Shown piece after piece: positions 1 to 64,000 of a stretch of DNA of 64,000 bases. The position numbers were made by a program, and so were the translations under genes. Positions within the stretch are counted from its first letter, which is position 1, and each line of letters starts with the position of its first letter. The stretch lies in NCBI GenBank assembly GCA_944332005.1, contig CALVJD010000002.1, positions 3,836-67,835 on the forward strand. The letters are read 5' to 3'. This DNA comes from an uncultured Bacilli bacterium. GTDB taxonomy: Bacteria; Bacillota_I; Bacilli_A; RF39; UBA660. A model generated the notes under the pieces. It was not told where the DNA came from. It did no database searches and saw only the letters and a program-made list of their open reading frames with translations.

Positions 1-831
1 TACTTCATGAAAGCTTTATTATCGATGGTGATTGGAAGTGAGGTAAAAACCAAAGAATATATTTATGAGTGTAAACTGAATCACATCGATATTTTAAAAC
101 CAGATATCAATTTGAGTACAGAAGAGTATAAAATTGAAGAATTTGGCATTCGTTATCCTTTAACCAATATTAAAAATGTAGGTACTAGTACCATAAAAAC
201 GATTTTAAAAGAACGAGAAAAAGGACCTTTTCAAGATATTTTTGACGTGATGAGGAGACTTTATGGAAAGGGAGTCAATCGTAAAGTATTAGAAAGTTTG
301 ATTGCGGCAGGTGTATTTACTTCGTTTGGCCTTAGTCGTCAAACATTGGAATACAATTTGGATGTTTTAATCAACTATGGCGATTTAATGAAAGATTTAA
401 ACGAAGAATTTGTAGAAAAGCCCGAATTGGAAATAAAACCAGAATATCCAAAATCAGTATTGATGGAAAAAGAACTAGATGTGTTTGGTTTTTATCTATC
501 GAATCATCCCGTGACGGAGTATAAGTTGAAATATCCAAATAGTGTTGCGATTGGTGATTTGAACAAATATTTTGATACTACCATTGAAACTGTCCTTTAT
601 GTTGAACATGCTAAGGAAGTTTTGACTAAAAAAAATGACAAGATGTGTTTTCTTTCTGGTAGTGATGAATTATCGACGATCGATGTCGTATTATTTCCGA
701 AGATGTATCAAAAATACGCTCATGTCAAAGTCGGTGATATTTTACTTGTGACAGCGAAAGTGGAAAAAAGGTACGATAAATTACAACTTGTGGCAAGTGA
801 CCTGTTGCTTTTAAAAGAAGAAAATAAATGA
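1..831 (+). CDS. dnaE: DNA polymerase III alpha subunit, C-terminal fragment (5' end lies outside the window)
   Basis: The open frame runs from base 1. The HhH/OB-fold C-terminal region is typical of DnaE-type Pol III alpha. Confidence 0.7.
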   Translation, partial: YFMKALLSMVIGSEVKTKEYIYECKLNHIDILKPDINLSTEEYKIEEFGIRYPLTNIKNVGTSTIKTILKEREKGPFQDIFDVMRRLYGKGVNRKVLESLIAAGVFTSFGLSRQTLEYNLDVLINYGDLMKDLNEEFVEKPELEIKPEYPKSVLMEKELDVFGFYLSNHPVTEYKLKYPNSVAIGDLNKYFDTTIETVLYVEHAKEVLTKKNDKMCFLSGSDELSTIDVVLFPKMYQKYAHVKVGDILLVTAKVEKRYDKLQLVASDLLLLKEENK

Positions 832-836
832 AAAAA

Positions 837-872
837 ATCCCATTATCTTTATTTAGTAATGGGATTTTTTTC
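837..872 (+). terminator. rho-independent terminator
   Basis: Hairpin atcccattat...taatgggat followed by a T-run. Confidence 0.7.
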
Positions 873-1103
873 AAACAAAAGAACGGTCCCCCTGAGAACC
901 GTTCCATAAAAGAATAAAAAGGGGTTGGCTAGTGTGATACTAGCATGCCAATTCGCCTAATTCGAATTGGTACTGTATATACTAATCGATCTTGTCCTTT
1001 TTGTCAAGCCTTTTTTGTTCAAAATGAGAGAAAATCCTGATAAATTAGTTGATAAACGAACAACTGTTTGTTATAATGAATAAGTAGAAAGCATGGTGAG
1101 AAA

Positions 1104-3095
1104 ATGCTGGAAGAAATGAAAGGAATCGGACCAAAGTCACTCCGTTTATTAGAAAAGTTAAATATTCATAATGTAAACGATCTTGTCATGTATTATCCAT
1201 TTCGTTATGATGTGATTAAAAGAAGCGACATGGAAATGCTTACTCAAGATGATCCTATTATTATGGATGGGGTAGTAGAAAATGTTCCCTCGCTTTTTCA
1301 CTTTAATCGAAAGATGAATAAAATGACATTTCGCATGCGTAGTGAGGAACAATTGTTTCAAGTTATCATCTATAATCGCGGTTTTTTAAAAAATAAATTA
1401 GTACCTGGCGTAGCAATTAGTGTTTTTGGGAAATACGATTTAAAAAGACATACGATTGTTGCCAGTGACCTTCGTTTTGGATTTCTTCCAGATGAAGTGA
1501 GAGTAGAACCGGTTTATCATGTAGTGAATGGTATTACATCGAAACAGTTGGGAAGTTTTATCGAAGAAGCACTTCATATGCCATTTGACGTGGTTGATTA
1601 TATTCCTGCACCTATTGCTTCTCATTATCATTTTTTAGAAAAAGAACAAAGTATTCGTGCCATGCATAAGCCCCAAAACATCGCCATGTTGAAACAGGCT
1701 AGATTGCGTACAAAATATGAAGAATTGTTTTTATTTATGCTCAAGATGAATTACTTAAAAAATAAAAAAGGAAAAGAACGAGGTATTAAAAGAAATGTTT
1801 CTTATGAAGAAGTAGAAGCATTTTTAGAACGATTACCATTTCATTTGACCGATGATCAAAAGAAATGTGTCGATGACATTTATCATGATTTAAACGATAT
1901 CCATAAGATGAATCGCTTATTGCAAGGTGATGTAGGAAGTGGAAAGACGATCGTAGCCTTTATTAGCATGTATATGAATTATTTAAGTGGTTATCAAAGT
2001 GCACTTATGGCACCGACGGAAATTTTGGCGATTCAGCATTATGAATCTTTGGCTCGTTTAGTAGAGGGTACGAATATTCATGTTGGATTGTTAACAGGAA
2101 AATTAAAGGCGAAAGAAAAGAAAGCATTATATGTAGGATTGAAAGATGGTACCATCGATATGGTGATTGGTACCCATGCTTTGATCAGTGAAGATGCCAT
2201 TTACCATAATCTGGGATTAGTCATTACTGATGAGCAGCATCGTTTTGGCGTCTCGCAACGAGGAAATCTAAAAAACAAAGGATTATTTCCTGATATTCTT
2301 TATATGAGTGCGACGCCTATTCCCCGAACCTATGCTTTGACAATCTATGGTGATATGGATATTTCTAGTATCAAAACGATGCCAAGTGGAAGGAAACCAG
2401 TTATCACAACGGTAAAATCGTTGAAAGAAATTACTTGGGTATTGAATGAAATGCTTCGAGAGTTAAAATTAGGTCACCAAGTTTATGTGATTGCACCTAT
2501 GATTGAAGAGAGTGAAAATAGTCATTTAGAAAATGTTAAAACATTGACAGAAAAGATGCAAAAGGCATTTGGAAAATATTTTCAAGTAGGAACGTTACAT
2601 GGTAAGATGAAGAGTACAGAAAAAGATGAAGTAATGAATGCGTTTAAAGAAAACCAAATACAAATCTTGATTAGTACGACGGTAATTGAGGTAGGAGTCG
2701 ATGTTGCAAATGCAACGATGATGGTGATTTTTGAAAGTGATCGCTTTGGTTTATCGAGTCTCCATCAACTACGAGGTCGAGTTGGCCGTAACGATTTACA
2801 ATCTTATTGTATTTTAATTGCCAGAAAAGATACCGAACGTTTACATGTTTTGGAAGAAACTTGTGATGGCTTTAAAATAAGCGAAGAAGATTTTAAACTT
2901 CGTGGAAGTGGTGATTTGTTTGGTTATCGTCAGAGTGGAGATATGAGCTTTCAAGTTGCTGATATAAAAAGAGATTATTCGATTTTGTTAAAGGCAAAAG
3001 AAGATAGTGAAGCTTTTTTAGAAAGTCCTCTTTACGATTCCGATGAATATAAATATGTGAAAAATATGATCGAACTAGCTGTGCAATTAGATTAA
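1104..3095 (+). CDS. recG: ATP-dependent DNA helicase RecG
   Basis: 663 aa with a wedge domain and a DEQH superfamily-2 helicase (GSGKT, TDEQHRFG, QLRGRVGR). Confidence 0.9.
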   Translation: MLEEMKGIGPKSLRLLEKLNIHNVNDLVMYYPFRYDVIKRSDMEMLTQDDPIIMDGVVENVPSLFHFNRKMNKMTFRMRSEEQLFQVIIYNRGFLKNKLVPGVAISVFGKYDLKRHTIVASDLRFGFLPDEVRVEPVYHVVNGITSKQLGSFIEEALHMPFDVVDYIPAPIASHYHFLEKEQSIRAMHKPQNIAMLKQARLRTKYEELFLFMLKMNYLKNKKGKERGIKRNVSYEEVEAFLERLPFHLTDDQKKCVDDIYHDLNDIHKMNRLLQGDVGSGKTIVAFISMYMNYLSGYQSALMAPTEILAIQHYESLARLVEGTNIHVGLLTGKLKAKEKKALYVGLKDGTIDMVIGTHALISEDAIYHNLGLVITDEQHRFGVSQRGNLKNKGLFPDILYMSATPIPRTYALTIYGDMDISSIKTMPSGRKPVITTVKSLKEITWVLNEMLRELKLGHQVYVIAPMIEESENSHLENVKTLTEKMQKAFGKYFQVGTLHGKMKSTEKDEVMNAFKENQIQILISTTVIEVGVDVANATMMVIFESDRFGLSSLHQLRGRVGRNDLQSYCILIARKDTERLHVLEETCDGFKISEEDFKLRGSGDLFGYRQSGDMSFQVADIKRDYSILLKAKEDSEAFLESPLYDSDEYKYVKNMIELAVQLD

Positions 3096-3103
3096 TTTGT
3101 AAC

Positions 3104-3131
3104 TTGACTTTTTTTCGGTTGCTGTTATAAT
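3104..3131 (+). promoter_or_regulatory. sigma-A-type promoter (TTGACT, 16 bp spacer, TGtTATAAT)
   Basis: Consensus -35 and extended -10 hexamers read directly from the sequence. Confidence 0.5.
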
Positions 3132-3138
3132 GATAATA

Positions 3139-3235
3139 GCGTGAATACGTTCACGCTTGAGGCTCTTACGGACTAAGTGTGAGAGTGCTCAACCAAAAAA
3201 CCCCCTGAGATCCCTAGTAATAGGGATCATTTTTG
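3139..3235 (+). ncRNA. candidate small RNA of about 95 nt (5' hairpin plus intrinsic terminator); no family recognised
   Basis: It has its own promoter and a perfect 5' inverted repeat gcgtgaa-tac-gttcacgc. A terminator hairpin gatccctag-taa-tagggatc with a T-run follows. No ORF is present, and a second promoter lies downstream for the next gene. Confidence 0.3.
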
Positions 3236-3346
3236 TGCTTATTTCACTAGTTTACTTTTTTTTGACAAAAAAACGTAAAATAACTATTTTTTTATAGTAA
3301 AATATGCTATAATTCATGTATGGAATATAAAAGGAGGAAATAATAT

Positions 3347-3634
3347 ATGGAAGAAAAACAAATGATTAATGTAATAAAAGAAGACGGAACCCCTGGAGAA
3401 GCTGAAGTTTTGTTGAATTTCACTTTAGATCTTACTGGAAAGGAATATCTTTTATATACATTTAATGAAGTAGATGAAAAAGGTTTAGTAACGGTTCATG
3501 CTTCAACGGTAGATCGTAGTAATAATGGTCATGTTGTGTTAAAGGGAATTGATACAGACGAAGAGTGGTCTGAGATCAAACGTGTCATGAAAGAAGTTAT
3601 CAAACAAGTTCAAGCATCAAAAAAAAGCGAATAG
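3347..3634 (+). CDS. DUF1292-family small protein
   Basis: 95 aa preceded by the RBS aaaggagg. The sequence pattern is typical of Firmicutes DUF1292 proteins. Confidence 0.6.
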   Translation: MEEKQMINVIKEDGTPGEAEVLLNFTLDLTGKEYLLYTFNEVDEKGLVTVHASTVDRSNNGHVVLKGIDTDEEWSEIKRVMKEVIKQVQASKKSE

Positions 3635-3646
3635 GAGTGATCATTC

Positions 3647-4993
3647 ATGGTAAATGAAGAAACATTAGGAATAGCACGCGAAGAGTTACGTGACGCTAAA
3701 AAGAATATGTATTATCAAATATTTGAACGTGGGAAAGAACAAGGTTATAGCGATGATCAGATAATAAAATTTATGGAAGAGCCTATACCAGCTCCTATGA
3801 ATTATAAGGAAAGACAACGTTATCTTGCGGAAAATGGGAACGAAGCAGTACTGATAAATGATAATAATTTTTGGCAATTTGCGACGCGTTTAAAAACACT
3901 TTATGATGAAAAATTGTCTCATTATAACAAGTTAGAACGAGAGTATAATCATCAGTTGTTGGTTGAAGAAAAACGTGAACAATTTAATCTTCGCCTTATG
4001 GAAATTAAAGAAGAAGAAGCACGTTTGACTGATGAAGTAGAACCAAACGGTGTGGCTGAATATTATACGAAAATGCAAGAATTAGAAAAGGAAAGAAAGC
4101 AACTTGCAAATAAATTATCATTTTTGTCCTTACATCCAGAATTAGTTGAAAAAATTGATCAAATTACCATTCATGATGATATGACTTATACCAATCCTGA
4201 AGTTAAAACTTATATGGAACGTTTGCAAGAAGAGAAAACGAAGGTAGAACAAGAGAAAAAAGTAGAAGAAGAAAAGAAATCGGAAGAAGAGAAGAAATCG
4301 GAAGAAGAGAAGGTGAAAGTAGATCCTAATCCTTCTAATCAAGAGGAAAAACAAGATCAAATACAAGATTCAAAGGTAGAAAAGCCGTTAGAGGATATCA
4401 AGCAAGAAGGAAGTAAGAAAAGTAAAGCATTACCTAAAATGGTAAAAAGTTTGGCAGGTGCTGGAAAAGTATTAGCAGCAGGTGCGATTGTAGGAGCTAC
4501 TTTACTTGGTTTTGGTACGATTGTTGCTACTTTCGGAACTGCTGTTGGGACTGCTGTCGCAATTGGGGGTGGAGTAACTGCTGGTGCAGTTTACGTGGCT
4601 CGAAAATTCCATATACCAGGAAAATTAAAGGAATTTATTTTCGCTCCTGAAGATTCGATTGAAGAAGAAGATAGCCGTGATATTCGTATGACCAATGAAT
4701 ATGTAGAAGATCTTAAAGAGGCTAATAATCAAGTAAAAATTGAAAATCATATGGAACCTGTACAGGATCCAAATAAAGTTGTCGAAGAAGAAATTCCTAC
4801 ATTACATGCGTCAGATGATCAGGGACGAGCTGTCATTGAACCGGTCGGTGATCCACAGAAGACGGATGAATTAGAAATTGAAGCTCCAAAATCAATTCAA
4901 ATTCAAACGTTGAACCAAGCAAAGCAAAACTTACAAGAAAATGCTAAAACTTTAATTAGTCAAGCGGTTGAAAGTAACGCTTATACTAAATAG
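3647..4993 (+). CDS. hypothetical coiled-coil protein with KKSEEE repeats and a Gly/Ala-zipper transmembrane segment
   Basis: 448 aa. It contains tandem KKSEEEK repeats and a hydrophobic stretch AGAIVGATLLGFGTIVATFGTAVGTAVAIGGG. No catalytic motif was found. Confidence 0.5.
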   Translation: MVNEETLGIAREELRDAKKNMYYQIFERGKEQGYSDDQIIKFMEEPIPAPMNYKERQRYLAENGNEAVLINDNNFWQFATRLKTLYDEKLSHYNKLEREYNHQLLVEEKREQFNLRLMEIKEEEARLTDEVEPNGVAEYYTKMQELEKERKQLANKLSFLSLHPELVEKIDQITIHDDMTYTNPEVKTYMERLQEEKTKVEQEKKVEEEKKSEEEKKSEEEKVKVDPNPSNQEEKQDQIQDSKVEKPLEDIKQEGSKKSKALPKMVKSLAGAGKVLAAGAIVGATLLGFGTIVATFGTAVGTAVAIGGGVTAGAVYVARKFHIPGKLKEFIFAPEDSIEEEDSRDIRMTNEYVEDLKEANNQVKIENHMEPVQDPNKVVEEEIPTLHASDDQGRAVIEPVGDPQKTDELEIEAPKSIQIQTLNQAKQNLQENAKTLISQAVESNAYTK

Positions 4994-5047
4994 AGATAGT
5001 TTAAAATTGTTCAAATAGTTCATACTAAAAATAATGAGGTGATTAAT

Positions 5048-5518
5048 ATGAAAAAAATTGCTTTATTATTTTTTTTGTTGATTTTTTTGATCAGAATATG
5101 TGATTCTCATCCAATATTACAACCTATGATTGGGGTGAGTGGTTATTTAGATCGTGATCCTTTTCTTGCTACTTATGAAATTGATTTTAGCAATTTGCAA
5201 GTAAATACGAACAATTTAAAAGATTACTTGTTGGAAGATATGGAAGTATTGATGATAAAGCCATTTTTTTCTGAGGTTGTAGATAAAAAAATAAAACAAA
5301 AGGAGTTTTATTTTAATTATGCGAGTAATCAAAATAATTTGGATCGAATGCTTACATATTATCAAAAAATATTGAGAGAAAATGGTTTTATAAAAGAACT
5401 TACCCAAATTGATTATATGGGAATCCGCATTTTAAAGGTTAGAGTAAAAGCTTCTCATGCCACTATGGAAGCCTTGCAAAATCGTGAACCAAAGATTCGA
5501 TATCAACCAGTTTATTAA
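5048..5518 (+). CDS. secreted hypothetical protein
   Basis: ATG at 5048 follows the RBS gaggtga. The N-terminus is a signal peptide MKKIALLFFLLIFLIRICDS. The track start at 5039 is a GTG. Confidence 0.55.
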   Translation: MKKIALLFFLLIFLIRICDSHPILQPMIGVSGYLDRDPFLATYEIDFSNLQVNTNNLKDYLLEDMEVLMIKPFFSEVVDKKIKQKEFYFNYASNQNNLDRMLTYYQKILRENGFIKELTQIDYMGIRILKVRVKASHATMEALQNREPKIRYQPVY

Positions 5519-5587
5519 GAACGTGTGTCGTTCTTTTTTCTTGTCATTTATCATATTTTGTAGTATACTGAGTTCAAGGTGATAAGT

Positions 5588-6013
5588 ATGGTTTATATAT
5601 GGCTTGGAATAATTATTTTACTTACTTTAATCGAATTGATGACGGTCAATTTGACCACTATTTGGTTCGTGATTAGTGGATTGGTTGCTCTGGGTGTTTC
5701 CTTTATCAATGATAGTTTTCTTGTTCAATTTGGTTGGTTTGCTGTTTTGGGAATTATATTATTAGTGATTACTCGTCCACTTTTGCAAAAATGGCTCGTT
5801 AGAGATGGAGAAAAGACGAATTTAGATCGTGTTGTTGGAATGGAAGGTGTCGTAACTGAAGAAATTACGAGAAAACATATGGGGGAAGTAAAGGTAGACG
5901 GGAAAAAATGGACTGCTTTTATCGATACGGGACGTAAAATTAAGGTTGGATGTACCGTTCGAGTACTAGCCATTGATGGAGTAAAGTTAAAGGTAGAAGA
6001 AGTAGAGGAGTAG
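5588..6013 (+). CDS. NfeD-family membrane protein (short form)
   Basis: Two TM helices plus a C-terminal OB-like domain, located upstream of an SPFH gene. The start was moved to the ATG after the RBS aaggtga. Confidence 0.75.
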   Translation: MVYIWLGIIILLTLIELMTVNLTTIWFVISGLVALGVSFINDSFLVQFGWFAVLGIILLVITRPLLQKWLVRDGEKTNLDRVVGMEGVVTEEITRKHMGEVKVDGKKWTAFIDTGRKIKVGCTVRVLAIDGVKLKVEEVEE

Positions 6014-6017
6014 TTGT

Positions 6018-6917
6018 ATGGAGTTATTTATTATTTTAGTTGTATTGGCTGCCGTTTTAATCATTCCTAATATTAAAGTCGTACCACAAGCCAAAGCATA
6101 TGTAATTGAACGAATTGGTTCTTATTATGGTACCTGGTCAAACGGGTTACATTTTAAAATTCCGTTCGTCGATCGTATTTCTAATCGTGTCAGTTTAAAG
6201 GAAATTGTAAAGGATTTTGATCCACAACCAGTGATTACCAAAGATAATGTTACGATGCAGATTGACACTGTAGTTTATTTTCAAATTACGGATGCAAAAC
6301 TATATACTTATGGTGTTGAAGATCCTATCCGCGCCATTGAAAATTTAACAGCGACTACGCTTCGTAATTTGATTGGTGATTTGGAGCTCGATCAAACGTT
6401 AACATCTAGAGATATTATCAATTCTAAAATGCGTGCTATTTTAGATGAAGCAACTGACCCATGGGGTATTAAAGTGAATCGTGTTGAAGTAAAAAATATT
6501 ATTCCTCCTCGTGATATTCAAGAGGCGATGGAAAAACAAATGCGTGCAGAACGTGAACGTCGCGAAAAAATTTTACAAGCAGAAGGAGAGAAAAAATCTA
6601 GTATCTTGATTGCTGAAGGAGAAAAAGAAAGTGCTATCTTGCGTGCAGAAGCGAAACGTGAAAGTCAAATTCGGATTGCCGAAGGCGAAGCAGAAGCTAT
6701 TTTAAAACTAAAAGAAGCAGAAGCACAGGGAATTAAATTGTTAAAAGAGGCAAAGGCTGATCAGGCTGTTTTAACATTAAAAAGTTTTGATGCTCTTAGA
6801 GATCTTGCAAATGGAGAAGCGACCAAAATTATTGTTCCATCTGATTTACAGAATATGGCTACTTTAGGTGTAACTTTAAAAGAAATGTTTCAAGAACATA
6901 ATAAGAAGGGATCATAG
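6018..6917 (+). CDS. SPFH/Band 7 (stomatin-like) protein
   Basis: N-terminal TM helix, an SPFH core and a C-terminal Ala/Glu-rich coiled coil. It forms the classic NfeD-SPFH operon. Confidence 0.85.
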   Translation: MELFIILVVLAAVLIIPNIKVVPQAKAYVIERIGSYYGTWSNGLHFKIPFVDRISNRVSLKEIVKDFDPQPVITKDNVTMQIDTVVYFQITDAKLYTYGVEDPIRAIENLTATTLRNLIGDLELDQTLTSRDIINSKMRAILDEATDPWGIKVNRVEVKNIIPPRDIQEAMEKQMRAERERREKILQAEGEKKSSILIAEGEKESAILRAEAKRESQIRIAEGEAEAILKLKEAEAQGIKLLKEAKADQAVLTLKSFDALRDLANGEATKIIVPSDLQNMATLGVTLKEMFQEHNKKGS

Positions 6918-7694
6918 ATGAATCGTTTATTACAGAGCGTTTGGAATGTTATAAGAGTAATCATTTGGCCTGTTTTACTGGGAATTGGTCAATTTCTAAT
7001 TGCTTTTATTTTGACTTATGCCTATTTAACGATTCATCAGATATCGGATGTTAGTGATGTTGTAGTGCAAAAAGAACTGAATCAGTTTGTTGCTGATTAT
7101 ACGTGGATTGTCTTTTTGTGGAACATGTTATTAATTTTCCTTTTTTCTTTTTTTTATAAAAAGTCGATCTCACGTAAGAAACAAAGAGGGAATATAAAAG
7201 AGTTTTTTTTGATCGCTATGATCGGAATAGGATTAGCACTTACGAGTGATATCGTGTTACAATTTTTGTTTCCAGTAACGGTTTCAAACGATATTCATTA
7301 TCATTTATGGATGCAAATTTTAACGATCGGTATTACTGGTCCTATTTTGGAAGAATTGGTTTTTCGAGGCATTATGTTTGAAGAATTAAAGAAACAATTT
7401 TCTGGTTTTTGGCCAGCATTGATCGTTACTTTGATTTTTGCTTTCTGTCATCAAGGTATTAGTCAAATCATTTATGCCTTGATTATGGGAACATTATTTA
7501 TATGGATTTATATGCGAACTAGTAATTTAAAATTATCGATGTTTGCTCATATCAGTGTGAATATTAGTACGTTATGTTTAGCGTCTTTCTCGTTTTCATC
7601 GGGAACGTTCTTAGCCATTCTTTTATTAATTTTTCTAGTTTTGTTTGGAATTAGTTTTTATTTCTTTGTCGAAGATAGTCAAAAAATAGAGTGA
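6918..7694 (+). CDS. CPBP-family intramembrane metalloprotease (CAAX protease-like)
   Basis: Motifs EELVFRG, FAFCHQG and HISVN inside a polytopic membrane protein. Confidence 0.8.
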   Translation: MNRLLQSVWNVIRVIIWPVLLGIGQFLIAFILTYAYLTIHQISDVSDVVVQKELNQFVADYTWIVFLWNMLLIFLFSFFYKKSISRKKQRGNIKEFFLIAMIGIGLALTSDIVLQFLFPVTVSNDIHYHLWMQILTIGITGPILEELVFRGIMFEELKKQFSGFWPALIVTLIFAFCHQGISQIIYALIMGTLFIWIYMRTSNLKLSMFAHISVNISTLCLASFSFSSGTFLAILLLIFLVLFGISFYFFVEDSQKIE

Positions 7695-7717
7695 ATTTTT
7701 TATTTCACTCTATTTTT
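7688..7717 (+). terminator. rho-independent terminator
   Basis: Hairpin agagtgaa...ttcactct followed by a T-run. Confidence 0.65.
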
Positions 7718-7763
7718 CCTGTAAAAACATAGAAAAATGAGGTATAATGTTAATGGTGATAAG

Positions 7764-8507
7764 ATGATAAAAAAAATCAATGATGTGAATATCAATTATA
7801 TCACATATGGAAATGAAAGAGGAGAAGATGTTGTTTTCTTACATGGTTGGGGTCAAAATATTCAAATGATGCGTCCACTAGGGGATTTGCTTGCTCGTGA
7901 TTATCATATTACTATTCTAGATTTACCTGGATTTGGAGAAAGTGATGAGCCAAAATATGCTTGGACTGTTTATGAATATGCAGAGTGTGTAAAACAATTA
8001 TTATCTAGTTTAGGAATTCGTAAACCCATCTTAGTAGGGCATTCTTTTGGAGGTAAAATTAGTTTACTTTATGCGAGTATGTATGATACGAATAAGTTGG
8101 TTTTACTTGCACCTACCTATAAAAAAGAAGTAACGAAATTATCCTTCAAAACAAAAGTGTTAAAATCATTGAAAAAAGTACCTGTTTTAAATCAGTTAGA
8201 AGGTTTTGCAAAAAAACATATTGGTTCGACTGACTATCGGAATGCTTCTCCTATTATGAGAGAGATTTTGACACTTCATGTCAATACTGACATCAGTGAA
8301 GAGTGCAAGAAAATCATGTGCCCTTCTTTAATTATTTGGGGTACGAATGATGAGGCGGTTCCTTACGTGCGTGCTCATCAATTAGAAGATTTAATTCGTA
8401 ATGCAGGTGTCGTTACTTATGAAGGATGTACACACTATGCTTATTTAGAACGTTTGCATCAAACGGTAAATGTTTTGTATAGTTTTTTTGGTAGCAAAGG
8501 AGAATAG
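7764..8507 (+). CDS. alpha/beta hydrolase
   Basis: HGWGQN and the nucleophile elbow GHSFGG. The start could instead be 7737, which has no RBS; 7764 follows ggtga. Confidence 0.75.
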   Translation: MIKKINDVNINYITYGNERGEDVVFLHGWGQNIQMMRPLGDLLARDYHITILDLPGFGESDEPKYAWTVYEYAECVKQLLSSLGIRKPILVGHSFGGKISLLYASMYDTNKLVLLAPTYKKEVTKLSFKTKVLKSLKKVPVLNQLEGFAKKHIGSTDYRNASPIMREILTLHVNTDISEECKKIMCPSLIIWGTNDEAVPYVRAHQLEDLIRNAGVVTYEGCTHYAYLERLHQTVNVLYSFFGSKGE

Positions 8508-8509
8508 TC

Positions 8510-10105
8510 ATGAGAATTTATTTTCTATTATCATTAATTCCATTGTTGATTTATTTTATTTTAAAAAGTAAAAAAGCATTACATATGTTGCAACAAAACT
8601 GGTATAACGAAGATGAACGCTTTTTTAAATGGATTATACAGAATCGCTACCGTGTGTTTGTCGATAATGATATGTTGTTTGTCGTAGCAGCATGTCTTGC
8701 CTTGGTTGTAAATTCTAATCTGGCTATGATTTTATTTGATTTTTTCTATATGGTAGTCACTTATCTTTACTTTACGAGAATGCGTAAAGAACAGGTAAAA
8801 AAACCACTTGTGTTTACAAAGCGTGTTATGCGTCTTTGTATTACGATTGTTCTTTTATACTTAATAGCTATTTTACCAATGATGATTTGGTTTGATGAAA
8901 ATTTGATTGGTTACTATTACTTTATTTTGGGTGCATTAATCTATTTTCATTATTTTGTTGTTATGTTGGCAGCATTCATCAATGTTCCAATCGAAAAAGG
9001 TGTTTTCTATTATTATAAACATCAAGCGTCTCGTAAACTTGCTAGTTTAAATCGTATGAAAGTGATTGGAATTACGGGGAGTTATGGGAAAACGAGTAGT
9101 AAGAATATTTTGAATGATATTTTGAATGTCAAATATATTGCTTTTGCGACTCCGAAGAATTTCAATACGACGTATGGATTAATTAATACAGTCAATAATT
9201 ATCTTGATAAATTTAATGATTATTTTATTGCTGAAATGGGTGCATTTAAACGTGGAGAAATCAAAGAATTGTGTGATTTTGTAAAACCTACTTATGGAAT
9301 TTTAACGACGATAGGAACTGCTCATTTGGAAAGTTTTGGTAGTCGTGAAAATATTCAAAAAGGGAAATTTGAATTGATCGAATCATTGCCAAGTGATGGT
9401 TGCGGTATTTTAAATGCTGATGATCCTTATCAACGTTCTTACGAGTTAAAGAATGATTGTAAGATTTTATGGATCGGTATCGAAAATCATGATGTTGATT
9501 TGTATGCAACTAATATTAAACTTTCTCATCAAGGTACTTCTTTTGATTGTGTTTTTAAAGGTGATAAAACGAAGTATCATTTTGAAACAAGGTTATTAGG
9601 GCGTCACAATATTTATAATATTTTGTCCTCTATTTGTTTAGGAAAGTATTTAGGCATTAGTATTCCAGAATTGCAACTAGCAGTAAAGCGTGTAAATCCT
9701 GTAGAACATCGTTTAGAATTAAAGAAATATGGGCAAATTAATATTATTGATGATGCTTATAATTCTAATCCAGTTGGTTCTAAAATGGCAGTTGAAGTAC
9801 TAGGAATGATGCCTGGAAAACGAATCATTGTAACGCCTGGTATGATCGAACTTGGAATTGAACAATATAAACTTAATAATGAATTTGGTCATGTGATTGC
9901 CGGTCATGCCGATATTGTGATTTTAATTGGAAAGGATCAAACAAAACCAATTTATGACGGTTTGAAAGAAGAAAAATTTAAAGAGAAAAATATTTATGTT
10001 TTGAATGATGTAAAAGAGGCTTTCCCTCTTGTAACAAAATTAAGTGAAGGTCATGAGACCTATGTATTACTAGAAAACGATTTACCTGATATATTTAACG
10101 AATAG
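8510..10105 (+). CDS. murF: Mur ligase family protein, MurF-like (UDP-MurNAc-tripeptide--D-Ala-D-Ala ligase) with an N-terminal polytopic membrane extension
   Basis: P-loop GITGSYGKTS and Mur ligase central and C-terminal domains. The first ~180 aa are hydrophobic TM helices instead of the canonical MurF N-domain. The gene sits next to ddl. Confidence 0.65.
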   Translation: MRIYFLLSLIPLLIYFILKSKKALHMLQQNWYNEDERFFKWIIQNRYRVFVDNDMLFVVAACLALVVNSNLAMILFDFFYMVVTYLYFTRMRKEQVKKPLVFTKRVMRLCITIVLLYLIAILPMMIWFDENLIGYYYFILGALIYFHYFVVMLAAFINVPIEKGVFYYYKHQASRKLASLNRMKVIGITGSYGKTSSKNILNDILNVKYIAFATPKNFNTTYGLINTVNNYLDKFNDYFIAEMGAFKRGEIKELCDFVKPTYGILTTIGTAHLESFGSRENIQKGKFELIESLPSDGCGILNADDPYQRSYELKNDCKILWIGIENHDVDLYATNIKLSHQGTSFDCVFKGDKTKYHFETRLLGRHNIYNILSSICLGKYLGISIPELQLAVKRVNPVEHRLELKKYGQINIIDDAYNSNPVGSKMAVEVLGMMPGKRIIVTPGMIELGIEQYKLNNEFGHVIAGHADIVILIGKDQTKPIYDGLKEEKFKEKNIYVLNDVKEAFPLVTKLSEGHETYVLLENDLPDIFNE

Positions 10106-10117
10106 GAGTGAAGTAAG

Positions 10118-11302
10118 ATGAAAATAAAAGTAGGAGTGATTTTTGGTGGGCCAACAGTCGAACATGAAGTAAGTATTATCTCAGCTGTACAAGCTATGAA
10201 TCATTTAGATAAAGAAAAATATGATATTATACCAATTTATATTACAAAGGATAGACAATGGTATACTGGAAAAATGCTTATGGATATCGAGGTTTATAAG
10301 GATCTTGAATTAGTGAAACGTTATGCAAAAAAGGTGACTTTTTATAATAAAAATGGAGAATTTGTTTTACAGACGACTGGTTTATTTAAACGCGTATTAG
10401 ATACGATCGATGTTGCATTTCCCATCGTTCATGGTAATAATGCCGAAGATGGAACTTTGGCTGGATATTTGAAAACAATTGGAGTTCCTACGGTTGGAAG
10501 TGATGTTTTAGGGTCTGCATTAGGACAAGATAAAATCGTAATGAAACAAGTATTTGAGGCTACTGGACTTCCTGTTGTCGATTATACATGGTTTTATGAT
10601 TGTGAATATTTAGCACATAAAGATGAAATCTTTCGTGATGTTAAAAAGATGGGATATCCAGTTATCGTAAAACCAGCTTCTTTAGGAAGTAGTGTAGGTA
10701 TCGAATTTGTAAAAGATGAATTGGATTTAGATAAAGCAGTACGCGAAGCTATTCGTTATGATGAAAAAGTGATTATTGAAAAAGCAGTCGATCATTTAGT
10801 CGAAGTAAATTGTAGTGTACTTGGTAATTACGAATATCAACAAACGGGAGCAATCGAAGAAGTAATGGGGAGCGAAGAGTTCTTGACTTACCGAGATAAA
10901 TACTTAGGAGGCAGTAAAGGCGGTAAAAGCAAAGGAATGGCTTCTACTAATCGTATTGTTCCGGCTCGCATCAGTAATGAGTTGACAGAAAAAGTACAAG
11001 AATTAGCGAAGTTAGCTTTCAAGGCTCTCAATTTAAGTGGTGTTTGCCGTATTGATTTCTTGATTGATAAAAAGAATGAAAAAGTCTATATCAATGAGCC
11101 AAATACTATTCCAGGAAGTTTATCTTTCTATTTATGGGAACCAGTTGGAAAACCATATCGAGAATTGTTGGATGATATGATCTCTTTAGCAATTAAAGAA
11201 TATAAAAATCGAAATAAAAAAGTGATTTCTTTCGAAACAAATATCCTTAGTAATTTTAGCGGAACGAAAGGAATAAAAGGTGTGAAAGGCAAATTAAAAT
11301 AA
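10118..11302 (+). CDS. ddl: D-alanine--D-alanine ligase
   Basis: 394 aa with an ATP-grasp fold and the typical Ddl N- and C-terminal motifs. Confidence 0.9.
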   Translation: MKIKVGVIFGGPTVEHEVSIISAVQAMNHLDKEKYDIIPIYITKDRQWYTGKMLMDIEVYKDLELVKRYAKKVTFYNKNGEFVLQTTGLFKRVLDTIDVAFPIVHGNNAEDGTLAGYLKTIGVPTVGSDVLGSALGQDKIVMKQVFEATGLPVVDYTWFYDCEYLAHKDEIFRDVKKMGYPVIVKPASLGSSVGIEFVKDELDLDKAVREAIRYDEKVIIEKAVDHLVEVNCSVLGNYEYQQTGAIEEVMGSEEFLTYRDKYLGGSKGGKSKGMASTNRIVPARISNELTEKVQELAKLAFKALNLSGVCRIDFLIDKKNEKVYINEPNTIPGSLSFYLWEPVGKPYRELLDDMISLAIKEYKNRNKKVISFETNILSNFSGTKGIKGVKGKLK

Positions 11303-11322
11303 CAGAGTTCTGTTATTTTTTT
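11301..11322 (+). terminator. rho-independent terminator
   Basis: aacaga..tctgtt followed by a T-run. Confidence 0.6.
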
Positions 11323-11344
11323 CTTAATCAAAAGGGAATCTTTT

Positions 11345-12820
11345 TTATAATTTTATATCGTAGACACTAGGACCTTCAATCACATTACCATCAATATCGA
11401 AACGGCTTCCATGACAAGGACAATCCCAAGTTTTATCCACTTCGTTGAAAATGAGACTACATTTTAAATGAGGACATAGATTTCGAACTTTGTGTTCTCT
11501 CCCATTCTCATCCGTATAAATGCCAATCTTTTTACCATCTTCATGTGTAATTTTTACATTGTTAGGATAGTATGGTTTGTTGGTATGAAATTTTGTTTTT
11601 AAAATTGATTTACTTGTTTGATAAACATCTAGAAAAAAGCTCGTGATTTTCTTTTTATTGAATGATCGATTAGGGTCAAATATTTTTTCGTATTCATTTT
11701 CTTTCCCTAATAGAATATCACTTAATATTTTGCCAGCAATGATACCGTTTGTCATTCCCCATTTATTGAATCCGGTAGCTATCAATAAATGATCATTCTT
11801 TTTTTCCATTCTTCCAATAAAAGGAAGTCCATCATTGGTCATAACATCGTGAGTAGACCATTGATAAAGAGGCGTCACTTGTAAATAATCTTCCATTTGT
11901 TTTTTTAGTTTTTCGTATTCTTTCTTAGCATCCATTGCTTGATCTGTTTTATGACTTTCGCCAGCATAGATAATATAAGCGTTTTTATCTTGATGATAGC
12001 GAATTGATTCAGTTGGACTTCCTTCTGTAATGGCACTAAAATTATGTACGTTATCGATGGAAGCAGCCCCTACATAATCTTTTTCGATGTGTGTACGTAG
12101 AGGAATCCAACCAGGATCTAGAAAGAAAGGATAGTGTGTTGTCACAACGACTTTAGTTGCCACAATATCACCTCGGTTCGTATGCACAATATAATGTTTA
12201 TCGTGTTTTTCTAATGTTAGTGCGCGAACATTTTCATAAACATCGATGCCCTTTTTTTCAATGATTGTTAATAATCCTCTTATATATTTAACGGGATGAA
12301 AAATAGCTGTATCATCCACGCGAATACCATATTTAATTGAGTAGGGAATAGGTAGACTGTCCACAACTTGATATGGTAATTTGATTTTATCGAAAAAATC
12401 TTGTTCTTTTTGAAAGGCTTTGATTTTCTTTTCGTCGTTGGTAAACGTGTAAGAAGAGACAATTTCGAAGTTACAGTCAATGTTATTTCGAATCGTATTT
12501 TTACGAGCAATTTGAATGGCTTCTTTTTGGCTTTCTAAATACTTCAAGGCCGTATAAAAATCAAATGTTTGGGTTAATTTATGGTAGGGAAGTTCCTGTA
12601 GATAGGTTAGCTTTCCCGTCGAATTGGAAGAGACACCAAAACCAATGATATCGCTGTCAATAACGGTTACCTTTTGTTTACTATCTTTTAAATGATAAGC
12701 AGTTTCAATGCCTGCTATTCCACCACCAATAATTAAAATATCTGTTTGATAAGGAGTATGGATTACTTTTTTATTTTTTTCTACTTTGATTCCTGCTTGC
12801 CATAATGTTTCTTTTTTCAT
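11345..12820 (-). CDS. FAD-dependent oxidoreductase fused to a C-terminal Rieske [2Fe-2S] domain
   Basis: N-terminal GGGIAG dinucleotide-binding motif. C-terminal CPHLKC...CPCHGSRF Rieske motif. Confidence 0.8.
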   Translation of the reverse strand: MKKETLWQAGIKVEKNKKVIHTPYQTDILIIGGGIAGIETAYHLKDSKQKVTVIDSDIIGFGVSSNSTGKLTYLQELPYHKLTQTFDFYTALKYLESQKEAIQIARKNTIRNNIDCNFEIVSSYTFTNDEKKIKAFQKEQDFFDKIKLPYQVVDSLPIPYSIKYGIRVDDTAIFHPVKYIRGLLTIIEKKGIDVYENVRALTLEKHDKHYIVHTNRGDIVATKVVVTTHYPFFLDPGWIPLRTHIEKDYVGAASIDNVHNFSAITEGSPTESIRYHQDKNAYIIYAGESHKTDQAMDAKKEYEKLKKQMEDYLQVTPLYQWSTHDVMTNDGLPFIGRMEKKNDHLLIATGFNKWGMTNGIIAGKILSDILLGKENEYEKIFDPNRSFNKKKITSFFLDVYQTSKSILKTKFHTNKPYYPNNVKITHEDGKKIGIYTDENGREHKVRNLCPHLKCSLIFNEVDKTWDCPCHGSRFDIDGNVIEGPSVYDIKL

Positions 12821-12869
12821 ATTGTCACCTATTATATTATGAAAAAGAATATTGCTTTTTATTCAAATT

Positions 12870-12902
12870 TATGTAAAAATAAAAACTACACAGATGTGTA
12901 GC
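12870..12902 (-). terminator. rho-independent terminator of the minus-strand tRNA-Val/Lys transcript
   Basis: ctacacatctgtgtag hairpin plus a T-run on the minus strand. Confidence 0.6.
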
Positions 12903-12915
12903 TTGAATCATCAAA

Positions 12916-12992
12916 TGGTGTCCCCTTGCGGGCTCGAACCGCAGACCCACTGATTAAGAGTCAGTTGCTCTACCAACTGAGCTAAGGAGACA
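12916..12992 (-). tRNA. tRNA-Lys(CTT)
   Basis: Manual cloverleaf: acceptor tgtctcc, anticodon loop ctCTTaa, T-arm ggttcgagcc, encoded CCA. Confidence 0.8.
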
Positions 12993-12997
12993 AAGCA

Positions 12998-13075
12998 TGG
13001 TGGGCGATATAGGACTCGAACCTATGACCCCCTGCTTGTAAGGCAGGTGCTCTAACCAACTGAGCTAATCGCCCG
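12998..13075 (-). tRNA. tRNA-Val(TAC)
   Basis: Manual cloverleaf: anticodon stem cctgc/gcagg, loop ctTACaa, encoded CCA. Confidence 0.8.
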
Positions 13076-13309
13076 TTACGTATTACATTTTACCTTATTT
13101 TATATAAAAACGCAATCCTTTTTTCCAAATTTATGGGAATTTAATAGAAGAGATCGTTTTTTTGAATCTCATGAAATAAATAGCAAATAAGAATGATAAA
13201 GAATAAATTTTCGAAATGAGAATAAACTATAGTAGACTAGGAATATTCGATTAAAAACAAGAAAATAAGTTAGAAATGGGAAAAAATAAAAAAATTATGG
13301 GAAAAACTC

Positions 13310-13338
13310 TTGTCAAAGTATGAAAAATCGTGTATACT
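13310..13338 (+). promoter_or_regulatory. strong sigma-A promoter (TTGTCA, 17 bp spacer, TGtATACT) for the plus-strand tRNA operon
   Basis: Read directly from the sequence, about 22 nt upstream of tRNA-Ile. Confidence 0.6.
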
Positions 13339-13359
13339 GAAATAGTCTTATGGAAAAGT

Positions 13360-13436
<77 letters not shown>

Positions 13437-13442
13437 TTTATT

Positions 13443-13519
13443 GCCTCAATAGCTCAGTTGGTTAGAGCACTTGACTGTTAATCAAGGGGTCGCTGGTTCG
13501 AGTCCAGCTTGGGGCGCCA
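13443..13519 (+). tRNA. tRNA-Asn(GTT)
   Basis: Anticodon loop ctGTTaa; CCA encoded. Confidence 0.85.
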
Positions 13520-13525
13520 TTTAAT

Positions 13526-13602
13526 GGCCCGTTGGTGAAGTGGTTCAACACACATGCCTTTCACGCATGCATTCATGGGTTCAAATCCCGTACGGGTCAC
13601 CA
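13526..13602 (+). tRNA. tRNA-Glu(TTC)
   Basis: Acceptor ggcccgt; anticodon loop ctTTCac; CCA encoded. Confidence 0.85.
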
Positions 13603-13652
13603 TTTAGAAATTACTTGCTTATGCAAGTTTTTTTGTTGTATAATAAGTTTAT

Positions 13653-13737
13653 GCAGGAATGGTGGAATTGGTAGACACGCAAGATTCAGGTTCTTGTGAA
13701 GAGATTCATGTGGGTTCGAGTCCCATTTCCTGCACCA
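13653..13737 (+). tRNA. tRNA-Leu(CAG)
   Basis: Long variable arm; anticodon stem caaga/tcttg with loop ttCAGgt; CCA encoded. Confidence 0.8.
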
Positions 13738-13875
13738 TAAGAGTTTAATCGGAACCTTTAGAGGTTTTTAGATCATTTATCGTAGAACTTTAAAGTCTTT
13801 TTCTGTTATTCTGATTGACAAACGAATCATTATAAGGTAAAATGTTAAATGTCCATGATGATGTATATATTGTTA

Positions 13876-13967
13876 TTAGAAATCTGGAGACGTACTCAAG
13901 AGGCTGAAGAGGCGCCCCTGCTAAGGGTGTAGATCGGGGTAACCGGTGCGAGGGTTCAAATCCCTCC
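13876..13967 (+). tRNA. tRNA-Ser(GCT)
   Basis: Long variable arm; anticodon loop ctGCTaa; CCA encoded. A TTGACA..TATAAG promoter lies upstream. Confidence 0.8.
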
Positions 13968-14061
13968 GTCTCCGCCATTTTAGTAGTTAAAGTTTTACTT
14001 TTAGTAAAGCTTTTTTATTTTAAATTTTGTTATAACGCATTTCGCATTGGAGGTTGGTTGT

Positions 14062-14670
14062 ATGAAAAAGTGGCTGCTTATTTTGATGAGTGTGATGTTA
14101 ATGTTTGGTGTTGTGGGGTGTGATACTAAAAAGGAAGAATTTGATGAGCCTATCGAAACGGACGCAGTGAAGTTTAAAACAGAATATGAAAGTTATAATC
14201 ATTACCAAAATAGTGAGGGAAATTCGATTGTTCTTTCAATTCCGGAAGATAATCCTATGATTTTTGCATCTAGTACTGATGTATTTCATATTTTAGAAGG
14301 TGGTACCGGTATTATTTATTTTGGTTTTCCTACTTGTCCTTGGTGTCGTAATATTATTCCTGTTTTAATTGAAGTTGCACAAGAACAAAATATCGATAAA
14401 GTTTATTATTTTGATGTTTCTAGTATTGGCCGTGATGATTCTAGTGATTATGATCGTCTGAAAGAGTATTTAAACGATTATTTAGAATCAAATAATAGCG
14501 GTGAAAAGACACTTTATGTTCCAGATGTATATTTTATCAAAGAAGGAGAGATCGTGGGACATCATTTGGGAAGTGTCAATTCACAAAGTGATCCTTATAC
14601 GGCACTTACGGAATCGCAACATAATGAATTAAAGATGATTTATCAGAATTTAATTAAAAATATGCAATAA
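14062..14670 (+). CDS. thioredoxin-fold lipoprotein
   Basis: Lipobox VVGC and a TCPWC redox motif. ATG at 14062 follows the RBS ggagg. Confidence 0.7.
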   Translation: MKKWLLILMSVMLMFGVVGCDTKKEEFDEPIETDAVKFKTEYESYNHYQNSEGNSIVLSIPEDNPMIFASSTDVFHILEGGTGIIYFGFPTCPWCRNIIPVLIEVAQEQNIDKVYYFDVSSIGRDDSSDYDRLKEYLNDYLESNNSGEKTLYVPDVYFIKEGEIVGHHLGSVNSQSDPYTALTESQHNELKMIYQNLIKNMQ

Positions 14671-14884
14671 AAAGGATGAATCAATTTTTTCGGAGATAAA
14701 AATATAAATTGAAATAAGACATGATAGAGAAAAAAATGTTTTGTGTGATTAATGATGGGGAGATAATCATTACTTGCTTCCTATTTGGGAACTTGCTATA
14801 ATAAAAATACTGAGTATAGTTAGATAAAAAATGAGAAAAAGGTAATGAAGTTAATACTTTTGAAATTTCAAGAGGAGTGAAGTT

Positions 14885-15238
14885 ATGAATCATAAAAGCT
14901 ATTTGAAACATGAATATTTTATGACAGTGAAGAATGGAAAAAAGACAGTTGATGTTCGTCTTTGCGATGCTGCTTGCTCATCTTATCAAGTGGATGATAC
15001 GATCAAATTTATCGATATCGATACCGAAGAGTCCTTGATTGTACGTATTAAAAGCCTTTCATATTATTTTAATATCGATGATTTGGTAAATGATTATCCG
15101 GTTGATTTATTAGGATTTTCTGGTAAAAGTAAAGAAGAAGTGAAAGCAATCTATGATGCAATTTATTCGAAAGAAGAGCAAGAAACATATCATGTGATGG
15201 CAATTGGATTCGAGGTTTCTCATGTTGGTAAAAATTAA
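14885..15238 (+). CDS. ASCH (PUA-like) domain protein
   Basis: 117 aa with an ASCH-like pattern of basic and aromatic residues. Confidence 0.5.
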   Translation: MNHKSYLKHEYFMTVKNGKKTVDVRLCDAACSSYQVDDTIKFIDIDTEESLIVRIKSLSYYFNIDDLVNDYPVDLLGFSGKSKEEVKAIYDAIYSKEEQETYHVMAIGFEVSHVGKN

Positions 15239-15863
15239 AAATTTTTGTTATCGAAATCGTAAATTGCTTCTTTTCTTTATTGGTGTCATCATTTTTTTGA
15301 TGGTTACAGAGAATTTGCTAGAACAGGAATTAGATGCGTTTGACGAGACGATCTATCAAATGGTTATGACAGTAAAGACACCTTTTGTGACATCTTTTTT
15401 TAAGGTGATTACGAATTTTGGAAATGCTTTTTGGCTAATCGCGATTGTTCTTCTCCTTTATCTTTTTTATCCGAAACGACCCTATAGTATTTGGATGCTT
15501 TCTAATTTGATTATGATTACGTTGCTTAATTTGGGATTAAAAAGTATTTTTATGCGCCCTCGTCCAGAGGGGATTCGCATGATAGAAGAGTCTGGCTATA
15601 GTTTTCCTTCAGGGCATTCCATGATTAGTATGGCATGCTATGGCTTACTTGCTTATCTGGCGTTTAAAAAAATAAAACGTCCAACTCTTCGTTTCTTTAG
15701 TTGTAGCCTATGTTTTCTTTTGATCTTATTGGTAGGAGTTAGTCGTATTTATTTAGGTGTTCATTATGCGTCGGATGTTTTGGCTGGTTTTGCTTTTTCG
15801 ATTTCTTATTTGATGGTTTTTATTATGGGAGTAGTAAAACCAAGTCTAGAATTTACAGAGTGA
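15222..15863 (+). CDS. PAP2-family phosphatase (undecaprenyl-diphosphatase-like)
   Basis: Motifs KxxxxRPRP, PSGHS and SRIYLGVHYASD. The start at 15222 follows gaggt and overlaps the upstream gene's end. Confidence 0.8.
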   Translation: MLVKIKNFCYRNRKLLLFFIGVIIFLMVTENLLEQELDAFDETIYQMVMTVKTPFVTSFFKVITNFGNAFWLIAIVLLLYLFYPKRPYSIWMLSNLIMITLLNLGLKSIFMRPRPEGIRMIEESGYSFPSGHSMISMACYGLLAYLAFKKIKRPTLRFFSCSLCFLLILLVGVSRIYLGVHYASDVLAGFAFSISYLMVFIMGVVKPSLEFTE

Positions 15864-15927
15864 CAAAACTGTAAGTTTTTTTAAGGATTTATCATGTTAT
15901 AATAGGAATGTTGTTAGGAGTGATTGT

Positions 15928-17067
15928 ATGAGTCAGTATTTAATACCTATTCAAGTTGCTTTTCTTGTATTTCCTTTTTTAGCGGCTCTTTTTACTATAC
16001 CTTATATTTTATATCAATATCATAAATATGGTTCTGTTCCAGTGCTTAGGAGTTTGATTGTTTACTCGTTTATTCTGTATTTAACGAATATCTATTTTTT
16101 AGTCATTTTACCACTTCCGTCCTTTGAATATGTGAATCAATTGAATACGCCAAGAACACAACTTGTCCCATTTCAATTTGTCATAGATTTTATTCACAAC
16201 GTCAAGGTGAGTGGGGATCCTCGCACATGGCTTCATGCTTTCGCATCACCTGAGTTCTATCAAGTCGCCTATAATATTGTCATGATGGTTCCATTTGGTG
16301 TTTATTTACGATATTATTTTAAATGTGGATGGTTTAAAACAATTTTACTTTCATTTTTACTAAGTTTCTTTTTTGAACTAACACAATTAACTGGTTTATA
16401 TGGTATTTATTCTAGAGGATATCGTCTATTTGATGTCGATGACTTGATGTTGAATACCTTGGGTGGTATATTGGGATTTGCTATTACACCTATTTTTTGG
16501 AAATTCTTACCGAGTCGAGATCGATTAGATGAAATGGCTTATCAGAAGAGTGCTAAAATTTCCTTTTTACGAAGATTTGTCGCTTATTCTATCGATTGGT
16601 TTTTTATGGGAATCCTTCTTTCGTTTATGAATTTTTTCTTTGGATATTTTAATATAAATGATTGGAATTTCGTTTATATTTTATCTATTTTGCTTTATTT
16701 TGTTTTGTTACCATGTTGTTATAAGGGTCAGACCTTAGGAAAACGATTTGTCAATATTAAAATTGAATCGTTAGATGGAAAAAAGCCTAAATGGTATCAA
16801 TACTTGTTACGTTATGGTATTTTATATTTCTTTTTGTTTTTCATACCACATATTATTTTGCAACTACTAGAAACCTTGTCGTTTTTATCATCACCGATCG
16901 TCGTTGTTATGATTGTAATTATCCTCTTTTTAATCATTTTATTTCTTTCGTTTCTATGGGGAATTATACGTATTTTCTTTGGTAGTGATCATTTACTTTT
17001 CTATGAAAAAATTAGTAACACACAAAACCAAAATACGATTCAAGTAAGTAAAGAAGAAACATCATGA
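15928..17067 (+). CDS. VanZ-family domain fused to an RDD-family membrane domain
   Basis: N-terminal VanZ-like helices. C-terminal RDD-like region YSIDWFFMG...GQTLGKRFVNIKI. Confidence 0.65.
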   Translation: MSQYLIPIQVAFLVFPFLAALFTIPYILYQYHKYGSVPVLRSLIVYSFILYLTNIYFLVILPLPSFEYVNQLNTPRTQLVPFQFVIDFIHNVKVSGDPRTWLHAFASPEFYQVAYNIVMMVPFGVYLRYYFKCGWFKTILLSFLLSFFFELTQLTGLYGIYSRGYRLFDVDDLMLNTLGGILGFAITPIFWKFLPSRDRLDEMAYQKSAKISFLRRFVAYSIDWFFMGILLSFMNFFFGYFNINDWNFVYILSILLYFVLLPCCYKGQTLGKRFVNIKIESLDGKKPKWYQYLLRYGILYFFLFFIPHIILQLLETLSFLSSPIVVVMIVIILFLIILFLSFLWGIIRIFFGSDHLLFYEKISNTQNQNTIQVSKEETS

Positions 17068-17159
17068 TTTTCTATGTAAAACAAATTTGACAAACTTCTT
17101 AAAAGATTTGATAGAATGATATTTTGAAATTTAGTAGAATGAAGTGGAAAGGAGAAAAT

Positions 17160-17720
17160 ATGAAATTAGCAAATAAGTTATTAGAACTTCGTAAAAAGAA
17201 GGGAATTTCGCAGGAAGAATTAGCAGAGAAAATCGAAGTGACAAGACAGACAATCTCAAATTGGGAGACAGGTGAAACGAGTCCGAATCTAGAACAAGCA
17301 GCTAAATTATCGCAGTTTTATCAGGTTAGTTTAGATGAGTTAGTTGGTAATGATATTCAAAATATTGCTTTAGCAAAGATGAGTAATGTGGAAAAACTAG
17401 CTGGTATTATGATTACTATTTTAAAGGTTTTGGGAGTTCTTTTTCTACTGTATTTAATTCTTATGATCGTAGGGGGTATCCTCTTTATGGTAGTAAGAAA
17501 GAGTCCTCAAGAATCGATCGTTCAAAAGTCTGAGCTTACTTGTACCTTGCAGGAGAAGGATTATGTGATTACGATCCAATCAGATGGACTTTACAATTGC
17601 TCTAATTGCGATGCTGATCTGCACGATCGATTAGAATCATATGTAAACTTCGATGACATTGAAAATAGTATGAATCATATTCAAACAGAGTTTATCAGTT
17701 TAGGTGGAACATGTAAGTAA
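17160..17720 (+). CDS. membrane-tethered XRE-family HTH regulator with a Cys-containing extracytoplasmic C-terminal domain
   Basis: HTH_3 at the N-terminus, one TM helix, and a C-terminal domain with four Cys. The start at 17160 follows the RBS aaaggaga. Confidence 0.7.
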   Translation: MKLANKLLELRKKKGISQEELAEKIEVTRQTISNWETGETSPNLEQAAKLSQFYQVSLDELVGNDIQNIALAKMSNVEKLAGIMITILKVLGVLFLLYLILMIVGGILFMVVRKSPQESIVQKSELTCTLQEKDYVITIQSDGLYNCSNCDADLHDRLESYVNFDDIENSMNHIQTEFISLGGTCK

Positions 17721-17759
17721 GTATTCATGATTTATGAATGCTTTTTTTTGTAAAAATCC

Positions 17760-17790
17760 TTGACTTAGAGTCTACTCCATGGTGTAAGAT
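17760..17790 (+). promoter_or_regulatory. MerR-type promoter (TTGACT, 19 bp spacer with the dyad gagtctactc, TAAGAT)
   Basis: A 19 bp spacer is the hallmark of MerR-regulated promoters, and the dyad sits inside the spacer. Confidence 0.5.
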
Positions 17791-17807
17791 GAACATGAGG
17801 TGATTAG

Positions 17808-18197
17808 ATGACGATCAAAGAGGTGAGTGACAAGTATCAACTTTCTACCGATACATTACGGTATTATGAAAAGGTTGGTTTGATTGGTCCTATTTCCAAA
17901 AATAAAAGTGGAATTCGCGATTATAAAGAGGTGGATCTTAGAACGATCGCATTTGTCAAATGTATGAGGCAAGCAAATATGCCAATCGATAAATTGATTC
18001 GTTATATGAATTTATATAAAGAAGGAAATAAAACACTTGAAGATAGGAAACAACTATTAGTAGAACAATTGCATAAAGTTGAAAAAGAAATTCAAGAACT
18101 TGAAAAAGCGAAAGAAAGATTATGTTATAAAATTGATTTATATGATTATCAACTATTAGAGAAGAATTTAAGTATGGAAAAAGAAACGGTGTTATAG
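17808..18197 (+). CDS. MerR-family transcriptional regulator
   Basis: N-terminal HTH_MerR (YYEKVGLI) and a C-terminal coiled coil. Confidence 0.85.
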   Translation: MTIKEVSDKYQLSTDTLRYYEKVGLIGPISKNKSGIRDYKEVDLRTIAFVKCMRQANMPIDKLIRYMNLYKEGNKTLEDRKQLLVEQLHKVEKEIQELEKAKERLCYKIDLYDYQLLEKNLSMEKETVL

Positions 18198-18297
18198 TTG
18201 ATTTGAGTGGAAAATAGAAAAGGTGGAAAGTCATTACAAATCGTTTTGAAATGGATAAACGAGTGGTAATACTTTTATAAAAAAGGAGGAAAATAAT

Positions 18298-19041
18298 ATG
18301 CAAAAACAAACAGCAGGAAGAGATCGTTTAGGTGAATTTGCTCCTAAATTTGCCGAGTTAAACGATGATGTATTATTTGGTAGTATTTGGTCGAGAGAAG
18401 ATAAATTATCTTTGCGCGATCGTTCTTTAGTAACGATATGTGTCTTTATGGGGAAAGGATTATTTGATGATTCTTTAAAGCATCATTTGATGAATGCTAA
18501 GATAAATGGAATTACCAAAGAAGAAATGGCAGAAATTATTACTCATGCGGCTTTTTATGCTGGATGGCCAAATGCATGGGCGGTATTTGATTTAGCTAAA
18601 GAAGTGTATGCGGATGATGATAGTTTAGCCGCTCATGGTGGAATATTTGGAATAGGAGAACCTAATGATCAATATGCTAAATATTTTAGTGGTAAATCTT
18701 ATTTAAAGCCACTTACAAAAAGCGGGTCTTCGGTGGTTTCATTAGCAAATGTTACGTTTGAACCAACATGTCGAAATAATTGGCATATTCATCGTGCCAC
18801 TAGTGGTGGGGGACAAATTTTAATCTGTGTCGAAGGAGAAGGTTGGTATCAGGAAGAAGGAAACGAAGCACAAAGCTTAAAACCGGGAGATATTGTCGTG
18901 ATACCTGCGAATGTAAAACACTGGCATGGTGCTAAGAAAGATTCTTGGTTTAGTCATATTGCCGTAGAAGTTCCAGGAGAAAATGCAGAAAATGTTTGGT
19001 TAGAACCTGTGACGGATGATGCATATAACAAATTAGATTAG
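18298..19041 (+). CDS. carboxymuconolactone decarboxylase-family domain fused to a cupin domain
   Basis: AhpD-like CMD fold at the N-terminus. C-terminal cupin with WHIH...H motifs. Confidence 0.65.
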   Translation: MQKQTAGRDRLGEFAPKFAELNDDVLFGSIWSREDKLSLRDRSLVTICVFMGKGLFDDSLKHHLMNAKINGITKEEMAEIITHAAFYAGWPNAWAVFDLAKEVYADDDSLAAHGGIFGIGEPNDQYAKYFSGKSYLKPLTKSGSSVVSLANVTFEPTCRNNWHIHRATSGGGQILICVEGEGWYQEEGNEAQSLKPGDIVVIPANVKHWHGAKKDSWFSHIAVEVPGENAENVWLEPVTDDAYNKLD

Positions 19042-19097
19042 TAGCTTGAATGAATTTGAAAAAATAGATATAATAAATAATGGAAGGATAGATAAAT

Positions 19098-19985
19098 ATG
19101 AAATCAAAAGTATACTTTACAAAAGAGATTACGCCTGAAAGCTTAATTAAAATCTATGAAGCTTTAGGAGTTGAACTGAAAGGGAAAGTCGGAGTTAAGG
19201 TGTCAACTGGTGAAAGAGGATCGAAAGGATATTTAAAACCTGAATTAATTGGTCCATTAGTAAAGAAATTAAACGGTACTATTATCGAATGTAATACTGC
19301 TTACGATGGGGCACGAAATACGGCAGAAGATCATTTGAAAGTAGCTGAAGAACACGGATTTACTTCTTATGCTGATGTCGATATTATGGATGCGAATGGA
19401 GAATTTAAAATTCCTGTTAAAAAGGGAAAACATTTGAAATATGACATCGTAGGTGAGAATTTAAAGAATTATGATTGTATGCTGAATCTAGCTCATGGAA
19501 AAGGTCATCAAATGGGAGGATTTGGAGCAAACTTAAAAAATCAATCGATTGGTGTTGCTTCTAGAAATGGAAAAGTTTATATTCATACGGCCGGTAAAAC
19601 CGATAATCCCGATTTATTATGGAATAATCTTCCAGAACAAATTGATTTTATCGAATCAATGGCAGAAGCGGCTACGGCTGTTGCTGATTATTTTAAAGAA
19701 CAAAATAAACCAATTTTATATATTACTGTCATGAATGCATTATCATTAGAATGTGATTGTGATGCACATCAAGGAGATCCTGTTATGGCTGATCTTGGAA
19801 TTGTTGCTTCATTAGATCCGGTTGCCAATGATCAAGCATTTATCGATATGATTTGGAATAGCACTGATCCAGGAGCTAAGAAGCTTCAAGAACGAATCGA
19901 TGGACAATTAGGAAGAGAAATTCTTCCATACGCAGAAAGTCTTGGATTAGGAACAAGAGATTATGAATTGATCGAACTTGATTAA
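19098..19985 (+). CDS. DUF362-family protein
   Basis: 295 aa with DUF362-like conserved blocks and a CDCDAH motif. Confidence 0.5.
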   Translation: MKSKVYFTKEITPESLIKIYEALGVELKGKVGVKVSTGERGSKGYLKPELIGPLVKKLNGTIIECNTAYDGARNTAEDHLKVAEEHGFTSYADVDIMDANGEFKIPVKKGKHLKYDIVGENLKNYDCMLNLAHGKGHQMGGFGANLKNQSIGVASRNGKVYIHTAGKTDNPDLLWNNLPEQIDFIESMAEAATAVADYFKEQNKPILYITVMNALSLECDCDAHQGDPVMADLGIVASLDPVANDQAFIDMIWNSTDPGAKKLQERIDGQLGREILPYAESLGLGTRDYELIELD

Positions 19986-20060
19986 GAGAAAGAGGTGAAA
20001 TACCTCTTTTTGTGATATAATAGAAAAGTATGAATGATGTGATAAGATGGGAAGTGAAGT

Positions 20061-20774
20061 ATGAATCAGGAAAAGTTTGGAGCTTTTATAAAGAAAATAA
20101 GAAAAGAGAATCATCTTACACAGAAAGATTTAGCGCATAAATATAATGTTACTTATCAAGCTGTCAGTAAATGGGAAACTGGTAAGAATATGCCAGATAT
20201 TGCTCTAATTAAGAAGATCAGTGAAGATTTTAATGTCAGTATGGAAGAATTGTTCGATGGCGAATATAAAAAAGGCAACACAAAGAAACCCTATTTTATT
20301 GTGGTTATGATCGGCATTGTTGTTTTTGCTATTTTGATGTTCACATTATTCCAACTTTTTAAAAATGATGATTTTGACTTTAAAGTTTTATCAAGCAATT
20401 GTGATAACTTTGATATTTCGGGCACGATCGCTTATAACGACCAAAAATCTTCTATTTATATTACGAATATTCGTTATTGTGGAGAAGAAGATAATACGAA
20501 TTATAAGACGATTGAATGTGTTTTGTATGAAACTGATCAAAATATCGAGCGGAAAATTAGTTCTTATCGTTATGAAAGTGAAGAAAGCATACACTTAGAA
20601 GAGTTTTTACAAATGGTGACATTGACAGTTGATCATTACGAACAAATTTGTAGTGATTATTCATCGAATCATTTATATTTATCGATCAATGCGACGGATT
20701 GTAATGATCGAACGACGACTTATAAAATTCCTCTTTCGCTAGCAAGTTCATGTGTTTATGAAATATCATCGTAA
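20061..20774 (+). CDS. membrane-tethered XRE-family HTH regulator with a Cys-rich extracytoplasmic domain
   Basis: HTH_3 followed by a TM helix and a C-terminal domain with several Cys. It is a paralogue-like match to the gene at 17160. Confidence 0.7.
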   Translation: MNQEKFGAFIKKIRKENHLTQKDLAHKYNVTYQAVSKWETGKNMPDIALIKKISEDFNVSMEELFDGEYKKGNTKKPYFIVVMIGIVVFAILMFTLFQLFKNDDFDFKVLSSNCDNFDISGTIAYNDQKSSIYITNIRYCGEEDNTNYKTIECVLYETDQNIERKISSYRYESEESIHLEEFLQMVTLTVDHYEQICSDYSSNHLYLSINATDCNDRTTTYKIPLSLASSCVYEISS

Positions 20775-20861
20775 CTCAACTAAAAGTTGAGTTTTTTCAA
20801 CTCTCTCGTGATTGGAATGAAATCGAGAAGCTTGTAAAATAATAATGGAAGGAGATAAATT

Positions 20862-21530
20862 ATGAAAAAGAAATGTTATAAGATCGTATTAGTACTTCTT
20901 TTATGTATTACGGCATGTGCCTGTTCGAATACCAAACTTGCTGAATTACCAAAACCAGAAGTGACGGATGGTATTCGTGGAACCTTTGGTATTGACAAAA
21001 ATATTAATGAATCTACGATCGATCAATATTTAAGTAGGAAAGATTCGGTGTACCGAGATATGAGAATGCTCATTGATCCAGGAAATTATGAAGCAATCGG
21101 AGGGGATGCTTATCTATCTGGATTTGTCAAAGGGTTTGAAGTTGTTCCTTATCCTTATTTAGTCAATGTCAGTGGGTTACCAGACGAAGTGGGAGATACT
21201 TATACTGGTACTACACTGTTTACCGAAGAAGATGGAAAATACATTGCGAACTATGAAGAATCGATGGAAATTTTAGAATATTTATTTCCCAAAGATAAAA
21301 ATATCTTTCTGATGTGTGGTGGTGGTGGTTATGCTGGCATGACGAAAACGTTGTTAGTAGCATTAGGATGGGATGAAGATAAAATCTATAATGTTGGCGG
21401 TTACTGGTATTATGAAGGAAGTAATAATGTAACTGTGAAAAATACTTCTTATGGGGATGTGTCCTATGATTTTTGGAAGATTCCTTATCACGATATCGAT
21501 TTTGATAGTCTTCATGAGGTTTTAAAATGA
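20862..21530 (+). CDS. lipoprotein, hypothetical
   Basis: Lipobox ITACAC. No domain recognised. Confidence 0.55.
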   Translation: MKKKCYKIVLVLLLCITACACSNTKLAELPKPEVTDGIRGTFGIDKNINESTIDQYLSRKDSVYRDMRMLIDPGNYEAIGGDAYLSGFVKGFEVVPYPYLVNVSGLPDEVGDTYTGTTLFTEEDGKYIANYEESMEILEYLFPKDKNIFLMCGGGGYAGMTKTLLVALGWDEDKIYNVGGYWYYEGSNNVTVKNTSYGDVSYDFWKIPYHDIDFDSLHEVLK

Positions 21531-22402
21531 AAAAAGGCATTTTAATTATTTCTAGTCTTTTGGTGATAATAAGTTTAGTGGCGATTTTGAATAAACAAAA
21601 AGTCGAACCATTTTATCTAGAGGATCGATATTATGAGGCAGGAGCATTTATCGAAATTGGTAGTAATGAACTAGAAGAACTTATCAAGAATAAAGAATCA
21701 TTTGCCATTTTTATTTATCAGCCTGCTTGTACGACCTCTTCTGAATTTAGTGAACTATTAACAGAGTTTGAAACAGTTTATCAAATGACGTTTTATCAAA
21801 TTGCTTTTTCTGATATCAAAGGAACTAATCTAGAGAAATATATTCAGTATTATCCTTCTTTTGCAATCTATAAAGATGGAAAAATCGTCGATTATTTGAA
21901 AGCTGACGACGATGAAGATACGACTCGTTATCAATTGTTTGATTCCTTTGCATCTTGGTTTACGGAATATGTATTATTAAAAAATGAAGCGAATTATGAT
22001 GATACGGATACTTCCTCTGATATAAAACAAGAAAACATGCTCAAAGATGTCGTATTGGAAAATGTCACATACGATGAAAATAAAGTCAATATTTATTTCT
22101 TTTGGGGCAATGGTTGTCCTCATTGCGAAGAACAATTTTCCTTTTTAGAAAGTATCGAAGAAGAGTATGGACAGTATTATCAGTTGTATACATTTGAAAC
22201 TTGGTATGATGATGAAAACGCTGATTTGATGCAACGCTTTGCTACTACGATGGGAGATAGTACGAGAGGTGTTCCTTATACGATCATTGGAAACAAAAGT
22301 TTTAAAGGCTTCAGTGCAAGTAGTGAACAAGCCTTCTTAGATGCTATTATGACACAGTATCAAAATAGTTATGATGTATATTTCGAAAGTCGAAATGAAT
22401 AA
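21527..22402 (+). CDS. thioredoxin-fold membrane-anchored protein (two thioredoxin-like halves, CPHC motif)
   Basis: N-terminal anchor, FWGNGCPHCEE motif and a second degenerate thioredoxin-like half. ATGA overlap with the upstream gene. Confidence 0.6.
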   Translation: MKKGILIISSLLVIISLVAILNKQKVEPFYLEDRYYEAGAFIEIGSNELEELIKNKESFAIFIYQPACTTSSEFSELLTEFETVYQMTFYQIAFSDIKGTNLEKYIQYYPSFAIYKDGKIVDYLKADDDEDTTRYQLFDSFASWFTEYVLLKNEANYDDTDTSSDIKQENMLKDVVLENVTYDENKVNIYFFWGNGCPHCEEQFSFLESIEEEYGQYYQLYTFETWYDDENADLMQRFATTMGDSTRGVPYTIIGNKSFKGFSASSEQAFLDAIMTQYQNSYDVYFESRNE

Positions 22403-22404
22403 AG

Positions 22405-22434
22405 AGATTATCGAATGAATAATCTTCTTTTTTT
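22405..22434 (+). terminator. rho-independent terminator
   Basis: agattat-cgaatga-ataatct followed by T8. Confidence 0.7.
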
Positions 22435-22476
22435 ATGATTTTTAATATGGTATAATGAAAAAAGGTAGGTGGGGTT

Positions 22477-24954
22477 ATGAAACAAGAAATTGTGACGATT
22501 ACAGGAATGACCTGTTCAGCATGCTCGTCTAGAATCGAAAAAACGGTTTCGAAATTAAAGGGAGTAAAAAAAGTAGAAGTCAATCTTTTAACAAATAAAA
22601 TGATTCTTTCTTATGATGAAAATAAAATATCGATGGATCAGGTAACCAATGCGATTGAAAAAATTGGTTATGGGGTAAGTAGTGATCATTCTAAAAAAAG
22701 TGAAAAAGCGAAAGATCCTATATTATCACGTTTACTCGTTTCCATCTTATTTACGATTCCTTTATTTTATTTAGCTATGGGTCATATGTTCCATTTTCCA
22801 CTTCCTAGTATGTTTAAGGGTATGGAAAATGCGCTTACGTTGGCCTTTACAGAGTTTTTGTTATTACTTCCTGTATTGTTTGTCAATCGTAATTTTTATA
22901 AAAATGGTTTGAAATCGCTCATCCATTTTGCGCCTAATATGGATACGTTAATTGCTCTGGGATCAGGAGCTGCAACGCTGTATGGTATTTATGCGATTTA
23001 TAAGATCGGATATGGTCTTGGACATCAAGACTTCCACATGGTGGAACATTTTATGATGGATCTTTATTTTGAATCTGCTGCTATGATATTAACTTTAATA
23101 ACACTAGGAAAATATTTAGAAAGTAGAGCGAAAGGAAAAACGAGTGAAGCGATTACGAAATTGATGGATCTTGCCCCTAAAATGGCACATGTCAAAAGAA
23201 GAGGAAAAGAAATGACGATTCCGATCGAAGAGGTAGTAGTAGGGGATCGTTTGATCATTCGTGCTGGTGAAGCGATACCAACTGATGGGATTGTTCTCTC
23301 TGGATTGGGCTATATTGATGAAGCTATGATTACGGGAGAAAGTATTCCTGTTTCCAAAAAAGAAAAAGATGAAGTAATTGGATCGACGATTATGAAATCA
23401 GGATATCTAGAAGTAAAGGCAACTAAGATCGGAAATGATACGACGTTATCCAAAATCATTCAATTAGTAGAAGATGCCACTACATCGAAAGCACCGATTG
23501 CAAGATTAGCGGATCGTATCAGCGGTATTTTTGTACCAGTTGTTATTTTGATTGCGATATTAGCTTTTGTCATCTGGTTGTTGCTTGGCCAAAGTTTGGA
23601 ATTCGCCTTATCGATTGCCATTTCGGTATTGGTAATTTCTTGTCCTTGTGCTTTGGGACTGGCAACACCAACCGCTATTATGGTCGGAACAGGAAAAGGT
23701 GCATCGAACGGAATTCTGATTAAATCCGCACCTGCGTTAGAACATGCTGGTAAAGTTGATACGGTTGTATTAGATAAAACCGGAACCATCACAGAAGGAA
23801 AACCGATCGTTGTTGATATTTATTCGCCTCGCCTAAAAGAAAACCGTCTTTTAGAAATTGCCGCATCGATCGAATCGTTATCGGAACATCCGCTTTCTAA
23901 TGCAATTGTCGACGCTTCCAAAGAAGTGAAGGCAGTTATTCATAAAGTCACGGATTTTAAACAATTACCAGGTGAAGGAATATCGGGTAATATTGGAAAA
24001 GAAACTTACTATATTGGAAACGACCGCCTTTTACAAAAGATGAAGGGAAAAGATTTGGATTTAGAAGCGCTCTATGAAAAAGCAGTTCAAAAAGGACAAA
24101 TTCCCCTTTATGTGATGGATGATAAGAAAGTATTGGGATTAATCATCGTTGCTGATACGATCAAAAAGGATAGTAAAGAAGCTATTTCGGAATTAAAAGC
24201 GTTAGGGCTTCATGTTATTATGCTGACCGGAGATCACCACAAAACAGCGGAAGCGATTCAGAAAGAATTGGATATTCCGGAAGTGATATCTGAAGTAAGG
24301 CCAGATGAAAAAGCAGCTGTGATCGATCGTTTAGAAAAACAAGGAAAACATGTTTTGATGGTAGGTGATGGTATCAACGATGCTCCAGCACTTGCTCGTA
24401 GTGATGTTGGTGTCGCAATTGGAGTAGGAACTGATATTGCGATCGAATCAGCCGATATCGTTCTTATGAAGAATAACTTGATGGATGTTGTTACAACCGT
24501 TCTTTTGAGCCGTGCTGTTATGAAAAATATCAAGGAAAATCTGTTTTGGGCATTCTTCTATAATACGATAGGTATTCCTATTGCTGCTGGATTATTCTAT
24601 GGTATTTGGAATTTGAAATTGAACCCGATGATTGGAGCAGCAGCGATGAGTTTAAGCTCGGTATGTGTTGTTACGAATGCTTTACGATTAAAATTTTTTG
24701 AACCAAAAATAAAAAGAAAGAAGGAAATAGGTGTGCAAAAGCGTATTATGATTGAAGGAATGAGTTGTATGCACTGCGTAAATCATGTTAAAGATGCTTT
24801 AGAAAAGGTCGAGGGAGTTGAACATGTGAATGTTGATCTCGATAAAAAAGAAGCAATTGTGACAGTGAATGGTACCCAAGATGAGGCCTTGAGGCAGGCT
24901 GTTCTAGATGCTGGATATCAAGTAAGCAAAATCGAAGAAATAAATCGAATATAA
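22477..24954 (+). CDS. copA: copper-translocating P1B-type ATPase with N- and C-terminal HMA domains
   Basis: Motifs CPC, DKTGT and GDGIND. N-terminal MTCSAC and C-terminal MSCMHC heavy-metal-associated domains. Confidence 0.9.
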   Translation: MKQEIVTITGMTCSACSSRIEKTVSKLKGVKKVEVNLLTNKMILSYDENKISMDQVTNAIEKIGYGVSSDHSKKSEKAKDPILSRLLVSILFTIPLFYLAMGHMFHFPLPSMFKGMENALTLAFTEFLLLLPVLFVNRNFYKNGLKSLIHFAPNMDTLIALGSGAATLYGIYAIYKIGYGLGHQDFHMVEHFMMDLYFESAAMILTLITLGKYLESRAKGKTSEAITKLMDLAPKMAHVKRRGKEMTIPIEEVVVGDRLIIRAGEAIPTDGIVLSGLGYIDEAMITGESIPVSKKEKDEVIGSTIMKSGYLEVKATKIGNDTTLSKIIQLVEDATTSKAPIARLADRISGIFVPVVILIAILAFVIWLLLGQSLEFALSIAISVLVISCPCALGLATPTAIMVGTGKGASNGILIKSAPALEHAGKVDTVVLDKTGTITEGKPIVVDIYSPRLKENRLLEIAASIESLSEHPLSNAIVDASKEVKAVIHKVTDFKQLPGEGISGNIGKETYYIGNDRLLQKMKGKDLDLEALYEKAVQKGQIPLYVMDDKKVLGLIIVADTIKKDSKEAISELKALGLHVIMLTGDHHKTAEAIQKELDIPEVISEVRPDEKAAVIDRLEKQGKHVLMVGDGINDAPALARSDVGVAIGVGTDIAIESADIVLMKNNLMDVVTTVLLSRAVMKNIKENLFWAFFYNTIGIPIAAGLFYGIWNLKLNPMIGAAAMSLSSVCVVTNALRLKFFEPKIKRKKEIGVQKRIMIEGMSCMHCVNHVKDALEKVEGVEHVNVDLDKKEAIVTVNGTQDEALRQAVLDAGYQVSKIEEINRI

Positions 24955-24963
24955 AAACGTAAA

Positions 24964-24992
24964 AAACGCATCCAAAATTGATGCGCTTTTTC
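24964..24992 (+). terminator. rho-independent terminator
   Basis: gcgcatc..gatgcgc followed by a T-run. Confidence 0.75.
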
Positions 24993-25037
24993 GTTATAAA
25001 AACTCGGCATAAAATCTATACCAAGTGTAAAGTCAAA

Positions 25038-25111
25038 TGGAGCAGCTGAGGAGAATCGAACTCCCGTCTCAACCTTGGCAAGGTTGCATTCTACCATTAA
25101 ACCACAGCTGC
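25038..25111 (-). tRNA. tRNA-Gly(GCC)
   Basis: Acceptor gcagctg/cagctgc, anticodon loop ttGCCaa, CCA encoded. Confidence 0.8.
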
Positions 25112-25218
25112 ACAACAATTAAATTATAACAAAAAGAAATGAATTTGTAAACATCTATTTTATTTTTTCTAGTATAAAGATATGCAAAAAGATATCCTAT
25201 ATGAGGATATCTTCTATT

Positions 25219-26184
25219 TTATAATTTATTGTGTAATTTTAATATTGCAACTAACATATCATCACGATATGCAGCAAGAGAAACATCATCATTTCCGATT
25301 TCTCTTGGACGGTTTTTCATGGCTTCTTCAACACCATCGCGAGCGATTTTGGCAAATTCTGGTGGGAATTCTTTCCAATCAGCCATATCATTTAACCATA
25401 GGGTAATAGAATCATGTAAGTGATTCATAAGTCCATCGACACCACCTTCGCCACCGCCTAATTGAAAGACTAAAGATGGTCCCATAATACCCCAACGAAT
25501 TCCAGGACCGAAGGTAACTGCTTTGTCTGCATCTTCGATTGTACAAACACCACGCATAACAAGTTCACAAACTTCGCGATAAAGTGCCATTTGTAGGCGG
25601 TTGCAAATAAATCCTAGTGCTTCTTTTTGTAGAACAACTGGTTCTTTTCCTACCGAAATATAGAATTCTTTGGCAAGTTGAACATTTTCTTCAGTTGTTT
25701 TTTCTCCTTTTGTAATTTCGATGAGAGGAATTAAATGAGGTGGATTGTAAGGATGTCCACCTATAAAACGTTCTGGATATTTTGCAACTTTTGCAATTTC
25801 GGTAATCAGTAATCCAGAAGTAGAACTTGCAATAATGGCATCTTTATCGGCATATTCTTCAATTTCTTTTACGATTTCATGTTTTACATCATAATGCTCT
25901 GGACCTGATTCTTGTATAAAAAGAGCACCTGTAACTGCTTCTTCCATCGAAGTGGTATAATGAATTCGATTTTCGATTTCTTCTCTTTCTTGTTCTGAGA
26001 TGATATTGTTTTTAATCAATAATTCAAGACTAGTATGAACTCTCATTTTAGCGAGATCTAATGCTTCCTGATTGATATCGTATAAACTAACCTCCAACTT
26101 TTTCAAAGCAAAGCTTACTGCAAAACTATAACCGATGACACCTGATCCAACACAGGCAACTTTTTTAATATCTGATACTTTCAT
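25219..26184 (-). CDS. 3-hydroxyacyl-CoA dehydrogenase family protein (NAD-binding)
   Basis: VACVGSGVIG Rossmann motif and an HBD-like C-terminal domain. The start at 26184 follows the RBS aaggagg. Confidence 0.75.
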   Translation of the reverse strand: MKVSDIKKVACVGSGVIGYSFAVSFALKKLEVSLYDINQEALDLAKMRVHTSLELLIKNNIISEQEREEIENRIHYTTSMEEAVTGALFIQESGPEHYDVKHEIVKEIEEYADKDAIIASSTSGLLITEIAKVAKYPERFIGGHPYNPPHLIPLIEITKGEKTTEENVQLAKEFYISVGKEPVVLQKEALGFICNRLQMALYREVCELVMRGVCTIEDADKAVTFGPGIRWGIMGPSLVFQLGGGEGGVDGLMNHLHDSITLWLNDMADWKEFPPEFAKIARDGVEEAMKNRPREIGNDDVSLAAYRDDMLVAILKLHNKL

Positions 26185-26487
26185 ATATCCTCCTTTATTT
26201 TCCAATTATATTGTACCTCTTTTTCGACATAAAATACTCTTTTTTTTATTTGATTGTCATAAGTTGACATAAAATTGGGATAGGCGTTTAATAGTTAATT
26301 TTCTGTTGGACACTTATTTCAGTTTCATCTAAAAAAGTAGGTACAAATGGAAATATTTTAGTTTATATTATGTTTTTGTAATAAAATGAAGATATATGTT
26401 TCTGATATGTGTTTTTACGACCAATATTATTAATAGTGAGGCATTTTGGTCTACATGAAGGAGATGGATGTTATATGCCAGAAGGTA

Positions 26488-26511
26488 TAAAAAAAGAGAT
26501 TTTGTATCTCT
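26488..26511 (-). terminator. rho-independent terminator of the minus-strand islet operon
   Basis: agagat-acaaa-atctct hairpin followed by T8 on the minus strand. Confidence 0.5.
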
Positions 26512-26634
26512 TGTATATCTAATGGAGCCACAGTCGAGCCTATCTCGAACTTTTTCTCAAAAGAATATTGATAAATATCAAATCTATTAATATTTTACTA
26601 AATTACAATAAAAATATCAATGCTATATATCTGA

Positions 26635-27756
26635 TTATTTAAAATTTTTGAGGTTTAAATATTTATGATAAGTTTTTGCAAAATTATACCTTATTGAATA
26701 AAAAAGCTGATAATGTGGATTAATAGTACTGTTAAAATCAGATTCTTTAATGGATTTATATATATCATTTTCAATTGTTTCGCTATTAACAAAGGTAAAT
26801 ATTTCTTCTAAATTTTTATCAATATAATAGAAACATAGTATAGTTTTTTCTGAATGTTTTACTCGTTCTTCATATCTTTCATTAAAATTAATATTAGTAG
26901 GTAATACATAGCTTTCCCAAACAACAAAAATGCCAATAATATGTTCTCTTTCTATTTGCGTAGATATGGTATTTATTTTTCTATAAAATGTGGCCTTTGA
27001 TTCAGCTAAAAAGGGATTTATTTTAAAAGTTTTATCTTTATAAAATATAAACATAGTAGGCATTATATGTTGTTTTTGTAATTTATAAATAAGAATATGA
27101 CATGAAATGAAATCTTTAAACATATCTTTTAAATTATTACTTTGGAAAAAGTTATTATTTATTGGAACTTTTTCTTCTTTTTTATTTATATTATTATCAT
27201 TAAATCCTAACATTTTTGCTCTAGATTTAGGCTCTAGTAAATTGGTGCTTGGTATATATTTATAATCTCTCTCTAAACATAATTCATATATGCATATTTC
27301 TTTAATTTTTTCAGAAATTTTTAATTCCATATTTTCACATTTAAGACAGTTAGTATTGGTGGATAATTTAAATTGTGTAAGAAAACTATTCATATCGGCA
27401 ACTCCATGTTTTATTAAATCAATAATATTTATTTCTTTACCATTTTCAGTAAATCTAATTATAATAGACAAATATATTTCTGGTGCTTTAAATGTTTTTA
27501 GTTTCTCTTTAATTTCGGTTTCTAATTGTTTTGCATTTTCCCAATTTTCATAAGTATAGTTATGTTTTATAATTTCATTACTATTTCCATAAAAATATAC
27601 ATTCACCATTATTTGCTTATTTAATTTAAAGGGATTTTGATGAATTACTTCAACTCTCTTATCGTTAAGCCATTTTAATTCATCACTGATTAAATATTGA
27701 TCTCTTAATTGCTTATATATTTTCTTATTTTTGGAAGAATCTAATGATTTTTGCAA
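26635..27756 (-). pseudogene. hypothetical protein, very AT-rich, no recognisable domain; apparently the 3' part of a gene split by a frameshift in an A7/T7 tract
   Basis: The 373-aa frame starts only at a TTG with no RBS. The upstream 45-aa ORF fuses in-frame if the T7 run at 27783-27789 gains one T or loses two. Confidence 0.5.
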
Positions 27757-27764
27757 AACAAATG

Positions 27765-27902
27765 TTATATTTCTAAATTCAGAAAAAAACTATCAATGGA
27801 AGAAACTACATCGCAAAATTCTTCTGCTTTTATAAAGTCAGATAAGTTTTTTAAAGCACTATAAAATTTTTGATATGACGTACACATTATACAATTACTC
27901 AT
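27765..27902 (-). CDS. 45-aa Cys-containing ORF, probably the N-terminal part of the frameshifted downstream gene
   Basis: Strong RBS ggaggtatat upstream of the ATG. It ends 8 nt before the TTG of the 373-aa frame. Confidence 0.4.
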   Translation of the reverse strand: MSNCIMCTSYQKFYSALKNLSDFIKAEEFCDVVSSIDSFFLNLEI

Positions 27903-27973
27903 ATATACCTCCTCATTGTTTTCTCAGTATTATAGCATAAAAAAACAAAATTTTCGGTTTTGTTTTTAGAATA

Positions 27974-29071
27974 TTATATATAATTTATTTTTTCAGCTTT
28001 TAAAATAGCATCAATATATTCTATTGTGTAATCACGAATAAATTTCTTTGGAGATAAAACCCAAGAATTTATTTCATTATACAATCTTTCGAATCCGATT
28101 TCTCCATATTGATTATAAAATTCAGAATAATTAATTAGGCCTTCTTTTAAATATTCTCTGTACGCTTCATTTCCCACATACATTCTTTTTGACAATTTAC
28201 TTCCTGACCAATCTAATATTGTTGGAGTATAAATGATACTTGGAACATCATGTATTTTCATTTTTAACAATGGTTCCATATAAACTCGTAAAGGCCACAT
28301 TCCAGACCAATCGCCACCATCAACAATAACATTTAACGAATTATCAATTTTATCTTGTTTTAATAAATATAAAATTTTTACTAAATAACGCAACGGTACA
28401 TTCATATCAAAATTGTCATTACTATTTTTGTCGATGTTTACTTCAAAATTGCCATGTTTTGGACAAAAAGAATTTATAATAATTTTATTGTCTACAGCTT
28501 TAATTTTTGTATTAGAAAGATGTTTTTCTGTTAAGCCACATTTAGGGCATGGGACTCTTAATCTAATTTCGCCATTTTTTGGATCTAAAGTGTATCTTAA
28601 TTCTTTTTCGTTCTGTATTACTTCATAAAGTGCTTCTTTTACTAATGGATTTTTTTGATAATCATAAAAAAATAATACCTCATAATTTATTTTGTCTTTT
28701 TTACTTAATTTGTCTAATAACTCTTTAAAATAGGGGAAAAATTTTTCTTTAATTGTTAATCCATTATTATCTTTAACAATATTTAAATTTTTGTAATACT
28801 TAATTCCATCTATCATAAATTCTTCGCCAGTAACACTTTCTAAAAGCTCAACTTTTATTTTTACTGGAACATTATAATATTTTTTGAAATGTTTAGCTAA
28901 TGCAAAGGCTGAAATAAAATTGGTTAGAGTACCGACATGTGGGTAACTATTAACCTGTGCTGAAAGCCATAAAACAATTTCCTTTTTTCCGTCCATTTTG
29001 TTTTTTATAATTTCTGCTAAATCATCTATTATATAATTCATTCCTGCTAATGGATAATATACATTTTTCAT
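27974..29071 (-). CDS. truncated class I aminoacyl-tRNA-synthetase-like protein (class I LysRS-like catalytic core, no anticodon-binding domain)
   Basis: HIGH-like NSYPHVGT, KMSKS-like GSKLSKR, and a Zn knuckle CPKC..27 aa..CPKH. It is 365 aa, against ~520 aa for class I LysRS. Strong RBS gaggagg. Confidence 0.55.
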   Translation of the reverse strand: MKNVYYPLAGMNYIIDDLAEIIKNKMDGKKEIVLWLSAQVNSYPHVGTLTNFISAFALAKHFKKYYNVPVKIKVELLESVTGEEFMIDGIKYYKNLNIVKDNNGLTIKEKFFPYFKELLDKLSKKDKINYEVLFFYDYQKNPLVKEALYEVIQNEKELRYTLDPKNGEIRLRVPCPKCGLTEKHLSNTKIKAVDNKIIINSFCPKHGNFEVNIDKNSNDNFDMNVPLRYLVKILYLLKQDKIDNSLNVIVDGGDWSGMWPLRVYMEPLLKMKIHDVPSIIYTPTILDWSGSKLSKRMYVGNEAYREYLKEGLINYSEFYNQYGEIGFERLYNEINSWVLSPKKFIRDYTIEYIDAILKAEKINYI

Positions 29072-29649
29072 TTTGACCTCCTCGTTATGTATCCCGCTTT
29101 AATTATATCATATTTCTTATTTTTGGTATATTCAACATCTTTTAACTTAAATTCTTCTGTCATTTCCATTTCCTTACAGGTCATACAAAAATTGTCTTCA
29201 TATAATTTTGAGTGAGAATTGATATATTCTTTATTATATAATTCTTGTTTTTCTAAATACTCATATACTGCTGGAAAATTTTGAATATTCAAATAACATT
29301 GTGGGACATTAAAATGACTATCAATTTCTTTTATTTTATTTATACTTATTGGTTGTTTAAATAATTGTAGAGATTCTATAGGAATAGCAAATTTTTCTCC
29401 ATTTTTAAGGCAATTTTTAATTCTATCATATATAATAGAATCTTTATTATAATCGTCTATTTTTTCAGCTGTATGTATTGGTTTTCCCAATTCCATTATG
29501 CCTACTACTTCTTGTACAGGGGCGCTTAAATAAAGATATGCTGTCGTTGGTTTATCACAAAATCTTTTTCTGTATTCATACATTTTCATGTTATATAATA
29601 TTGGCCTAAAAAATTCAGGTCTAAAACTCAAAAAAATTTTTCTTTTCAT
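29068..29649 (-). CDS. ASCH/PUA-like domain protein
   Basis: N-terminal KIFLSFRPEFFRPILYNMKMYEYRKR pattern is typical of ASCH domains. Its stop overlaps the downstream ATG by 4 nt (ATGA). RBS ggaggt. Confidence 0.5.
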   Translation of the reverse strand: MKRKIFLSFRPEFFRPILYNMKMYEYRKRFCDKPTTAYLYLSAPVQEVVGIMELGKPIHTAEKIDDYNKDSIIYDRIKNCLKNGEKFAIPIESLQLFKQPISINKIKEIDSHFNVPQCYLNIQNFPAVYEYLEKQELYNKEYINSHSKLYEDNFCMTCKEMEMTEEFKLKDVEYTKNKKYDIIKAGYITRRSK

Positions 29650-29696
29650 TTATTTTACCTCCAATCAACAAAAATGCAATTTAAGTTTCTGCTTAA

Positions 29697-29730
29697 ATTA
29701 TAACATATAAATACTAAATTATAAAATTAG
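29697..29730 (-). promoter_or_regulatory. candidate promoter of the islet operon (extended -10 TGtTATAAT on the minus strand)
   Basis: Extended -10 read on the minus strand with a weak -35. It lies about 45 nt upstream of the first gene. Confidence 0.35.
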
Positions 29731-29892
29731 CGTGTGATATATTTTAATGTTATTTAAAAGCAAAATGTTATTTATTTTTTAAACTTTTCTGCATTTCACA
29801 AATAACATCAATTTCTTTTTCAAAGTATCATTAATTGGGTTTTCTTTCTTAATAACATTTACCATTAATAAATCACTCTCACTTTCTTAAAC

Positions 29893-29925
29893 AAAAAAAT
29901 CAAATCCATTTCTGAATTTGATATT
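29893..29925 (-). terminator. rho-independent terminator downstream of tRNA-Gly(TCC)
   Basis: atcaaat-tcagaaatgg-atttgat followed by a T-run on the minus strand. Confidence 0.6.
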
Positions 29926-29961
29926 TATCATAATGCCCGAAAGTTCGAGCAGATTCATCTC

Positions 29962-30035
29962 TGGAGCGGATGATGAGAATCGAACTCACGTAGTCAGCTT
30001 GGAAGGCTGAGGTTCTACCATTAAACTACATCCGC
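29962..30035 (-). tRNA. tRNA-Gly(TCC)
   Basis: Acceptor gcggatg/catccgc, anticodon loop ctTCCaa, CCA encoded. Confidence 0.8.
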
Positions 30036-30362
30036 ATTTATAAAATAGGTTTTAACATATATGGAATTTCATATTGTCAAAGCCTTCCTAATCAGTAGGC
30101 ACTATTAATTTTACCAGAAAGGATGAAAAAGTCAATAACTTTGTGAAAAAAAATAAATTTTTTTACTCATTTTATATGATATACAGATTTTACTAATTTG
30201 ATACATGTTCAATTAAAAGAAGTTATGATATAATGATGATATAAGAAAAGTAGAGAAGTATTCATGTTGAAAGAATGTTGACATCTATTGATAAAACTTA
30301 TTTTTGCTTTTTTTATTTTGTATACTACGACATGAATGCAAACAATCAATTAGGAGTAAGTT

Positions 30363-32093
30363 ATGAAGAAGAAAGAATCAACAAAAATGAAAGTAAAGAC
30401 ACCTTGGTTACAATTTTATAGTGAAGTAGAGGAAAAATTAGAGGTTCCTAATTATTCTCTTTATGAACATTTGCGTAGAACCGCTCTTAAATATCCGGAA
30501 TATATTGCTTATGATTATTTTGGAGTAAAACGTCAATTTAAAGATTTGATGATGGAAATTGAAACATGTGCGAGAGCATTTAAATCTTATGGTATTGGGG
30601 TAGGTGATGTCGTAACATTATGTATGCCAAATACACCAGAAGCGGTTATCGCTTTTTACGCCTTAAATCGCATTGGTGCAATTTCCAATATGATTCATCC
30701 CAAATCAGCGGAAAATGAGATTAAATATTATTTAAATGTATCGGAAAGTACAATGTTAATTACGATCAATATTTCTTGGGATAATATCAAAAATATCTTG
30801 AAGGATACCAAGGTGAGGCAAACCGTAGTTGTATCACCAAAAGATAGTATGCCAACATTACTTGGAATTGGATATTTACTGACACAAGGACGTAAGTCAA
30901 AAATTCCTCGTAGTAGTGATCATTTATGTAATTGGCGTGAGTTTCTTTATCATGGAAAATATTATGATCAAGAACTGGATGCAAATTTAGATGGAGATGC
31001 TTACGCTTCTATTTTATATAGTGGTGGTACGACGGGAAGCCCAAAAGGAATTGTTCTTACAAACCGTAATTTTAATGCGGAAGCAATTGCCAGCTTTACA
31101 GCGGTTGCAACCTTGCATGCTGGTGATACGGCGTTAGCCATTTTGCCAATCTTTCATTGTTTTGGTTTGGGTATCTGCATTCATACGGTGTTATCTTTTG
31201 GTGGAACATCCATTTTGCTTCCTCAGTTCAATGCGAAAACATTTGATAAATTACTTGCCAAACATCGCCCTAATGTTATTTTAGGAGTTCCTACTTTATT
31301 TGAAGCGTTACTCACAAATGATAATATTGCTAAGATGGATTTATCTTTTTTGAAATGTATTATCTCAGGTGGGGATTCGCTGTCTATTAGTACAAAGAAA
31401 AAAATTGATGCCTTCTTGCGTGAACATGGCGCAAATATCCAAGTGCGAGAAGGATATGGACTTACTGAAAGTACTTCTGCTGTGTGTCTTACGCCTCCTT
31501 CTATTTATCGTGAGGGAAGTATCGGGATTCCTTATCCAGGAAGTTATATGAAAATCGTAAAGCCAAATACGCACGAAGAACTTCCTTATGGTGAAATTGG
31601 TGAAATAGTCGTTAGTGGTCCAACCGTGATGTTAGGATATTTAAATGATGTTAATGAAACAAATCACGCTTTGCAAGAACATGAAGATGGCCTTGTTTGG
31701 TTACATACGGGTGATTTAGGAATGATGGATGAAGATGGATTTGTCTACTTTAAGCAACGATTAAAACGTATGATTGTATCTTCTGGGTATAATTTATACC
31801 CACAATATATTGAAAATGTCATCGATAGTCATCCTGCGGTATTAACTTCCACTGTGATTGGAATTGAACATCCTTATAAGATTCAGGTGGCTAAAGCATT
31901 TATTGTCCTTAAGAAAGGTTTTGAACCATCTGAAGAATTGAAAGCGGATATTTACGAGCATTGTAAAAAGAATTTGGCTAAATATTCACTTCCTTATGAG
32001 ATGGAATTTCGCGAATCATTACCGAAAACACTGGTAGGGAAAGTGGCTTATATGCAATTAATGGAAGAAGAAAAGGAAAAGAGAGAAGTATAG
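30363..32093 (+). CDS. long-chain fatty acid--CoA ligase (AMP-binding adenylate-forming enzyme)
   Basis: YSGGTTGSPKG P-loop, the GYGLTE motif and a C-terminal AMP-binding domain. Confidence 0.85.
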   Translation: MKKKESTKMKVKTPWLQFYSEVEEKLEVPNYSLYEHLRRTALKYPEYIAYDYFGVKRQFKDLMMEIETCARAFKSYGIGVGDVVTLCMPNTPEAVIAFYALNRIGAISNMIHPKSAENEIKYYLNVSESTMLITINISWDNIKNILKDTKVRQTVVVSPKDSMPTLLGIGYLLTQGRKSKIPRSSDHLCNWREFLYHGKYYDQELDANLDGDAYASILYSGGTTGSPKGIVLTNRNFNAEAIASFTAVATLHAGDTALAILPIFHCFGLGICIHTVLSFGGTSILLPQFNAKTFDKLLAKHRPNVILGVPTLFEALLTNDNIAKMDLSFLKCIISGGDSLSISTKKKIDAFLREHGANIQVREGYGLTESTSAVCLTPPSIYREGSIGIPYPGSYMKIVKPNTHEELPYGEIGEIVVSGPTVMLGYLNDVNETNHALQEHEDGLVWLHTGDLGMMDEDGFVYFKQRLKRMIVSSGYNLYPQYIENVIDSHPAVLTSTVIGIEHPYKIQVAKAFIVLKKGFEPSEELKADIYEHCKKNLAKYSLPYEMEFRESLPKTLVGKVAYMQLMEEEKEKREV

Positions 32094-32132
32094 CTCTTCT
32101 TTTTGTTGTATAATAGAAATAAGGTGATGACG

Positions 32133-33242
32133 ATGGGATGGTTATTGACAGCTTTAGCAGTAGTAATAGCAAATTGGTATTTATGGTATCGTTACCGAAG
32201 ACATGCTTCTAAATTAGAAATTCGCATGATTGAATTTTTTCAAGTATGTCTTTTGATACCGACAGGGCTCTACTTTATTTTATACTTTAGTCGCAATATC
32301 GATTCTGTTTGGGTTCAAGTGTTATCTTATGTGGCAGGACTTTATGTAGCTACTTTGGTTTACTCTTGTATTCTTTTTCTTTTTTTTGATGTTTTAGATT
32401 TTATTTGGAAACATCTTTTTAAAAAGGAACAAGGTGCTTTTTCAGTTTCATGGTTTCATCGCAACTTTTTTCTTTTTTGCCTTGCTTTTGTCATTGCTTT
32501 TTATGGTCTTTGGAATGGGACTCTTTTGGAAATTACTTCTTATCATATTACGATGGAAAAAAGAGAATCGAATCTGTCTTCTCTAAAGATTGCTTTTTTA
32601 TCGGATTTACATATTGGAGGTTTCATAAGAGATGAAGAAATTTTAAAGATTGTTGATCGTACGAATGAATGGAATCCAGAATTAATTGTTTTAACGGGAG
32701 ATTTATTCGATGAAAGTACTTCTGAAAGACAGAAAACATTATGGATTCAAGGAATGAAAGAGTGGAATCCTAAATATGGTATTTATTATGTGTATGGTAA
32801 TCATGAATACTTGTCTTCTACTTTTGAAGAAGATTTAAAACTTTTGGAAAATGCTGGTATTCATGTTTTAGAGGACGAAGTAGTCAATGTTGAACATGCT
32901 TTTACGATTGTCGGAAGAAAAGATCGTCTAGCAAAGAGAAGAGCATTATCGGATCTTTTAATGGAGACCGAAGATTTGCCAATTTTACTACTTGATCATA
33001 GACCTTATTATGAAGATGTTTCTGATTACGACCGTGAAATATTACAACTTTCGGGGCATACTCATAATGGTCAAATTTTTCCTTTTAAACCTTTTTATGA
33101 TCTCGTTCATTTACATGCTTATGGTTATTATCAGAAACCTTCTTACGATTTACTAGTAACTTCTGGAGTTGGAATGTGGGGAATTCCCGTTCGAATTGGA
33201 AGTAGTAGGGAAATTGTACAAGTGTTGATCAATTTTAATTAA
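32133..33242 (+). CDS. membrane-anchored metallophosphoesterase
   Basis: Four N-terminal TM helices. Calcineurin-like motifs DLHIG, GDLFD, GNHE and GHTH. Confidence 0.8.
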   Translation: MGWLLTALAVVIANWYLWYRYRRHASKLEIRMIEFFQVCLLIPTGLYFILYFSRNIDSVWVQVLSYVAGLYVATLVYSCILFLFFDVLDFIWKHLFKKEQGAFSVSWFHRNFFLFCLAFVIAFYGLWNGTLLEITSYHITMEKRESNLSSLKIAFLSDLHIGGFIRDEEILKIVDRTNEWNPELIVLTGDLFDESTSERQKTLWIQGMKEWNPKYGIYYVYGNHEYLSSTFEEDLKLLENAGIHVLEDEVVNVEHAFTIVGRKDRLAKRRALSDLLMETEDLPILLLDHRPYYEDVSDYDREILQLSGHTHNGQIFPFKPFYDLVHLHAYGYYQKPSYDLLVTSGVGMWGIPVRIGSSREIVQVLINFN

Positions 33243-33300
33243 GTCATGTTTTGAAATTACTTTCATATACTTTTAATGTAGAAAGTGAGGAATTAAAATC

Positions 33301-33561
33301 ATGGAAACATTAAAAGTTTCATCGAAATCCAATCCGAATTCAGTTGCAGGAGCACTGGCTAATGTGTTTAGAGAAACGAACGAAGCTGAAATTCAAGCGA
33401 TTGGGGCAGGAGCACTCAATCAGGCGATTAAGGCCATCGCTATTTGTAGGGGTTTTGTCGCACCAAGTGGCAAAAACTTAGTCTGTATACCTGCTTTCAC
33501 TGATATTGTGATCGAAGGAGAAGAACGTACGGCTATTAAATTAATTGTCGAAGCAAGATAA
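33301..33561 (+). CDS. spoVS: stage V sporulation protein S
   Basis: 86 aa whose pattern (SKSNPNSVAGALANV..., AIGAGALNQAIKAIAI) matches SpoVS. Confidence 0.85.
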   Translation: METLKVSSKSNPNSVAGALANVFRETNEAEIQAIGAGALNQAIKAIAICRGFVAPSGKNLVCIPAFTDIVIEGEERTAIKLIVEAR

Positions 33562-33614
33562 ATATCCAAATGGATATTTTTTTTCTTATCTTCCATACTA
33601 GTATTGGTGATACT

Positions 33615-35027
33615 ATGTTTGAAAGATATGAGATTCGTAAAATGGATGGAGAAGAAGTATTATATTTATACGTGAATCATGATTATGAATTTGGTATTTT
33701 AGATTCGGTTCGTGAGGCAGGAAAAAATTTGATTGGTGAAATTAACCAATATATTCAAGATCGTAAAATTCGTTTTCGTGGAAAAAAGGTTGCTTTAGTC
33801 GTAAATGGAATTTTAGTTACTTCTTTACTAGTAGCATCGAATTATCCGGATTTTGTGTTTCCTGAGAAGCCGAATAGGTTACCAACTCTTTCCATTACCG
33901 AGGTATTGTTACCCGATAAAAAAGAAGAACTTCCTTCCAAAGAAGAGCAGGGATTAGACGGAGAAGTGATCGTGGATGTAGAAGATGAGGTGACCGAAAA
34001 CGTCGAAAATGAATTGGTGATGGAAGATACGAATTCTTCTATCACTTCTAATCCATCGACAAAGCCTAATGCGTCTAAGCCATCCACTGATACGGGAACA
34101 TCAAAACCTTCGACTGGTACTTCTAGTCCATCTATCTCTATTCCTAATGAGACTCCAGTGGAAGACTCTACCCCAGTCGTGAAACCGGAAGCACCATCAA
34201 AACCGACGAGTCCAGAAGATCCTTATACGACTGGGATTGGAATACCAGTGACGGTTATTCGAAGCAATGGTACGATTATTCAGCTTGCCCTGGAAGATTA
34301 TGTGATTGGCGTTGTCGCAGCTGAGATGCCAGCCTCTTTTTCGATAGAGGCATTGAAAGCACAAGCGGTAGCAGCGAGAACTTATGTTTTAAAGAAAATC
34401 AAACAGAATCAAACGGTTACCGATACCATTCAGGATCAAGTATATAAAGATGTTGATCAATTAAAAAAAGAATGGGGAAATGGTTTTACAACTTATTATA
34501 ATAAAGTAAAACAGGCGGTGTTAGATACGCAAGGGAAGGCGATCTATTATCACAATCAGTTGATCGATGCCGTTTATTTTTCTACTTCGAATGGTAGAAC
34601 GGAAGATGCGAAAGAGGTGTGGGGGAATGCCTTTTCTTACTTAGTGAGTGTCGATAGTCCATGGGATGTCGGTACGAGGGAATATTTAAAGACGGTTGTA
34701 AAATCACGTCAAGATGTCAGTAATCGTTTGGGCATCGAGTTAAGTGAGGATACGCCAATTGAAGTATTAGAACGCAGTAGTGGGAATCGAATTGTGACAA
34801 TCAAAATTGGTACAAAAATTTTTCGAGGTGTTGATTTATATAATAAGCTTGGCCTTCGTAGTCGCGATTTTGATATGTGGGTGGAAGGTGATTCGGTTTA
34901 TTTTACTACCCGTGGTTGGGGTCATGGCGTAGGAATGAGCCAATATGGAGCGAATGGAATGGCCAAGGCAGGATATCGTTATGACCAAATTCTAACTCAT
35001 TATTATCAAGGTGTTACGATCAAATAA
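33615..35027 (+). CDS. SpoIID/LytB-domain protein with a Pro/Ser/Thr-rich linker
   Basis: C-terminal SpoIID motifs (GWGHGVGMSQYGA), an N-terminal TM helix and a low-complexity linker. An upstream TTG start is also possible. Confidence 0.75.
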   Translation: MFERYEIRKMDGEEVLYLYVNHDYEFGILDSVREAGKNLIGEINQYIQDRKIRFRGKKVALVVNGILVTSLLVASNYPDFVFPEKPNRLPTLSITEVLLPDKKEELPSKEEQGLDGEVIVDVEDEVTENVENELVMEDTNSSITSNPSTKPNASKPSTDTGTSKPSTGTSSPSISIPNETPVEDSTPVVKPEAPSKPTSPEDPYTTGIGIPVTVIRSNGTIIQLALEDYVIGVVAAEMPASFSIEALKAQAVAARTYVLKKIKQNQTVTDTIQDQVYKDVDQLKKEWGNGFTTYYNKVKQAVLDTQGKAIYYHNQLIDAVYFSTSNGRTEDAKEVWGNAFSYLVSVDSPWDVGTREYLKTVVKSRQDVSNRLGIELSEDTPIEVLERSSGNRIVTIKIGTKIFRGVDLYNKLGLRSRDFDMWVEGDSVYFTTRGWGHGVGMSQYGANGMAKAGYRYDQILTHYYQGVTIK

Positions 35028-35076
35028 TTGCTATTTTGAATAGGTTGTATTATAATAAACCTACCGAGGTGGTTGT

Positions 35077-35517
35077 ATGGATCCAAATATGAAAAGAAGT
35101 ATTATTTTAGAACATTATCAAAATCCTAAGAATAGAGGGCTGCAACATCACGAAGATTCTATTAGTGTTAATATGAATAATGAATCTTGTATCGATGAAG
35201 TGAATCTGGAAGTATTAATTAAAAATGGTCGTATTCAAGATATTCGTTTCGATGGAGAAGCTTGCGCGATTTGTACCAGTTCGACATCGATTATGATCGA
35301 TACATTGATTGGAAAAACGATCGACGAAGCAATTCAAATTTATGGTCAATTTGAAAATATGATCAATGAAAAAGAATATGATTCTGAATTATTAGAACAA
35401 GCAGTTGTCTATTATGATATTGCTCGTCAACCAAATCGTAAAAAATGTGCACTTCTTCCTTGGTGGGGAATGAAGAAGGCATTAGAAGATCATCAAAATG
35501 AAAATTTGGAACAGTAA
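35077..35517 (+). CDS. sufU: SufU/IscU-like Fe-S cluster assembly protein (NifU N-terminal fold)
   Basis: The conserved Cys triad and overall pattern match SufU. Confidence 0.7.
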   Translation: MDPNMKRSIILEHYQNPKNRGLQHHEDSISVNMNNESCIDEVNLEVLIKNGRIQDIRFDGEACAICTSSTSIMIDTLIGKTIDEAIQIYGQFENMINEKEYDSELLEQAVVYYDIARQPNRKKCALLPWWGMKKALEDHQNENLEQ

Positions 35518-36024
35518 AATCAAATAGATATGCTAAGAAAGAAGTAATGGAACAAAGATGAATTAAAGACTTGCTTTTTTCTTTTTTTATAAAAAAGCTC
35601 GCTGTTATAGTAGTTAATATGTTTTTGAAATTGATCTAGATGACAGAAATTATGTGTTTTGAATTATTACCAGATCATTATGAACACTTATGTAAAAATC
35701 ATTCATGAATGTGCTTTTTTATCGTAAGAATGGTAGTATAGAAATAATAAGATACAGTTTTGTATGAGTGATCAAACGAATTCTTTTTGCTTTGGTGCGT
35801 AGCAAGATAAAAGACGCTATGAAACCGATTAGGATTTAACAATGAATATATGAAAATATGATGTACAAGATAGATCAAAAGGAAATTGATGCAAACAAAT
35901 TGTCGAAAATTTCTGTAATTAAGTAAGAAGAACGTTGGATCACGGATCTATTGATCTTTATTAAAAAGCTGCTTTTCATTTAAATAAAAGTGTGTTATAA
36001 TGCGTATAGTAGGAGGAATAAAAA

Positions 36025-36360
36025 ATGAAACATTGGAAAAAAGGAATGGTTGTAATAAGTGTTGCTTTGTTATGCATATTTGCTGTCGGATGTGGTGAAG
36101 GGAAACAAGCATCTTACGAAAAAACGATGGAAGAATATGCTAGAGATTATTATGAAACCTATATTTTGGACAAGGTAGAAGGATTGGATGTTCCAGAAAT
36201 TACCATTGCTAATTTAGAAAATGTAAATGCTAATGGTGGAGCGAATTATGATCTTAGCAAACTAGAAGGTTGTACATCGACTTCCTATGCTCGCTTAATC
36301 TTGAAAGAAAATGGTAGAGATATCGACCATGTAGAATTTAATATGAGTTGTGAAAAATAG
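36025..36360 (+). CDS. small lipoprotein, hypothetical
   Basis: Lipobox AVGC and a TATAAT promoter upstream. Confidence 0.55.
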   Translation: MKHWKKGMVVISVALLCIFAVGCGEGKQASYEKTMEEYARDYYETYILDKVEGLDVPEITIANLENVNANGGANYDLSKLEGCTSTSYARLILKENGRDIDHVEFNMSCEK

Positions 36361-36752
36361 ATAAAAGAATTAATTGAATAAATTTCTATGTCAAATAAAA
36401 AGGTAATTATGACAACATCGATCATTGATCGGTGTTTTTTTCACTTGTTTTTGATTTTAATATATAGCATATCCATTCGTTCCATCCAATTTGTAATTTA
36501 TTCAGAGTTTTGAAACAAATCCTCTTTTGATGAAATTTCGATACTATTCGATTTCGTTTCCCTTATATTTTATATTTATTTTTTTAAATGGTAATAATTT
36601 ATAAATCACTTGAATGTACTTTTAAAAATTTTCAAGAATTCCTTTTTTTATTTTTTTAATTTGATGGAAAAGAATTCAAAAAACGTTTCATTATTTGCCA
36701 TTTGCTTACCTTTCTTTCTTTTGCTATAGTGGCTACAGAAAGGAGGTAGAAC

Positions 36753-37094
36753 ATGTTGAATCAATTGGTAATCGTTGGAAGAATGGTCCGGGAACCAGAA
36801 CTTTATGAGACGGATACCGGTAGGAAAGTAACGTCGATTGTATTAGCTGTTCCTAGAAGTTATAAAAATTCTAATGGTGAATATGATACGGATTTTGTCA
36901 AATGTATTTTGTGGCAAGGAATTGCTGAAAATACAACTCAATATGTCAAAAAAGGTGATTTGTTGGGCGTGAAGGGCCGTATTCAATCCAAGGAACGTGA
37001 GTTAATGGATGGAACAAAATGGACCTATTTAGAAGTTGTCGCAGAAAAAGTTACATTTTTATCATCAAAACCGAAAGAAAAGCGAGAAAAATAG
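36753..37094 (+). CDS. ssb: single-stranded DNA-binding protein, short form lacking the acidic C-terminal tip
   Basis: OB-fold SSB pattern. The protein ends KPKEKREK with no DDDIPF tail. Confidence 0.8.
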   Translation: MLNQLVIVGRMVREPELYETDTGRKVTSIVLAVPRSYKNSNGEYDTDFVKCILWQGIAENTTQYVKKGDLLGVKGRIQSKERELMDGTKWTYLEVVAEKVTFLSSKPKEKREK

Positions 37095-37184
37095 TAGAAA
37101 AAACGTTAACTAATGATTAATTATGTTTCAAATAGCTAATTACCTGTTATAATATAATTAACACAGAGATAACGAGGTGATAGG

Positions 37185-37523
37185 ATGATTGGAACGAAAA
37201 TTAAGGAAGAACGTTTAAAAAGAGATTGGACCCAAGAGGAATTAGGCGACAAAATTGGTGTCAGTAAGGTATGTATTTCCGGATATGAAAAAGGAACAAA
37301 ATCCCCAACTTTAAATACGATTTATCGCTTATTAAAAGCGCTTGAATTAACACCCAACGAATTACTTGGCTATGAGGTAGAAACGGTTATAGACAAGGAG
37401 GTTATTCATCTATCACATAGCGATGTTCATATTCTTTGTTCCTTAAAAGAATATCCAGAACTTTATCAGAAAATCAGTGAGGATCCGAAACGAATCTTGG
37501 AGCGAATGCAGAAAAAAATATAA
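37185..37523 (+). CDS. XRE-family HTH transcriptional regulator
   Basis: HTH_3 domain. It is a paralogue of the gene at 37875. Confidence 0.8.
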   Translation: MIGTKIKEERLKRDWTQEELGDKIGVSKVCISGYEKGTKSPTLNTIYRLLKALELTPNELLGYEVETVIDKEVIHLSHSDVHILCSLKEYPELYQKISEDPKRILERMQKKI

Positions 37524-37532
37524 AACCAAGAA

Positions 37533-37736
37533 TTATTTCTTGGTTTTATATTCCTCATAAAATAGGTGGTCAGGCGTAACTCCAAAAATGGTTGCCATCT
37601 TTACAGCCATATCATAAGAAAGGCGCCTTTTGTTATTTTCTAACTGCCAGTAATAAGTTTTACTGATCGATAGTAATTCGGCCATTTGTCTATGACTGTA
37701 ATGAAACTTTAAACGATATTCTTTTAATCGTTCCAT
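37533..37736 (-). CDS. XRE-family HTH protein (Cro/cI-like)
   Basis: 67 aa HTH_3. It is divergent from 37875 and convergent with 37185. Confidence 0.75.
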   Translation of the reverse strand: MERLKEYRLKFHYSHRQMAELLSISKTYYWQLENNKRRLSYDMAVKMATIFGVTPDHLFYEEYKTKK

Positions 37737-37776
37737 CTTATCACCATCCTAGTTCTATTATATATTAACTTCTAAT

Positions 37777-37789
37777 TAACTTCAAGTTA
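37777..37789. promoter_or_regulatory. candidate operator palindrome (taACTTcaAGTTa) within TTAACT repeats in the divergent intergenic region
   Basis: Inverted repeat and repeated TTAACT half-sites lie between divergent HTH genes. Confidence 0.35.
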
Positions 37790-37874
37790 AAATTAACTAA
37801 AAATTAATTTTCTTTCAAAATATGTAAAGAATGCTTATAATAGTATTAACAAATGGATAACGGAGGAACTGGAT

Positions 37875-38231
37875 ATGTTAATTGGAAAGAGAATAAAAGA
37901 AGCAAGACTTGCTAAGGGTATGAGTCAACAAGCTTTAGGAGATTTGTTGAATGTTTCAAAAGTATCAGTTTGCGGGTATGAAACGGGAACGAGAACCCCT
38001 ACATTAGAAACATTCTTAGATTTAATCGAAGTACTAGATTTAGAACCATCTTATGTGCTAGGAATTGAAACTTCTGTTGTAAATGAAGAAGGAGTACCTT
38101 ATGGTGCGAAAATAGCCAAAGAAGATTTTGAAATTTTAAACGAATTGAAAAATCATCGCAGTTTGTATAACCAATTGTGTGAAAATCCAAAACGTACGGT
38201 CGATATCATCGCGAAAAAGATGGAAAAATAA
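37875..38231 (+). CDS. XRE-family HTH transcriptional regulator
   Basis: HTH_3 domain and the RBS acggagga. Confidence 0.8.
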   Translation: MLIGKRIKEARLAKGMSQQALGDLLNVSKVSVCGYETGTRTPTLETFLDLIEVLDLEPSYVLGIETSVVNEEGVPYGAKIAKEDFEILNELKNHRSLYNQLCENPKRTVDIIAKKMEK

Positions 38232-38335
38232 AAGTGGAATGAAATACAACTCGTGGAGTTGTATTTTTGTGTCAAAAAATGTATAGAAAAGAAGAATATG
38301 ATAAGAAGCATGTTATAATGAATATAGGTGAGAAT

Positions 38336-39610
38336 ATGAATATATTAGAAATAATCGACAAAAAAAGAAACAAACAAAGATTGTCGAAAGAAGAAATGGA
38401 ATATATGATTCAAGGTTATCTAGATGAATCGATTAAAGATTATCAAATGAGTGCCTTACTTATGGCGATTGTATTAAATGGTATGAATGAAGATGAAGTT
38501 GTCGATTTGACGACGGCTATGTTGAATAGTGGAGAAGTGATGGATTTATCTTCGATTTCTGGTATTAAAGTTGACAAGCATTCGACGGGAGGAGTTGGAG
38601 ATAAGACGACGTTAATTCTAGCACCTTTAGTAGCGAGTTGTGGAGTTCCTGTTGCCAAGATGAGTGGCAGAGGATTAGGACACACTGGTGGAACGATCGA
38701 TAAATTAGAGTCGATCCCAGGGTTTCAGGTTGATTTGTCAGTTGAGAATTTTATTCGTGAAGTAAATGAAATTGGTCTATCTATCGTCAGTCAAACTGGT
38801 AATTTAGTCCCGGCTGACAAGAAGTTATATGCTCTTCGCGATGTAACTGGAACGGTAGAATCAATTTCCTTAATCGCTTCTAGTATCATGAGTAAGAAAC
38901 TAGCGAGCGGGGCTGATAAAATTGTCATTGATGTCAAAGTGGGGAATGGAGCTTTAGTAAAGACGATTGAAGAAGCGAAAAAACTAGCTCAATTGATGGT
39001 TCATATCGGTAATTCTCATCAAAAAGAAACCGTGTGTGTGATTACACGTATGAGTGAACCACTTGGATGTGCGATCGGGAACGCTTTAGAAGTACTGGAG
39101 GGTATCGAAGTGTTAAAAGGCGGAGGACCAGAAGATTTAAAAGAATTGGTTTTGACCCTTGCTACGATTATGGTGAGTTTGGGATTAGAGTGTCAGATGG
39201 AACAAGCTTCTAAATTAGTGAATGAAAACTTAGAAAATGGAAAGGCTTATCAAAAGTTTTTAGAATTTGTGAAAGCACAAAAAGGAAATTTAGATGAGTT
39301 GGCGGTAGCTCCGAAAATCTTTTCGATTAAAGCTCCGAAAAGCGGAATTGTCAATCATATTGATGCCTTAAAATTAGGAGAATTAGCGCGCTTAATCGGA
39401 GCAGGAAGAATGACGAAAGAAGACAAGATTGATTATGGAGTTGGTTTTGTTTTATCCAAAAAAGTAGGTGATTTTGTTTTACAAGATGAAGAGCTTATGA
39501 AAGTTTATTTAAATGAAAAAGATGTTCATTTAGATGTATTACTGAGTTGTTTTATGATCGAGGATGATTATACGAATACAGAACCACTTATTCATGAAGT
39601 TGTCAAATAG
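38336..39610 (+). CDS. pdp: pyrimidine-nucleoside (thymidine) phosphorylase
   Basis: Glycosyltransferase family 3 motifs (DKHSTGGVGD). The start at 38336 has the RBS aggtgag and an internal extended -10 lies upstream. Confidence 0.85.
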   Translation: MNILEIIDKKRNKQRLSKEEMEYMIQGYLDESIKDYQMSALLMAIVLNGMNEDEVVDLTTAMLNSGEVMDLSSISGIKVDKHSTGGVGDKTTLILAPLVASCGVPVAKMSGRGLGHTGGTIDKLESIPGFQVDLSVENFIREVNEIGLSIVSQTGNLVPADKKLYALRDVTGTVESISLIASSIMSKKLASGADKIVIDVKVGNGALVKTIEEAKKLAQLMVHIGNSHQKETVCVITRMSEPLGCAIGNALEVLEGIEVLKGGGPEDLKELVLTLATIMVSLGLECQMEQASKLVNENLENGKAYQKFLEFVKAQKGNLDELAVAPKIFSIKAPKSGIVNHIDALKLGELARLIGAGRMTKEDKIDYGVGFVLSKKVGDFVLQDEELMKVYLNEKDVHLDVLLSCFMIEDDYTNTEPLIHEVVK

Positions 39611-39621
39611 GAGGGCATGCT

Positions 39622-40254
39622 ATGCAAATATTAGCCATTTTACTTTATGCGATCTGGATTTTTATCAGTACTGCTTTTCGTGTTCTCTATCCGTTTTTCA
39701 TTTTGGCCTTTCTTTTTACTGTTGGTCGTATGATCTATCGTCATTATAAATATGGATATGATTATTTTTCTTTTTTAAAGAAACGTGAAGTGATCGATGC
39801 CAAGCGAGAAGTATTGTTACGTATGTTAGAAAAACAAGAGTTTGAAAGTATTGTTCTCGAAGATAAACAGTATCACTCTTCGCTTATTGCCATTACGGAA
39901 ATTGGAATCTTGTTATTTCAAATTTTCCCGTTTACAGGTGTTCATGTCGAAGGAAATAAAGAAGAGGGAGAATTTACTTACTGGGAAGCAAAAAATAAAA
40001 AGAAACGACTTCATAATCCTTTCTTGTTTCAGAAAGAAGATATGGAAAAGCTAAGAACCTTATTACCAGATGTACCATTATTTTCTTTCGTCGTATTCGA
40101 TAATTTGTCGATTTTGTTACTTTCTGGTGATTCGGAAAGTGAAGTTTTATACGTACAAGATTATTATTATAAATTAGAAAAGTTAGGAAAAAATAAAAAG
40201 CATCTTTATCAAATGGAAGACATGAAGAAGATGCATCAAGTATTAAAGGGATGA
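39622..40254 (+). CDS. NERD (nuclease-related domain) protein with N-terminal TM helices
   Basis: The NERD-like core pattern is IAITEIGILLFQI...EGEFTYWEA. Confidence 0.55.
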   Translation: MQILAILLYAIWIFISTAFRVLYPFFILAFLFTVGRMIYRHYKYGYDYFSFLKKREVIDAKREVLLRMLEKQEFESIVLEDKQYHSSLIAITEIGILLFQIFPFTGVHVEGNKEEGEFTYWEAKNKKKRLHNPFLFQKEDMEKLRTLLPDVPLFSFVVFDNLSILLLSGDSESEVLYVQDYYYKLEKLGKNKKHLYQMEDMKKMHQVLKG

Positions 40255-40258
40255 GAGA

Positions 40259-42103
40259 ATGGCAATTACGAAAACGAATTTTATTAATTATACACGTTGT
40301 CCACGTTATATTGCTTTAGAAGATATCAAAAAAGAAACGTTAGTTAGTTCCATCAGTTTAGAAGAGTATCGCAAGCAAGAAGAATGGGAAGATCTAAATG
40401 AAATTACGAGTTTGATGATCGATGAAAACGGAGAAGATTTGATCGATACGAAAAATGAACAGATGGAGATTATGCTTCCGTTTTATCGTCATGTGGAGTT
40501 GTTAGCAGGAAAGATCGCTCATCAATATTTTGATGGTAGCTTCGTATATTCCAAAGATACAGCTCATCAAGAAAGTTTCGATACGCTTATCGATGGCATT
40601 CGTTATTTGTGTTATGTCGATATTTATAATGAAGTAAAAAATACGTTTCGAATTATCGAAGTAAAAGCTACGACGAGTAACCAGTATCTCAGCTTGGGAA
40701 GTAAAGATCATTCTATTTTTCAAAAAAAAGTGGATGGTACGTATGCGTTATTAGAAGATTTGAATATGGATATTGCCGAATGGATGAGTCCCAACATTTA
40801 TGAACGAGAAAGAGCAAAATTGCTTGATCGTTATACATCGGTTGGGCATTATGTTTACGATTTAGCTGTGCAGAGATATATCATTGAACATGATTTGATG
40901 GAACATGGTCAAATAGATAAGATTCCGACGGTTCGTTATTATTTGGCCGTTTTAAATCATCGTTATGTTTTACCAAAAGAAAATGGAATTCCTACTTATC
41001 CAAAAGATGTAAATGGGAATGACGTTATTCTTTATCTTGATATGACAAGTGTAACAAAAGATATGCAAGATAAAATTGATCAAGATCGTAAACGAATCGA
41101 ACAATATCTTCAAGATTTAAATCAGAATCCTTATCCAATTGGACTATACTGTGAAAAGAAAAAGACGACGAAATGCAAATTTATTCCGGTTTGTTGGAAC
41201 ATCGTTCCTGAACAGAATTCTCTTTTTGCTTATCTCGATAACCACTTTGGTTTTAAAGATCCAAATGGCGTGAAACATACGACTTTTGAACTTGTCAATG
41301 ATGGCTATGTCAAGATGACCGATTTGCCAGAAACTTATTTGACGCGAGAGAAAAATAAAATTCAAAGGAATGTTGTTATGAATCATAAACCTTATATCAA
41401 TCGAAAAAAAATTGCCGATGGAATTAGCAACATTCATTATCCCATCTATCATTTGGATTTTGAAACCTTTAATTCACCACTTCCTCGTTTTTATGGCGAA
41501 AGTCCTTATACCCAATCGGTTTTCCAATTTTCTCTACATATTGAAAAAGAACCAGGAGTATGTGATAAAGAGCAAGATCACTATGGTTATTTAGCTCCTG
41601 ATCATTTGGATCATCGTTTGGATTTGGTTCAAAAATTATGTGAATGGATCGATACCGATCATGGTGGGACAATCTTGGTTTACAACGAATCCTTCGAAAA
41701 AACACGTCTCAAGGAACTTGCTAATATTTTCCCAGAATATCGAACGAAATTGTTGAAAATGAGAGATATGATTTTTGATTTGATGTATGTAATCAGAGGA
41801 AATACCAAACTTTATGAAGCATTGGGTTATTCATTGGAAGAGGCCAAACAGTTTAATTATTATCATGAATATATGAATGGTTCTTTCTCGATCAAGAAGA
41901 TTTTACCTTTATTTAGTAATCTTACCTATCAGGGAATGGAAGTGAGTAATGGAACGGAAGCGATGGTTACTTATGCTTCTTTTCCAAAACTAGAACCGAA
42001 AATTTATGAATATAAATATCAAAAATTAGTAGAATATTGTAAGCAAGATACTTGGGCAATGGTGGAAATTCTTGCCGGTTTAAGAAAGTTAGGAGATGAT
42101 TAA
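40259..42103 (+). CDS. Cas4/RecB-like PD-(D/E)xK nuclease domain fused to DUF2779
   Basis: N-terminal Cys (YTRCPRY), a D..E.K motif (YVDIYNEVK...IIEVK), and a C-terminal Cys triad (CEKKKTTKCKFIPVC) typical of Fe-S RecB-family nucleases. The C-terminal half is DUF2779-like. Confidence 0.55.
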   Translation: MAITKTNFINYTRCPRYIALEDIKKETLVSSISLEEYRKQEEWEDLNEITSLMIDENGEDLIDTKNEQMEIMLPFYRHVELLAGKIAHQYFDGSFVYSKDTAHQESFDTLIDGIRYLCYVDIYNEVKNTFRIIEVKATTSNQYLSLGSKDHSIFQKKVDGTYALLEDLNMDIAEWMSPNIYERERAKLLDRYTSVGHYVYDLAVQRYIIEHDLMEHGQIDKIPTVRYYLAVLNHRYVLPKENGIPTYPKDVNGNDVILYLDMTSVTKDMQDKIDQDRKRIEQYLQDLNQNPYPIGLYCEKKKTTKCKFIPVCWNIVPEQNSLFAYLDNHFGFKDPNGVKHTTFELVNDGYVKMTDLPETYLTREKNKIQRNVVMNHKPYINRKKIADGISNIHYPIYHLDFETFNSPLPRFYGESPYTQSVFQFSLHIEKEPGVCDKEQDHYGYLAPDHLDHRLDLVQKLCEWIDTDHGGTILVYNESFEKTRLKELANIFPEYRTKLLKMRDMIFDLMYVIRGNTKLYEALGYSLEEAKQFNYYHEYMNGSFSIKKILPLFSNLTYQGMEVSNGTEAMVTYASFPKLEPKIYEYKYQKLVEYCKQDTWAMVEILAGLRKLGDD

Positions 42104-42610
42104 ATGAAAAAAGAAGAAGGAATGAGTATTGTAGTATCAGCTCTATTTCTAATTTTAGGAATTATTTTATTTACGAATCCTGGTGGAGTTGTACAGTTTA
42201 TCGCATATATTGTAGGAGGATTTTTTGCTTTACTAGGTGTCATTTATTTATTTAAATACTATCGTTCTTCTGATCGAAAAGCAAATATGGATAGTTTATA
42301 TAGTGGTATCATTAGTGTGATGATTGGTATTATCGTCATGTTTTGTGCTGGTGCGATCGAACTAGCTATTCGCCTTTTATTAGGTAGTTGGATTCTATAT
42401 CGTTCCATCATTACGATGAAGCATGCGATCGATCTAAAAAACTTACAAGTAGTCACTTGGAAGAGGGGACTTGTGATTGCCATTCTTTTATTTATATGTG
42501 GACTTTATATCGTTCTTCGCTCTAATTTGGTGCTATCAACGATTGGTTTACTTTTAATTATCTATGCGATTACTGAAATCGTCGGCGTTATATGTTCTAT
42601 TGTAAAATAA
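42104..42610 (+). CDS. DUF308/HdeD-like membrane protein
   Basis: Polytopic small membrane protein with an HdeD-like repeat pattern. Confidence 0.55.
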   Translation: MKKEEGMSIVVSALFLILGIILFTNPGGVVQFIAYIVGGFFALLGVIYLFKYYRSSDRKANMDSLYSGIISVMIGIIVMFCAGAIELAIRLLLGSWILYRSIITMKHAIDLKNLQVVTWKRGLVIAILLFICGLYIVLRSNLVLSTIGLLLIIYAITEIVGVICSIVK

Positions 42611-42680
42611 TGTCAAAATAAGAGGATTTCCTTGAAAGTACAAAAAATATAATATATGATTAAATTAAGGAGAGTGAAAT

Positions 42681-42881
42681 ATGATATATCCATCAATCGA
42701 TAAATTATTGGGTCAAGTAGGATCTAAATATTTACTCGTCAATATTGTAGCAAAACGTGCCAAAGAGATGCAGGAAACAGGTCACTATCAATTAAAAGAG
42801 AGTGAATATGTTTCCAAAAAGAATATTGGTAGAGCATTAGAAGAAGTAGCAAAAGACTTAATTCATTTACATAATGATTAA
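42681..42881 (+). CDS. rpoZ: DNA-directed RNA polymerase subunit omega
   Basis: 66 aa; IDKLLGQVGSKYLLVNIVAKRAKEM is a typical RpoZ pattern. Confidence 0.85.
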   Translation: MIYPSIDKLLGQVGSKYLLVNIVAKRAKEMQETGHYQLKESEYVSKKNIGRALEEVAKDLIHLHND

Positions 42882-42938
42882 GTCTTTTTTATCGTTGTAA
42901 CCAAAACAAATGTTTGCTATAATAGAAATGGTGGTTAT

Positions 42939-43718
42939 ATGAAAGTAGAAAAAATAAAAAAAACGAATAGTGGAAAATATCGTATTGAGTTCGATAACCA
43001 CGAGAAATTCGTTACTTATGATGATGTCATTCTAAAAAATCATTTATTATTTCAGAAGGAAGTCAATAGTAAAACTTTGGTGGAACTGACGAAAGATACG
43101 GAATATTATGATATTTATAATAAATTGATCAAAATGATCACGACGAAATTACGTAGTAAAAAGGAAGTATATGAATACTTGAAAAAGAGAATGGTTGATC
43201 CGAAGGATCAAGAGACGATCATCCAAAAATTAACGGATTTAGGACTTATCAATGATCGCAATTTTAGTGCAGCTTACGCGAGCGATCGTCTTTATTTAAG
43301 CAATGATGGCCCTAATAAAATAAAAGGAGATCTTTATCGTTTCGGTGTAGAAGAGAACGTTGTAGAAGATGTGATGTCGTCTTTAGATGAAGAAGAGATT
43401 ACGAATAAGTTACGCAAGATTATTACTAAAAAAATGAATCATAATCATAAGTATTCTAGTTATGTATTAAAACAGAAGCTAGCAGTTGAACTTGTCAACT
43501 TAGGTTATGATCGTGACATGATTCTTTCCCTTTATGATGAGTTAAATACTGGTATTGATAAAAGTTCTGTTTTAGAAAAGGAATATCAAAAGCAATTTCA
43601 AAAATGGAGTCGTAAATATGAAGGAAAAGAACTTTATCAAAAAATCAAAGAAAAATTATATCAAAAAAGATTTGATATCAACGAGATCAATTCTTACTTG
43701 GCGGAAAAAGACATATGA
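42939..43718 (+). CDS. recX: recombination regulator RecX
   Basis: 259 aa with three RecX helical repeats. Confidence 0.8.
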   Translation: MKVEKIKKTNSGKYRIEFDNHEKFVTYDDVILKNHLLFQKEVNSKTLVELTKDTEYYDIYNKLIKMITTKLRSKKEVYEYLKKRMVDPKDQETIIQKLTDLGLINDRNFSAAYASDRLYLSNDGPNKIKGDLYRFGVEENVVEDVMSSLDEEEITNKLRKIITKKMNHNHKYSSYVLKQKLAVELVNLGYDRDMILSLYDELNTGIDKSSVLEKEYQKQFQKWSRKYEGKELYQKIKEKLYQKRFDINEINSYLAEKDI

Positions 43719-43756
43719 TGTCTTTTTTGATTACAAAAAAATAGACACAGCAATGT

Positions 43757-44119
43757 CTATTTTAATTTTTCGTATATTTCTTCGACAGGAAGAATTGTTT
43801 GCTTTTCTTTATAGTATGGCTTAAGATGTAAGTGAAAGTGTTTGACGATTTGAATATCACCATTATTTTGAATAAGAGTCAAACCGTCTGGGTTTAATCG
43901 TTCTTCTAAATGATGTTTCATTTTCTTCGTGACATTTAGAATATGATTCCAAGTGTCTATATCCATGTCATTTAAATCTAAAATATGTTTTTTGGGAACG
44001 ATCAAACAGTGGCCATTACTATCTGGATTGAGATCCATAAAGCATCTTACAATGTCGTCTTCATATAATGTATAAGAATTGGTTTCTCCGCCTGCGATTT
44101 TACAAAATAAGCAATTCAT
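43757..44119 (-). CDS. HIT-family protein
   Basis: Histidine triad HFHLHL. The start at 44119 follows the RBS ggaga. Confidence 0.85.
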   Translation of the reverse strand: MNCLFCKIAGGETNSYTLYEDDIVRCFMDLNPDSNGHCLIVPKKHILDLNDMDIDTWNHILNVTKKMKHHLEERLNPDGLTLIQNNGDIQIVKHFHLHLKPYYKEKQTILPVEEIYEKLK

Positions 44120-44182
44120 ATCATCATCTCCATCTTTATTGTAACAAAATTTTCTTATAATCACAATAAGAACTTGGGGAAG

Positions 44183-45145
44183 TTACATATTTGGTATCAG
44201 AAGCTGTTGCCCAACATTTAAAAAATCACTGGTTAAATGATTGAGAGATTTAATTTGATCGACTGTGGTACCAAATCTTTTTGCAATCGACCATAGAGAA
44301 TCTCCAGCTACCACTGTATAAATAGTAGTAGTTTGCTCAGAAGTGGGGATTTTTAGTTGTTGTCCAATTTGAAGGATATCGCTGGTCAAATTGTTGAGAG
44401 ATTTAATTTGATCGACCGTAGTACCAAATCTTTTTGCAATTGACCATAGAGAATCTCCAGCTACCACTGTATAAATAGTAGTAGTTTGCTCAGAAGTTGG
44501 GATTTTTAGTTGCTGTCCGATTTGAAGGACATCACTGGTCAAATGATTGAGAGATTTAATTTGATCGACTGTGGTACCAAATCTTTTTGCAATCGACCAT
44601 AGAGAATCCCCGGCAACGACGTTATAAATAATATATTGATCATTCTCATCTCCTTCACAAATGGCGAGTGGGGAATATAGACTGGATAATGCACTCCATG
44701 TGTTACGTCCAACGATACCATCTGGCGTTAAATTATTATTGGTTTGAAATCTTTTTACGGCATTTTCGGTACTAGTTCCAAAATTACCATCGATTTCTCC
44801 AGTATAATATAATAAGGTTTTTAACGTGGATTGTAGTTCGGTTACATAAGGCCCCGTGCTTCCTAGTCTTAAAACAGGTCGTGTATCGTATGTGGCGGGC
44901 GATAGTTCATCCGTCAATTGATATAATTTTTGCCATGTTTCTTCGTTTACGACACCACTAGCAATCAATCCATTTTGCTTTTGAAAATCCATGACAGCAC
45001 GTTCGGTATACTCGTCAAAACTTCCGGTGATACTAGCGAAAAAATAGGCTAGATCTTTTAATTTACTTTGTAAAATAATGACGTCATCGCCAGTATCTCC
45101 TTCGCTTATGATGGGATTTAATACGTTATACTCATTCGTATTCAT
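44183..45145 (-). CDS. cell-wall-binding protein with two PG_binding_1 repeats and three LysM repeats
   Basis: N-terminal peptidoglycan-binding repeats followed by three tandem LysM modules (YTVVAGDSLWSIAKRFGTTVDQIKSLN). Confidence 0.85.
   Translation of the reverse strand: MNTNEYNVLNPIISEGDTGDDVIILQSKLKDLAYFFASITGSFDEYTERAVMDFQKQNGLIASGVVNEETWQKLYQLTDELSPATYDTRPVLRLGSTGPYVTELQSTLKTLLYYTGEIDGNFGTSTENAVKRFQTNNNLTPDGIVGRNTWSALSSLYSPLAICEGDENDQYIIYNVVAGDSLWSIAKRFGTTVDQIKSLNHLTSDVLQIGQQLKIPTSEQTTTIYTVVAGDSLWSIAKRFGTTVDQIKSLNNLTSDILQIGQQLKIPTSEQTTTIYTVVAGDSLWSIAKRFGTTVDQIKSLNHLTSDFLNVGQQLLIPNM
44225..44612. repeat. tandem direct repeat of about 153 bp, roughly 2.5 copies, near-identical at the DNA level (LysM modules)
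   Basis: Long identical strings such as ttgatcgactgtggtaccaaatctttttgcaatcgaccatagagaatc recur with a 153 bp period. Confidence 0.85.
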
Positions 45146-45247
45146 AACATAACCTCCATTACCTATTATATTATTCTAACTAGAAAAAATGCATTTTAGT
45201 TTTGTATTCGCATATATTAGTGGTGATGAGAGAAAGGATTTGAGAAT

Positions 45248-46468
45248 GTGGCAAGCGGACGTTTAGTAGTTCAAGTATTTGTCGATAATGTCGCGTTACC
45301 ATTAGAAGGAGCAATGGTGACGATTAGTGGAGAAGATACCGATCTCAATTTAATGACCGATGAATCAGGTAGAACAAGTGTTGTAGAATTAAAGGCTCCT
45401 GATTTAGAATATACATTGGAACCACAAAATACAGTTCAACCATTTAGTACGTATGATATTACCGTTTATAAAGAAGGATTAGGAGTTGGAACGGTAATCG
45501 GAGCTCAAGTATATGCTGGAATCGAATCGATTCAAGATGTCTTTCTTAGTACCACTCCGGGTGGGTCTGGAAAGAATGTGACGGTGGTGACACCACCTGC
45601 TATTTGGGCGAATGACCCATCTAAAATAGTACAGAACCCCAATGCCTTTCTTGGAAGTGGAAGAGTGCTTCCAAGAGTGATTGTTCCGGGGTATATTATT
45701 GTTCATGATGGAATACCAAGTGATACAAATGCACCAAATTATTATGTGACATTCCCAGATTATATTAAGAATGTTGCATCTTCAGAAATATATCCTACGT
45801 GGCCTAGAGAGACGTTGAAGGCCAATGTTCATGCGATTGTATCATTCACATTAAATCGTGTTTATACAGAATGGTACTTTTCGAAAGGTTATCCTTTTAC
45901 GATTACTTCTTCGACAGCATATGATCAAAAATATACGCATAATCGTACGATTTTTGATACCATTTCAGAAGTGGTAGATGAATATTTTGACGAATACTTA
46001 AAATTTCCTGATCGTTCGTTTCCCTTTTTAGCTCAGTATAGTGATGGTATCAAAGTAGTAAGAGATGGATGGCTCAGTCAATGGGGATCGAAAACATTAG
46101 GTGATCAAGGTTATAACTCATTACAGATTGTCAGATATTATTATGGTAATACGATTCAATTAGCGGTAGCGGAAGTTGTTTCTGACCTTCCAACATCATT
46201 TCCAGGTTATAATTTGAGTGAAGGTGCATGTGGAGAAGAGGTACAATTACTGCAAAATGCTTTGAATAAAATTCGCGGCAGTTATCCAGCAATCCCACTT
46301 ATTTCAAATGCCAATGGTGTATTTGGCTCTGATACTACTGCGGCGGTCAAAAAATTTCAATCGGTATTTAATTTACCGGTTACAGGTATTGTCAATTTTG
46401 CAACTTGGTATCGTATATCTGCAATTTATGCAGCTGTTTCTAATATGCTAAAAGGTATTTTTGAATAA
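45248..46468 (+). CDS. cell-wall protein with a C-terminal peptidoglycan-binding (PG_binding_1) domain; GTG start
   Basis: C-terminal CGEEVQLLQNALN...FGSDTTAAVKKFQ. The N-terminal and central domains were not recognised. Confidence 0.6.
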   Translation: MASGRLVVQVFVDNVALPLEGAMVTISGEDTDLNLMTDESGRTSVVELKAPDLEYTLEPQNTVQPFSTYDITVYKEGLGVGTVIGAQVYAGIESIQDVFLSTTPGGSGKNVTVVTPPAIWANDPSKIVQNPNAFLGSGRVLPRVIVPGYIIVHDGIPSDTNAPNYYVTFPDYIKNVASSEIYPTWPRETLKANVHAIVSFTLNRVYTEWYFSKGYPFTITSSTAYDQKYTHNRTIFDTISEVVDEYFDEYLKFPDRSFPFLAQYSDGIKVVRDGWLSQWGSKTLGDQGYNSLQIVRYYYGNTIQLAVAEVVSDLPTSFPGYNLSEGACGEEVQLLQNALNKIRGSYPAIPLISNANGVFGSDTTAAVKKFQSVFNLPVTGIVNFATWYRISAIYAAVSNMLKGIFE

Positions 46469-46473
46469 TTTAA

Positions 46474-46507
46474 AAAAGAAAGAACGTTTAGGTCCTTTCT
46501 TTTTTAA
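46474..46507 (+). terminator. rho-independent terminator
   Basis: aaagaaag..ctttcttt followed by a T-run. Confidence 0.65.
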
Positions 46508-46682
46508 GAATCATTTCATTCTGACATGAATATCTGCGAATATTCTATTTTTATATTGTCCAGATTTACAAAAAATATGCATATTCAAAAATTTCCATGT
46601 TAAAAATTGGTGAGTTCTTTTGCTTTTTCTTTTGCATAGTTAGTTTCTTCCTATCCAGACTATAAATGGAAAGGAAGGTAAT

Positions 46683-47417
46683 ATGAAAAAGTTTTTACAA
46701 GTATGTATCTTAGCGTTTGCGATCATTCCTTTTATCGATGTCGATGCTGCTTCTATAACGGTTCACAATCAAACGGAATTAAAAGAAGCCATTGGTAATT
46801 CTGATATTAGCGAAATTGTTTTGGCAAACGATATTGAGACAACGGAAAAGATCAATATTTTGCGTCCGCTTAAAATCAATGGTAATGGCTATACGATGAA
46901 GTATGTTGGAACCTTTGGTTCAGCAGGAAGTTCCGATTATACCGTATGGGGCGGAATTTACGTCTTACAAGTTTATAAAACAGAAGTAACGCTAAAAAAT
47001 ATTCGTCTTACCGGCGGAAATGGTGGACTTTTGATCAATGGTGGTAAAGTTACTGTTGAAGGTACATTAGATGTTTCTGGTAATGGTTTTGGCGGTATTG
47101 AACTTGGTCAAGGTGCAGCTGTTGAGAGTGTCGCCCATCTTGTACTTGCATCTGATGGTAAAATTGTCAATACAACGGAGACAGAAGATCGTCCAACATT
47201 ATGGGTACCAACGGATTCTACGGGATCCATTCTAGAGATTAATGGTAAACAAATGACGTTGGAAGCAGATAAAGAGATTACATTAGCGGATCTTGACAGT
47301 TTGATAAACCCACCTGAAAATCCAAGTACAGGGGATTTATTGCCACTTTATGGAGTAATTACATTAATCGGTAGTACGATCTTACTACTTACTAAAAAAT
47401 GGAATTATGAAAATTAA
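46683..47417 (+). CDS. sortase-anchored surface protein with a Gly-rich parallel beta-helix-like body (NPSTG sorting motif)
   Basis: Signal peptide, GGxGG repeats, and a C-terminal NPSTG, hydrophobic segment and KK tail. A sortase B gene is adjacent. Confidence 0.7.
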   Translation: MKKFLQVCILAFAIIPFIDVDAASITVHNQTELKEAIGNSDISEIVLANDIETTEKINILRPLKINGNGYTMKYVGTFGSAGSSDYTVWGGIYVLQVYKTEVTLKNIRLTGGNGGLLINGGKVTVEGTLDVSGNGFGGIELGQGAAVESVAHLVLASDGKIVNTTETEDRPTLWVPTDSTGSILEINGKQMTLEADKEITLADLDSLINPPENPSTGDLLPLYGVITLIGSTILLLTKKWNYEN

Positions 47418-47443
47418 GAAATTCATTTACGAATTTCTTTTTT
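47416..47443. terminator. bidirectional terminator hairpin between convergent genes
   Basis: aagaaattc-atttac-gaatttctt with flanking A/T runs. Confidence 0.6.
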
Positions 47444-48166
47444 GATGAGCTTCGCATGTACGACTAAACGATTTTGATTGTCGTCCTGACAAGTGGAAAG
47501 GGTTAGAATTTGATCGTTTGGATAGAGCGTGGTGCCGAATGAGTAAATACTTCTTCTTTGAATGGCCTTTAGATATTGTTGCCATTTCTGGTCGTTTTCA
47601 AAAAAAGTAGTAAGATAATAGGTTTCTGGTTTGATTGTATAAATAGAAACGATTTCATAAAGGCGATCCTCTTTTAGAGTTGATAATTGAATTTGATGAG
47701 ATTGATTTTGAATAAACCAATCTTCCTCTAACAAAAGGCGAAGACTTCCAAACATACTATTATCTAATCTACCATGACCATAGAGAATGATGTTTTGATC
47801 GGATAGAGAAGAAGGGTTACGATAATCTGCAAAAATCCACCCGGCCTTACTTGTTTTTTTATGAAAATCATGATTGAGATAAAATTGATTATCAAAGCTT
47901 TGAACGATTGGATAATCGACATTGGTGTTTTCAATTTTAATCCATCCAATGACGTCTTCATTTTGGGAAGTAAGAGTAGAAAAATCGATGGATAAAAAAG
48001 GAGATGGTTCCGTTTGTTCCACTGGATCAATTATGGCATCTGTTCTCAGTTTGTCTTGTAGCTTTTTAGAATCATGACTTTCTTGAAACCAATCAAATAT
48101 TTGCAAGCTTCCAAATAAAAGCAATGTCATACCTAGTATCAAAAGAAATCGTTTTCCATTTTTCAT
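47423..48166 (-). CDS. srtB: class B sortase
   Basis: TLSTC active-site motif, a conserved His, and an N-terminal anchor. The start at 48166 follows ggtga. Confidence 0.8.
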   Translation of the reverse strand: MKNGKRFLLILGMTLLLFGSLQIFDWFQESHDSKKLQDKLRTDAIIDPVEQTEPSPFLSIDFSTLTSQNEDVIGWIKIENTNVDYPIVQSFDNQFYLNHDFHKKTSKAGWIFADYRNPSSLSDQNIILYGHGRLDNSMFGSLRLLLEEDWFIQNQSHQIQLSTLKEDRLYEIVSIYTIKPETYYLTTFFENDQKWQQYLKAIQRRSIYSFGTTLYPNDQILTLSTCQDDNQNRLVVHAKLIKKEIRK

Positions 48167-48511
48167 ATCATCACCATTTTTAGTATGGAAGAGAACAAAA
48201 AAACGATACATTCTATTCAATTTTATTGTAGAAGAAGTTATTTTCTGGTAAAATAAAAGTGTTTGAAAGAATACTATGTATCGAGATCAGGTTTTAAAAA
48301 TATAAGTTTAATGATTCAAAATAGAGAAAAAAGAAAAATGATAATTATAAGAAGAGTATAAAAAGGTTTTAATTGGGACTTATATTATAATAGAAATGAT
48401 GGGATATGAATAAACTAAAAGTAGTGAATGATAAAATCGTATCACGTGAATTAGATAGTCAGTTGGAATAGAGGCTGATTTCTATTTTGGAAAGAGTTTG
48501 GAGGTGAATAT

Positions 48512-49705
48512 ATGAATCGAGAGGATTTTCCCATTTTAAAAAACGAACTGATTTATTTTGATAATGGGGCAACTAGTTTGAAACCTCAGTGTATGATCGA
48601 TGCAGTGGTGGATTATTATATGAATTATACTGCCAATGCTCATCGCGGTGACTATGACAATAGTTTAAAAGTAGATGCGATCTATGATTACACAAGAGAA
48701 ATCGTTAAAAATTTCATTCATGCTGAGCAAAAGGAAGAAATTATTTTTACGAGTGGAACGACCGATTCTTTAAATCGCGTCATTTTTGGATATTTTGGCG
48801 TTTATCTAAAAGAGGGTGATGAAGTTTTAATTACGAAAAGTGAACATGCATCGAATGTACTACCTTGGTTTGAACTTGCTGATTTAAAGAAGATCAAAGT
48901 TTCTTATATCGAATTAGACGAGAATCTTCATGTGACGTTGGAACATGTTAAAGCTGCTATTACTCCACGCACGAAAGTCATTAGTTTAGCGCAGGTTACG
49001 AATGTAATTGGCGATATCCGTCCGATCAAAGAGATCAGCAAACTTGCTCATCAAAATGATATTTTGATCGTGGTTGATGGCGCACAGAGTGCGGCTCATA
49101 TGAAAGTCGATGTGTGTGATATGGGAGCCGATTTTTTCGCTTTTTCAGGGCATAAAATGTGTGGACCAACGGGGATTGGAATTTTGTATGGCAGAAGAGA
49201 GTTACTAAATAATATGCGACCTTTAGAGTTTGGTGGGGGTATGAATGCGACCTTTTCACCTAATGGTTTTCGGGTCTATGAAGAGGTACCAGAACTTTTT
49301 GAAGCTGGAACACAGCATATTGCTGGTGTAATTGGGCTTGGACGGGCAATTCAATATCTGAGTGAGATAGGAATGGATTTTATTCATAAACATGAATTAG
49401 AACTACGTAAATATGCAATTTGTCGTTTGAAGGAAATACCAGAAATCATTATTTATAACGAAAAAAGTGAAAGTGGTATTTTAGCCATTAATTATCAAGA
49501 TATTTTTGCTCAAGATTTGGGAATTTATCTCAATCACTACCATATTTGTGTAAGAAGTGGTAATCATTGTGCGAAAATTTTAAGAGAAGATATGGGAATT
49601 AAAAATACTTGTCGCGTCAGTTTTTACTTTTATAATACGTTTGAAGAAATCGATCGTATGATAGAAGTGTTGAAAAATCCAAATATCAAAAACGACATTA
49701 TTTAG
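48512..49705 (+). CDS. cysteine desulfurase (class V aminotransferase, SufS/Csd-like)
   Basis: PLP lysine motif SGHKMCGPTGIG and VRSGNHCA near the C-terminus. Confidence 0.85.
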   Translation: MNREDFPILKNELIYFDNGATSLKPQCMIDAVVDYYMNYTANAHRGDYDNSLKVDAIYDYTREIVKNFIHAEQKEEIIFTSGTTDSLNRVIFGYFGVYLKEGDEVLITKSEHASNVLPWFELADLKKIKVSYIELDENLHVTLEHVKAAITPRTKVISLAQVTNVIGDIRPIKEISKLAHQNDILIVVDGAQSAAHMKVDVCDMGADFFAFSGHKMCGPTGIGILYGRRELLNNMRPLEFGGGMNATFSPNGFRVYEEVPELFEAGTQHIAGVIGLGRAIQYLSEIGMDFIHKHELELRKYAICRLKEIPEIIIYNEKSESGILAINYQDIFAQDLGIYLNHYHICVRSGNHCAKILREDMGIKNTCRVSFYFYNTFEEIDRMIEVLKNPNIKNDII

Positions 49706-49793
49706 ATCATTGAGAGCTTAGAAATAGGCTCTTTTTCTTGAAGAAAAAAGACGGTTATGTTATAATCTAAATAGATAACATAGGAGGTATTAC

Positions 49794-51995
49794 ATGGCGA
49801 AGAAAAAAAAGAGAAAAGAAACAAAAAAAACGGATAGTGGTTATAAAATAGAATTGACCGGATTATTATTTATTTTGATTGCGATTATTGGTTTTGGGCG
49901 ATTTGGAATCGTAGGAAGATGTATTGGGGACTTTTCTGCGTTTTTAGTTGGTAGTTGGTACAATGTATTATTAGTAGCATTTTTAATTGTTGGTGGGTTT
50001 ATGATGATTAAAAGAAGTGTACCAAACTTTTTTACATCAAAATTAATTGGAATTTATGTTTTTGTGATTGGGATTTTGGTTTTTTCTCATATTAGTTATG
50101 TAAAGCAGAATTCTTTGGCAGGAATGGATATTATCACGGAAACAGTCAATAACTTTATGGCAGCTACCAAAAATATTGCCGTCATTCAAGGAGGAGGAAT
50201 TTTAGGAGCTTGTTTCTCTTGGGGCTTTGTCCAATTATTCGATATCAAAGGAACAGAGATTGTCATGTGGGCACTACTCGTATGTGGGGTTGTCATGTTT
50301 ACAGGGATGTCGATTATGGATATGATTCAAAATGCAAAAGAAAAAGCGAAGAAAGCCCTTGTTCATAAGAAACAAGAAAATGATGAATTGGAAATTAAAA
50401 AAGCAGAAGATAATTTTGAAAGGGATGGCAAGATTGTCGTATCCAGTGTCGATGAATTGATTCATAATGGAGAAGAGGCAAAGAAAAATACGTCTCCGAT
50501 CAGTAATCAAGCTGTCGAAGTACCAGTTGGGCCAATCGATACAAGAGGATATCATTATCCGCCTCTTAGCTTATTGAAACGTCCTGGCAAGACGAACAAT
50601 AAAGAAAATGAAGCGGCGATCAAAGAAACCGTTCCTATCTTAGGAGAAGTGTTCAAAGATTTTGGTATCGAAGGGAAAGTCGTCAAAGCGAATATTGGTC
50701 CGTCAGTTACACAGTACGAAATGGAAATTAAAGCGGGTACGAAAGTAAGTAAAATTTTGAGTATCAATCGTGAAATCGCTCTGGCTCTTGCTGCGAAAGA
50801 TGTGCGAATCCAGGCTCCGATTCCAGGGAAGCGTACGATTGGTATCGAGATACCGAATAAATCAATTTCAACGGTCAGTGTGAGAGAAATATTAGAAAGT
50901 GTTCCAAGTTCCCTAGATAGTAGCAAATTACTTGCAACGTTAGGACGTGATATCATGGGACAACCACAATGGATGGAAATCAATAAGACCCCTCACTTGT
51001 TAGTAGCAGGAGCGACAGGAAGTGGTAAATCGGTATGCATCAATAGTATTATCACATCTATTTTAATGCGTGCTAAACCAGACGAAGTAAAATTGGTTTT
51101 AGTGGATCCGAAAAAAGTAGAATTATCGATGTATAATGGTGTTCCACACCTCTTGATTCCCGTTGTCACTGATCCTAAAAAAGCAAATATTGCTTTGAAG
51201 AAAATGGTTAGTGAAATGGAAAATCGTTATGATAAATTCGAAGCGACGGGAACAAAAAATATCGCTGGATACAACATGTATGTAGAAAAACAAAATGAGC
51301 ACTTACCAGAAGCAGATAAGATGCGTAAACTGCCTTATATTGTCGTTATTATCGATGAACTTGCTGACCTTATGTTAGTAGCAGCAAAAGAGGTCGAAGA
51401 TTCAATCATGCGAATTACCCAAATGGCGCGTGCAGCAGGAATTCATTTGATCGTTGCAACTCAACGTCCTTCTACCGATGTTATTACAGGTGTCGTAAAG
51501 GCGAATATCCCATCTCGTATTTCCTTTGCGGTATCGAGTGGAATCGATTCTCGTACAATTCTTGATATGGTTGGAGCAGAAAAATTGTTGGGAAAAGGTG
51601 ATATGCTTTTCTTACCACAAGGAGAGAATACACCGATTCGTATTCAAGGAACTTTTATCTCTGATGAGGAAATCAAAGCTGTTGTCGACTATACCATTTC
51701 TCAGCAACGTGCTCGTTATGACGAAAGTTTTCTACTCGATGAAGAAGAAGCTAAAGCAACGACGATGGTCGATGATAAAGACGATTATGAAGAACCTCTT
51801 TATAACGAAATTGTCGAATTTGTCGTAACACAAGGAAAAGCAAGTGCTTCTTTGTTACAACGAAGGTTTCGTCTTGGATATAATCGAGCAGCAAGATGCA
51901 TTGATTTATTAGAAGAACGTGGTATCATTGGGCCAAATAATGGATCTAAACCACGAGAAGTATTAGTAAAAGTGGAAAAGGATCATGAGCAGTAG
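49794..51995 (+). CDS. ftsK: DNA translocase FtsK/SpoIIIE
   Basis: N-terminal TM helices, Walker A GATGSGKS, and a gamma winged-helix C-terminus. Confidence 0.9.
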   Translation: MAKKKKRKETKKTDSGYKIELTGLLFILIAIIGFGRFGIVGRCIGDFSAFLVGSWYNVLLVAFLIVGGFMMIKRSVPNFFTSKLIGIYVFVIGILVFSHISYVKQNSLAGMDIITETVNNFMAATKNIAVIQGGGILGACFSWGFVQLFDIKGTEIVMWALLVCGVVMFTGMSIMDMIQNAKEKAKKALVHKKQENDELEIKKAEDNFERDGKIVVSSVDELIHNGEEAKKNTSPISNQAVEVPVGPIDTRGYHYPPLSLLKRPGKTNNKENEAAIKETVPILGEVFKDFGIEGKVVKANIGPSVTQYEMEIKAGTKVSKILSINREIALALAAKDVRIQAPIPGKRTIGIEIPNKSISTVSVREILESVPSSLDSSKLLATLGRDIMGQPQWMEINKTPHLLVAGATGSGKSVCINSIITSILMRAKPDEVKLVLVDPKKVELSMYNGVPHLLIPVVTDPKKANIALKKMVSEMENRYDKFEATGTKNIAGYNMYVEKQNEHLPEADKMRKLPYIVVIIDELADLMLVAAKEVEDSIMRITQMARAAGIHLIVATQRPSTDVITGVVKANIPSRISFAVSSGIDSRTILDMVGAEKLLGKGDMLFLPQGENTPIRIQGTFISDEEIKAVVDYTISQQRARYDESFLLDEEEAKATTMVDDKDDYEEPLYNEIVEFVVTQGKASASLLQRRFRLGYNRAARCIDLLEERGIIGPNNGSKPREVLVKVEKDHEQ

Positions 51996-52066
51996 AAACT
52001 ACTGCTTTTATTTGACACTAAAGGAATTTTAAATTATAATACAGATGCGAAAGAGAGGAAAATAAG

Positions 52067-53080
52067 ATGTTAGAGACCGAGTTATATCAAATTTTAAATG
52101 ATCAAATAGCTTGCAGGAGAAAGATCGAACAATTAAAAGAGAATCAAAAAGAATGGAAAGAACGACATCTTTATCTTTTTTTGTGCTATCAAAATTATCA
52201 AGACATGATTTCTTTGATGGTAAATTATAGTAGATTATATCAGAGAAAGATTTATGAATTGACTGCCTCAGATTCTATTTCTAAAGAAGAAATGGAATCC
52301 CAATTAGATGATGAATTAAAAAAAGTAGAAGCGAAAGAAAAAGAACTTGACTATAAGAAGAATGTATTAGCTCATACTTCTTTGTTCCAGCAATATCAAA
52401 ATTATCAAAATGAAAAAGGTCGTTTATTAAAACATTTATCTTTATGCAACCGTTCAGAGGAACGACAAATTATTTATCAATTTATTCATAATATACAAAG
52501 TAAAATTACGATGTTTGAAAAGAAGAATCAAGATTTTTTATATTATTATCGTCAACTTGAACGTCAAATCGCTCTTATTAAACAAATAGAGCAAGAAATC
52601 ATGGTAGGAAAACAACGATTGTTTTGTCTTTCTGAAGCAGATGGATCAAAACAAAAATGGTATGCTGATTGGTTGTATCGTCAAAGAACGCGTTGTTATT
52701 TAGAAAAAGTTCAGCAATTAAATAAACAATTGACAGTATTTGAACAAAAACCAAAATTAAAAGAGTATCACACCTTAATGCTTGCATTGACACGTTATGA
52801 ATTACAAAATCAAATATTCCATAATCAAGAAAAAGAATTACGATCTATGCCTCACGAATGTCGCTGGGTAGTAGTAAAAGAAGATAAATCAGAGCTGCAT
52901 TTAAAATGTCTGATTTGTCAAAAAGAAATAGTTTCTAAAAAAGATGAGGTGCCAGTAGATTATTATCGTGATGGAAATGAAACCATATTTTATAGTAAGA
53001 AAAAAGAACGCAAAATTTTGAAAGAATTGGCGAAGCCAGAATTGGAAAGAAGTTTAAAAAAGGTAAAACGTAACATTTAA
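52067..53080 (+). CDS. hypothetical coiled-coil protein with a C-terminal CxxC-containing segment
   Basis: 337 aa, Q/K/E-rich. Contains C..C...HLKCLIC. Confidence 0.45.
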   Translation: MLETELYQILNDQIACRRKIEQLKENQKEWKERHLYLFLCYQNYQDMISLMVNYSRLYQRKIYELTASDSISKEEMESQLDDELKKVEAKEKELDYKKNVLAHTSLFQQYQNYQNEKGRLLKHLSLCNRSEERQIIYQFIHNIQSKITMFEKKNQDFLYYYRQLERQIALIKQIEQEIMVGKQRLFCLSEADGSKQKWYADWLYRQRTRCYLEKVQQLNKQLTVFEQKPKLKEYHTLMLALTRYELQNQIFHNQEKELRSMPHECRWVVVKEDKSELHLKCLICQKEIVSKKDEVPVDYYRDGNETIFYSKKKERKILKELAKPELERSLKKVKRNI

Positions 53081-53149
53081 AATTGTCTACTAGACAATTT
53101 TTTCTTTAAAAATAAAGAGAAATATGATAAAATGACAATGGTGAAAGAT

Positions 53150-55066
53150 ATGGCAAAATATGATGAAAGCTCGATAAAAATTTTAGAAGGACTAGAAGCA
53201 GTTCGAAAACGCCCAGGAATGTATATTGGTTCGACTGACAAAAGAGGACTTCATCACTTAGTATGGGAGATCGTCGATAACGGAATCGATGAAATCATCA
53301 ATGGTTATGGAGATCACATTAAAGTAATGATCCAAAAAGATGGCAGCATTAGTGTCGAAGACAATGGACGTGGTATTCCAACAGGGATGCATAGTAGTGG
53401 TATTTCGACTCCGGAAGTCATCTATACGATTTTACATGCTGGTGGTAAATTCGAAAGTGGTGGATATAAAGTATCTGGTGGACTTCATGGGGTTGGAGCC
53501 AGTGTTGTCAATGCTTTAAGTGAATGGATGGAAGTTTATATTAAACATGATGGTTACGAACACTATATTCGTTTTGAAAATGGTGGACATACGACGGTTC
53601 CACTCAAAAAACTAGGTAAAACCAACAAAACGGGAACTCGTGTTATTTTTAAACCGGATTCTACCATTTTTTCTAGTACGACATTTTCTTATACGACAAT
53701 TTGTGAAAGAATGCAAGAATGTGCTTTTCTTTTAAAACAACTCACAGTGGAAGTGATCGATGAGGCAGATGAGAAAGCGGAAACTTTTCATTATGATAAT
53801 GGACTTTATTCGTTTGTCGAATATATGAATGAGGATAAAAAGCCTCTTCACAAAGTGATTGCTTTTGAAGGAAATAAAGATACCATTGAAGTCGACATCG
53901 CTTTTCAATATACAGATACCTATAATGAAAATATTATTTCCTTTGTCAACAATGTCAAAACAAATGATGGTGGAAGTCATGAGGTCGGCTTTAAAACTGC
54001 CATTACTCGTGTTTTTAATGACTATGCTCGTGCCAATGGATATCTAAAAGCAAAAGATAAAAATTTGGAAGGAAGCGATACACGAGAAGGATTGACAGCT
54101 GTGATTAGTTTACAGATACCAGAAAATCTCCTTCAATTCGAAGGACAGACGAAAGGAAAACTAGGAACCCCAGAAGCGCGTAACGTTGTCGATAGTGTTG
54201 TCAGTGAGAAATTGCAGTTTTTTTTAGAGGAGAACAAAGAGATTGCGACGACTTTGTTAACGAAGATGGTACGCAGTAAAGCAGCTCGTGAAGCAGCTAG
54301 GAAGGCACGCGATGAAGCACGTAACGGTAAGGATAAAAGTAAGAAAGAACGACTTTTATCAGGAAAACTCGCACCGGCTCAGACAAAAAATCCGAAGAAA
54401 AACGAACTCTTTTTAGTCGAAGGAGATTCGGCCGGAGGATCAGCAAAACAAGGAAGAGATAGTAAATTTCAAGCGATTTTACCACTTAGAGGTAAAGTTT
54501 TAAATACCGAAAAAACAAAAATGGAAGATATTTTGAAAAACGAAGAGATCAATACGATGATTTATACAATAGGAGCAGGGGTCGGAAGTGATTTTGTGGT
54601 TGAAGATAGTAATTATGATAAAGTTATCATCATGACCGATGCCGATGTCGATGGTTCTCATATTCAGATTCTTCTACTTACATTCTTCTATCGTTATATG
54701 AAACCGTTGATTGAAGCAGGAAAGCTTTACATTGCAAGGCCACCGCTTTATAAAATCGATTATGGAAAAAAACATTTTTATGCTTGGACGGATGAGGAGT
54801 GGAAGGAAATTGTAAGTAACAATACAGGAAAACCAGTTGTTCAACGTTATAAAGGTCTAGGAGAAATGAATGCGAATCAATTATGGGAAACGACGATGAA
54901 CCCAGAGACGAGAGGACTTATCAAAATCAGTATTACCGATGCGGCTTTAGCTGAAAAACGTGTTAGTATTTTAATGGGGGATAAAGTAGAACCTCGTAAA
55001 GAATGGATTGAAGAGAACGTTGAATTCTCATTAGAAGATAATTATGCGATTCATATTGATCGTTAA
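53150..55066 (+). CDS. parE: DNA topoisomerase IV subunit B (type IIA topoisomerase ATPase subunit)
   Basis: GHKL ATPase and TOPRIM motifs (EGDSAGG). The start at 53150 is MAKYDESSI. It is called ParE because it pairs with the gene below, away from the oriC context. Confidence 0.8.
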   Translation: MAKYDESSIKILEGLEAVRKRPGMYIGSTDKRGLHHLVWEIVDNGIDEIINGYGDHIKVMIQKDGSISVEDNGRGIPTGMHSSGISTPEVIYTILHAGGKFESGGYKVSGGLHGVGASVVNALSEWMEVYIKHDGYEHYIRFENGGHTTVPLKKLGKTNKTGTRVIFKPDSTIFSSTTFSYTTICERMQECAFLLKQLTVEVIDEADEKAETFHYDNGLYSFVEYMNEDKKPLHKVIAFEGNKDTIEVDIAFQYTDTYNENIISFVNNVKTNDGGSHEVGFKTAITRVFNDYARANGYLKAKDKNLEGSDTREGLTAVISLQIPENLLQFEGQTKGKLGTPEARNVVDSVVSEKLQFFLEENKEIATTLLTKMVRSKAAREAARKARDEARNGKDKSKKERLLSGKLAPAQTKNPKKNELFLVEGDSAGGSAKQGRDSKFQAILPLRGKVLNTEKTKMEDILKNEEINTMIYTIGAGVGSDFVVEDSNYDKVIIMTDADVDGSHIQILLLTFFYRYMKPLIEAGKLYIARPPLYKIDYGKKHFYAWTDEEWKEIVSNNTGKPVVQRYKGLGEMNANQLWETTMNPETRGLIKISITDAALAEKRVSILMGDKVEPRKEWIEENVEFSLEDNYAIHIDR

Positions 55067-55146
55067 AAATAGAGAAGCAAAGAATCATCGCTGGTATTCT
55101 TTGCTTTTCTTATGTTTTTCTGATATAATTCTAATGGTGAGATAAG

Positions 55147-57678
55147 ATGCAAGAAGTAATAAAACGAATTTATGATTATTCCTTAGAGGAAATCATGGGA
55201 GAACGTTTTGGAGAGTATGCAAAATCGATTATTCAAGATCGTGCTATACCAGATGTTCGTGACGGATTAAAACCAGTTCAAAGAAGAATTCTATATGGCA
55301 TGTACCGCGACAAAAATACATATGATAAACCTTATCGAAAAAGTGCAAAGTCAGTAGGAATTATCATGGGTAATTATCACCCTCATGGTGACTCTAGTAT
55401 TTATGATGCCATGGTTCGTATGAGTCAATGGTGGAAACAAAATACACCATATATCGATATGCATGGTAATAATGGATCGATGGATGGAGATAGTCCGGCA
55501 GCAATGCGTTATACGGAAGCAAGACTAGCCAAAATTAGTAATGAACTATTGAAAGATATCGATAAAGATACGATCAGTTGGGCTCCTAACTTTGATGATA
55601 CGGAACTTGAACCAACGGTTTTACCTGCTAAGTTTCCTAATTTGCTTGTCAATGGGGCAACTGGTATTAGTGCTGGATATGCCACGAATATTCCTCCCCA
55701 TAATTTAGGAGAAGTAATCGATGCGACGATTAAACGAATTGATAACCCTAATTGTCGTCTAGAGACCATTATGGATATTATGCCTGGACCCGATTTTCCA
55801 ACGGGAGGAATTATCGAAGGAAAAAAAGGAATCGAAGATGCATTCTGCACGGGACGAGGTCGTATTGTGATTCGTTCGAAAGTAGAGTTTGTTGAAGAAA
55901 AAGGACGCAATCAATTAGTGATTACAGAAATTCCATTTGAGGTGAATCGTGAGGGATTAGCGCGTGCCATTAACGATATTCGAATCGATAAAAAAGTCGA
56001 TGGTATTTTAGATGTTCGCAATGAATCTTCTGATCGCATTGGTCTAAGAATTGCGATCGATATGAAAAAAGATGCCAACAAAGATCTTATTTTAAATTAT
56101 CTTTATAAAAATACGGATTTACAAGTTTCTTATAATTATAATATGGTTGTAATCAATAATCGTAGACCGATGACATTAGGGGTATTACCCGTTTTAGATG
56201 CATATATTAGTTTTCAAAAAGAAGTCATCGAAAAAAGAACACGTTTTGATTTAGATGTCGCCAATCGTCGTCTTCACATTGTCGATGGATATTTAAAAGC
56301 AATCAGTATTTTAGACGAATTAATTAAAGTCATTCGTGCTAGTAAAGATAAAGCGGATGCGGGGAGAAATATTGTTGCGAAGTTTGGCTTTACGGAAATT
56401 CAAGCGAAAGCTATTCTCGACCTACAACTTTATCGATTGACAAACCTTGATATTGTCGCTTTTACTGATGAAGCTAGTAAATTAAAGCTTATCATCCATG
56501 GGTTACAAGCAATCTTAGCTGATGAAAACAAACTTCGTGATGTCATGAAAAAAGAACTTCGCGATATCAAAAAAGAATATGCGACACCAAGAAAGAGTGT
56601 TATTCATGATGAAATTACGGAAATTAAAATTGAGAAGACTGAGATGATCACGAAAGAAGACTGTATGGTTGTCGTAACAAAAGAAGGATACGTAAAACGT
56701 GTCTCATTACGTAGTTACGGTGCAAGTAATGGGGAGGCTCCAATGGTAAAAGATGGAGATTATCCAATTGGTATCTATGAGATGAATACATTAGATACAT
56801 TATTGCTGTTTACAGATATGGGAAATTATCTATATGTGCCAGTTCACGAAATCCCTGATTTGAAATGGAAAGAACTTGGTAAACACATCAGTAACATTAT
56901 TAAAACCAAGGCCGATGAAAATATCATCAGTAGTATCCCTGTTTATGCTTTTGATGATAAGCATTATATTACCTTATTTAGTCGTAATGGTATGGTCAAA
57001 AGAACACTATTATCCGAATTTGAAGTAACACGTTATAGTAAACCGATCGTATGCATGAAATTAAAGGGAGACGATCGTATGCTCACAGCTGTTATGAGTC
57101 CTAAAAAAGATATTTTCATTGCAACGCACCAAGGATATGGACTTTGGTTCGGTATTGAAGAAGTGCCAATGTCGGGCGTTAAATCTTCGGGAGTAAAAGC
57201 AATTGGACTTAAAAATGATTATGTTGTAAGTGCGACACTATTTGATGGAAGCGCAGAATATGTAACGGTTATTACGGAAAAGAATACAGCAAAACGAATT
57301 AAGATTAGCGAATTTGATAAGACCAGTCGCGCTCGCCGTGGATTACTACTTGTACGAGAAGTTAAAACGAATCCATATCACATTTTGAAAGTGTTTCTCG
57401 TATCCCATAAAACCTTATTGGGAATTAAAACAAAAGAAGAACAACGTACTTTTAAAATCACAGAATGTCCAATTACGGATCGTTATTCGACTGGAAGTGT
57501 TATTTCGAAACAGGCAATTTTGGATAGTTATCCAATCGTAGAACCTCAAACAAAAGAGCAAACGGAAGATAATGCTGTGATTGAAGTTCCCAAAGAAAAT
57601 GTGTCTTTGAAAGAAGTGGATGAAAGAATTATGACGATCGATGATTTTTTAGACGAGATCGAAGATCATGAATCATAG
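55147..57678 (+). CDS. parC: DNA topoisomerase IV subunit A
   Basis: Type IIA A-subunit motifs with the active-site Tyr region AAMRYTEARL. Adjacent to the B subunit. Confidence 0.8.
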   Translation: MQEVIKRIYDYSLEEIMGERFGEYAKSIIQDRAIPDVRDGLKPVQRRILYGMYRDKNTYDKPYRKSAKSVGIIMGNYHPHGDSSIYDAMVRMSQWWKQNTPYIDMHGNNGSMDGDSPAAMRYTEARLAKISNELLKDIDKDTISWAPNFDDTELEPTVLPAKFPNLLVNGATGISAGYATNIPPHNLGEVIDATIKRIDNPNCRLETIMDIMPGPDFPTGGIIEGKKGIEDAFCTGRGRIVIRSKVEFVEEKGRNQLVITEIPFEVNREGLARAINDIRIDKKVDGILDVRNESSDRIGLRIAIDMKKDANKDLILNYLYKNTDLQVSYNYNMVVINNRRPMTLGVLPVLDAYISFQKEVIEKRTRFDLDVANRRLHIVDGYLKAISILDELIKVIRASKDKADAGRNIVAKFGFTEIQAKAILDLQLYRLTNLDIVAFTDEASKLKLIIHGLQAILADENKLRDVMKKELRDIKKEYATPRKSVIHDEITEIKIEKTEMITKEDCMVVVTKEGYVKRVSLRSYGASNGEAPMVKDGDYPIGIYEMNTLDTLLLFTDMGNYLYVPVHEIPDLKWKELGKHISNIIKTKADENIISSIPVYAFDDKHYITLFSRNGMVKRTLLSEFEVTRYSKPIVCMKLKGDDRMLTAVMSPKKDIFIATHQGYGLWFGIEEVPMSGVKSSGVKAIGLKNDYVVSATLFDGSAEYVTVITEKNTAKRIKISEFDKTSRARRGLLLVREVKTNPYHILKVFLVSHKTLLGIKTKEEQRTFKITECPITDRYSTGSVISKQAILDSYPIVEPQTKEQTEDNAVIEVPKENVSLKEVDERIMTIDDFLDEIEDHES

Positions 57679-57685
57679 ATAGAAT

Positions 57686-57712
57686 AAGACATAACAAGGT
57701 TATGTCTTTTTG
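57686..57712 (+). terminator. rho-independent terminator
   Basis: aagacataac-aagg-ttatgtctt followed by a T-run. Confidence 0.75.
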
Positions 57713-57760
57713 TTTGGAAACATTTGGGACGATTTTCATATAATGAATTAGGTGGTTATC

Positions 57761-58153
57761 ATGGCGAAAAAAGAGGAATTTAAGGAATTTGTAAAAAAAC
57801 ATCCAAGACTTTTAAAGCCAGTTCAAAATGGCGAGACAACTTGGCAAAAACTTTATGAGATATATGATCTATATGGGGAAGAAGGAGAGGCTTGGAACGA
57901 TTATTTAAAACCGAAGAACGAGGATCGTGCATTGAATACTGAAAAAGCAGCGGTTGGTGCGGCAACAGGATTTGGCCTTGCCGAACTAGTAAACGTGTTT
58001 AAAAATCTTGATTTAGATAGTTTACAGAATGGAATTGGGAATATACAAAGAGTACTTGGAGTGATTCAAGATTTTGGACGAAAAGAGAATACGACTGATA
58101 CTAAGAAAACCCAATATAAACCAAGACCAATCTATAAACATTTTGAGGATTAA
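57761..58153 (+). CDS. YlbD-like protein (putative spore coat protein family)
   Basis: Synteny ylbD-ylbE-rsmD(ylbH) as in Bacillus subtilis. RBS aggtgg. Confidence 0.5.
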   Translation: MAKKEEFKEFVKKHPRLLKPVQNGETTWQKLYEIYDLYGEEGEAWNDYLKPKNEDRALNTEKAAVGAATGFGLAELVNVFKNLDLDSLQNGIGNIQRVLGVIQDFGRKENTTDTKKTQYKPRPIYKHFED

Positions 58154-58374
58154 TGGTATTAGATTTACAATTTAAAATTAAAAATAATCCCAATTACCAA
58201 CGTTATTTACGAGAACATTCTTATTGGTATAAAACACTCAATCGTGATCCTTCGACTTTTCGTGCTTTTGAAGAAGAAGTAAAAGATGCTTATCGACTGA
58301 GAACAAGCGATAAAATTAGTAAAGCTTTGGATACTTTAGAGATGGTAAGTGCATTGATGTCGACTTTGAAATAG
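58153..58374 (+). CDS. YlbE-like small protein
   Basis: NNPNYQRYLREHSYWYKTLNRDP resembles B. subtilis YlbE. TAATG overlap with the upstream gene. Confidence 0.55.
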   Translation: MVLDLQFKIKNNPNYQRYLREHSYWYKTLNRDPSTFRAFEEEVKDAYRLRTSDKISKALDTLEMVSALMSTLK

Positions 58375-58497
58375 AGTATAATAAAAAAAGAAAACTCATA
58401 AATATGAGTTTCTATGAAGGGGAGTATCGGTCGTGATCTTTCACGACATTACTATTATGGACAATCCTTTTTAGATTTATACGAAAGAAGTGACAAT

Positions 58498-59040
58498 ATG
58501 CGAATTATTAGTGGGAAATATAGAGGAAGAGTATTAAAAGGATTCGATATCGAAGGTACGAGACCAACGATGGATCGTGTTAAAGAATCCTTGTTTGCAA
58601 TGATTCAAGAGCAAGTGAAAGAAAGTATTTGTCTCGACTTATTTGCTGGAAGTGGGAATTTAGGAATAGAAGCATTATCGAATGGTGCAAAAGAATGTTA
58701 TTTTGTCGATCATAATAAGCTTGCTACAAAAACGATACAGGAAAATATGCAGGCACTAATATTAAAGGATGATGACTATATTTTTACGATGGATTATATG
58801 GATGCACTTCGTTACTTCGAAAGAGAACAAATCCAATTTGACATTATTTTTTTAGATCCTCCTTATCACATGAATGTCATTAGTTCAATCTTATCGTATA
58901 TTGTCGATCATCATTTGTTGACCGATAAAGGAATTGTTATCTGCGAATATGAAAAAGAAGAACCTACTAATCATCAATTAATACTATGGAAAGAACGTAA
59001 GTATGGTTCTAAGAAAATACGGATTTATCGAAATTGCTAA
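58498..59040 (+). CDS. rsmD: 16S rRNA (guanine966-N2)-methyltransferase RsmD
   Basis: Motifs LDLFAGSG and DIIFLDPPY. The start at 58498 is MRIISGKYRG. Confidence 0.85.
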   Translation: MRIISGKYRGRVLKGFDIEGTRPTMDRVKESLFAMIQEQVKESICLDLFAGSGNLGIEALSNGAKECYFVDHNKLATKTIQENMQALILKDDDYIFTMDYMDALRYFEREQIQFDIIFLDPPYHMNVISSILSYIVDHHLLTDKGIVICEYEKEEPTNHQLILWKERKYGSKKIRIYRNC

Positions 59041-59112
59041 TAGCAATTTTTTTGTTTGTAAACAGGATTTCTAACATTATTCCTCGTATATTTTTAATAG
59101 GAAGGTGAAAAG

Positions 59113-61212
59113 ATGTTAAGAAAATATCCATTTGTACCACAAGAAGGAGAAAAAGATTGCGGTGTTGCATCACTTGCGATGATTATTCTATTTTATAAAG
59201 GTAATGTACCACTGGAAAAGTTACGGGAATTATCGAAAACGGATCGTAGAGGTGTAACAGCCTATCATTTAGTAGAATGTGCGAAAGAAATTGGGTTTCA
59301 TGCAAGAGGTCTCAAATGTTCGTTAGAAGACTTGGAGCGTAATCTTCATTATCCTATGATTGCTCATGTCACATTAGAAAAGAAATACCAACATTATATT
59401 GTCATTTATCGAATTGAACCCTCAAAAAAACGACTTTTAGTCGCAGATCCTAGCGAAAGAAAAATAAAGCGCATTAGTTATCAAGAATTTCTTGAAATTT
59501 GGGATCAAATTGTGATTGAGCTATACCCTTATAAACAATTACCTCGTTATCATAATTCGACTTCTTTTTTCGAATTATTACGTTCACTCGTTAGTCACTT
59601 TAAATGGGAATTACTACAAGTCTTTTTTCTGTCGATATTTGTAACCTTATTTGCCATTATACTCTCTTTTTATTTTCAGTCGATGATCGATGGTATTCAG
59701 TACTATTCGAATAAAGACTATTTCTTTCATCTGTTTCTTATTTTCCTTACCTTTGCTTTTTTAAAAGAAATGACCAATTATTTTCGAAATGATTTGATGA
59801 TTCGCGTTGCTCATCGAATCGATTACTTACTTACAAATGGAACGTTTGAAAAACTTTTACATCTTCCTTATTATTATTATCGTAGCCGAACAACAGGAGA
59901 AGTTGTATCACGAATGAATGATCTAGGAGTTGTCCAAAATTTTATTAGTCGATTGTTTGTGACTGTTTTTGTCGATTGTTTGTTATCGATAATTTGTCTC
60001 ATTTGTCTATTTTTTATTGATTTTAAGTTAACTTGTATTGCCTTATTAATGGCTTTTGGATATGGAGTAATATGGTGGTTTTTTCGCCCTTGGTTTTCTA
60101 AATATATTCAAAAAGGACAAGCCTTGCGCGGTGAGGTCCATTCGCATATGGTGGAATCCATTGCCGGATACGAAACGATTCAAGCTTTATCTTTAGAAAA
60201 TAATAGACAAGAAGAGTTAGAGACAAAGTATTATCGCTGGACGCACAATCAAATCAAAGGGGAAACACTTTATAACATTCAACTATTTTTAAAAGAATTG
60301 CTAGGTCAAATTGGATTTTTGTGGTTAATTTTGATGGGGATTTACGCGGTTTTAGATCAACGCATCAGTTTAGGTATGTTACTAACATATCAAATGTTAT
60401 TTTCCTATTTTATGGAACCTGTAAAAGCATTTATGGATGCGGATACCAATTTTAAAGAAGTGAAATTTGCTTTGAAACGAGTCTTAGAACTGTTTGTGGA
60501 AAGAGAAGAGGAAAAGACATTACTAGTCCCATTCTCACTTCCGATCGTATTTCATCATCTGAATTATACTTATAATGATCAAAAGTTGATTTTAAAAAAC
60601 ATTAATTTAACATTCAAACAAGGTGAAAAAACAATGATTGTCGGAAATAGTGGTGGTGGAAAGAGTACACTATTAAAATTGATTTTACATGATTATCCGC
60701 TCAAACGAGATCAACTTCAAATTGGTGGATACGATATTAATGATTATGATCGTAAAGAGTTAAAACAGAATATTGCTTATATTTCACAACAAGAAATGTT
60801 ATTTACAGGAACTCTTTATGATAATTTAACACTTGATCGACAAGTCTCACAAGATACATTTTCGAAAATAGTTCAGTTATGCGAAATTGATCAAATTATT
60901 CAAAATGAACCATTAGGATATTTTATGTTGATCGAAGAAGACGGTTTTAATTTATCCGGTGGTGAAAGAGAACGTATTTTTCTTGCTCGTGCACTTCTTC
61001 GTAATCAATCTTTTTTAATGATCGATGAAGGAATGGGACAGATGGATCTTTCGATGGAACGACGTATCTTAAAAAGGATGATTGAGGAATATCCAGCAAT
61101 GACCTTGATTGTGGTATCTCATCGTACTGATAATCAAGATTTGTTCGATCGTATGATCGAAATTAATAAAGGAAAAATTAGAAAAGATGTGAGAAGAAAT
61201 GTCGTGGAATAA
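59113..61212 (+). CDS. bacteriocin-processing ABC transporter with an N-terminal C39 peptidase domain (SunT/LagD/ComA-like)
   Basis: C39 catalytic Cys (GEKDCGVASL) and His; six TM helices; Walker A GNSGGGKST; ABC signature LSGGERERI. Confidence 0.9.
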   Translation: MLRKYPFVPQEGEKDCGVASLAMIILFYKGNVPLEKLRELSKTDRRGVTAYHLVECAKEIGFHARGLKCSLEDLERNLHYPMIAHVTLEKKYQHYIVIYRIEPSKKRLLVADPSERKIKRISYQEFLEIWDQIVIELYPYKQLPRYHNSTSFFELLRSLVSHFKWELLQVFFLSIFVTLFAIILSFYFQSMIDGIQYYSNKDYFFHLFLIFLTFAFLKEMTNYFRNDLMIRVAHRIDYLLTNGTFEKLLHLPYYYYRSRTTGEVVSRMNDLGVVQNFISRLFVTVFVDCLLSIICLICLFFIDFKLTCIALLMAFGYGVIWWFFRPWFSKYIQKGQALRGEVHSHMVESIAGYETIQALSLENNRQEELETKYYRWTHNQIKGETLYNIQLFLKELLGQIGFLWLILMGIYAVLDQRISLGMLLTYQMLFSYFMEPVKAFMDADTNFKEVKFALKRVLELFVEREEEKTLLVPFSLPIVFHHLNYTYNDQKLILKNINLTFKQGEKTMIVGNSGGGKSTLLKLILHDYPLKRDQLQIGGYDINDYDRKELKQNIAYISQQEMLFTGTLYDNLTLDRQVSQDTFSKIVQLCEIDQIIQNEPLGYFMLIEEDGFNLSGGERERIFLARALLRNQSFLMIDEGMGQMDLSMERRILKRMIEEYPAMTLIVVSHRTDNQDLFDRMIEINKGKIRKDVRRNVVE

Positions 61213-61654
61213 GAAAATACTAGGTTTTCAATTGCTTAATCAACGCCCTAAACTATACAAGTTTTGGCTGGTATTACTAGTTTTTCTAGTGATCGTTGGT
61301 ATCATATTACTATTTCGTTCTTATACTACTTTTATCGAATGTACTGGACTTGTCGCACGAGAAGAAGATCGTTTTGATGTTAGAATATTGATTCAAGAAG
61401 ATGATATTCCATATTTATCTCATCACAGAGTCTTAATTAAGGGAAGGATAGAACAATTTCAAATTGAACACATCAGCGAATCTTATACTGTTGGTAATGA
61501 CGGTAATTTATATCGTGAAATTTTCTTGACATTCCCGCTTTTGGAAGAAGAAAAAATAGAAAATAACATTTTGTTTTTAACTTTTCAAAAGGAACGAATG
61601 AAGGGATTTCAATGGTTAAAAAAACAAATAGAAAAGGGGTTTCATAATGAATGA
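61199..61654 (+). CDS. bacteriocin export accessory/immunity-like membrane protein (possibly a truncated HlyD-like accessory factor)
   Basis: 151 aa with one N-terminal TM helix. It overlaps the transporter end and precedes the precursor peptides. Confidence 0.4.
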   Translation: MSWNKKILGFQLLNQRPKLYKFWLVLLVFLVIVGIILLFRSYTTFIECTGLVAREEDRFDVRILIQEDDIPYLSHHRVLIKGRIEQFQIEHISESYTVGNDGNLYREIFLTFPLLEEEKIENNILFLTFQKERMKGFQWLKKQIEKGFHNE

Positions 61655-61790
61655 GTTATCAAAACAAGAATTATTAAAAATAAACGGTGGAGGCATTAGT
61701 TTTGGAATCGGCTGCCTTATTGTTGGCGCGGTAATTTTTTTAATCGGTGTTATAGATGGTTATTTAAGACCATTAAAATGTAATGAATAG
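61647..61790 (+). CDS. class II bacteriocin precursor with a double-glycine leader (peptide A)
   Basis: Leader MNELSKQELLKINGG. The 32-aa hydrophobic mature peptide GISFGIGCLIVGAVIFLIGVIDGYLRPLKCNE has 2 Cys. This ORF is not in the track. Confidence 0.75.
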   Translation: MNELSKQELLKINGGGISFGIGCLIVGAVIFLIGVIDGYLRPLKCNE

Positions 61791-61800
61791 GAGGGATGAT

Positions 61801-61968
61801 ATGCAAGAATTATCAAAACAAGAAATGTTGCAGATCGAAGGGGGAATTAGCATTTCCGGAACCTTGATCAATTCTTTGGTACGAGGAATCAATGCTTTAT
61901 TAGATTTAGGTCGTGCACTAGGTAGTGCTATCAGAAGATTACAAGGAAATAATATATGTCCACTTTAA
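61801..61968 (+). CDS. class II bacteriocin precursor with a double-glycine leader (peptide B)
   Basis: RBS aggaggg. Leader MQELSKQEMLQIEGG. The 40-aa mature peptide is amphipathic and cationic. Confidence 0.75.
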   Translation: MQELSKQEMLQIEGGISISGTLINSLVRGINALLDLGRALGSAIRRLQGNNICPL

Positions 61969-62132
61969 AACACTTTTATCAAAACCATAAATTAATGATT
62001 CAGATAGGAGGTACCATTTTGTTACTTCCTTTCTTGCTTCCAATTGTCACGGTTCTGATAGAAATACTATTTGATAGTGGACAAATCATCGGAGATTATA
62101 TTCGTCGTATCACTGAAATTGGTATTTGTTAA
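61956..62132 (+). CDS. small hydrophobic ORF overlapping the end of peptide B, putative immunity peptide; a TTG start at 62026 after aggagg is an alternative
   Basis: 58 aa from the ATG, or 35 aa from the internal aggagg..TTG. It has a hydrophobic helix LLLPFLLPIVTVLIEILF. The last position in a bacteriocin operon is usually the immunity gene. Confidence 0.35.
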   Translation: MSTLKHFYQNHKLMIQIGGTILLLPFLLPIVTVLIEILFDSGQIIGDYIRRITEIGIC

Positions 62133-62152
62133 AATACAAATTCTGATGATCG

Positions 62153-62186
62153 AAAGGCTTATTTTGTTTTAAAATAAGCCTTTTTT
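62153..62186 (+). terminator. rho-independent terminator of the bacteriocin operon
   Basis: aggcttatttt..aaaataagcct followed by a T-run. Confidence 0.8.
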
Positions 62187-62317
62187 AATGATGTAAATAA
62201 TGGAATTTAGTGAAAGGAATGAAATTAATGTGATATTTTGCTTTTTCTTGTATTTATTATTGAACTATCAAAAGAGAAGTGTTATAATATCTCTAGCTGA
62301 GAAGGGAGGGATTATGT

Positions 62318-62521
62318 ATGACAAAAGTTATTGTTCGAAATGGAAATGTGGAAAGCGCACTTCGTACTTTCAAACAAAAAAATGTGAAAAGTGGCCTCCT
62401 AAAAGAAGTTCGCGAGCGACAAGAAGGTTATATGAAACCTGGAGTTAAAAGAAGAAAGGCAAAACAAGAAGCAATTAAAAATAGTCGTAGAAAAAATAGA
62501 AGAGAACGTAATTATAATTAA
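62318..62521 (+). CDS. rpsU: 30S ribosomal protein S21
   Basis: 67 aa with the S21 pattern ALRTFKQK..G.L.EVRER..Y.KP. RBS aagggaggg. Confidence 0.85.
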   Translation: MTKVIVRNGNVESALRTFKQKNVKSGLLKEVRERQEGYMKPGVKRRKAKQEAIKNSRRKNRRERNYN

Positions 62522-62566
62522 TGGAGGGGCTTTTATGCCTCTTTCTTGTTATAGAAAGGATAGAAT

Positions 62567-63004
62567 ATGAGAGAAAGAATTTTAACGGATATTAAAAATG
62601 CAATGAAAAGTCAAAACAAATTTCGCCTGACCGTACTGCGTATGTTAAAGGGTGCTATGCAACTAGAGGAAATCAATAAGAAAAGAGAACTTAACGATGA
62701 TGAAGTGATCATGATTATCTCTAAACAAATAAAAACCAGAAAAGAATCGATTGCTGAATTCGAAAAAGGTGGCAGAGATGATCTAGTGGATCAGACGAAT
62801 CGCGAGATTGAAATATTGAATGAGTATATGCCAGAGCAACTTTCTGAAGAAGAACTAATGGCTATTATTGATCGTGTCATGAAAGAAGTAAATCCAACTA
62901 GTGTCAAAGATATGGGAAAAGTGATGGCTGCCATTACGCCATTTATCAAAGGAAAAGCTGATATGGGATCTGTTAGCAAAATGATTCGTGAACGTTTAAG
63001 CTAA
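62567..63004 (+). CDS. yqeY: GatB/YqeY domain protein
   Basis: 145 aa. The conserved rpsU-yqeY pair is present. Confidence 0.8.
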   Translation: MRERILTDIKNAMKSQNKFRLTVLRMLKGAMQLEEINKKRELNDDEVIMIISKQIKTRKESIAEFEKGGRDDLVDQTNREIEILNEYMPEQLSEEELMAIIDRVMKEVNPTSVKDMGKVMAAITPFIKGKADMGSVSKMIRERLS

Positions 63005-63005
63005 A

Positions 63006-63026
63006 AAAGAACGACGTTCTTTTTTA
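63006..63026 (+). terminator. rho-independent terminator
   Basis: agaac-gac-gttct followed by a T-run. Confidence 0.65.
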
Positions 63027-63081
63027 TTTGCTTTTTTGCAATGATAATGCTAGAATATTCTTGGAAAGTAAGGTAGATAAA

Positions 63082-63504
63082 ATGTATCAATTAGATCATT
63101 TTTTAATGGAGAAAAATAAGTATCAACAAAGTTTGTCTTTTATTGAGGCAAATGTAGCGGATTCCAAAGAAAGAGAAAGACAAATCGAAGTGTTAAAAAA
63201 GCAATTTCATTCTAGCATTGGATTATATTTATCGCCCGCTATTCAATATTTGAGTCAAGTTTTTCAAATTCATTATCAAGTTGTGAAAGAGACAATGGGG
63301 TACGATTCCAATTTTCATAAAATTTCTACACAAGTTCCTAAAACAGAAGAAGAGCTTATTCAAGATATGAAAAATTTCAAGAATCAAGCTCAAAACTACG
63401 ATGAAGAAGTTAAACATAAAGTCGACCTTGCGATCGAAGTGATCGCAAATTATTACCATTTGGATTTTGGAGCAAATGAAAAAGAAAGAGAAAAACGATT
63501 TTAA
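63082..63504 (+). CDS. hypothetical protein
   Basis: 141 aa from the ATG at 63082. No domain recognised. Confidence 0.45.
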   Translation: MYQLDHFLMEKNKYQQSLSFIEANVADSKERERQIEVLKKQFHSSIGLYLSPAIQYLSQVFQIHYQVVKETMGYDSNFHKISTQVPKTEEELIQDMKNFKNQAQNYDEEVKHKVDLAIEVIANYYHLDFGANEKEREKRF

Positions 63505-63687
63505 AAAGTCGTTTTTTTCGTGAAAAAAAGTCAAAAGAAACGATAAAAGTTCTTGTTTTCACATACAATATATGGTATATTATTTATGGCTTTTTCAAAT
63601 ACACACAACGGGGATTTTATTGCCTAGTGCCTAGTTAGGTGGCAATAATTAGAAACGTTGGAGGAAAAAAACAAAAGGAGGAATAGT

Positions 63688-64000
63688 ATGGCAGTTGTGT
63701 CAATGAGTTATTTATTAGAAGCTGGTGTTCATTTTGGACATCAAACCAAAAGATGGAATCCAAAAATGAAGGAATACATCTTTACTTCAAGAGATGATAT
63801 TTATATTATCGACTTACAAAAGACAGCAAAAATGATCGATGAAGCTTATCAAGCTTTAAAGGAAATTGCTGCAAATGGTGGAAAGGTTTTATTCGTTGGA
63901 ACGAGAAAACAAGCTCAAGAAGCAATTAAAGAAGAAGCACTTCGTAGTGAATCTTACTATGTTACAGAAAGATGGTTAGGTGGAACTTTAACGAATTTCA
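63688..64000 (+). CDS. rpsB: 30S ribosomal protein S2, N-terminal part (continues beyond the window)
   Basis: The N-terminal sequence [27 protein letters not shown] is a typical S2 N-terminus. RBS aaaggagg. Confidence 0.9.

Follow-up and report, generated by a model that had tools for sequence, protein, structure and literature searches.

An ASCH-fold protein and a class-I aminoacyl-tRNA synthetase-like ligase encoded by a horizontally mobile two-gene module

The islet and its genes

The window analysed here is a stretch of 64,000 nucleotides from an uncultured Bacilli bacterium (contig CALVJD010000002.1). An AT-rich islet at positions 26521-29961 (Table 1) abuts a tRNA-Gly(TCC) gene, whose 3' end faces the islet since the gene is on the minus strand. 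The gene on the other flank codes for a 3-hydroxyacyl-CoA dehydrogenase (25219-26184/26205, Pfam 3HCDH_N E 5e-51). The GC content of positions 26522-29961 is 0.239, compared to a mean of 0.337 (sd 0.014, minimum 0.307) in 1074 same-size intervals elsewhere in the window.

The sequence from 29821 to 26521 is 97.7-98% identical to that of five relatives (L014, L015, L019, L020 and L021), each of which diverges into different DNA directly after '...GGCTCCATT'; this 3.3-kb block at 98% identity is found in at least four distinct flanking contexts. Homology to all relatives ends at GTTCGAGATAGGCTCGACTGTGGCTCCATT, a degenerate repeat that resembles a tRNA 3' end (T-loop-like GTTCGA ... GCTCCA), and L103, an independent contig that covers the flank of the window itself, begins or breaks at 26526. 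The near-identical block with differing flanks and the break in L103 support the idea that this is an islet horizontally acquired at the 3' end of a tRNA gene. The composition, both flanks and the junctions in the relatives all agree with a preliminary description of the window, which placed an AT-rich islet between the dehydrogenase gene and the tRNA. The tRNA-proximal end contains an empty insertion site with the core AAGAAATT (about 29810-29817); in relatives, an element of 5.5 kb is nested at this site, and from the gene content of L014 it encodes a serine recombinase and a Mob_Pre relaxase.

Table 1. Position of the features of the islet in the window
Feature	Position	Strand	Basis or remark
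Distal islet boundary GTTCGAGATAGGCTCGACTGTGGCTCCATT	26521..26550	-	Junction alignment
Third gene, frameshifted; intact form 421 aa	26635..27902	-	P0115 homolog of 421 aa, 94% identity
Homopolymer T7, frameshift site (T8-to-T7)	27783..27789	-	Sequence; comparison with L014, L015, L020, L021
ORF2, 365 aa, class-I aaRS catalytic-core-like ligase	27974..29071	-	
ORF1, 193 aa, ASCH fold of 'c0' type	29068..29649	-	PDB and Foldseek ZmASCH matches, AF2
Promoter-like site TTTATA-17-TATAAT with upstream TG	29697..29725	-	Consensus scan; 48 nt before ORF1
tRNA-proximal islet end	29798..29961	-	92-94% conserved in relatives (blastn map, junction sequences)
tRNA-Gly(TCC)	29962..30035	-	ARAGORN; Rfam tRNA 70.1 bits

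The stop codon of the ASCH gene, ORF1, overlaps the start codon of the aminoacyl-tRNA synthetase (aaRS)-like ORF2 (ATGA), as the preliminary description had seen, and an AGGAGG ribosome-binding site lies inside the end of ORF1; translational coupling of the two genes is supported. The proposal that the operon has its own extended -10 promoter was not confirmed: a matching site is present, but it is statistically indistinguishable from chance, such matches being no more frequent in the AT-rich DNA of the islet (29) than in shuffled sequence (34.6). The terminator that had been assigned to the operon was not recovered, since the scan passed no minus-strand terminator inside the islet. No riboswitch or T-box giving a clue to the amino acid or the acceptor was detected.

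All the open reading frames described earlier are found on the minus strand where they had been placed, but the last two, a 45-aa 'Cys ORF' (27902-27765) and a 373-aa ORF (27756-26635), are not separate genes. They are the halves of a single gene broken by a 1-nt deletion, the window having T7 where four relatives have T8. After a gap of 71 nt, the third gene starts from a ribosome-binding site of its own; its family is weakly tagged Phage_lambda_Ea47 (precomputed PF26900). The earlier view that the four ORFs constitute one operon-encoded system, in which the 45-aa Cys peptide and the 373-aa protein would be functional, is consistent with the shared strand, the tight spacing and the fact that all three genes accompany one another in L014, L015 and L019-L021, where the islet is nearly identical. 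The frameshift argues against it, however, and so does the distribution of the third gene: outside the islet lineage, it is beside the pair in none of the 48 dereplicated loci of the ORF2 family; in distant relatives (69-84% DNA identity), the homology is confined to 29668-27973, which is exactly ORF1 and ORF2; and one homolog (in L016) is found directly behind the HamA/HamB genes of a Hachiman system instead. Four functional ORFs are thus very improbable, a view that is largely refuted. From these comparisons, the 421-aa gene is not part of the conserved unit, which consists of ORF1 and ORF2.

The ASCH protein and the ligase

The ASCH fold binds and deacylates N4-acyl-cytidine. ORF1 had been recognised as ASCH/PUA-like from the letters of the window, and this assignment holds: although ORF1 is below the threshold of the Pfam ASCH model, its sequence matches that of ZmASCH in the PDB (E 4e-4), and its AF2 model (pLDDT 94.9) retrieves ZmASCH with Foldseek (E 5e-8, TMt 0.69). 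It also matches the PADLOC candidate PDC-M11B (E 1e-13) and phrog_3136 (E 1e-15). The motif K22-x-x-E25-x-R27 is invariant in 40/40 sequences. In GKER-type ASCH proteins, the Lys and the Glu form the catalytic dyad for the deacylation of tRNA N4-acetylcytidine, and the Lys, Glu and Arg residues of the octapeptide are reported to be essential for N4-acetylcytidine or tRNA deacylation (bioRxiv 10.64898/2026.02.27.708502). ORF1 shares the fold of the ASCH amidohydrolases (E. coli YqfB, T. thermophilus TTHA0113 and Z. mobilis ZmASCH) and retains these residues, so that we regard it as a putative, catalytically competent ASCH protein; it differs from them by a C-terminal helical extension of ~70 aa (about residues 125-185), by missing the Pfam threshold and by its obligate link to a ligase.

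ORF2 has a HIGH-type motif (P-H45-V-G47), a KMSKS-type motif (K292-L-S-K295-R), a Cys3-His knuckle (C175, C178, C203 and H206) and no anticodon-binding domain, which is what the preliminary description meant by a truncated class-I aaRS-like enzyme. H45, G47, K292, K295 and the four residues of the knuckle are invariant in 55 sequences, down to 30% identity. The family comprises 547 clusters (at 50% identity) among 1.84 billion, 384 of which are at E<=1e-10, and its length is conserved (about 355-370 aa). None of the Pfam, NCBIfam and PADLOC models matches ORF2, which has no name in the source. As proposed, the enzyme is outside the described families that these models represent; its own family, invariant catalytic motifs and conserved length show that it is not a degraded housekeeping synthetase.

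It could be argued that ORF2 is a decaying piece of a housekeeping class-I aaRS, with unrelated neighbours, since its only sequence matches to GluRS are weak ones in the region of the KMSKS motif. This explanation is refuted by the size of a family whose members are full-length, by the invariant catalytic and metal-binding residues, by the compact and confident AF2 model (pLDDT 92.8) and by the conservation of the ASCH partner. As a matter of fact, the family profile reaches no aaRS of the PDB with an E value better than 0.1, which indicates that ORF2 is not a recent fragment.

Class-I lysyl-tRNA synthetase (PDB 1irx; Pfam tRNA-synt_1f) is only 14% identical to ORF2, which is ~140 residues shorter, lacks the anticodon-binding domain and any Pfam or NCBIfam match, and is ASCH-paired and present on mobile elements. 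The nearest structural relatives of ORF2 include two small-molecule ligases, MshC and BshC (PDB 3c8z, 4wbd), the cysteine ligases of mycothiol and bacillithiol synthesis; these have other domain additions, belong to housekeeping thiol metabolism, have no ASCH partner and are not mobile.

Recurrence and contexts of the pair

A search of gene neighbourhoods, which had been suggested as a check, shows that the pairing recurs: an ASCH partner is present in 43 of the 48 dereplicated loci (28 adjacent, 14 within 6 kb and 1 fused), which span Bacilli, Clostridia, Mollicutes, CPR bacteria and archaea. The ligase and the ASCH protein have been fused at least four times independently; besides the one among the 48 loci, fusions are present in P0315, P0376, P0368 and L078. 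The co-occurrence of ORF1 and ORF2 is tight and ancient.

Mobile elements, plasmids and temperate phages all carry the pair, which takes moron or cargo positions in the phages and mobile elements. It adjoins the integrase in the Streptomyces temperate phage Picard, it is carried by plasmids of Macrococcus and actinomycetes, and serine recombinases are found within 6 kb in 8/48 loci. The conserved unit is an unnamed, horizontally mobile two-gene module, which recurs in genomes as different as those of gut Firmicutes, actinophages, CPR bacteria and archaea.

Some relatives are embedded in larger clusters, which contain pyrophosphatases (NUDIX, MazG, HAM1), kinases (dNMP-kinase-like, APH, AAA_28), members of the nucleoside-deoxyribosyltransferase-like, LOG and AlkZ-like N-glycosidase families, SAM methyltransferases and AdoMet_dc. 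These accessory genes point to a nucleoside, a nucleotide or RNA as the acceptor, and fit the nucleotide- or RNA-directed function suggested earlier.

Possible functions of the module

The explanation that we favour, to which we give a probability of about 0.4, is that ORF2 is an ATP-dependent aminoacyl "writer" and ORF1 the corresponding "eraser", acting on a nucleoside, a nucleotide or an RNA base, and probably forming a conflict or addiction module. ORF2, derived from an aaRS, keeps the class-I adenylate-forming site; it would most likely activate an amino acid with ATP and pass it to an acceptor other than a tRNA selected by its anticodon; the acceptor may be a nucleoside, a nucleotide or, within RNA, a base or ribose. 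The (acylated) nucleoside would also be handled by ORF1, which would reverse the reaction of the ligase or else present the substrate. The minimal two-gene form, that of the islet, mobile elements and temperate phages, would then most likely behave as a toxin and its antidote. A hint of conflict comes from L047, L065 and L073, which have an intact ASCH gene but a disrupted ligase gene. On the contrary, the absence of an ASCH partner of the Pantoea copy and of one archaeal copy, and the existence of c0-type ASCH genes on their own in Firmicute phages, count against a writer and eraser.

The defence role put forward in the preliminary description is weakly supported at most, by the PDC-M11B match, the moron and cargo positions and the antitoxin label of a related ASCH protein (see below). 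However, ORF2 itself has no PADLOC counterpart, many CPR and archaeal copies are surrounded by ordinary genes, and among 134 unclassified neighbours screened with PADLOC the signal is modest, genuine defence genes being few and scattered (type IIG RM x2, PDC-S01 x2, PDC-S04 x3) and the remainder mostly ABC-ATPase cross-hits. The clusters with exporters and ATP-grasp enzymes look like metabolite biosynthesis rather than defence.

Two other two-gene systems may be compared with the pair. In lambdoid coliphages, at the rexAB position, a c0-type ASCH gene annotated 'GevA antitoxin' is beside that of a 357-aa 'GevT toxin', these roles being the depositors' annotation (GenBank PV340567.1). The two genes overlap and follow cI, in a moron position of the prophage, a layout like that of ORF1 and ORF2, and GevA is a c0-type ASCH protein like ORF1 (local HMM E 6e-26; Pfam ASCH 35 bits). 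GevT/GevA is probably the PADLOC candidate PDC-M11, assuming that PDC-M11A is GevT. We considered GevT as a homolog of ORF2 and rejected it: the two are unrelated (hhalign probability 0.3%), and GevT is weakly GNAT-like. DarT/DarG, a toxin-antitoxin system in which a base-modifying enzyme is co-encoded with a hydrolase-fold remover on mobile elements, would be analogous to the pair if it is indeed a writer and an eraser; its folds are completely different and it uses ADP-ribosylation, as opposed to the presumed aminoacylation.

A somewhat doubtful alternative is that the pair is a split RNA-modification enzyme: ORF2 would attach an amino acid to one particular base or ribose of a tRNA or rRNA, and the ASCH protein would be the RNA-recognition subunit that stands in for the missing anticodon-binding domain. 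The pair would not act as a toxin but would tune translation or protect it, for instance from anticodon nucleases. The model would be Glu-Q-RS (YadB/GluQ, PDB 4a91), a paralog of GluRS that glutamylates queuosine in tRNA-Asp. ORF2 has no detectable sequence membership in that family, and Glu-Q-RS is chromosomal, works alone and is not known to have an ASCH partner. In favour of this alternative, RNA is bound by ASCH/PUA-like folds, and ASCH proteins have tRNA ac4C among their targets; repeated fusions such as those of the ligase and the ASCH protein are usual between subunits that cooperate; CPR and DPANN, with their reduced genomes, have the pair; and a 2H/LigT RNA-repair-type protein adjoins it in L008. 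Against this, the catalytic dyad of the ASCH protein is strictly conserved, although it would be superfluous in a subunit that only binds, the rarity, patchiness and mobility of the family are unlike those of a core modification enzyme, and there is no consistently linked tRNA or RNA gene.

Last, it may be, although this is unlikely, that the module is the core of a small-molecule pathway, in which ORF2 would make an aminoacyl- or peptidyl-nucleoside-type metabolite by ligating a (modified) nucleoside or nucleobase with an amino acid; the ASCH protein would be an amidohydrolase for self-resistance or pro-drug processing, and the two-gene islet a minimal or remnant version. The structural proximity to BshC and MshC agrees with this idea, as do several of the larger clusters. 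Type C clusters combine NUDIX, dNMP-kinase-like, ASCH, two methyltransferases, AlaDH/PNT, AlkZ-like, ligase and AdoMet_dc genes, while type D clusters contain a radical SAM enzyme, a DegT aminotransferase, an APH kinase, a Nuc_deoxyrib_tr-like protein, the ligase, a MazG-like protein, an ABC transporter and the ASCH protein. The Macrococcus plasmid operon has two L-amino-acid-ligase-like ATP-grasp enzymes and an MFS transporter nearby, and that of Pantoea a LOG-family protein, a DMT transporter and HAM1. Most loci nevertheless contain the pair only, without tailoring or export genes; this is the case of the window, of the phage and of the copies in CPR bacteria and archaea. The moron position of a two-gene module in a temperate phage is also unusual for secondary metabolism.

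The small-molecule pathway may also find a parallel in BlsK, from blasticidin S biosynthesis, a [3Fe-4S]- and tRNA-dependent aminoacyltransferase (cited in PMC12710036) whose cluster is reportedly bound by three cysteines. BlsK transfers an aminoacyl group onto a cytosine peptidyl-nucleoside, and its three cluster-binding cysteines may be compared with the three invariant cysteines and one histidine of the ORF2 family. The donor of BlsK is Leu-tRNA, whereas the intact HIGH and KMSKS motifs of ORF2 argue for an ATP-dependent activation.

The islet beside tRNA-Gly(TCC)

The GC content of the window falls to 0.21–0.27 between the 3-hydroxyacyl-CoA dehydrogenase gene and tRNA-Gly(TCC). The segment 26522–29961 has a GC content of 0.239, while the 1074 windows of equal length taken elsewhere in the 64 kb average 0.337 (sd 0.014, minimum 0.307). 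Adjoining a tRNA 3' end and atypical in composition, the block also occurs in other contexts: positions 29821–26521 match five other assemblies at 97.7–98% identity (loci L014, L015, L019, L020 and L021, L019 being Candidatus Coprosoma intestinipullorum). The preliminary description was therefore right to see an AT-rich islet at the 3' end of the tRNA.

In all five copies the homology ends at one common base, after GTTCGAGATAGGCTCGACTGTGGCTCCATT, and the DNA beyond this point is unrelated in four loci that carry the islet block, which amounts to a presence/absence polymorphism. Another, independent contig matches the chromosomal flank of the window at 99.8% identity and starts at 26526, that is, at the islet boundary; a true empty site of the islet was not recovered among the compared loci. 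The distal end of the islet looks like a degenerate tRNA 3' end, whose counterpart in the tRNA is GTTCGATTCTCATCATCCGCTCCA; the two (GTTCGAG...GGCTCCA at the distal end, GTTCGAT...CGCTCCA in the tRNA) are identical in short stretches only, and the repeat search did not report them. The ORFs of the window's islet include no integrase or recombinase. On the other side of the dehydrogenase gene, a second tRNA-Gly (GCC) follows a copper-transporting P-type ATPase gene, so that the dehydrogenase gene is flanked on both sides by tRNA-Gly genes of the same strand.

Coordinates of the features in and around the islet
Feature	Position	Strand	Length
Copper-transporting P-type ATPase gene	22477–24954		
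tRNA-Gly (GCC)	25038–25111		
3-Hydroxyacyl-CoA dehydrogenase gene, end	about 26184–26205		
373-aa ORF (ORF4)	27756–26635	minus	373 aa
45-aa ORF	27902–27765	minus	45 aa
ORF2 (aaRS-like ligase)	29071–27974	minus	365 aa
ORF1 (ASCH-fold protein)	29649–29068	minus	193 aa
tRNA-Gly(TCC)	29962–30035	minus	

The islet relatives also have in common the 160–250 bp beside the tRNA. In four of them (for example L014, 162–5707, and L021, 1742–7252) an extra 5.5 kb, encoding a serine recombinase of 624 aa, a Mob_Pre relaxase and small ORFs, lies between this tRNA-side segment and ORF1. The junctions of this insertion have a short AAGAAATT core in common, and the insertion is precisely missing from the window, whose unoccupied site lies at about 29810–29817. 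Having its own junctions and an unoccupied site in the window, the 5.5-kb block is therefore a separate, nested integrative mobilizable element (IME). The serine recombinase and the relaxase belong to it, and we rejected them as the integrase of the window's islet.

The islet had been described as a four-ORF operon. The protein most similar to the 373-aa ORF, P0115 (94% identity), has 421 aa, and its first 40 residues correspond to the 45-aa Cys ORF; at 27783–27789 the window has a run of seven T, against eight in L014, L015, L020 and L021. A frameshift in this homopolymer has therefore split a single gene into the two ORFs, and phase variation, a sequencing error or decay into a pseudogene may account for it. 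The 45-aa Cys peptide, rejected as a gene, is the N-terminus of this 421-aa gene. Neither ORF has a significant match in Pfam, NCBIfam or PADLOC, and the family of the 421-aa gene is tiny (3 clusters, with a weak precomputed Phage_lambda_Ea47 tag). In relatives at 69–84% DNA identity the homology is limited to 29668–27973, exactly ORF1 and ORF2, and among the other dereplicated loci the 421-aa gene stands beside the pair in no other lineage. The supposed operon thus comes down to three genes, of which only ORF1 and ORF2 form a unit.

The 421-aa gene might itself be a defence-associated gene that is still uncharacterised. At locus L016 (4232–5485) a member of its family lies directly behind HamA/HamB and overlaps the stop codon of hamB, the Hachiman helicase gene; nSTAND and AAA_11/12 genes belong to the same defence island.

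ORF1 and ORF2 are translationally coupled: the TGA of ORF1 and the ATG of ORF2 overlap (ATGA), the ribosome-binding site (AGGAGG) being located within the end of ORF1. Regarding the extended -10 promoter and the terminator that had been proposed, a promoter-like site (TTTATA-17-TG-TATAAT) is present upstream of ORF1, such matches being no more frequent in this AT-rich DNA than in shuffled sequences, and the islet scan scored no minus-strand terminator.

The aaRS-like ligase and its ASCH-fold partner

ORF2 has a Rossmann-type catalytic fold with the HIGH signature that is canonical for class-I aaRS, and its KMSKS loop (K292-L-S-K295-R) aligns with the KLSKR loop of GluRS. Across 55 members of the family, down to 30% identity, H45 and G47 (HIGH-type) as well as K292 and K295, the two lysines of the loop, are invariant, and so are G252, D254, C175, C178, C203 and H206. 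The protein ends shortly after the KMSKS loop and the stem-contact helices, without an anticodon-binding domain; the aaRS that it was aligned with are 440–590 aa long, and only 208–275 residues align. No Pfam (including its aaRS families), NCBIfam or PADLOC model matches ORF2, and the gltX model TIGR00464 reaches 15.7 bits, its cutoff being 290. The sole sequence signals are a whole-length match to phrog_35625, 'tRNA synthetase' (E 3.5e-24), and a marginal similarity to GluRS near the KMSKS loop; a profile built on the 55 sequences reaches no solved aaRS in the PDB (best E 0.1). The view of ORF2 as a truncated class-I aaRS-like enzyme is thus upheld: it shares the fold, HIGH and KMSKS with the canonical enzymes, but differs from them in having neither an anticodon-binding domain nor a match to a curated model.

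The homologs of ORF2 form 114 clusters at 90% identity, and a profile run exhaustively against 1.84 billion representatives collects 547 clusters at E<=1e-3 (384 at E<=1e-10). Judged from these sequences, the family is rare but real. Its size and its invariant catalytic residues are at odds with the idea that ORF2 is a fragment of a degraded housekeeping synthetase; by its sequence relationships, the family is an old, separate branch rather than a decayed synthetase. The ten family members whose source names were looked up are all called 'hypothetical protein'. The N-terminal extensions of the long members contain no Pfam domain, except for one GDSL-lipase fusion, and four proteins of 630–980 aa (P0254, P0260, P0261 and P0293) have two tandem aaRS-like domains preceded by N-terminal regions of 100–240 aa without a Pfam match.

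Several times, paralogs of aaRS that no longer recognize a tRNA anticodon have taken on unusual chemistry; Glu-Q-RS, the cyclodipeptide synthases, MshC and BshC are examples. ORF2 resembles paralogs of the Glu-Q-RS/MshC/BshC kind, but belongs to none of these families. A possible characterised relative is BlsK, an aminoacyl-transfer enzyme of blasticidin S synthesis, which is reported to have a cluster held by three cysteines (cited in PMC12710036).

The ASCH/PUA-like nature that had been assigned to ORF1 is confirmed. Residues 3–119 match the crystal structures of the ASCH protein of Zymomonas mobilis (phmmer, 5y6c, E 4e-4), and the AF2 model (pLDDT 94.9) retrieves the same protein with Foldseek (E 5e-8, TMt 0.69), followed by TTHA0113 (2dp9), EOLA1, TRIP4-ASCH and McrB N-domains; residues 125–185, approximately, form an additional helical extension. 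K22, E25 and R27, which are part of the ASCH octapeptide G-x-K-x-x-E-x-R, are invariant in all 40 partner proteins of the ORF1 type (c0), the Gly position of the octapeptide being Asn in ORF1. The Lys and the Glu of the octapeptide are reported to be needed to remove N4-acetylcytidine from tRNA (2026 preprint, bioRxiv 10.64898/2026.02.27.708502). ORF1 has no match to Pfam ASCH (PF04266) at E<=1, and a close homolog scores 14.2 bits, below the gathering threshold of 21.2, which is passed by the second partner type (c1), by gp29 of phage Picard (42.6 bits) and by GevA, an annotated coliphage antitoxin. ORF1 is an ASCH-fold protein that has the catalytic motif but scores below the Pfam threshold.

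ORF1 also matches phrog_3136 and PDC-M11B (PDLC04425; E 1.3e-13, profile positions 2–123 of 132), a component of a PADLOC candidate system. In PADLOC, neither ORF2 nor ORF4 matches PDC-M11A, and for lack of this A component the locus does not qualify as a PDC-M11 system. The c0-type ASCH genes of Firmicute phages have no recurring partner gene.

Conservation, mobility and gene clusters of the pair

To evaluate the conservation of the pair, ORFs were called and neighbours clustered in 80 loci of named genomes and in one of a viral contig; dereplication of the ligase at 90% identity gave 48 groups. By HMM, the ligase has an ASCH partner as its direct neighbour in 28 loci, at a distance of up to 6 kb in 14 and as a fusion in one, so that the pairing suggested for the islet recurs in 43/48 loci. 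Of the five loci without it, three have a flank shorter than 1.5 kb, and in one the ligase is truncated. The hosts include Bacilli, Clostridia, Thermoactinomycetaceae, Mollicutes, several CPR phyla, Aenigmarchaeota, Woesearchaeota and Methanosarcinales.

Independent ligase-ASCH fusions exist (L078, of 501 aa, P0315, P0376 and P0368), as do fusions to AdoMet_dc (P0101 and P0106) and tandem ligase-ligase proteins. We did not retain as fusions the 'ASCH domain-containing protein' matches of actinomycete plasmids, which are separate, overlapping genes.

The two adjacent, coupled genes are found on mobile DNA of various kinds (islet, IME, plasmids, prophage). In the temperate Streptomyces phages Picard and Mojorita they have the lysis genes on one side and the serine integrase on the other, and they also occur on actinomycete plasmids and on a Macrococcoides plasmid. 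A serine recombinase is encoded within 6 kb in 8/48 loci, and at one locus (L003) a PBP5 gene is split by the element that carries the pair. The co-occurrence at great phylogenetic depth, the operon structure and the fusions show that ORF1 and ORF2 are coupled; the pair is carried on mobile DNA. What the islet contains is a conserved, mobile and unnamed module, in which an aaRS-derived ligase is paired with an ASCH hydrolase.

Gene arrangements around the ligase
Arrangement	Genes	Occurrence
Type A	ASCH (190–216 aa), then ligase	as in the window
Type B	ligase, c0-ASCH, second canonical ASCH	CPR bacteria, archaea, Clostridia
Type C	NUDIX, dNMP-kinase-like, c0-ASCH, methyltransferase, AlaDH/PNT, methyltransferase, AlkZ-like (x2), ligase, AdoMet_dc	gut Bacilli/Clostridia
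Type D	radical SAM, DegT aminotransferase, unknown, APH kinase, 699-aa protein, Nuc_deoxyrib_tr-like, ligase, MazG-like, ABC transporter, c0-ASCH	
Other	two ATP-grasp (L-amino-acid-ligase-like) enzymes, ligase, c0-ASCH; MFS transporter nearby	Macrococcus plasmid
Other	methyltransferase, ligase, LOG-family protein, DMT transporter, HAM1; no ASCH	Pantoea plasmid
Other	AAA_28 or HATPase-like protein, ligase, ASCH	Actinomycetes

The theme of the larger clusters is nucleotide handling, with NTP pyrophosphatases, nucleotide kinases, N-glycosidase families, methyltransferases and sometimes exporters. The type C cluster, of about 8 kb, is conserved (L008 2968–9540, L011 800–8459, L049, L050, L058 and L060); in some cases a second ASCH, a 2H/LigT protein and a serine recombinase come after it. 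It resembles a pathway, so far undescribed, that modifies nucleotides, nucleosides or nucleic acids. The two-gene form (L021) and the type C cluster (L051) coexist in one MAG, BRZ_ID__bin45. The type D cluster (L069, L076 and L083, about 1356–11500), whose 699-aa protein is weakly FemAB/GNAT-like, resembles aminonucleoside or peptidyl-nucleoside antibiotic pathways. Neither the window nor nine related loci contain a T-box or riboswitch that would name a ligand. Downstream of the ligase cluster of a Patescibacteria MAG (L056), two DUF805 RNA motifs (Rfam RF03081, 77–79 bits) at 12312–12379 and 13172–13239 are probably unrelated to the pair.

Possible functions of the pair

ORF2 has an intact class-I adenylate-forming site, and ORF1 is a catalytically equipped ASCH partner. 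ORF2 would activate an amino acid with ATP and move it onto a nucleoside, a nucleotide, or the base or ribose of an RNA, a reaction for which Glu-Q-RS is a precedent; ORF1 would bind the same nucleoside, the acyl product being either hydrolysed or recognised. If the acceptor is an RNA, the two proteins might be the halves of a split RNA-modification enzyme, which we consider rather unlikely.

We favour, with a probability of about 0.4, the idea that the two-gene form found on phages and islets is a writer/eraser conflict module, similar to a toxin and its antidote. Three observations lean that way: in the rexAB position of lambdoid coliphages, a 'GevT toxin' of 357 aa has next to it a c0-type ASCH (E 6e-26) with the annotation 'GevA antitoxin'; ORF1 matches PDC-M11B; and in a few loci the ligase gene is disrupted while the ASCH gene is intact. 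Against this reading, however, GevT is unrelated to ORF2 (it was considered as a homolog and rejected), and the GevT/GevA labels are unverified annotations. Moreover, the census of neighbouring defence genes (PADLOC), which the preliminary description had called for, does give some signal, but a modest one, dominated by cross-matches of ABC ATPases. Several contexts of the pair also look biosynthetic, and the pair could instead be the core of a nucleoside-metabolite pathway, which seems to us quite improbable.

The writer/eraser reading can be developed into a new kind of mobile-element conflict system, a proposal that we regard as doubtful. An aminoacylation effector, the ligase, would load an amino acid on a nucleobase or ribose (for example N4 of cytidine) or on a free nucleotide; the product would be an aminoacyl-nucleotide mimic, and a dedicated ASCH amidohydrolase would be the reversible antidote or eraser, while the larger clusters would extend this core to make exported nucleoside-type toxins.

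In any case, the ligases form a distinct, unnamed branch, without a Pfam or NCBIfam model, whose members nearly always have an ASCH protein linked or fused to them and spread on phages, plasmids and integrative elements, in bacteria and archaea alike; our literature search found no description of an aaRS-like and ASCH pairing, of PDC-M11 or of GevT. Identifying the substrate would give a function to about 550 protein clusters, and a natural cognate 'writer' to the ASCH fold, whose biology of N4-acyl-cytidine erasure is just emerging. The substrate could reveal a new aminoacylation mark of nucleic acids or nucleotides in phage-host conflict or, alternatively, the core with which gut Firmicutes make nucleoside metabolites of a new class. 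The module is compact (two genes, 1.7 kb) and directly clonable.

Last, we note that the GevT/GevA locus, which probably corresponds to PADLOC PDC-M11, occurs in at least eight lambdoid coliphages. In Escherichia phage PhiR47_2 (PV340567.1, 2447–3875) GevT, whose N-terminus is weakly GNAT-like, and the ASCH protein GevA are encoded directly after cI.

Follow-up and report, generated by a model that had tools for sequence, protein, structure and literature searches.

The window, by which we mean the whole stretch of 64,000 nt (33% GC) that was analysed, carries on its minus strand a short islet with three co-oriented genes, designated here A, B and C (Table 1). The element that holds these genes begins directly after the 3' end of a tRNA-Gly gene, which therefore serves as its integration site; the tRNA in question is tRNA-Gly(tcc) in the window and tRNA-Gly(gcc) in another carrier of the element, the metagenome locus L007. 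The window is homologous to carriers with an intact gene C (described below as T8 carriers) over 29821..26521, with 29985..29798 in addition for L001 and L007, and not outside these limits. Between the spacer and gene A, the other carriers possess a further segment that encodes the mobility functions, and the corresponding junction in the window lies at a short AGAAATT microhomology: given that this segment is missing, the window copy is a deletion derivative, now immobile, of an integrative mobilisable element. This copy is about 2% diverged from copies that share 99.5% identity or more among different host species, and a megablast search of the islet against plasmids gave no match. In its overall organisation the islet resembles decaying integrative mobilisable elements at tRNA genes, as it abuts the 3' end of tRNA-Gly, ends in a pseudo-tRNA 3' end, has lost recombinase and relaxase in the window and contains a broken cargo gene; it differs from the known elements of this type in its cargo, since ASCH-like, class-I aminoacyl-tRNA-synthetase-like and Ea47-like proteins have no established function.

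Table 1. Features of the islet and of the frameshifted gene C (coordinates are those of the window).
Feature	Coordinates	Strand	Description
tRNA-Gly(tcc)	29962..30035	-	element starts right after its 3' end
Junction of missing segment	29798..29821	-	other carriers have about 5.5 kb here, with a serine recombinase and a Mob_Pre relaxase
Gene A (193 aa)	29068..29649	-	ASCH-like, intact in the window; PADLOC PDC-M11B, E = 1.3e-13; PDB 5GUQ/5Y6C ASCH protein, E about 5e-4; source name 'ASCH domain-containing protein'
Gene B (365 aa)	27974..29071	-	class-I aminoacyl-tRNA-synthetase-like, intact in the window; phrog_35625 'tRNA synthetase', E = 3.5e-24; weak GluRS matches; pN/pS 0.05
Gene B-C spacer	27903..27973	-	RBS GAGGAGG at 27914..27908; extended -10-like TATGCTATAAT at 27939..27929
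Gene C, whole	26635..27902	-	allele with a frameshift; intact protein 421/422 aa, function unknown; predicted N-terminal four-helix bundle with the family's most conserved motif
N-terminal fragment ORF (45 aa)	27765..27902	-	residues 1-40 authentic gene C; last 5 (LNLEI) out of frame before TAA
T7 homopolymer	27783..27789	-	1-nt deletion relative to T8 of intact copies; codons S38-F39-F40-S41, AGT TTT TTT TCT
Gene C, downstream open frame	26635..27789	-	384 codons from the T run; mechanical 373-aa ORF from TTG 27756, which is Leu50 of the intact protein
In-frame 3-nt indel	27198..27200	-	window lineage has one Asp codon more than T8 copies
Right end, pseudo-tRNA 3' end	26521..26549	-	GTTCGAG...GGCTCCATT; homology among all carriers ends here

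With regard to the cargo, gene A is the only one of the three with a match to the PADLOC candidate system PDC-M11, whilst genes B and C retrieved nothing from PADLOC-DB; our literature search found no paper describing either the PDC-M11 system or the function of Ea47. Gene C gave nothing significant against Pfam, NCBIfam, PHROGs and PADLOC and nothing in a sequence profile search of the PDB, its structural model found no match at E <= 0.001 with Foldseek against the PDB and BFVD, and tblastn with the intact protein found no match in phages (50,697 records) or plasmids. Some members of the gene C family carry a precomputed match, marked 'weak', to PF26900 (Phage_lambda_Ea47), and when the family alignment was compared with lambda Ea47 by hhalign, only the N-terminal motif was aligned (E = 0.002, probability 13%; BLASTP E = 0.6). 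Relatives of gene C with 30-50% identity stand alone, in capsule loci (L018, L026), between dus fragments (L013) or in recombinase/integrase islands (L016, L028). The preliminary description of this DNA had called gene C the last gene of the islet operon: it does have the same orientation as genes A and B and moves together with them, but a 72-nt gap that contains an extended -10-like sequence separates it from gene B, and its 44-50% identical relatives occur without the other two genes. The same TGnTATAAT arrangement is also present upstream of the stand-alone homologue in L016; a consensus promoter scan did not call the site in the window, as it has no -35 element. Judging from this arrangement, gene C probably has its own promoter, and is probably a passenger with separate transcription and not, strictly speaking, the last cistron of an operon.

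Gene C itself is split over two reading frames. An ATG at 27902 on the minus strand, placed 5 nt behind its RBS, opens an ORF of 45 codons that ends at a TAA (27767..27765); the second ORF begins 8 nt past this stop at a TTG (27756) and runs to 26635, giving 373 aa, with no purine-rich RBS to be seen in the sequence ahead of the TTG. Upstream, this second frame is bounded by a TAG (27792..27790) that lies directly 5' of a run of seven T (A7 on the plus strand), and thus the two frames can only be joined within the 25 nt from 27789 to 27765, which start with this T7 run. Addition of one T restores a protein of 422 aa, and removal of two T restores one of 421 aa. Every coordinate that the preliminary description had given was confirmed upon re-reading the sequence and the ORF listing, as was its repair by gain of one T or loss of two. 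A tract of this kind is by itself unremarkable in the window, where A/T runs of length 7 and 8 number 66 and 18 respectively. The frame junction at the T7 run is not a matter of chance: at this composition, the probability of an open frame of 384 codons is approximately 1.5e-18.

Intact homologues reveal the state from which this allele arose. Using the repaired gene C protein as query, we obtained 90 homologues that are single ORFs of approximately 410-430 aa, with the exception of a few shorter fragments. The nearest homologue (P0001, 95% identical) reads SSIDSFFSEFRN across the junction, exactly as expected from the repair by one T, and its DNA (L001, L002) agrees with that of the window around the site save for the run, which is T8; the P0001 cluster comprises intact 421-aa members on about 196 contigs. 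A pattern scan in which the tract length was left free returned T8 from one further metagenome locus (L007) and from three species-representative MAGs (L008-L010). The carriers found in the genome collection were T8 only, in MAGs named Candidatus Coprosoma intestinipullorum, an uncultured Clostridia bacterium and an uncultured Bacilli bacterium. In L001, L002 and L007-L010, the T8 run is embedded in DNA that otherwise shares approximately 98% identity with the window. Over the 3.3 kb of the module, just two indels separate the window from these six loci: the missing T, which alone shifts the frame, and an in-frame codon (27200..27198). As read from these alleles, ancestral gene C is one uninterrupted ORF with a T8 run. 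Orthologues organised as two ORFs with conserved, independent starts had been named as the finding that would speak against a frameshift; instead, the orthologues are single ORFs, and the TTG at 27756 is an ordinary Leu50 codon that reads TTA in L012.

A missing base in a homopolymer raises the question of whether the T7 run is real, and the preliminary description had listed a sequencing error amongst its explanations. Under such a reading, the organism would truly carry T8 and the T7 of the window would be a homopolymer miscall. There is reason to consider this, as homopolymer indels are the classic error of several sequencing platforms and two of the contigs that support T7 have low coverage (L003 and L004, about 2.5-3x according to their names). 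The exact 45-aa product is, however, also present in four other assemblies, represented by the metagenome contigs L003 (BRZ_AK), L004 (BRZ_GE) and L005 and L006 (two ONAT22-1 samples), which stem from two projects and were assembled separately. All four have T7 and share 99.8-100% identity with the window. L003 and L004, the longest two, continue into the flanking chromosome, where the AMP-binding gene and tRNA-Gly lie, L003 spanning 32514..26496. Although the source of the window may share its sample with one of the four contigs (L003 or L004 could be that one), at least three stay independent. The same collections, moreover, consistently assemble other lineages as T8, and a systematic scan of the window identified the T7 site as the sole homopolymer frame junction involving a long ORF, which indicates that the assembly is not generally error-prone. 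Using the AMP-binding neighbour gene as bait for an empty site or for a T8 allele in the same context recovered only L003. Since T7 is found in four other assemblies of the same lineage, a one-off homopolymer miscall is ruled out, and an error of sequencing or assembly is an extremely unlikely source of the split that we have rejected: by comparison of these contigs, the T7 deletion is real and is inherited in one lineage.

The position of the lesion within the protein is informative as to its effect. Alignment of the family places its most conserved part at the N-terminus, with invariant residues K12, Y14, D37, F39, E42 and R44 and near-invariant S41 and N45-K52; the tract encodes codons 38-41, with F39-F40 at its centre, and hence lies inside the most conserved block of the family, which the deletion disrupts. 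In the predicted structure of the protein, which is a confident model (pLDDT 87.9, pTM 0.83), the site is located in the middle of a helix (residues 29-53) of a four-helix bundle. One could propose that the split is functional, with the peptide of 45 aa and the product of 373 aa working as distinct subunits, for which the excellent RBS of the first ORF and the fully open downstream frame might be quoted. Against this, the segment E42-V49 between the tract and the TTG, whose residues are invariant or near-invariant, is translated in neither ORF, the TTG start has no RBS and is not conserved, the break cuts a predicted helix through its middle and no orthologue is divided in this manner except via the same 1-nt deletion. 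Function in two pieces is very unlikely because of the untranslated segment, the unconserved start and the break within a helix; the two-subunit gene was therefore ruled out as a candidate, its probability being practically negligible. From the alignment and the model, the T7 allele is best read as a loss of function.

A different route to a functional protein would be recoding, also raised in the preliminary description as a programmed frameshift: the T7 allele would yield full-length protein through a -1 shift of the ribosome at U_UUU_UUU or through insertion of an additional U by RNA polymerase, with the split being a functional design. The sequence at the junction is suggestive in several regards, as AGU UUU UUU C in the 0 frame forms a perfect X_XXY_YYZ heptamer in phase, a -1 slip at this point yields exactly the ancestral SFFSEFR and a 0-frame stop follows within 5 codons. 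In its in-phase heptamer and its short 0-frame tail, the site is similar to those of programmed -1 frameshifting in dnaX and in orfAB of IS3/IS911; unlike these, it has neither a pseudoknot nor a hairpin nor a Shine-Dalgarno-like element, and the orthologues of gene C are one ORF. The RNA downstream of the tract is not folded more stably than shuffled sequences (z = +0.89; 167 of 200 shuffles were at least as stable), no GGAGG-like motif is present upstream of the tract, and unstimulated heptamers in E. coli raise frameshifting no further than about 2-10 times a background of about 0.055% (PMC4066793). Neither is the two-ORF layout conserved, with orthologues including those at 98% identity being in frame, nor is the tract, which is absent or shorter in the 44-50% identical relatives (AAA TTT TTT TCT in L013, an in-frame T7; ACT TTC TTT TCA in L016; TTT CTT TCA in L018). 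In the case of transcriptional slippage, productive events are documented at runs of 8-9 nt or more (PMC1088944), whilst the run of gene C has 7 nt and it is the 8-nt version that is in frame. Homopolymer frameshift pseudogenes or 'savior indel' genes are known from AT-rich bacteria, an example being the poly-A frameshifts treated by Baranov et al. 2005 (PMC1088944) and Atkins et al. 2016 (PMC5009743), and gene C resembles them in having a single-base indel in an A/T run, orthologues that are in frame and a run at which slippage could in principle restore a little product; it departs from the 'savior indel' cases in that its run is only 7 nt after the deletion and thus below the documented range. 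A trace rescue from the T7 allele is possible; a designed frameshift is not supported in view of the single-ORF orthologues, the lack of a stimulator and the unconserved tract, and we regard programmed recoding as very improbable.

Inactivated copies of the module are not restricted to the lineage of the window. T7 is found on two further backgrounds: in L011, which is 99.8% identical to the T8 locus L007 (3 of 2061 positions differ), and in L012, which represents a third lineage. With T7 present on three backgrounds, the change from T8 to T7 has probably occurred at least three times, with the proviso that L011 and L012 are single contigs and could be assembly errors. Gene C is also interrupted by nonsense codons at W78, namely TGA in L022-L024 (three samples) and TAG in L025, on backgrounds that are identical or nearly identical to intact copies. 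We considered whether TGA might encode Trp (genetic code 4) in these alleles, which is unlikely as the TAG allele affects the same codon and the element genes contain no other in-frame TGA. Gene B is affected elsewhere as well, with A6 to A7 frameshift alleles (P0116 and P0113, which end in DPKKWRN and a stop) at the tract that in the window is A6 (CCA AAA AAT near 28585). The simplest reading of these lesions is scattered mutational inactivation of an accessory module, of which the T8 run would be the most mutable target.

The recurrence of T7 would also fit phase variation, another of the explanations put forward in the preliminary description, according to which the T tract would be a contingency locus where slipped-strand mispairing toggles gene C between OFF (T7) and ON (T8), perhaps modulating a costly or toxic accessory function, with the window having been caught in the OFF state. 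Phase-variable homopolymer loci are found, for example, in restriction-modification and surface-structure genes of Campylobacter, Haemophilus, Neisseria and Helicobacter. As in such contingency loci, a 5'-proximal coding homopolymer sets the frame of gene C (codons 38-41; T8 is in frame and T7 stops at codon 45, a clean OFF), the OFF state recurs on several backgrounds, all T7 alleles are otherwise intact and the gene is accessory, riding on a mobile and possibly defence-related module. In contrast to them, the tract is short and was seen in just one alternative length, it is not conserved in the family (as the relatives L013, L016 and L018 demonstrate), and its length follows the lineage: all five sequences of the window lineage (the window and L003-L006) are T7, whilst all other sampled copies are T8 with the exception of L011 and L012. 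A T8-restored protein of the window lineage and the products expected from T6 and T9 are absent from a collection of 15 billion proteins. A run of eight is furthermore short for an evolved poly-A/T switch, and its existence is explained by the Ser-Phe-Phe-Ser codons in a 33% GC genome with 84 A/T runs of 7-8 nt per 64 kb. Finally, the nonsense alleles of gene C, which are not reversible, and the involvement of a different homopolymer in gene B speak for general mutational loss. Searching viral contigs for the tract-length pattern gave no match. Thus, the recurrence of T7 on three backgrounds holds in favour of phase variation, but the dependence of tract length on lineage, the missing T6, T9 and restored products and the co-occurring nonsense alleles count against it, and we consider a phase-variable switch unlikely.

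Gene C has been inactivated independently and by several routes in metagenomes, which hints at a cost to fitness; an active gene C may be selected against. A stronger version of this idea would hold that the T8 tract is an effective ON/OFF hotspot of a costly cargo gene, carried by a mobilisable element that targets tRNA-Gly and spreads widely, and that hosts repeatedly silence this gene (T8 to T7 at least three times, the W78 stop by two routes), that the T7 state is revertible or slightly leaky via slippage on U7 and that gene C encodes a conditionally deleterious effector, for example of a toxic or abortive-infection type, the silencing of which would be under selection; this we put forward as a speculative proposal that is unlikely.

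In our view it is quite probable that gene C of the window carries a fixed loss-of-function allele, that is to say, a young pseudogene that arose through ordinary mutation. Recent pseudogenisation, the remaining explanation in the preliminary description, finds support in the existence of intact T8 orthologues and in the inheritance of T7 within one lineage. Replication slippage in the coding homopolymer would have converted T8 into T7 by deletion of 1 nt; translation from the strong RBS would then end after 45 residues, leaving the 384 codons downstream without a usable start, and with the conserved segment split and in part untranslated the protein would lose its function. At most, a trace of full-length protein may still be formed through unprogrammed slippage of RNA polymerase or the ribosome on U7. 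The lost recombinase and relaxase of the element and the lesions in other copies would fit ordinary decay of an accessory mobile module, or counter-selection against it. As far as age is concerned, gene C contains no secondary stops and no out-of-frame indels beyond the missing T; for about 15 substitutions, however, the probability of no new stop is 0.4-0.8, and the lack of secondary stops therefore has low statistical power and says nothing about age. Comparison of the window with T8 copies gave pN/pS values of 0.43-0.52 for gene C, 0.05 for gene B and 0.12-0.27 for gene A. When the amino-acid changes in gene C were polarised with ten outgroup proteins, 8 were derived in the window and 6 in the T8 clade: given this symmetry, gene C evolves faster in both lineages, and there is no sign of relaxed selection that is specific to the lineage of the window.

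For annotation, these findings mean that 26635..27902 should be treated as one frameshifted gene (a pseudogene) and not as two genes, and that the frameshift is real and is not to be corrected. To this extent the locus is a routine case of homopolymer slippage that inactivates cargo on a decaying mobile element. The cargo is less routine: the three genes, with their ASCH-like and class-I aminoacyl-tRNA-synthetase-like proteins and the Ea47-like N-terminal motif, are uncharacterised, yet the module is spreading at no less than 99.5% identity amongst MAGs that represent three species.

The islet carrying cargo genes A, B and C is an integrated element: it starts directly 3' of a tRNA-Gly(tcc) gene in the window, and its other end is formed by the 3' end of a pseudo-tRNA (GTTCGAG...GGCTCCATT). 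Related copies (L001, L007, L010, L022 and L023), of which that in L007 is located at a tRNA-Gly(gcc), contain ~5.5 kb of additional DNA with genes for a serine recombinase, a Mob_Pre relaxase or both; this segment is missing from the window copy, where the junction is an AGAAATT microhomology.

Genes A and B are an unusual cargo pairing. The gene A product is ASCH-like, matches PADLOC PDC-M11B and resembles PDB 5GUQ. The gene B product, 365 aa long, is class-I aminoacyl-tRNA-synthetase-like: it matches a phrog annotated 'tRNA synthetase' and has HVGT and KLSKR motifs, both spotted by eye, and one Cys-rich insert resembling a zinc ribbon. Identity of the three-gene module is at least 99.5% among MAGs representing three different species.

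Frameshift alleles of gene B were found in other samples as protein records only: two products (P0116, P0113) terminate in ...DPKKWRN*, and the databases also list remnants of the downstream part, 143 aa in length (P0110, P0117). Read from these products, the allele is consistent with an A6 to A7 change at the CCA AAA AAT tract. In case of gene C, the nearly invariant W78 is replaced by a stop codon at four loci (L022–L025), all with an intact T8 tract: TGG is changed to TGA in three samples and to TAG in the fourth. Stop aside, the backgrounds of these copies match intact copies fully or almost fully, and the W78-stop copies are independent loss-of-function alleles.

Coordinates of the features discussed
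Feature	Location	Detail
Integrated islet with tRNA-Gly(tcc)	window 26521-30035
Pseudo-tRNA 3' end	window 26549..26521
Microhomology junction	window ~29798-29821
Genes A + B	window 27974-29649
Gene B A6 tract	window ~28578-28590	codons 163-168
Gene C, W78 stop	L022:5001-5234
Gene C, W78 stop	L023:5001-5234
Gene C, W78 stop	L024:2795-3028
Gene C, W78 stop	L025:1181-1414
Lambda ea47	L021:2190-3419
Solitary gene C homologue and Dus surroundings	L013:5300-8299
Second ASCH-domain gene	window 14885-15238
Small-gene cluster	window 36025-38231

Lambda Ea47 aligns weakly with gene C residues 35-124, the N-terminal family motif (LDxFFSEFRNITFVLQKS ... W..KRN in the gene C family versus NLNQFLQTARTVTFIIQKN ... 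W..NSRN in Ea47), and the lengths are comparable (421 aa for gene C, 410 aa for Ea47); the hhalign comparison of family and Ea47 returned E = 0.002 with a probability of 13%. A solitary homologue with 49% identity (L013) has a Dus fragment of 101 aa on one side and a Dus gene of 329 aa on the other, as though the homologue had inserted at or beside the tRNA-dihydrouridine synthase gene. Further homologues are housed in capsule/EPS loci (L018, L026).

Elsewhere in the window, a second, unrelated gene with an ASCH domain (Pfam ASCH, E = 2e-7) has its last 35 nt in common with the beginning of a gene for a PAP2 phosphatase; a frameshift reading of this overlap was rejected, the two being distinct genes. 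A cluster of small genes that encodes, among others, an SSB and two Cro/C1-type (HTH_3) regulators could be what is left of a prophage or some other mobile element.

What the first reader, a model, noticed from the sequence alone, without database searches (positions are those of the whole stretch)
27974..29071. Stand-alone class I LysRS-like catalytic core with HIGH-like, KMSKS-like and Zn-knuckle motifs but no anticodon-binding domain
The sequence shows NSYPHVGT (compare class I LysRS ...PSGxxHVGN...) and GSKLSKR (KMSKS-like) at canonical N- and C-terminal spacing for a Rossmann HUP fold. An inserted CPKC...CPKH zinc knuckle lies between them. The protein is 365 aa, against about 520 aa for bona fide class I LysRS. 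It is therefore likely an amino-acid-activating or ATP-PPi-type ligase acting on something other than tRNA-Lys. Precedents for such paralogues are Glu-Q-RS/YadB and MshC.
Basis: partly seen in the sequence, partly recalled or inferred. Interest (0 to 1): 0.8.

Follow-up and report, generated by a model that had tools for sequence, protein, structure and literature searches.

The report
Stand-alone LysRS-like ligase with ASCH partner
This gene encodes an intact but shortened relative of class I lysyl-tRNA synthetase that has lost its tRNA-anticodon reader and always travels with a small ASCH-fold (modified-base-binding) protein on a mobile island, so it most likely attaches an activated acid to a nucleotide or nucleobase rather than charging tRNA-Lys.

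Summary

- The gene is translationally coupled to an upstream ASCH-fold gene (29068-29649). An ASCH-superfamily partner lies within 7 kb in 81 of 92 related loci, and some proteins fuse the two.
- The pair sits in a 3.3-kb, 24% GC island (26518-29821). The same island occurs at about 98% identity in other MAGs with unrelated flanks. Relatives occur on plasmids, and in a temperate Streptomyces phage next to its integrase.
- Distant relatives sit in clusters rich in free-nucleotide enzymes: thymidylate-kinase-like kinases, NUDIX, MazG, deoxyribosyltransferase or LOG-type glycosidases, HAM1, plus AlkZ-like glycosylase, a SAM-decarboxylase-like enzyme and methyltransferases.

Best reading (inferred, about 0.5): an adenylate-forming ligase that acylates a nucleotide or nucleobase acceptor held by the ASCH partner. 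The acid is probably not lysine. The module probably serves genetic conflict or a specialised nucleotide product. The family (about 550 clusters across bacteria, DPANN archaea, fungi and phage) has no curated family model and no paper was found.

The parts
27974..29071 (-). T: stand-alone class I LysRS-like catalytic core, 365 aa. This is the finding.
28928..28951 (-). HIGH-like motif NSYPHVGT (aa 41-48), with the preceding SAQ.N substrate loop.
   Evidence: Q39, N41, P44, H45 and G47 are invariant; T48 is >=90% conserved. HMMER aligns this stretch to 1irx ..TPSGYVHVGN...
28454..28549 (-). Zinc ribbon CPKC...CPKH (aa 175-206) within the connective-peptide insertion.
   Evidence: C175, C178, C203, H206 and R172 are invariant. 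The segment is covered by PF01921 profile positions 121-221 in relatives. Weak Zn_ribbon_HMPTM hit.
28307..28318 (-). GGDW (aa 252-255), the class I GxD(H) ATP-ribose motif.
   Evidence: G252 and D254 are invariant. Equated with GKDH 237-240 of 1irx by motif register. The 1irx sequence comes; the equivalence is inference.
28184..28204 (-). KMSKS-like loop GSKLSKR (aa 290-296).
   Evidence: G290, K292 and K295 are invariant; S294 is >=90% conserved. Aligned to the GluRS and ValRS KMSKS loop by phmmer/hmmsearch against PDB.
28028..28051 (-). Conserved C-terminal motif PKKFIRDY (aa 341-348) in the short helical tail that replaces the anticodon-binding domain.
   Evidence: W337, R346 and Y348 are invariant; P341 is >=90% conserved. 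Helices 315-338, 341-344 and 350-357. Its role is unknown.
29068..29649 (-). B: ASCH-fold partner protein, 193 aa. Its stop codon overlaps the start of T (ATGA).
   Evidence: AF2 model pLDDT 95.1. Foldseek top hit is Zymomonas ASCH 5guq, E 3e-8, followed by EOLA1, McrB-N and TRIP4 ASCH. PADLOC PDC-M11B, E 1.3e-13. K/E/R of the ASCH motif GxKxxExR kept (here N-M-K-M-Y-E-Y-R, first position G->N); K22, E25, R27 invariant. The 4-nt overlap and the Shine-Dalgarno sequences are shown.
29650..29821 (-). Upstream leader of the B-T operon. It is part of the shared island and holds promoter-like hexamers.
   Evidence: Island homology extends to 29821. Promoter-like sites on the minus strand at 29747-29718 and 29725-29697 are consensus matches only.
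26635..27902 (-). X: third island gene of unknown function, frameshifted in this window. It is not part of the conserved core.
   Evidence: A 373-aa ORF is called. The intact 421-aa homologue P0385 maps in two frames: 27902-27783 and 27774-26638. Present in only 4 of 92 loci. Three homologue clusters in the database.
26518..29821 (.). The 3.3-kb low-GC mobile island that carries X, T and B.
   Evidence: 97.7-98.0% identity to L012, L013 and L014 over exactly this span, with no other >=300-nt matches to those loci. GC is 23.8% against 33.7% for the rest of the window.
29962..30035 (-). tRNA-Gly(UCC), 140 nt outside the island edge. Possibly the insertion landmark.
   Evidence: ARAGORN and Rfam. 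It is not part of the shared island.

Best explanation
**Shown**
- The ORF encodes an intact class I aminoacyl-tRNA-synthetase catalytic core. It descends from the class I LysRS lineage, including that lineage's zinc-ribbon connective peptide.
- It lacks the anticodon-binding domain.
- It is translationally coupled to an upstream ASCH-fold (PUA-like) protein.
- The pair sits in a horizontally mobile 3.3-kb island.

**Inferred, step 1.** T uses its conserved HIGH / GxD / KMSKS machinery to adenylate a carboxylate with ATP. The carboxylate is an amino acid or similar acid. By LysRS rules it is probably not lysine.

**Inferred, step 2.** The ASCH partner has taken over the role of the lost acceptor-recognition domain. 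It binds the acceptor and presents a nucleobase. T then transfers the acyl group to it, giving an N-acyl/aminoacyl nucleotide or nucleoside. Less likely, the acceptor is a base within RNA or DNA.

**Inferred, step 3.** In the larger clusters of distant relatives, the product is made from or turned into free nucleotides by kinases, pyrophosphatases and N-glycosidases. It is then further tailored by methyltransferases, an AlaDH-like dehydrogenase and a pyruvoyl decarboxylase.

**Inferred, step 4.** The minimal two-gene cassette in this window is a mobile conflict module, either anti-phage or anti-competitor.
For: **Fold and homology**
- Model pLDDT 92.9.
- PF01921 sub-threshold hits in 16 of 70 members.

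**Catalytic competence**
- H45, G47, G252, D254, K292 and K295 are invariant across 70 sequences down to 30% identity.

**Not a LysRS**
- 365 aa with no anticodon-binding domain.
- The 1irx Glu41 position is Asn/Thr and the Tyr268 position is Tyr/Phe (the second mapping is by motif register).

**Partner**
- An ASCH-superfamily gene lies within 7 kb in 81 of 92 loci, and within 50 nt in 56 of them.
- Most of the exceptions are contig ends or fragmentary T genes; L068/L072 and the rearranged L043 are not explained this way.
- Gene order varies (B>T, T>B, T>B>ASCH), yet the pairing persists from 89% down to about 23% identity.
- T-B and T-ASCH fusion proteins exist: P0309, P0375 (a fungus), P0359 and P0372.
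- T and B overlap by 4 nt (ATGA) in the window.

**Nucleotide-level acceptor**
- Four independent cluster architectures put T next to free-nucleotide enzymes.
- Thymidylate-kinase-like kinases in 14-17 loci; NUDIX in 17.
- A nucleoside 2-deoxyribosyltransferase-like gene directly upstream of T, and a MazG-like gene directly downstream (L073).
- SAM-MT + T + LOG/TIGR00730 + DMT exporter + RdgB/HAM1 on a Pantoea plasmid.
- AlkZ-like glycosylase, AlaDH-like dehydrogenase and methyltransferase in 32 loci; SAM-decarboxylase-like in 27, and fused to T in P0101 and P0106.

**Precedents from the literature**
- TmcAL is a class I aaRS-like enzyme that uses acetate and acetylates N4 of cytidine.
- ASCH proteins hydrolyse N4-acylcytidine, both free and in tRNA (bioRxiv 10.64898/2026.02.27.708502).
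- PUA-like domains sense free modified nucleotides in defence (bioRxiv 10.64898/2026.01.15.699771).

**Mobility and conflict**
- The island has 23.8% GC and occurs at about 98% identity with unrelated flanks in three other MAGs.
- Relatives sit next to a serine recombinase that splits a PBP gene.
- Relatives sit beside the integrase of temperate Streptomyces phages Picard and Mojorita.
- Relatives occur on plasmids, one beside a gene annotated as a Pycsar effector.
- B matches the PADLOC candidate-defence model PDC-M11B.
Against: - No activity, ligand or complex was tested. The acid substrate and the acceptor are both unknown.
- T matches no PADLOC model, so it is not part of a catalogued defence system.
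- The nucleotide-enzyme contexts belong to relatives at only 30-37% identity. Many of the 32 extended-cluster loci are closely related gut Bacilli MAGs, so the counts overstate independence.
- In the window clade nothing but B (and sometimes X) is conserved next to T.
- The ASCH precedents also fit a tRNA target.
- The retained zinc ribbon corresponds to the connective-peptide region, which (from memory, not checked here) contacts the tRNA acceptor stem in GluRS and LysRS-I.
- Only one IMG/VR contig carries the family.
- No riboswitch or T-box that would name a ligand was found.
Confidence: 0.5

Rival explanations
1. A tRNA-directed enzyme. T, guided by the ASCH protein, acylates a base in a tRNA, as Glu-Q-RS does on queuosine and TmcAL does on C34. 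Alternatively it aminoacylates tRNA 3' ends without reading the anticodon. The ASCH paralogues would act as RNA-binding subunit and/or eraser.
For: - Class I aaRS core with the connective-peptide zinc ribbon retained.
- ASCH proteins deacylate ac4C in tRNA.
- The Streptomyces phage partner gene is annotated 'RNA binding protein'.
- A 2'-5' RNA-ligase-type (2H) phosphoesterase follows the cluster in L003-L005.
- The T>B>ASCH trio occurs in reduced genomes, including CPR, DPANN and Mollicutes-like Bacilli.
Against: - The repeated association with enzymes that act on free nucleotides (NUDIX, MazG, HAM1, dNMP-kinase-like, NDT/LOG) and with exporters is hard to explain for a tRNA modifier.
- The island location and patchy distribution argue against a housekeeping tRNA modification.
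- There is no anticodon-binding domain.
Confidence: 0.2
2. An MshC/BshC-type small-molecule amide ligase. T joins an amino acid to a non-nucleotide amine (a sugar amine, polyamine or peptide) in a secondary-metabolite pathway. The ASCH protein would have an accessory or immunity role.
For: - Two ATP-grasp ligases precede T on a Macrococcoides plasmid, and an MFS transporter and regulators are encoded divergently upstream of them.
- SAM-decarboxylase-like, AlaDH-like and methyltransferase genes are polyamine- or opine-like chemistry.
- PhyH dioxygenases and GNAT occur in other clusters.
Against: - No glycosyltransferase or deacetylase of the bacillithiol or mycothiol pathways is nearby.
- This reading does not explain the near-universal ASCH partner or the fusions to it.
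- It does not explain the nucleotide kinases, pyrophosphatases and glycosidases.
Confidence: 0.12
3. A signal-nucleotide synthase in a two-gene defence system. After forming the acyl-adenylate, T makes an Ap4A-like or aminoacyl-nucleotide second messenger. The ASCH protein is the sensor or effector, for example an RNase like the Zymomonas ASCH.
For: - (From general knowledge, not tested here.) aaRS enzymes can make Ap4A from the adenylate.
- The closest structure to B is an ASCH protein with reported ssRNA-specific RNase activity (title of the Kim et al. reference; structure match).
- PUA-like sensors of free nucleotides exist in defence.
- Mobile-island, prophage and plasmid locations.
Against: - Fusing the synthase to its effector in one polypeptide is unusual for signal-based systems.
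- This reading gives no explanation for the large biosynthetic-looking clusters.
- T is absent from PADLOC.
Confidence: 0.08
4. A decaying remnant of a LysRS gene with no function of its own.
For: It is shorter than LysRS-I. Some relatives are split or fragmentary (L031, L032, L034, L041, L065, L077).
Against: - About 550 clusters at 50% identity share the same ~360-aa architecture.
- Catalytic residues are invariant and a new C-terminal motif is conserved.
- The partner is conserved.
Confidence: 0.02

Closest known systems
Class I lysyl-tRNA synthetase (LysRS-I; Pfam PF01921; P. horikoshii structure 1irx)
   Same: - Same HUP Rossmann core.
- The HIGH region aligns residue for residue (H45=H35, G47=G37).
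- Same position of the connective-peptide segment that holds the zinc ribbon.
- Has GxD and KMSKS-type motifs.
   Different: - About 160 residues shorter, with no helical anticodon-binding domain.
- Below the Pfam gathering score (best relative 24.1 bits against 27; the window protein has no hit).
- The Glu41 equivalent is Asn/Thr and the Tyr268 equivalent is Tyr/Phe.
- Has its own conserved SAQxN and PKKFxRDY motifs.
- Obligate ASCH partner and mobile-island location.
Glu-Q-RS (YadB) and TmcAL: class I aaRS-derived enzymes that acylate a nucleobase in tRNA
   Same: - Stand-alone class I catalytic core without a normal anticodon-binding domain.
- Adenylate chemistry redirected to a base rather than to A76.
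- The product class of TmcAL, N4-acylcytidine, is what ASCH enzymes recognise.
   Different: - T is nearer to LysRS-I than to GluRS or MetRS.
- T does not hit the curated GluRS model above threshold (TIGR00464, 15.7 bits against 290) or any Pfam family that would include TmcAL.
- Neither Glu-Q-RS nor TmcAL has, to my knowledge, a dedicated ASCH partner or sits in nucleotide-metabolism clusters.
MshC / BshC: cysteine ligases of mycothiol and bacillithiol synthesis
   Different: - No thiol-pathway genes are nearby.
- T keeps HIGH and KMSKS signatures and a zinc ribbon.
- The partner and neighbours point to nucleotides.
ASCH superfamily (Zymomonas ASCH, EOLA1, TRIP4, YqfB), for the partner B
   Same: - Fold match at E 3e-8.
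- The canonical GxKxxExR motif is present, with K, E and R invariant.
- B is of the 'GKER' type, like ZmASCH, EOLA1 and TRIP4.
   Different: - In the window clade B carries an extra ~70-residue C-terminal helical extension.
- B does not reach Pfam PF04266.
- It is not the Thr-containing YqfB amidohydrolase type.
PADLOC candidate defence system PDC-M11
   Same: B matches the PDC-M11B models, at E 1.3e-13 for the window protein and 2e-22 for the L003 homologue.
   Different: T matches no PADLOC model. This is therefore not PDC-M11 as catalogued, only a system that shares the ASCH-like component.

Membership tests
Class I lysyl-tRNA synthetase (PF01921 / EC 6.1.1.6) | Scores above the curated family threshold (Pfam gathering score 27 bits). 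| tested here: not met
   The window protein has no PF01921 hit at E<=1. 16 of 70 relatives hit below threshold, best 24.1 bits, E 2e-5. No NCBIfam LysRS hit.
Class I lysyl-tRNA synthetase (PF01921 / EC 6.1.1.6) | HUP Rossmann catalytic fold with HIGH and KMSKS signatures. | tested here: met
   [not shown]
Class I lysyl-tRNA synthetase (PF01921 / EC 6.1.1.6) | C-terminal helical anticodon-binding domain. | tested here: not met
   [not shown]
Class I lysyl-tRNA synthetase (PF01921 / EC 6.1.1.6) | Lysine side-chain ligands. In 1irx numbering these are Glu41 and Tyr268 for the epsilon-amine, and Trp218 and His240 flanking the chain. The roles of these residues are recalled from the 1irx literature, not checked here. 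| tested here: not met
   The Glu41 position is N51 in the window and T in most relatives (HMMER alignment). By motif register, Tyr268 maps to Y/F281, His240 to W/Y255 and Trp218 to a hydrophobic residue at 221. The last three mappings are inference, not superposition.
Class I lysyl-tRNA synthetase (PF01921 / EC 6.1.1.6) | Charges tRNA-Lys with lysine. | not testable with these tools
   Needs aminoacylation assays.
Glu-Q-RS (YadB) | GluRS-type catalytic core that passes the GluRS/Glu-Q-RS family models. | tested here: not met
   [not shown]
TmcAL | Sequence membership of the TmcAL family. From memory, Pfam files TmcAL under 'HIGH nucleotidyl transferase' PF05636. | tested here: not met
   [not shown]
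MshC / BshC | Genomic association with the thiol pathway (glycosyltransferase and deacetylase) and cysteine specificity. | tested here: inconclusive
   [not shown]
ASCH superfamily (partner B) | PUA-like beta-barrel fold with the GxKxxExR motif. | tested here: met
   Foldseek 5guq at E 3e-8. K22, E25 and R27 are invariant in 47 sequences. The motif is present in all partner proteins inspected. Pfam PF04266 itself is not reached by B, but it is reached by the second ASCH gene in relatives.
PADLOC PDC-M11 candidate defence system | Both components, A and B, are present. | tested here: not met
   B hits PDC-M11B. T, X and the cluster proteins of L003 hit no PDC-M11A model.

The most novel reading that the evidence does not exclude
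T and its ASCH partner are the core of an undescribed enzyme system, spread across three domains of life, that aminoacylates or acylates nucleobases. It would be a LysRS-I-derived 'writer' whose lost anticodon-binding domain was replaced by a modified-base-binding ASCH domain. It would produce a new class of aminoacyl-nucleotide. That product could be an antiviral or antibiotic nucleotide analogue, or a new DNA/RNA hypermodification. The two-gene cassette in this window would be its minimal mobile form.
Probability: 0.35. Interest if true: 0.85.

Novelty: new variant of a known kind. Interest (0 to 1): 0.7.

Why it matters
Stand-alone aaRS catalytic cores have repeatedly turned out to do unexpected chemistry. 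Examples are Glu-Q-RS, MshC, TmcAL and the cyclodipeptide synthases.

This would be the first such offshoot of the class I LysRS lineage. It comes with a built-in clue to its acceptor, the ASCH partner, and with gene clusters that point to modified nucleotides.

If confirmed, it would add a new route to acylated nucleotides or nucleic-acid bases. Possible roles are phage defence, nucleoside-type antibiotics or DNA hypermodification.

It would also give a function to about 550 protein clusters that lack any functional annotation. These occur in gut Bacilli and Clostridia, CPR bacteria, DPANN archaea, actinomycete plasmids and phages, and basidiomycete fungi.

Cultured carriers exist, so the question is directly testable. 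They are Laceyella putida, Lihuaxuella thermophila, Croceifilum oryzae, Macrococcoides bohemicum, and Streptomyces phage Picard lysogens.

Tried and rejected
**Curated libraries**
- Pfam, NCBIfam and PADLOC give T no family. PHROGs only returns the Streptomyces-phage 'tRNA synthetase' family.

**PDB searches**
- Sequence and profile searches gave only marginal GluRS/ValRS KMSKS-loop hits.

**Fusions**
- Pfam found nothing on the extra regions of ten long fusion proteins. My own HMMs found the B and ASCH fusions instead.

**Ligand clues from RNA**
- Rfam scans of the island and of seven related loci found no riboswitch or T-box that would name a ligand.

**Island ends**
- No convincing att-like direct or inverted repeats at the island ends.

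**Phage distribution**
- The IMG/VR scan found one contig only.

**Unavailable resource**
- The AFDB Foldseek library was unavailable.

**Literature**
- Searches for PDC-M11, LysRS-like paralogues, aaRS-like + ASCH, and PUA-like contexts found no description of this family.

**Halovirus HGTV-1**
- I fetched its 'class I LysRS' hoping for a full reference sequence.
- It is a different truncated LysRS-I (375 aa) and is not related to T at profile level (hhalign probability about 1%).
- Its alignment to 1irx did supply the 1irx segments used for residue mapping.

**Rejected readings**
- A LysRS pseudogene: rejected on the conservation pattern.
- TmcAL or Glu-Q-RS membership: rejected on model scores.
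- Membership of PDC-M11: rejected because T hits no PADLOC model.
Full report
**1. The observation**

ORF 27974..29071 on the minus strand is intact and encodes 365 aa.
- NSYPHVGT at aa 41-48
- CPKC at aa 175-178 and CPKH at aa 203-206
- GSKLSKR at aa 290-296

They are not chance matches. A database search found 114 homologues, none with a functional annotation. In an alignment of 70 of them (30-89% identity to the query) the following are invariant: Q39, N41, P44, H45, G47; R172, C175, C178, C203, H206; N224, G252, D254; P283, D287, G290, K292, K295; W337, R346, Y348.

**2. Fold and ancestry**

Curated libraries give the protein no family. Pfam and PADLOC have nothing, and NCBIfam has only a 15.7-bit GluRS hit at the KMSKS loop. 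Sequence searches of PDB give marginal GluRS and ValRS hits at the same loop.

An AlphaFold2 model built on the 70-sequence alignment is confident: pLDDT 92.9, pTM 0.92.
- Foldseek against PDB puts the Pyrococcus horikoshii class I LysRS (1irx) first (E 6e-10, TM 0.58 on the query). GluRS, MetRS, CysRS and BshC follow.

At sequence level, 16 of 70 family members hit Pfam PF01921 (class I LysRS) below threshold, best E 2e-5 at 24.1 bits against a 27-bit cut-off. The matches are colinear: family residues ~31-217 align to profile positions 18-221. This span includes the zinc ribbon, so the 'inserted' knuckle is inherited from LysRS-I rather than new.

After the KMSKS loop only about 70 residues of short helices remain. 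There is no anticodon-binding domain.

**3. Are the ATP and lysine sites kept?**

I obtained segments of the 1irx sequence from an alignment printed. HMMER aligns the family profile to 1irx residues 8-56, giving these equivalences:
- S37 = G27
- Q39 = T29
- N41 = S31
- H45 = H35
- G47 = G37
- T48 = N38
- position 51 = E41

By motif register (my inference, not a superposition):
- GGDW 252-255 corresponds to GKDH 237-240
- Y/F281 corresponds to Y268
- K292 corresponds to K279

So the ATP-handling signatures are all kept, and T even has the second lysine of KMSKS that LysRS-I lacks. The residues I recall as the lysine epsilon-amine ligands of LysRS-I are not conserved. The Glu41 position is Asn or Thr, and the Tyr268 position is Tyr or Phe. 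This argues for an active adenylating enzyme whose acid substrate is probably not lysine. It is not proof.

**4.

The gene immediately upstream (29068..29649, 193 aa) ends in ATGA, which overlaps the start codon of T. Both genes have Shine-Dalgarno sequences.
- It matches the PADLOC candidate-defence model PDC-M11B at E 1.3e-13.
- Its AF2 model (pLDDT 95.1) matches the Zymomonas ASCH protein best (5guq, E 3e-8). EOLA1, an McrB N-domain and TRIP4 ASCH follow.
- It keeps the K, E and R of the ASCH motif GxKxxExR, which are invariant (the first position is N in the window protein, G in the family consensus).

I call it B.

- 81 of the 92 have an ASCH-superfamily gene within 7 kb of T, and 56 of these have it within 50 nt.
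- Most of the 11 exceptions are contig ends or fragmentary T genes. The exceptions to that are the L068/L072 variant, where no partner was detected, and the rearranged L043.
- Gene order differs between clades. B>T is the window clade. T>B and T>B>ASCH occur in Mollicutes-like Bacilli, CPR bacteria and DPANN archaea.
- The pairing persists down to about 23% identity in actinomycete plasmids and phages.
- Fusion proteins exist: T-B (P0309, and P0375 from the yeast Pseudohyphozyma) and T-ASCH (P0359, P0372).

A partner that is always adjacent, sometimes fused, and always at the end where the anticodon-binding domain used to be is most simply read as the acceptor-binding subunit of the enzyme. 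This is inference.

**5. A mobile island**

Window 26518..29821 is 23.8% GC, against 33.7% for the rest of the window.
- It recurs at 97.7-98.0% identity in three MAGs, with no other >=300-nt matches between the window and those loci (L012-L014).
- tRNA-Gly(UCC) lies 140 nt outside one edge.
- The island also carries a third gene, X. X is frameshifted here, is present in only 4 of 92 loci, and has three homologue clusters in the whole database. It is not core.

Other window-clade copies sit in these places:
- beside a serine recombinase that interrupts a PBP gene
- beside helicase, nuclease and SSB genes

More distant copies lie:
- next to the integrase of the temperate Streptomyces phages Picard and Mojorita, annotated 'tRNA synthetase' and 'RNA binding protein'
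- on plasmids, one beside a gene annotated as a Pycsar effector

This is the distribution of a conflict or accessory module, not of a housekeeping gene. T itself is in no PADLOC model, so it is not a catalogued defence system.

**6. What the relatives' clusters say about chemistry**

Thirty-two loci (many from related gut Bacilli, so not independent) share an operon:

NUDIX - thymidylate-kinase-like kinase - B - UbiE-type methyltransferase - AlaDH/PNT-family dehydrogenase - methyltransferase - AlkZ-like DNA glycosylase (one or two genes) - T - pyruvoyl SAM-decarboxylase-like enzyme

The decarboxylase is fused to T in P0101 and P0106.

Three other architectures repeat the theme:
- NDT-like - T - MazG-like - ABC-F - B, preceded by an APH-type kinase (L073)
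- decarboxylase - T - three kinases - NUDIX - AlaDH - methyltransferase - AlkZ (L068)
- SAM-methyltransferase - T - LOG/TIGR00730 - DMT exporter - RdgB/HAM1 pyrophosphatase, on a Pantoea plasmid

A Macrococcoides plasmid has two ATP-grasp ligases before T and its ASCH partner.

Kinases, pyrophosphatases and N-glycosidases that act on free nucleotides, together with exporters and resistance-like genes, suggest that T works on a nucleotide or nucleoside-level substrate. The pathway would yield a tailored nucleotide derivative.

An alternative reading keeps the same enzymes. They could supply a modified dNTP for DNA hypermodification, with AlkZ-like and ASCH proteins acting on DNA. I cannot separate these two readings.

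**7. Precedents**

The literature held here gives three relevant facts:
- TmcAL is an aaRS-like enzyme that uses acetate to acetylate N4 of cytidine 34 in tRNA (bioRxiv 10.64898/2026.02.27.708502).
- ASCH proteins remove N4-acyl groups from cytidine, both free and in tRNA (same preprint). An ASCH-like fold is also reported for a 5hmC DNA glycosylase (PMC13160076).
- PUA-like domains sense free modified nucleotides in defence (bioRxiv 10.64898/2026.01.15.699771).

So 'class I aaRS-like writer of an N-acyl base' plus 'ASCH reader or eraser of N-acyl bases' is chemically coherent. No paper I could find describes this family or this pairing.

**8. Size and spread of the family**

A full HMM search of 1.84 billion representatives finds 549 clusters at E<=1e-3 and 197 at E<=1e-30. 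Bona fide LysRS-I sequences are therefore not drawn in.

Members occur in:
- gut Bacilli and Clostridia
- Thermoactinomycetaceae isolates
- Saccharibacteria, WWE3 and Peribacteria
- Aenigmarchaeota, Micrarchaeia, Pacearchaeota and Nanobdellati
- a Burkholderiaceae MAG
- Pantoea, Macrococcoides and actinomycete plasmids
- basidiomycete fungi, often as tandem domains with a degenerate second copy

**9. Verdict**

Its interpretation is supported on structure and ancestry, and supported by inference on function.

My best explanation (confidence about 0.5 as a whole) is a two-subunit ligase. T adenylates an acid. The ASCH subunit presents a nucleobase-type acceptor. The product is an acylated nucleotide or nucleobase. 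In this window the cassette is a mobile conflict module.

Confidence differs by layer:

| Layer | Confidence |
|---|---|
| Class I LysRS-derived HUP core | ~0.95 |
| Active adenylating enzyme that is not a LysRS | ~0.85 |
| ASCH protein is a functional partner | ~0.8 |
| Acceptor is a nucleotide or nucleobase (free or polymeric) | ~0.6-0.7 |
| Acceptor is a free nucleotide rather than tRNA or DNA | ~0.5 |
| Defence role | ~0.4 |

Rival readings are a tRNA-directed base or 3'-end acylation (0.2), an MshC/BshC-type non-nucleotide ligase (0.12), a signal-nucleotide synthase (0.08) and a dead remnant (0.02).

It is a new variant of a known kind, the stand-alone aaRS-derived ligases, and I found no description or functional annotation of it. 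Interest 0.7.

Noticed in passing
window 29962-30035 (-) and 25038-25111 (-): Two tRNA-Gly genes (UCC and GCC) bracket the region. The UCC gene lies 140 nt outside the island edge (29821), a typical landmark for island insertion. No integrase lies inside the island.
   Followed up: partly
window 26635-27902 (-): The third island gene, X, has no detectable domain and is frameshifted here. Residues 1-40 of the intact 421-aa homologue P0385 are encoded at 27902-27783 in one frame, and residues 44-421 at 27774-26638 in another. This is either a real pseudogene or an assembly error. Only three homologue clusters exist in 5.8 billion proteins; two of them carry a precomputed PF26900 hit that my Pfam copy did not reproduce.
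   Followed up: partly
L099 43946-45073 (Halovirus HGTV-1, NC_021328 93946-95073): The virus's annotated 'class I lysyl tRNA synthetase' is only 375 aa. It is a true LysRS-I relative (E 2e-25 to 1irx) but the 1irx 160-213 segment (the connective-peptide region) is not matched by it, and it keeps part of the C-terminal domain. It is a second, independent kind of shortened LysRS-I and is unrelated to the T family at profile level.
   Followed up: partly
P0253, P0258, P0260, P0291, P0298 (Abortiporus, Antrodiella and other basidiomycete-like proteins); P0375 (Pseudohyphozyma): Fungal proteins carry two T domains in tandem. In one copy (usually the C-terminal one) the HIGH-like motif is degenerate while the KMSKS-like loop is largely kept. 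One yeast protein is a T-B fusion. All are annotated as hypothetical.
   Followed up: partly
L014 and L046 (both from MAG BRZ_ID__bin45): One genome carries both the window-type two-gene island (99% identical T) and the ten-gene extended cluster (34% identical T). The two forms therefore coexist and are probably not redundant.
   Followed up: no
L045 3979-11426, with the same layout in about 20 gut-Bacilli loci; also L068, L073 and L094: Conserved operons combine NUDIX, thymidylate-kinase-like kinases, two methyltransferases, an AlaDH/PNT-family dehydrogenase, AlkZ-like glycosylase(s), T and a pyruvoyl SAM-decarboxylase-like enzyme. Variants instead carry NDT/MazG/ABC-F/APH or LOG/HAM1/DMT. 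They look like pathways for an unknown tailored nucleotide or nucleoside.
   Followed up: partly
L031, L041, L065, L077 (split T ORFs); L032, L034 (fragmentary T): Several relatives have a split or truncated T gene. This suggests occasional decay of the module, or assembly errors in MAGs.
   Followed up: no
window 12916-13977: A cluster of seven tRNA genes on both strands: Lys, Val, Ile, Asn, Glu, Leu and Ser. It is unrelated to the finding.
   Followed up: no
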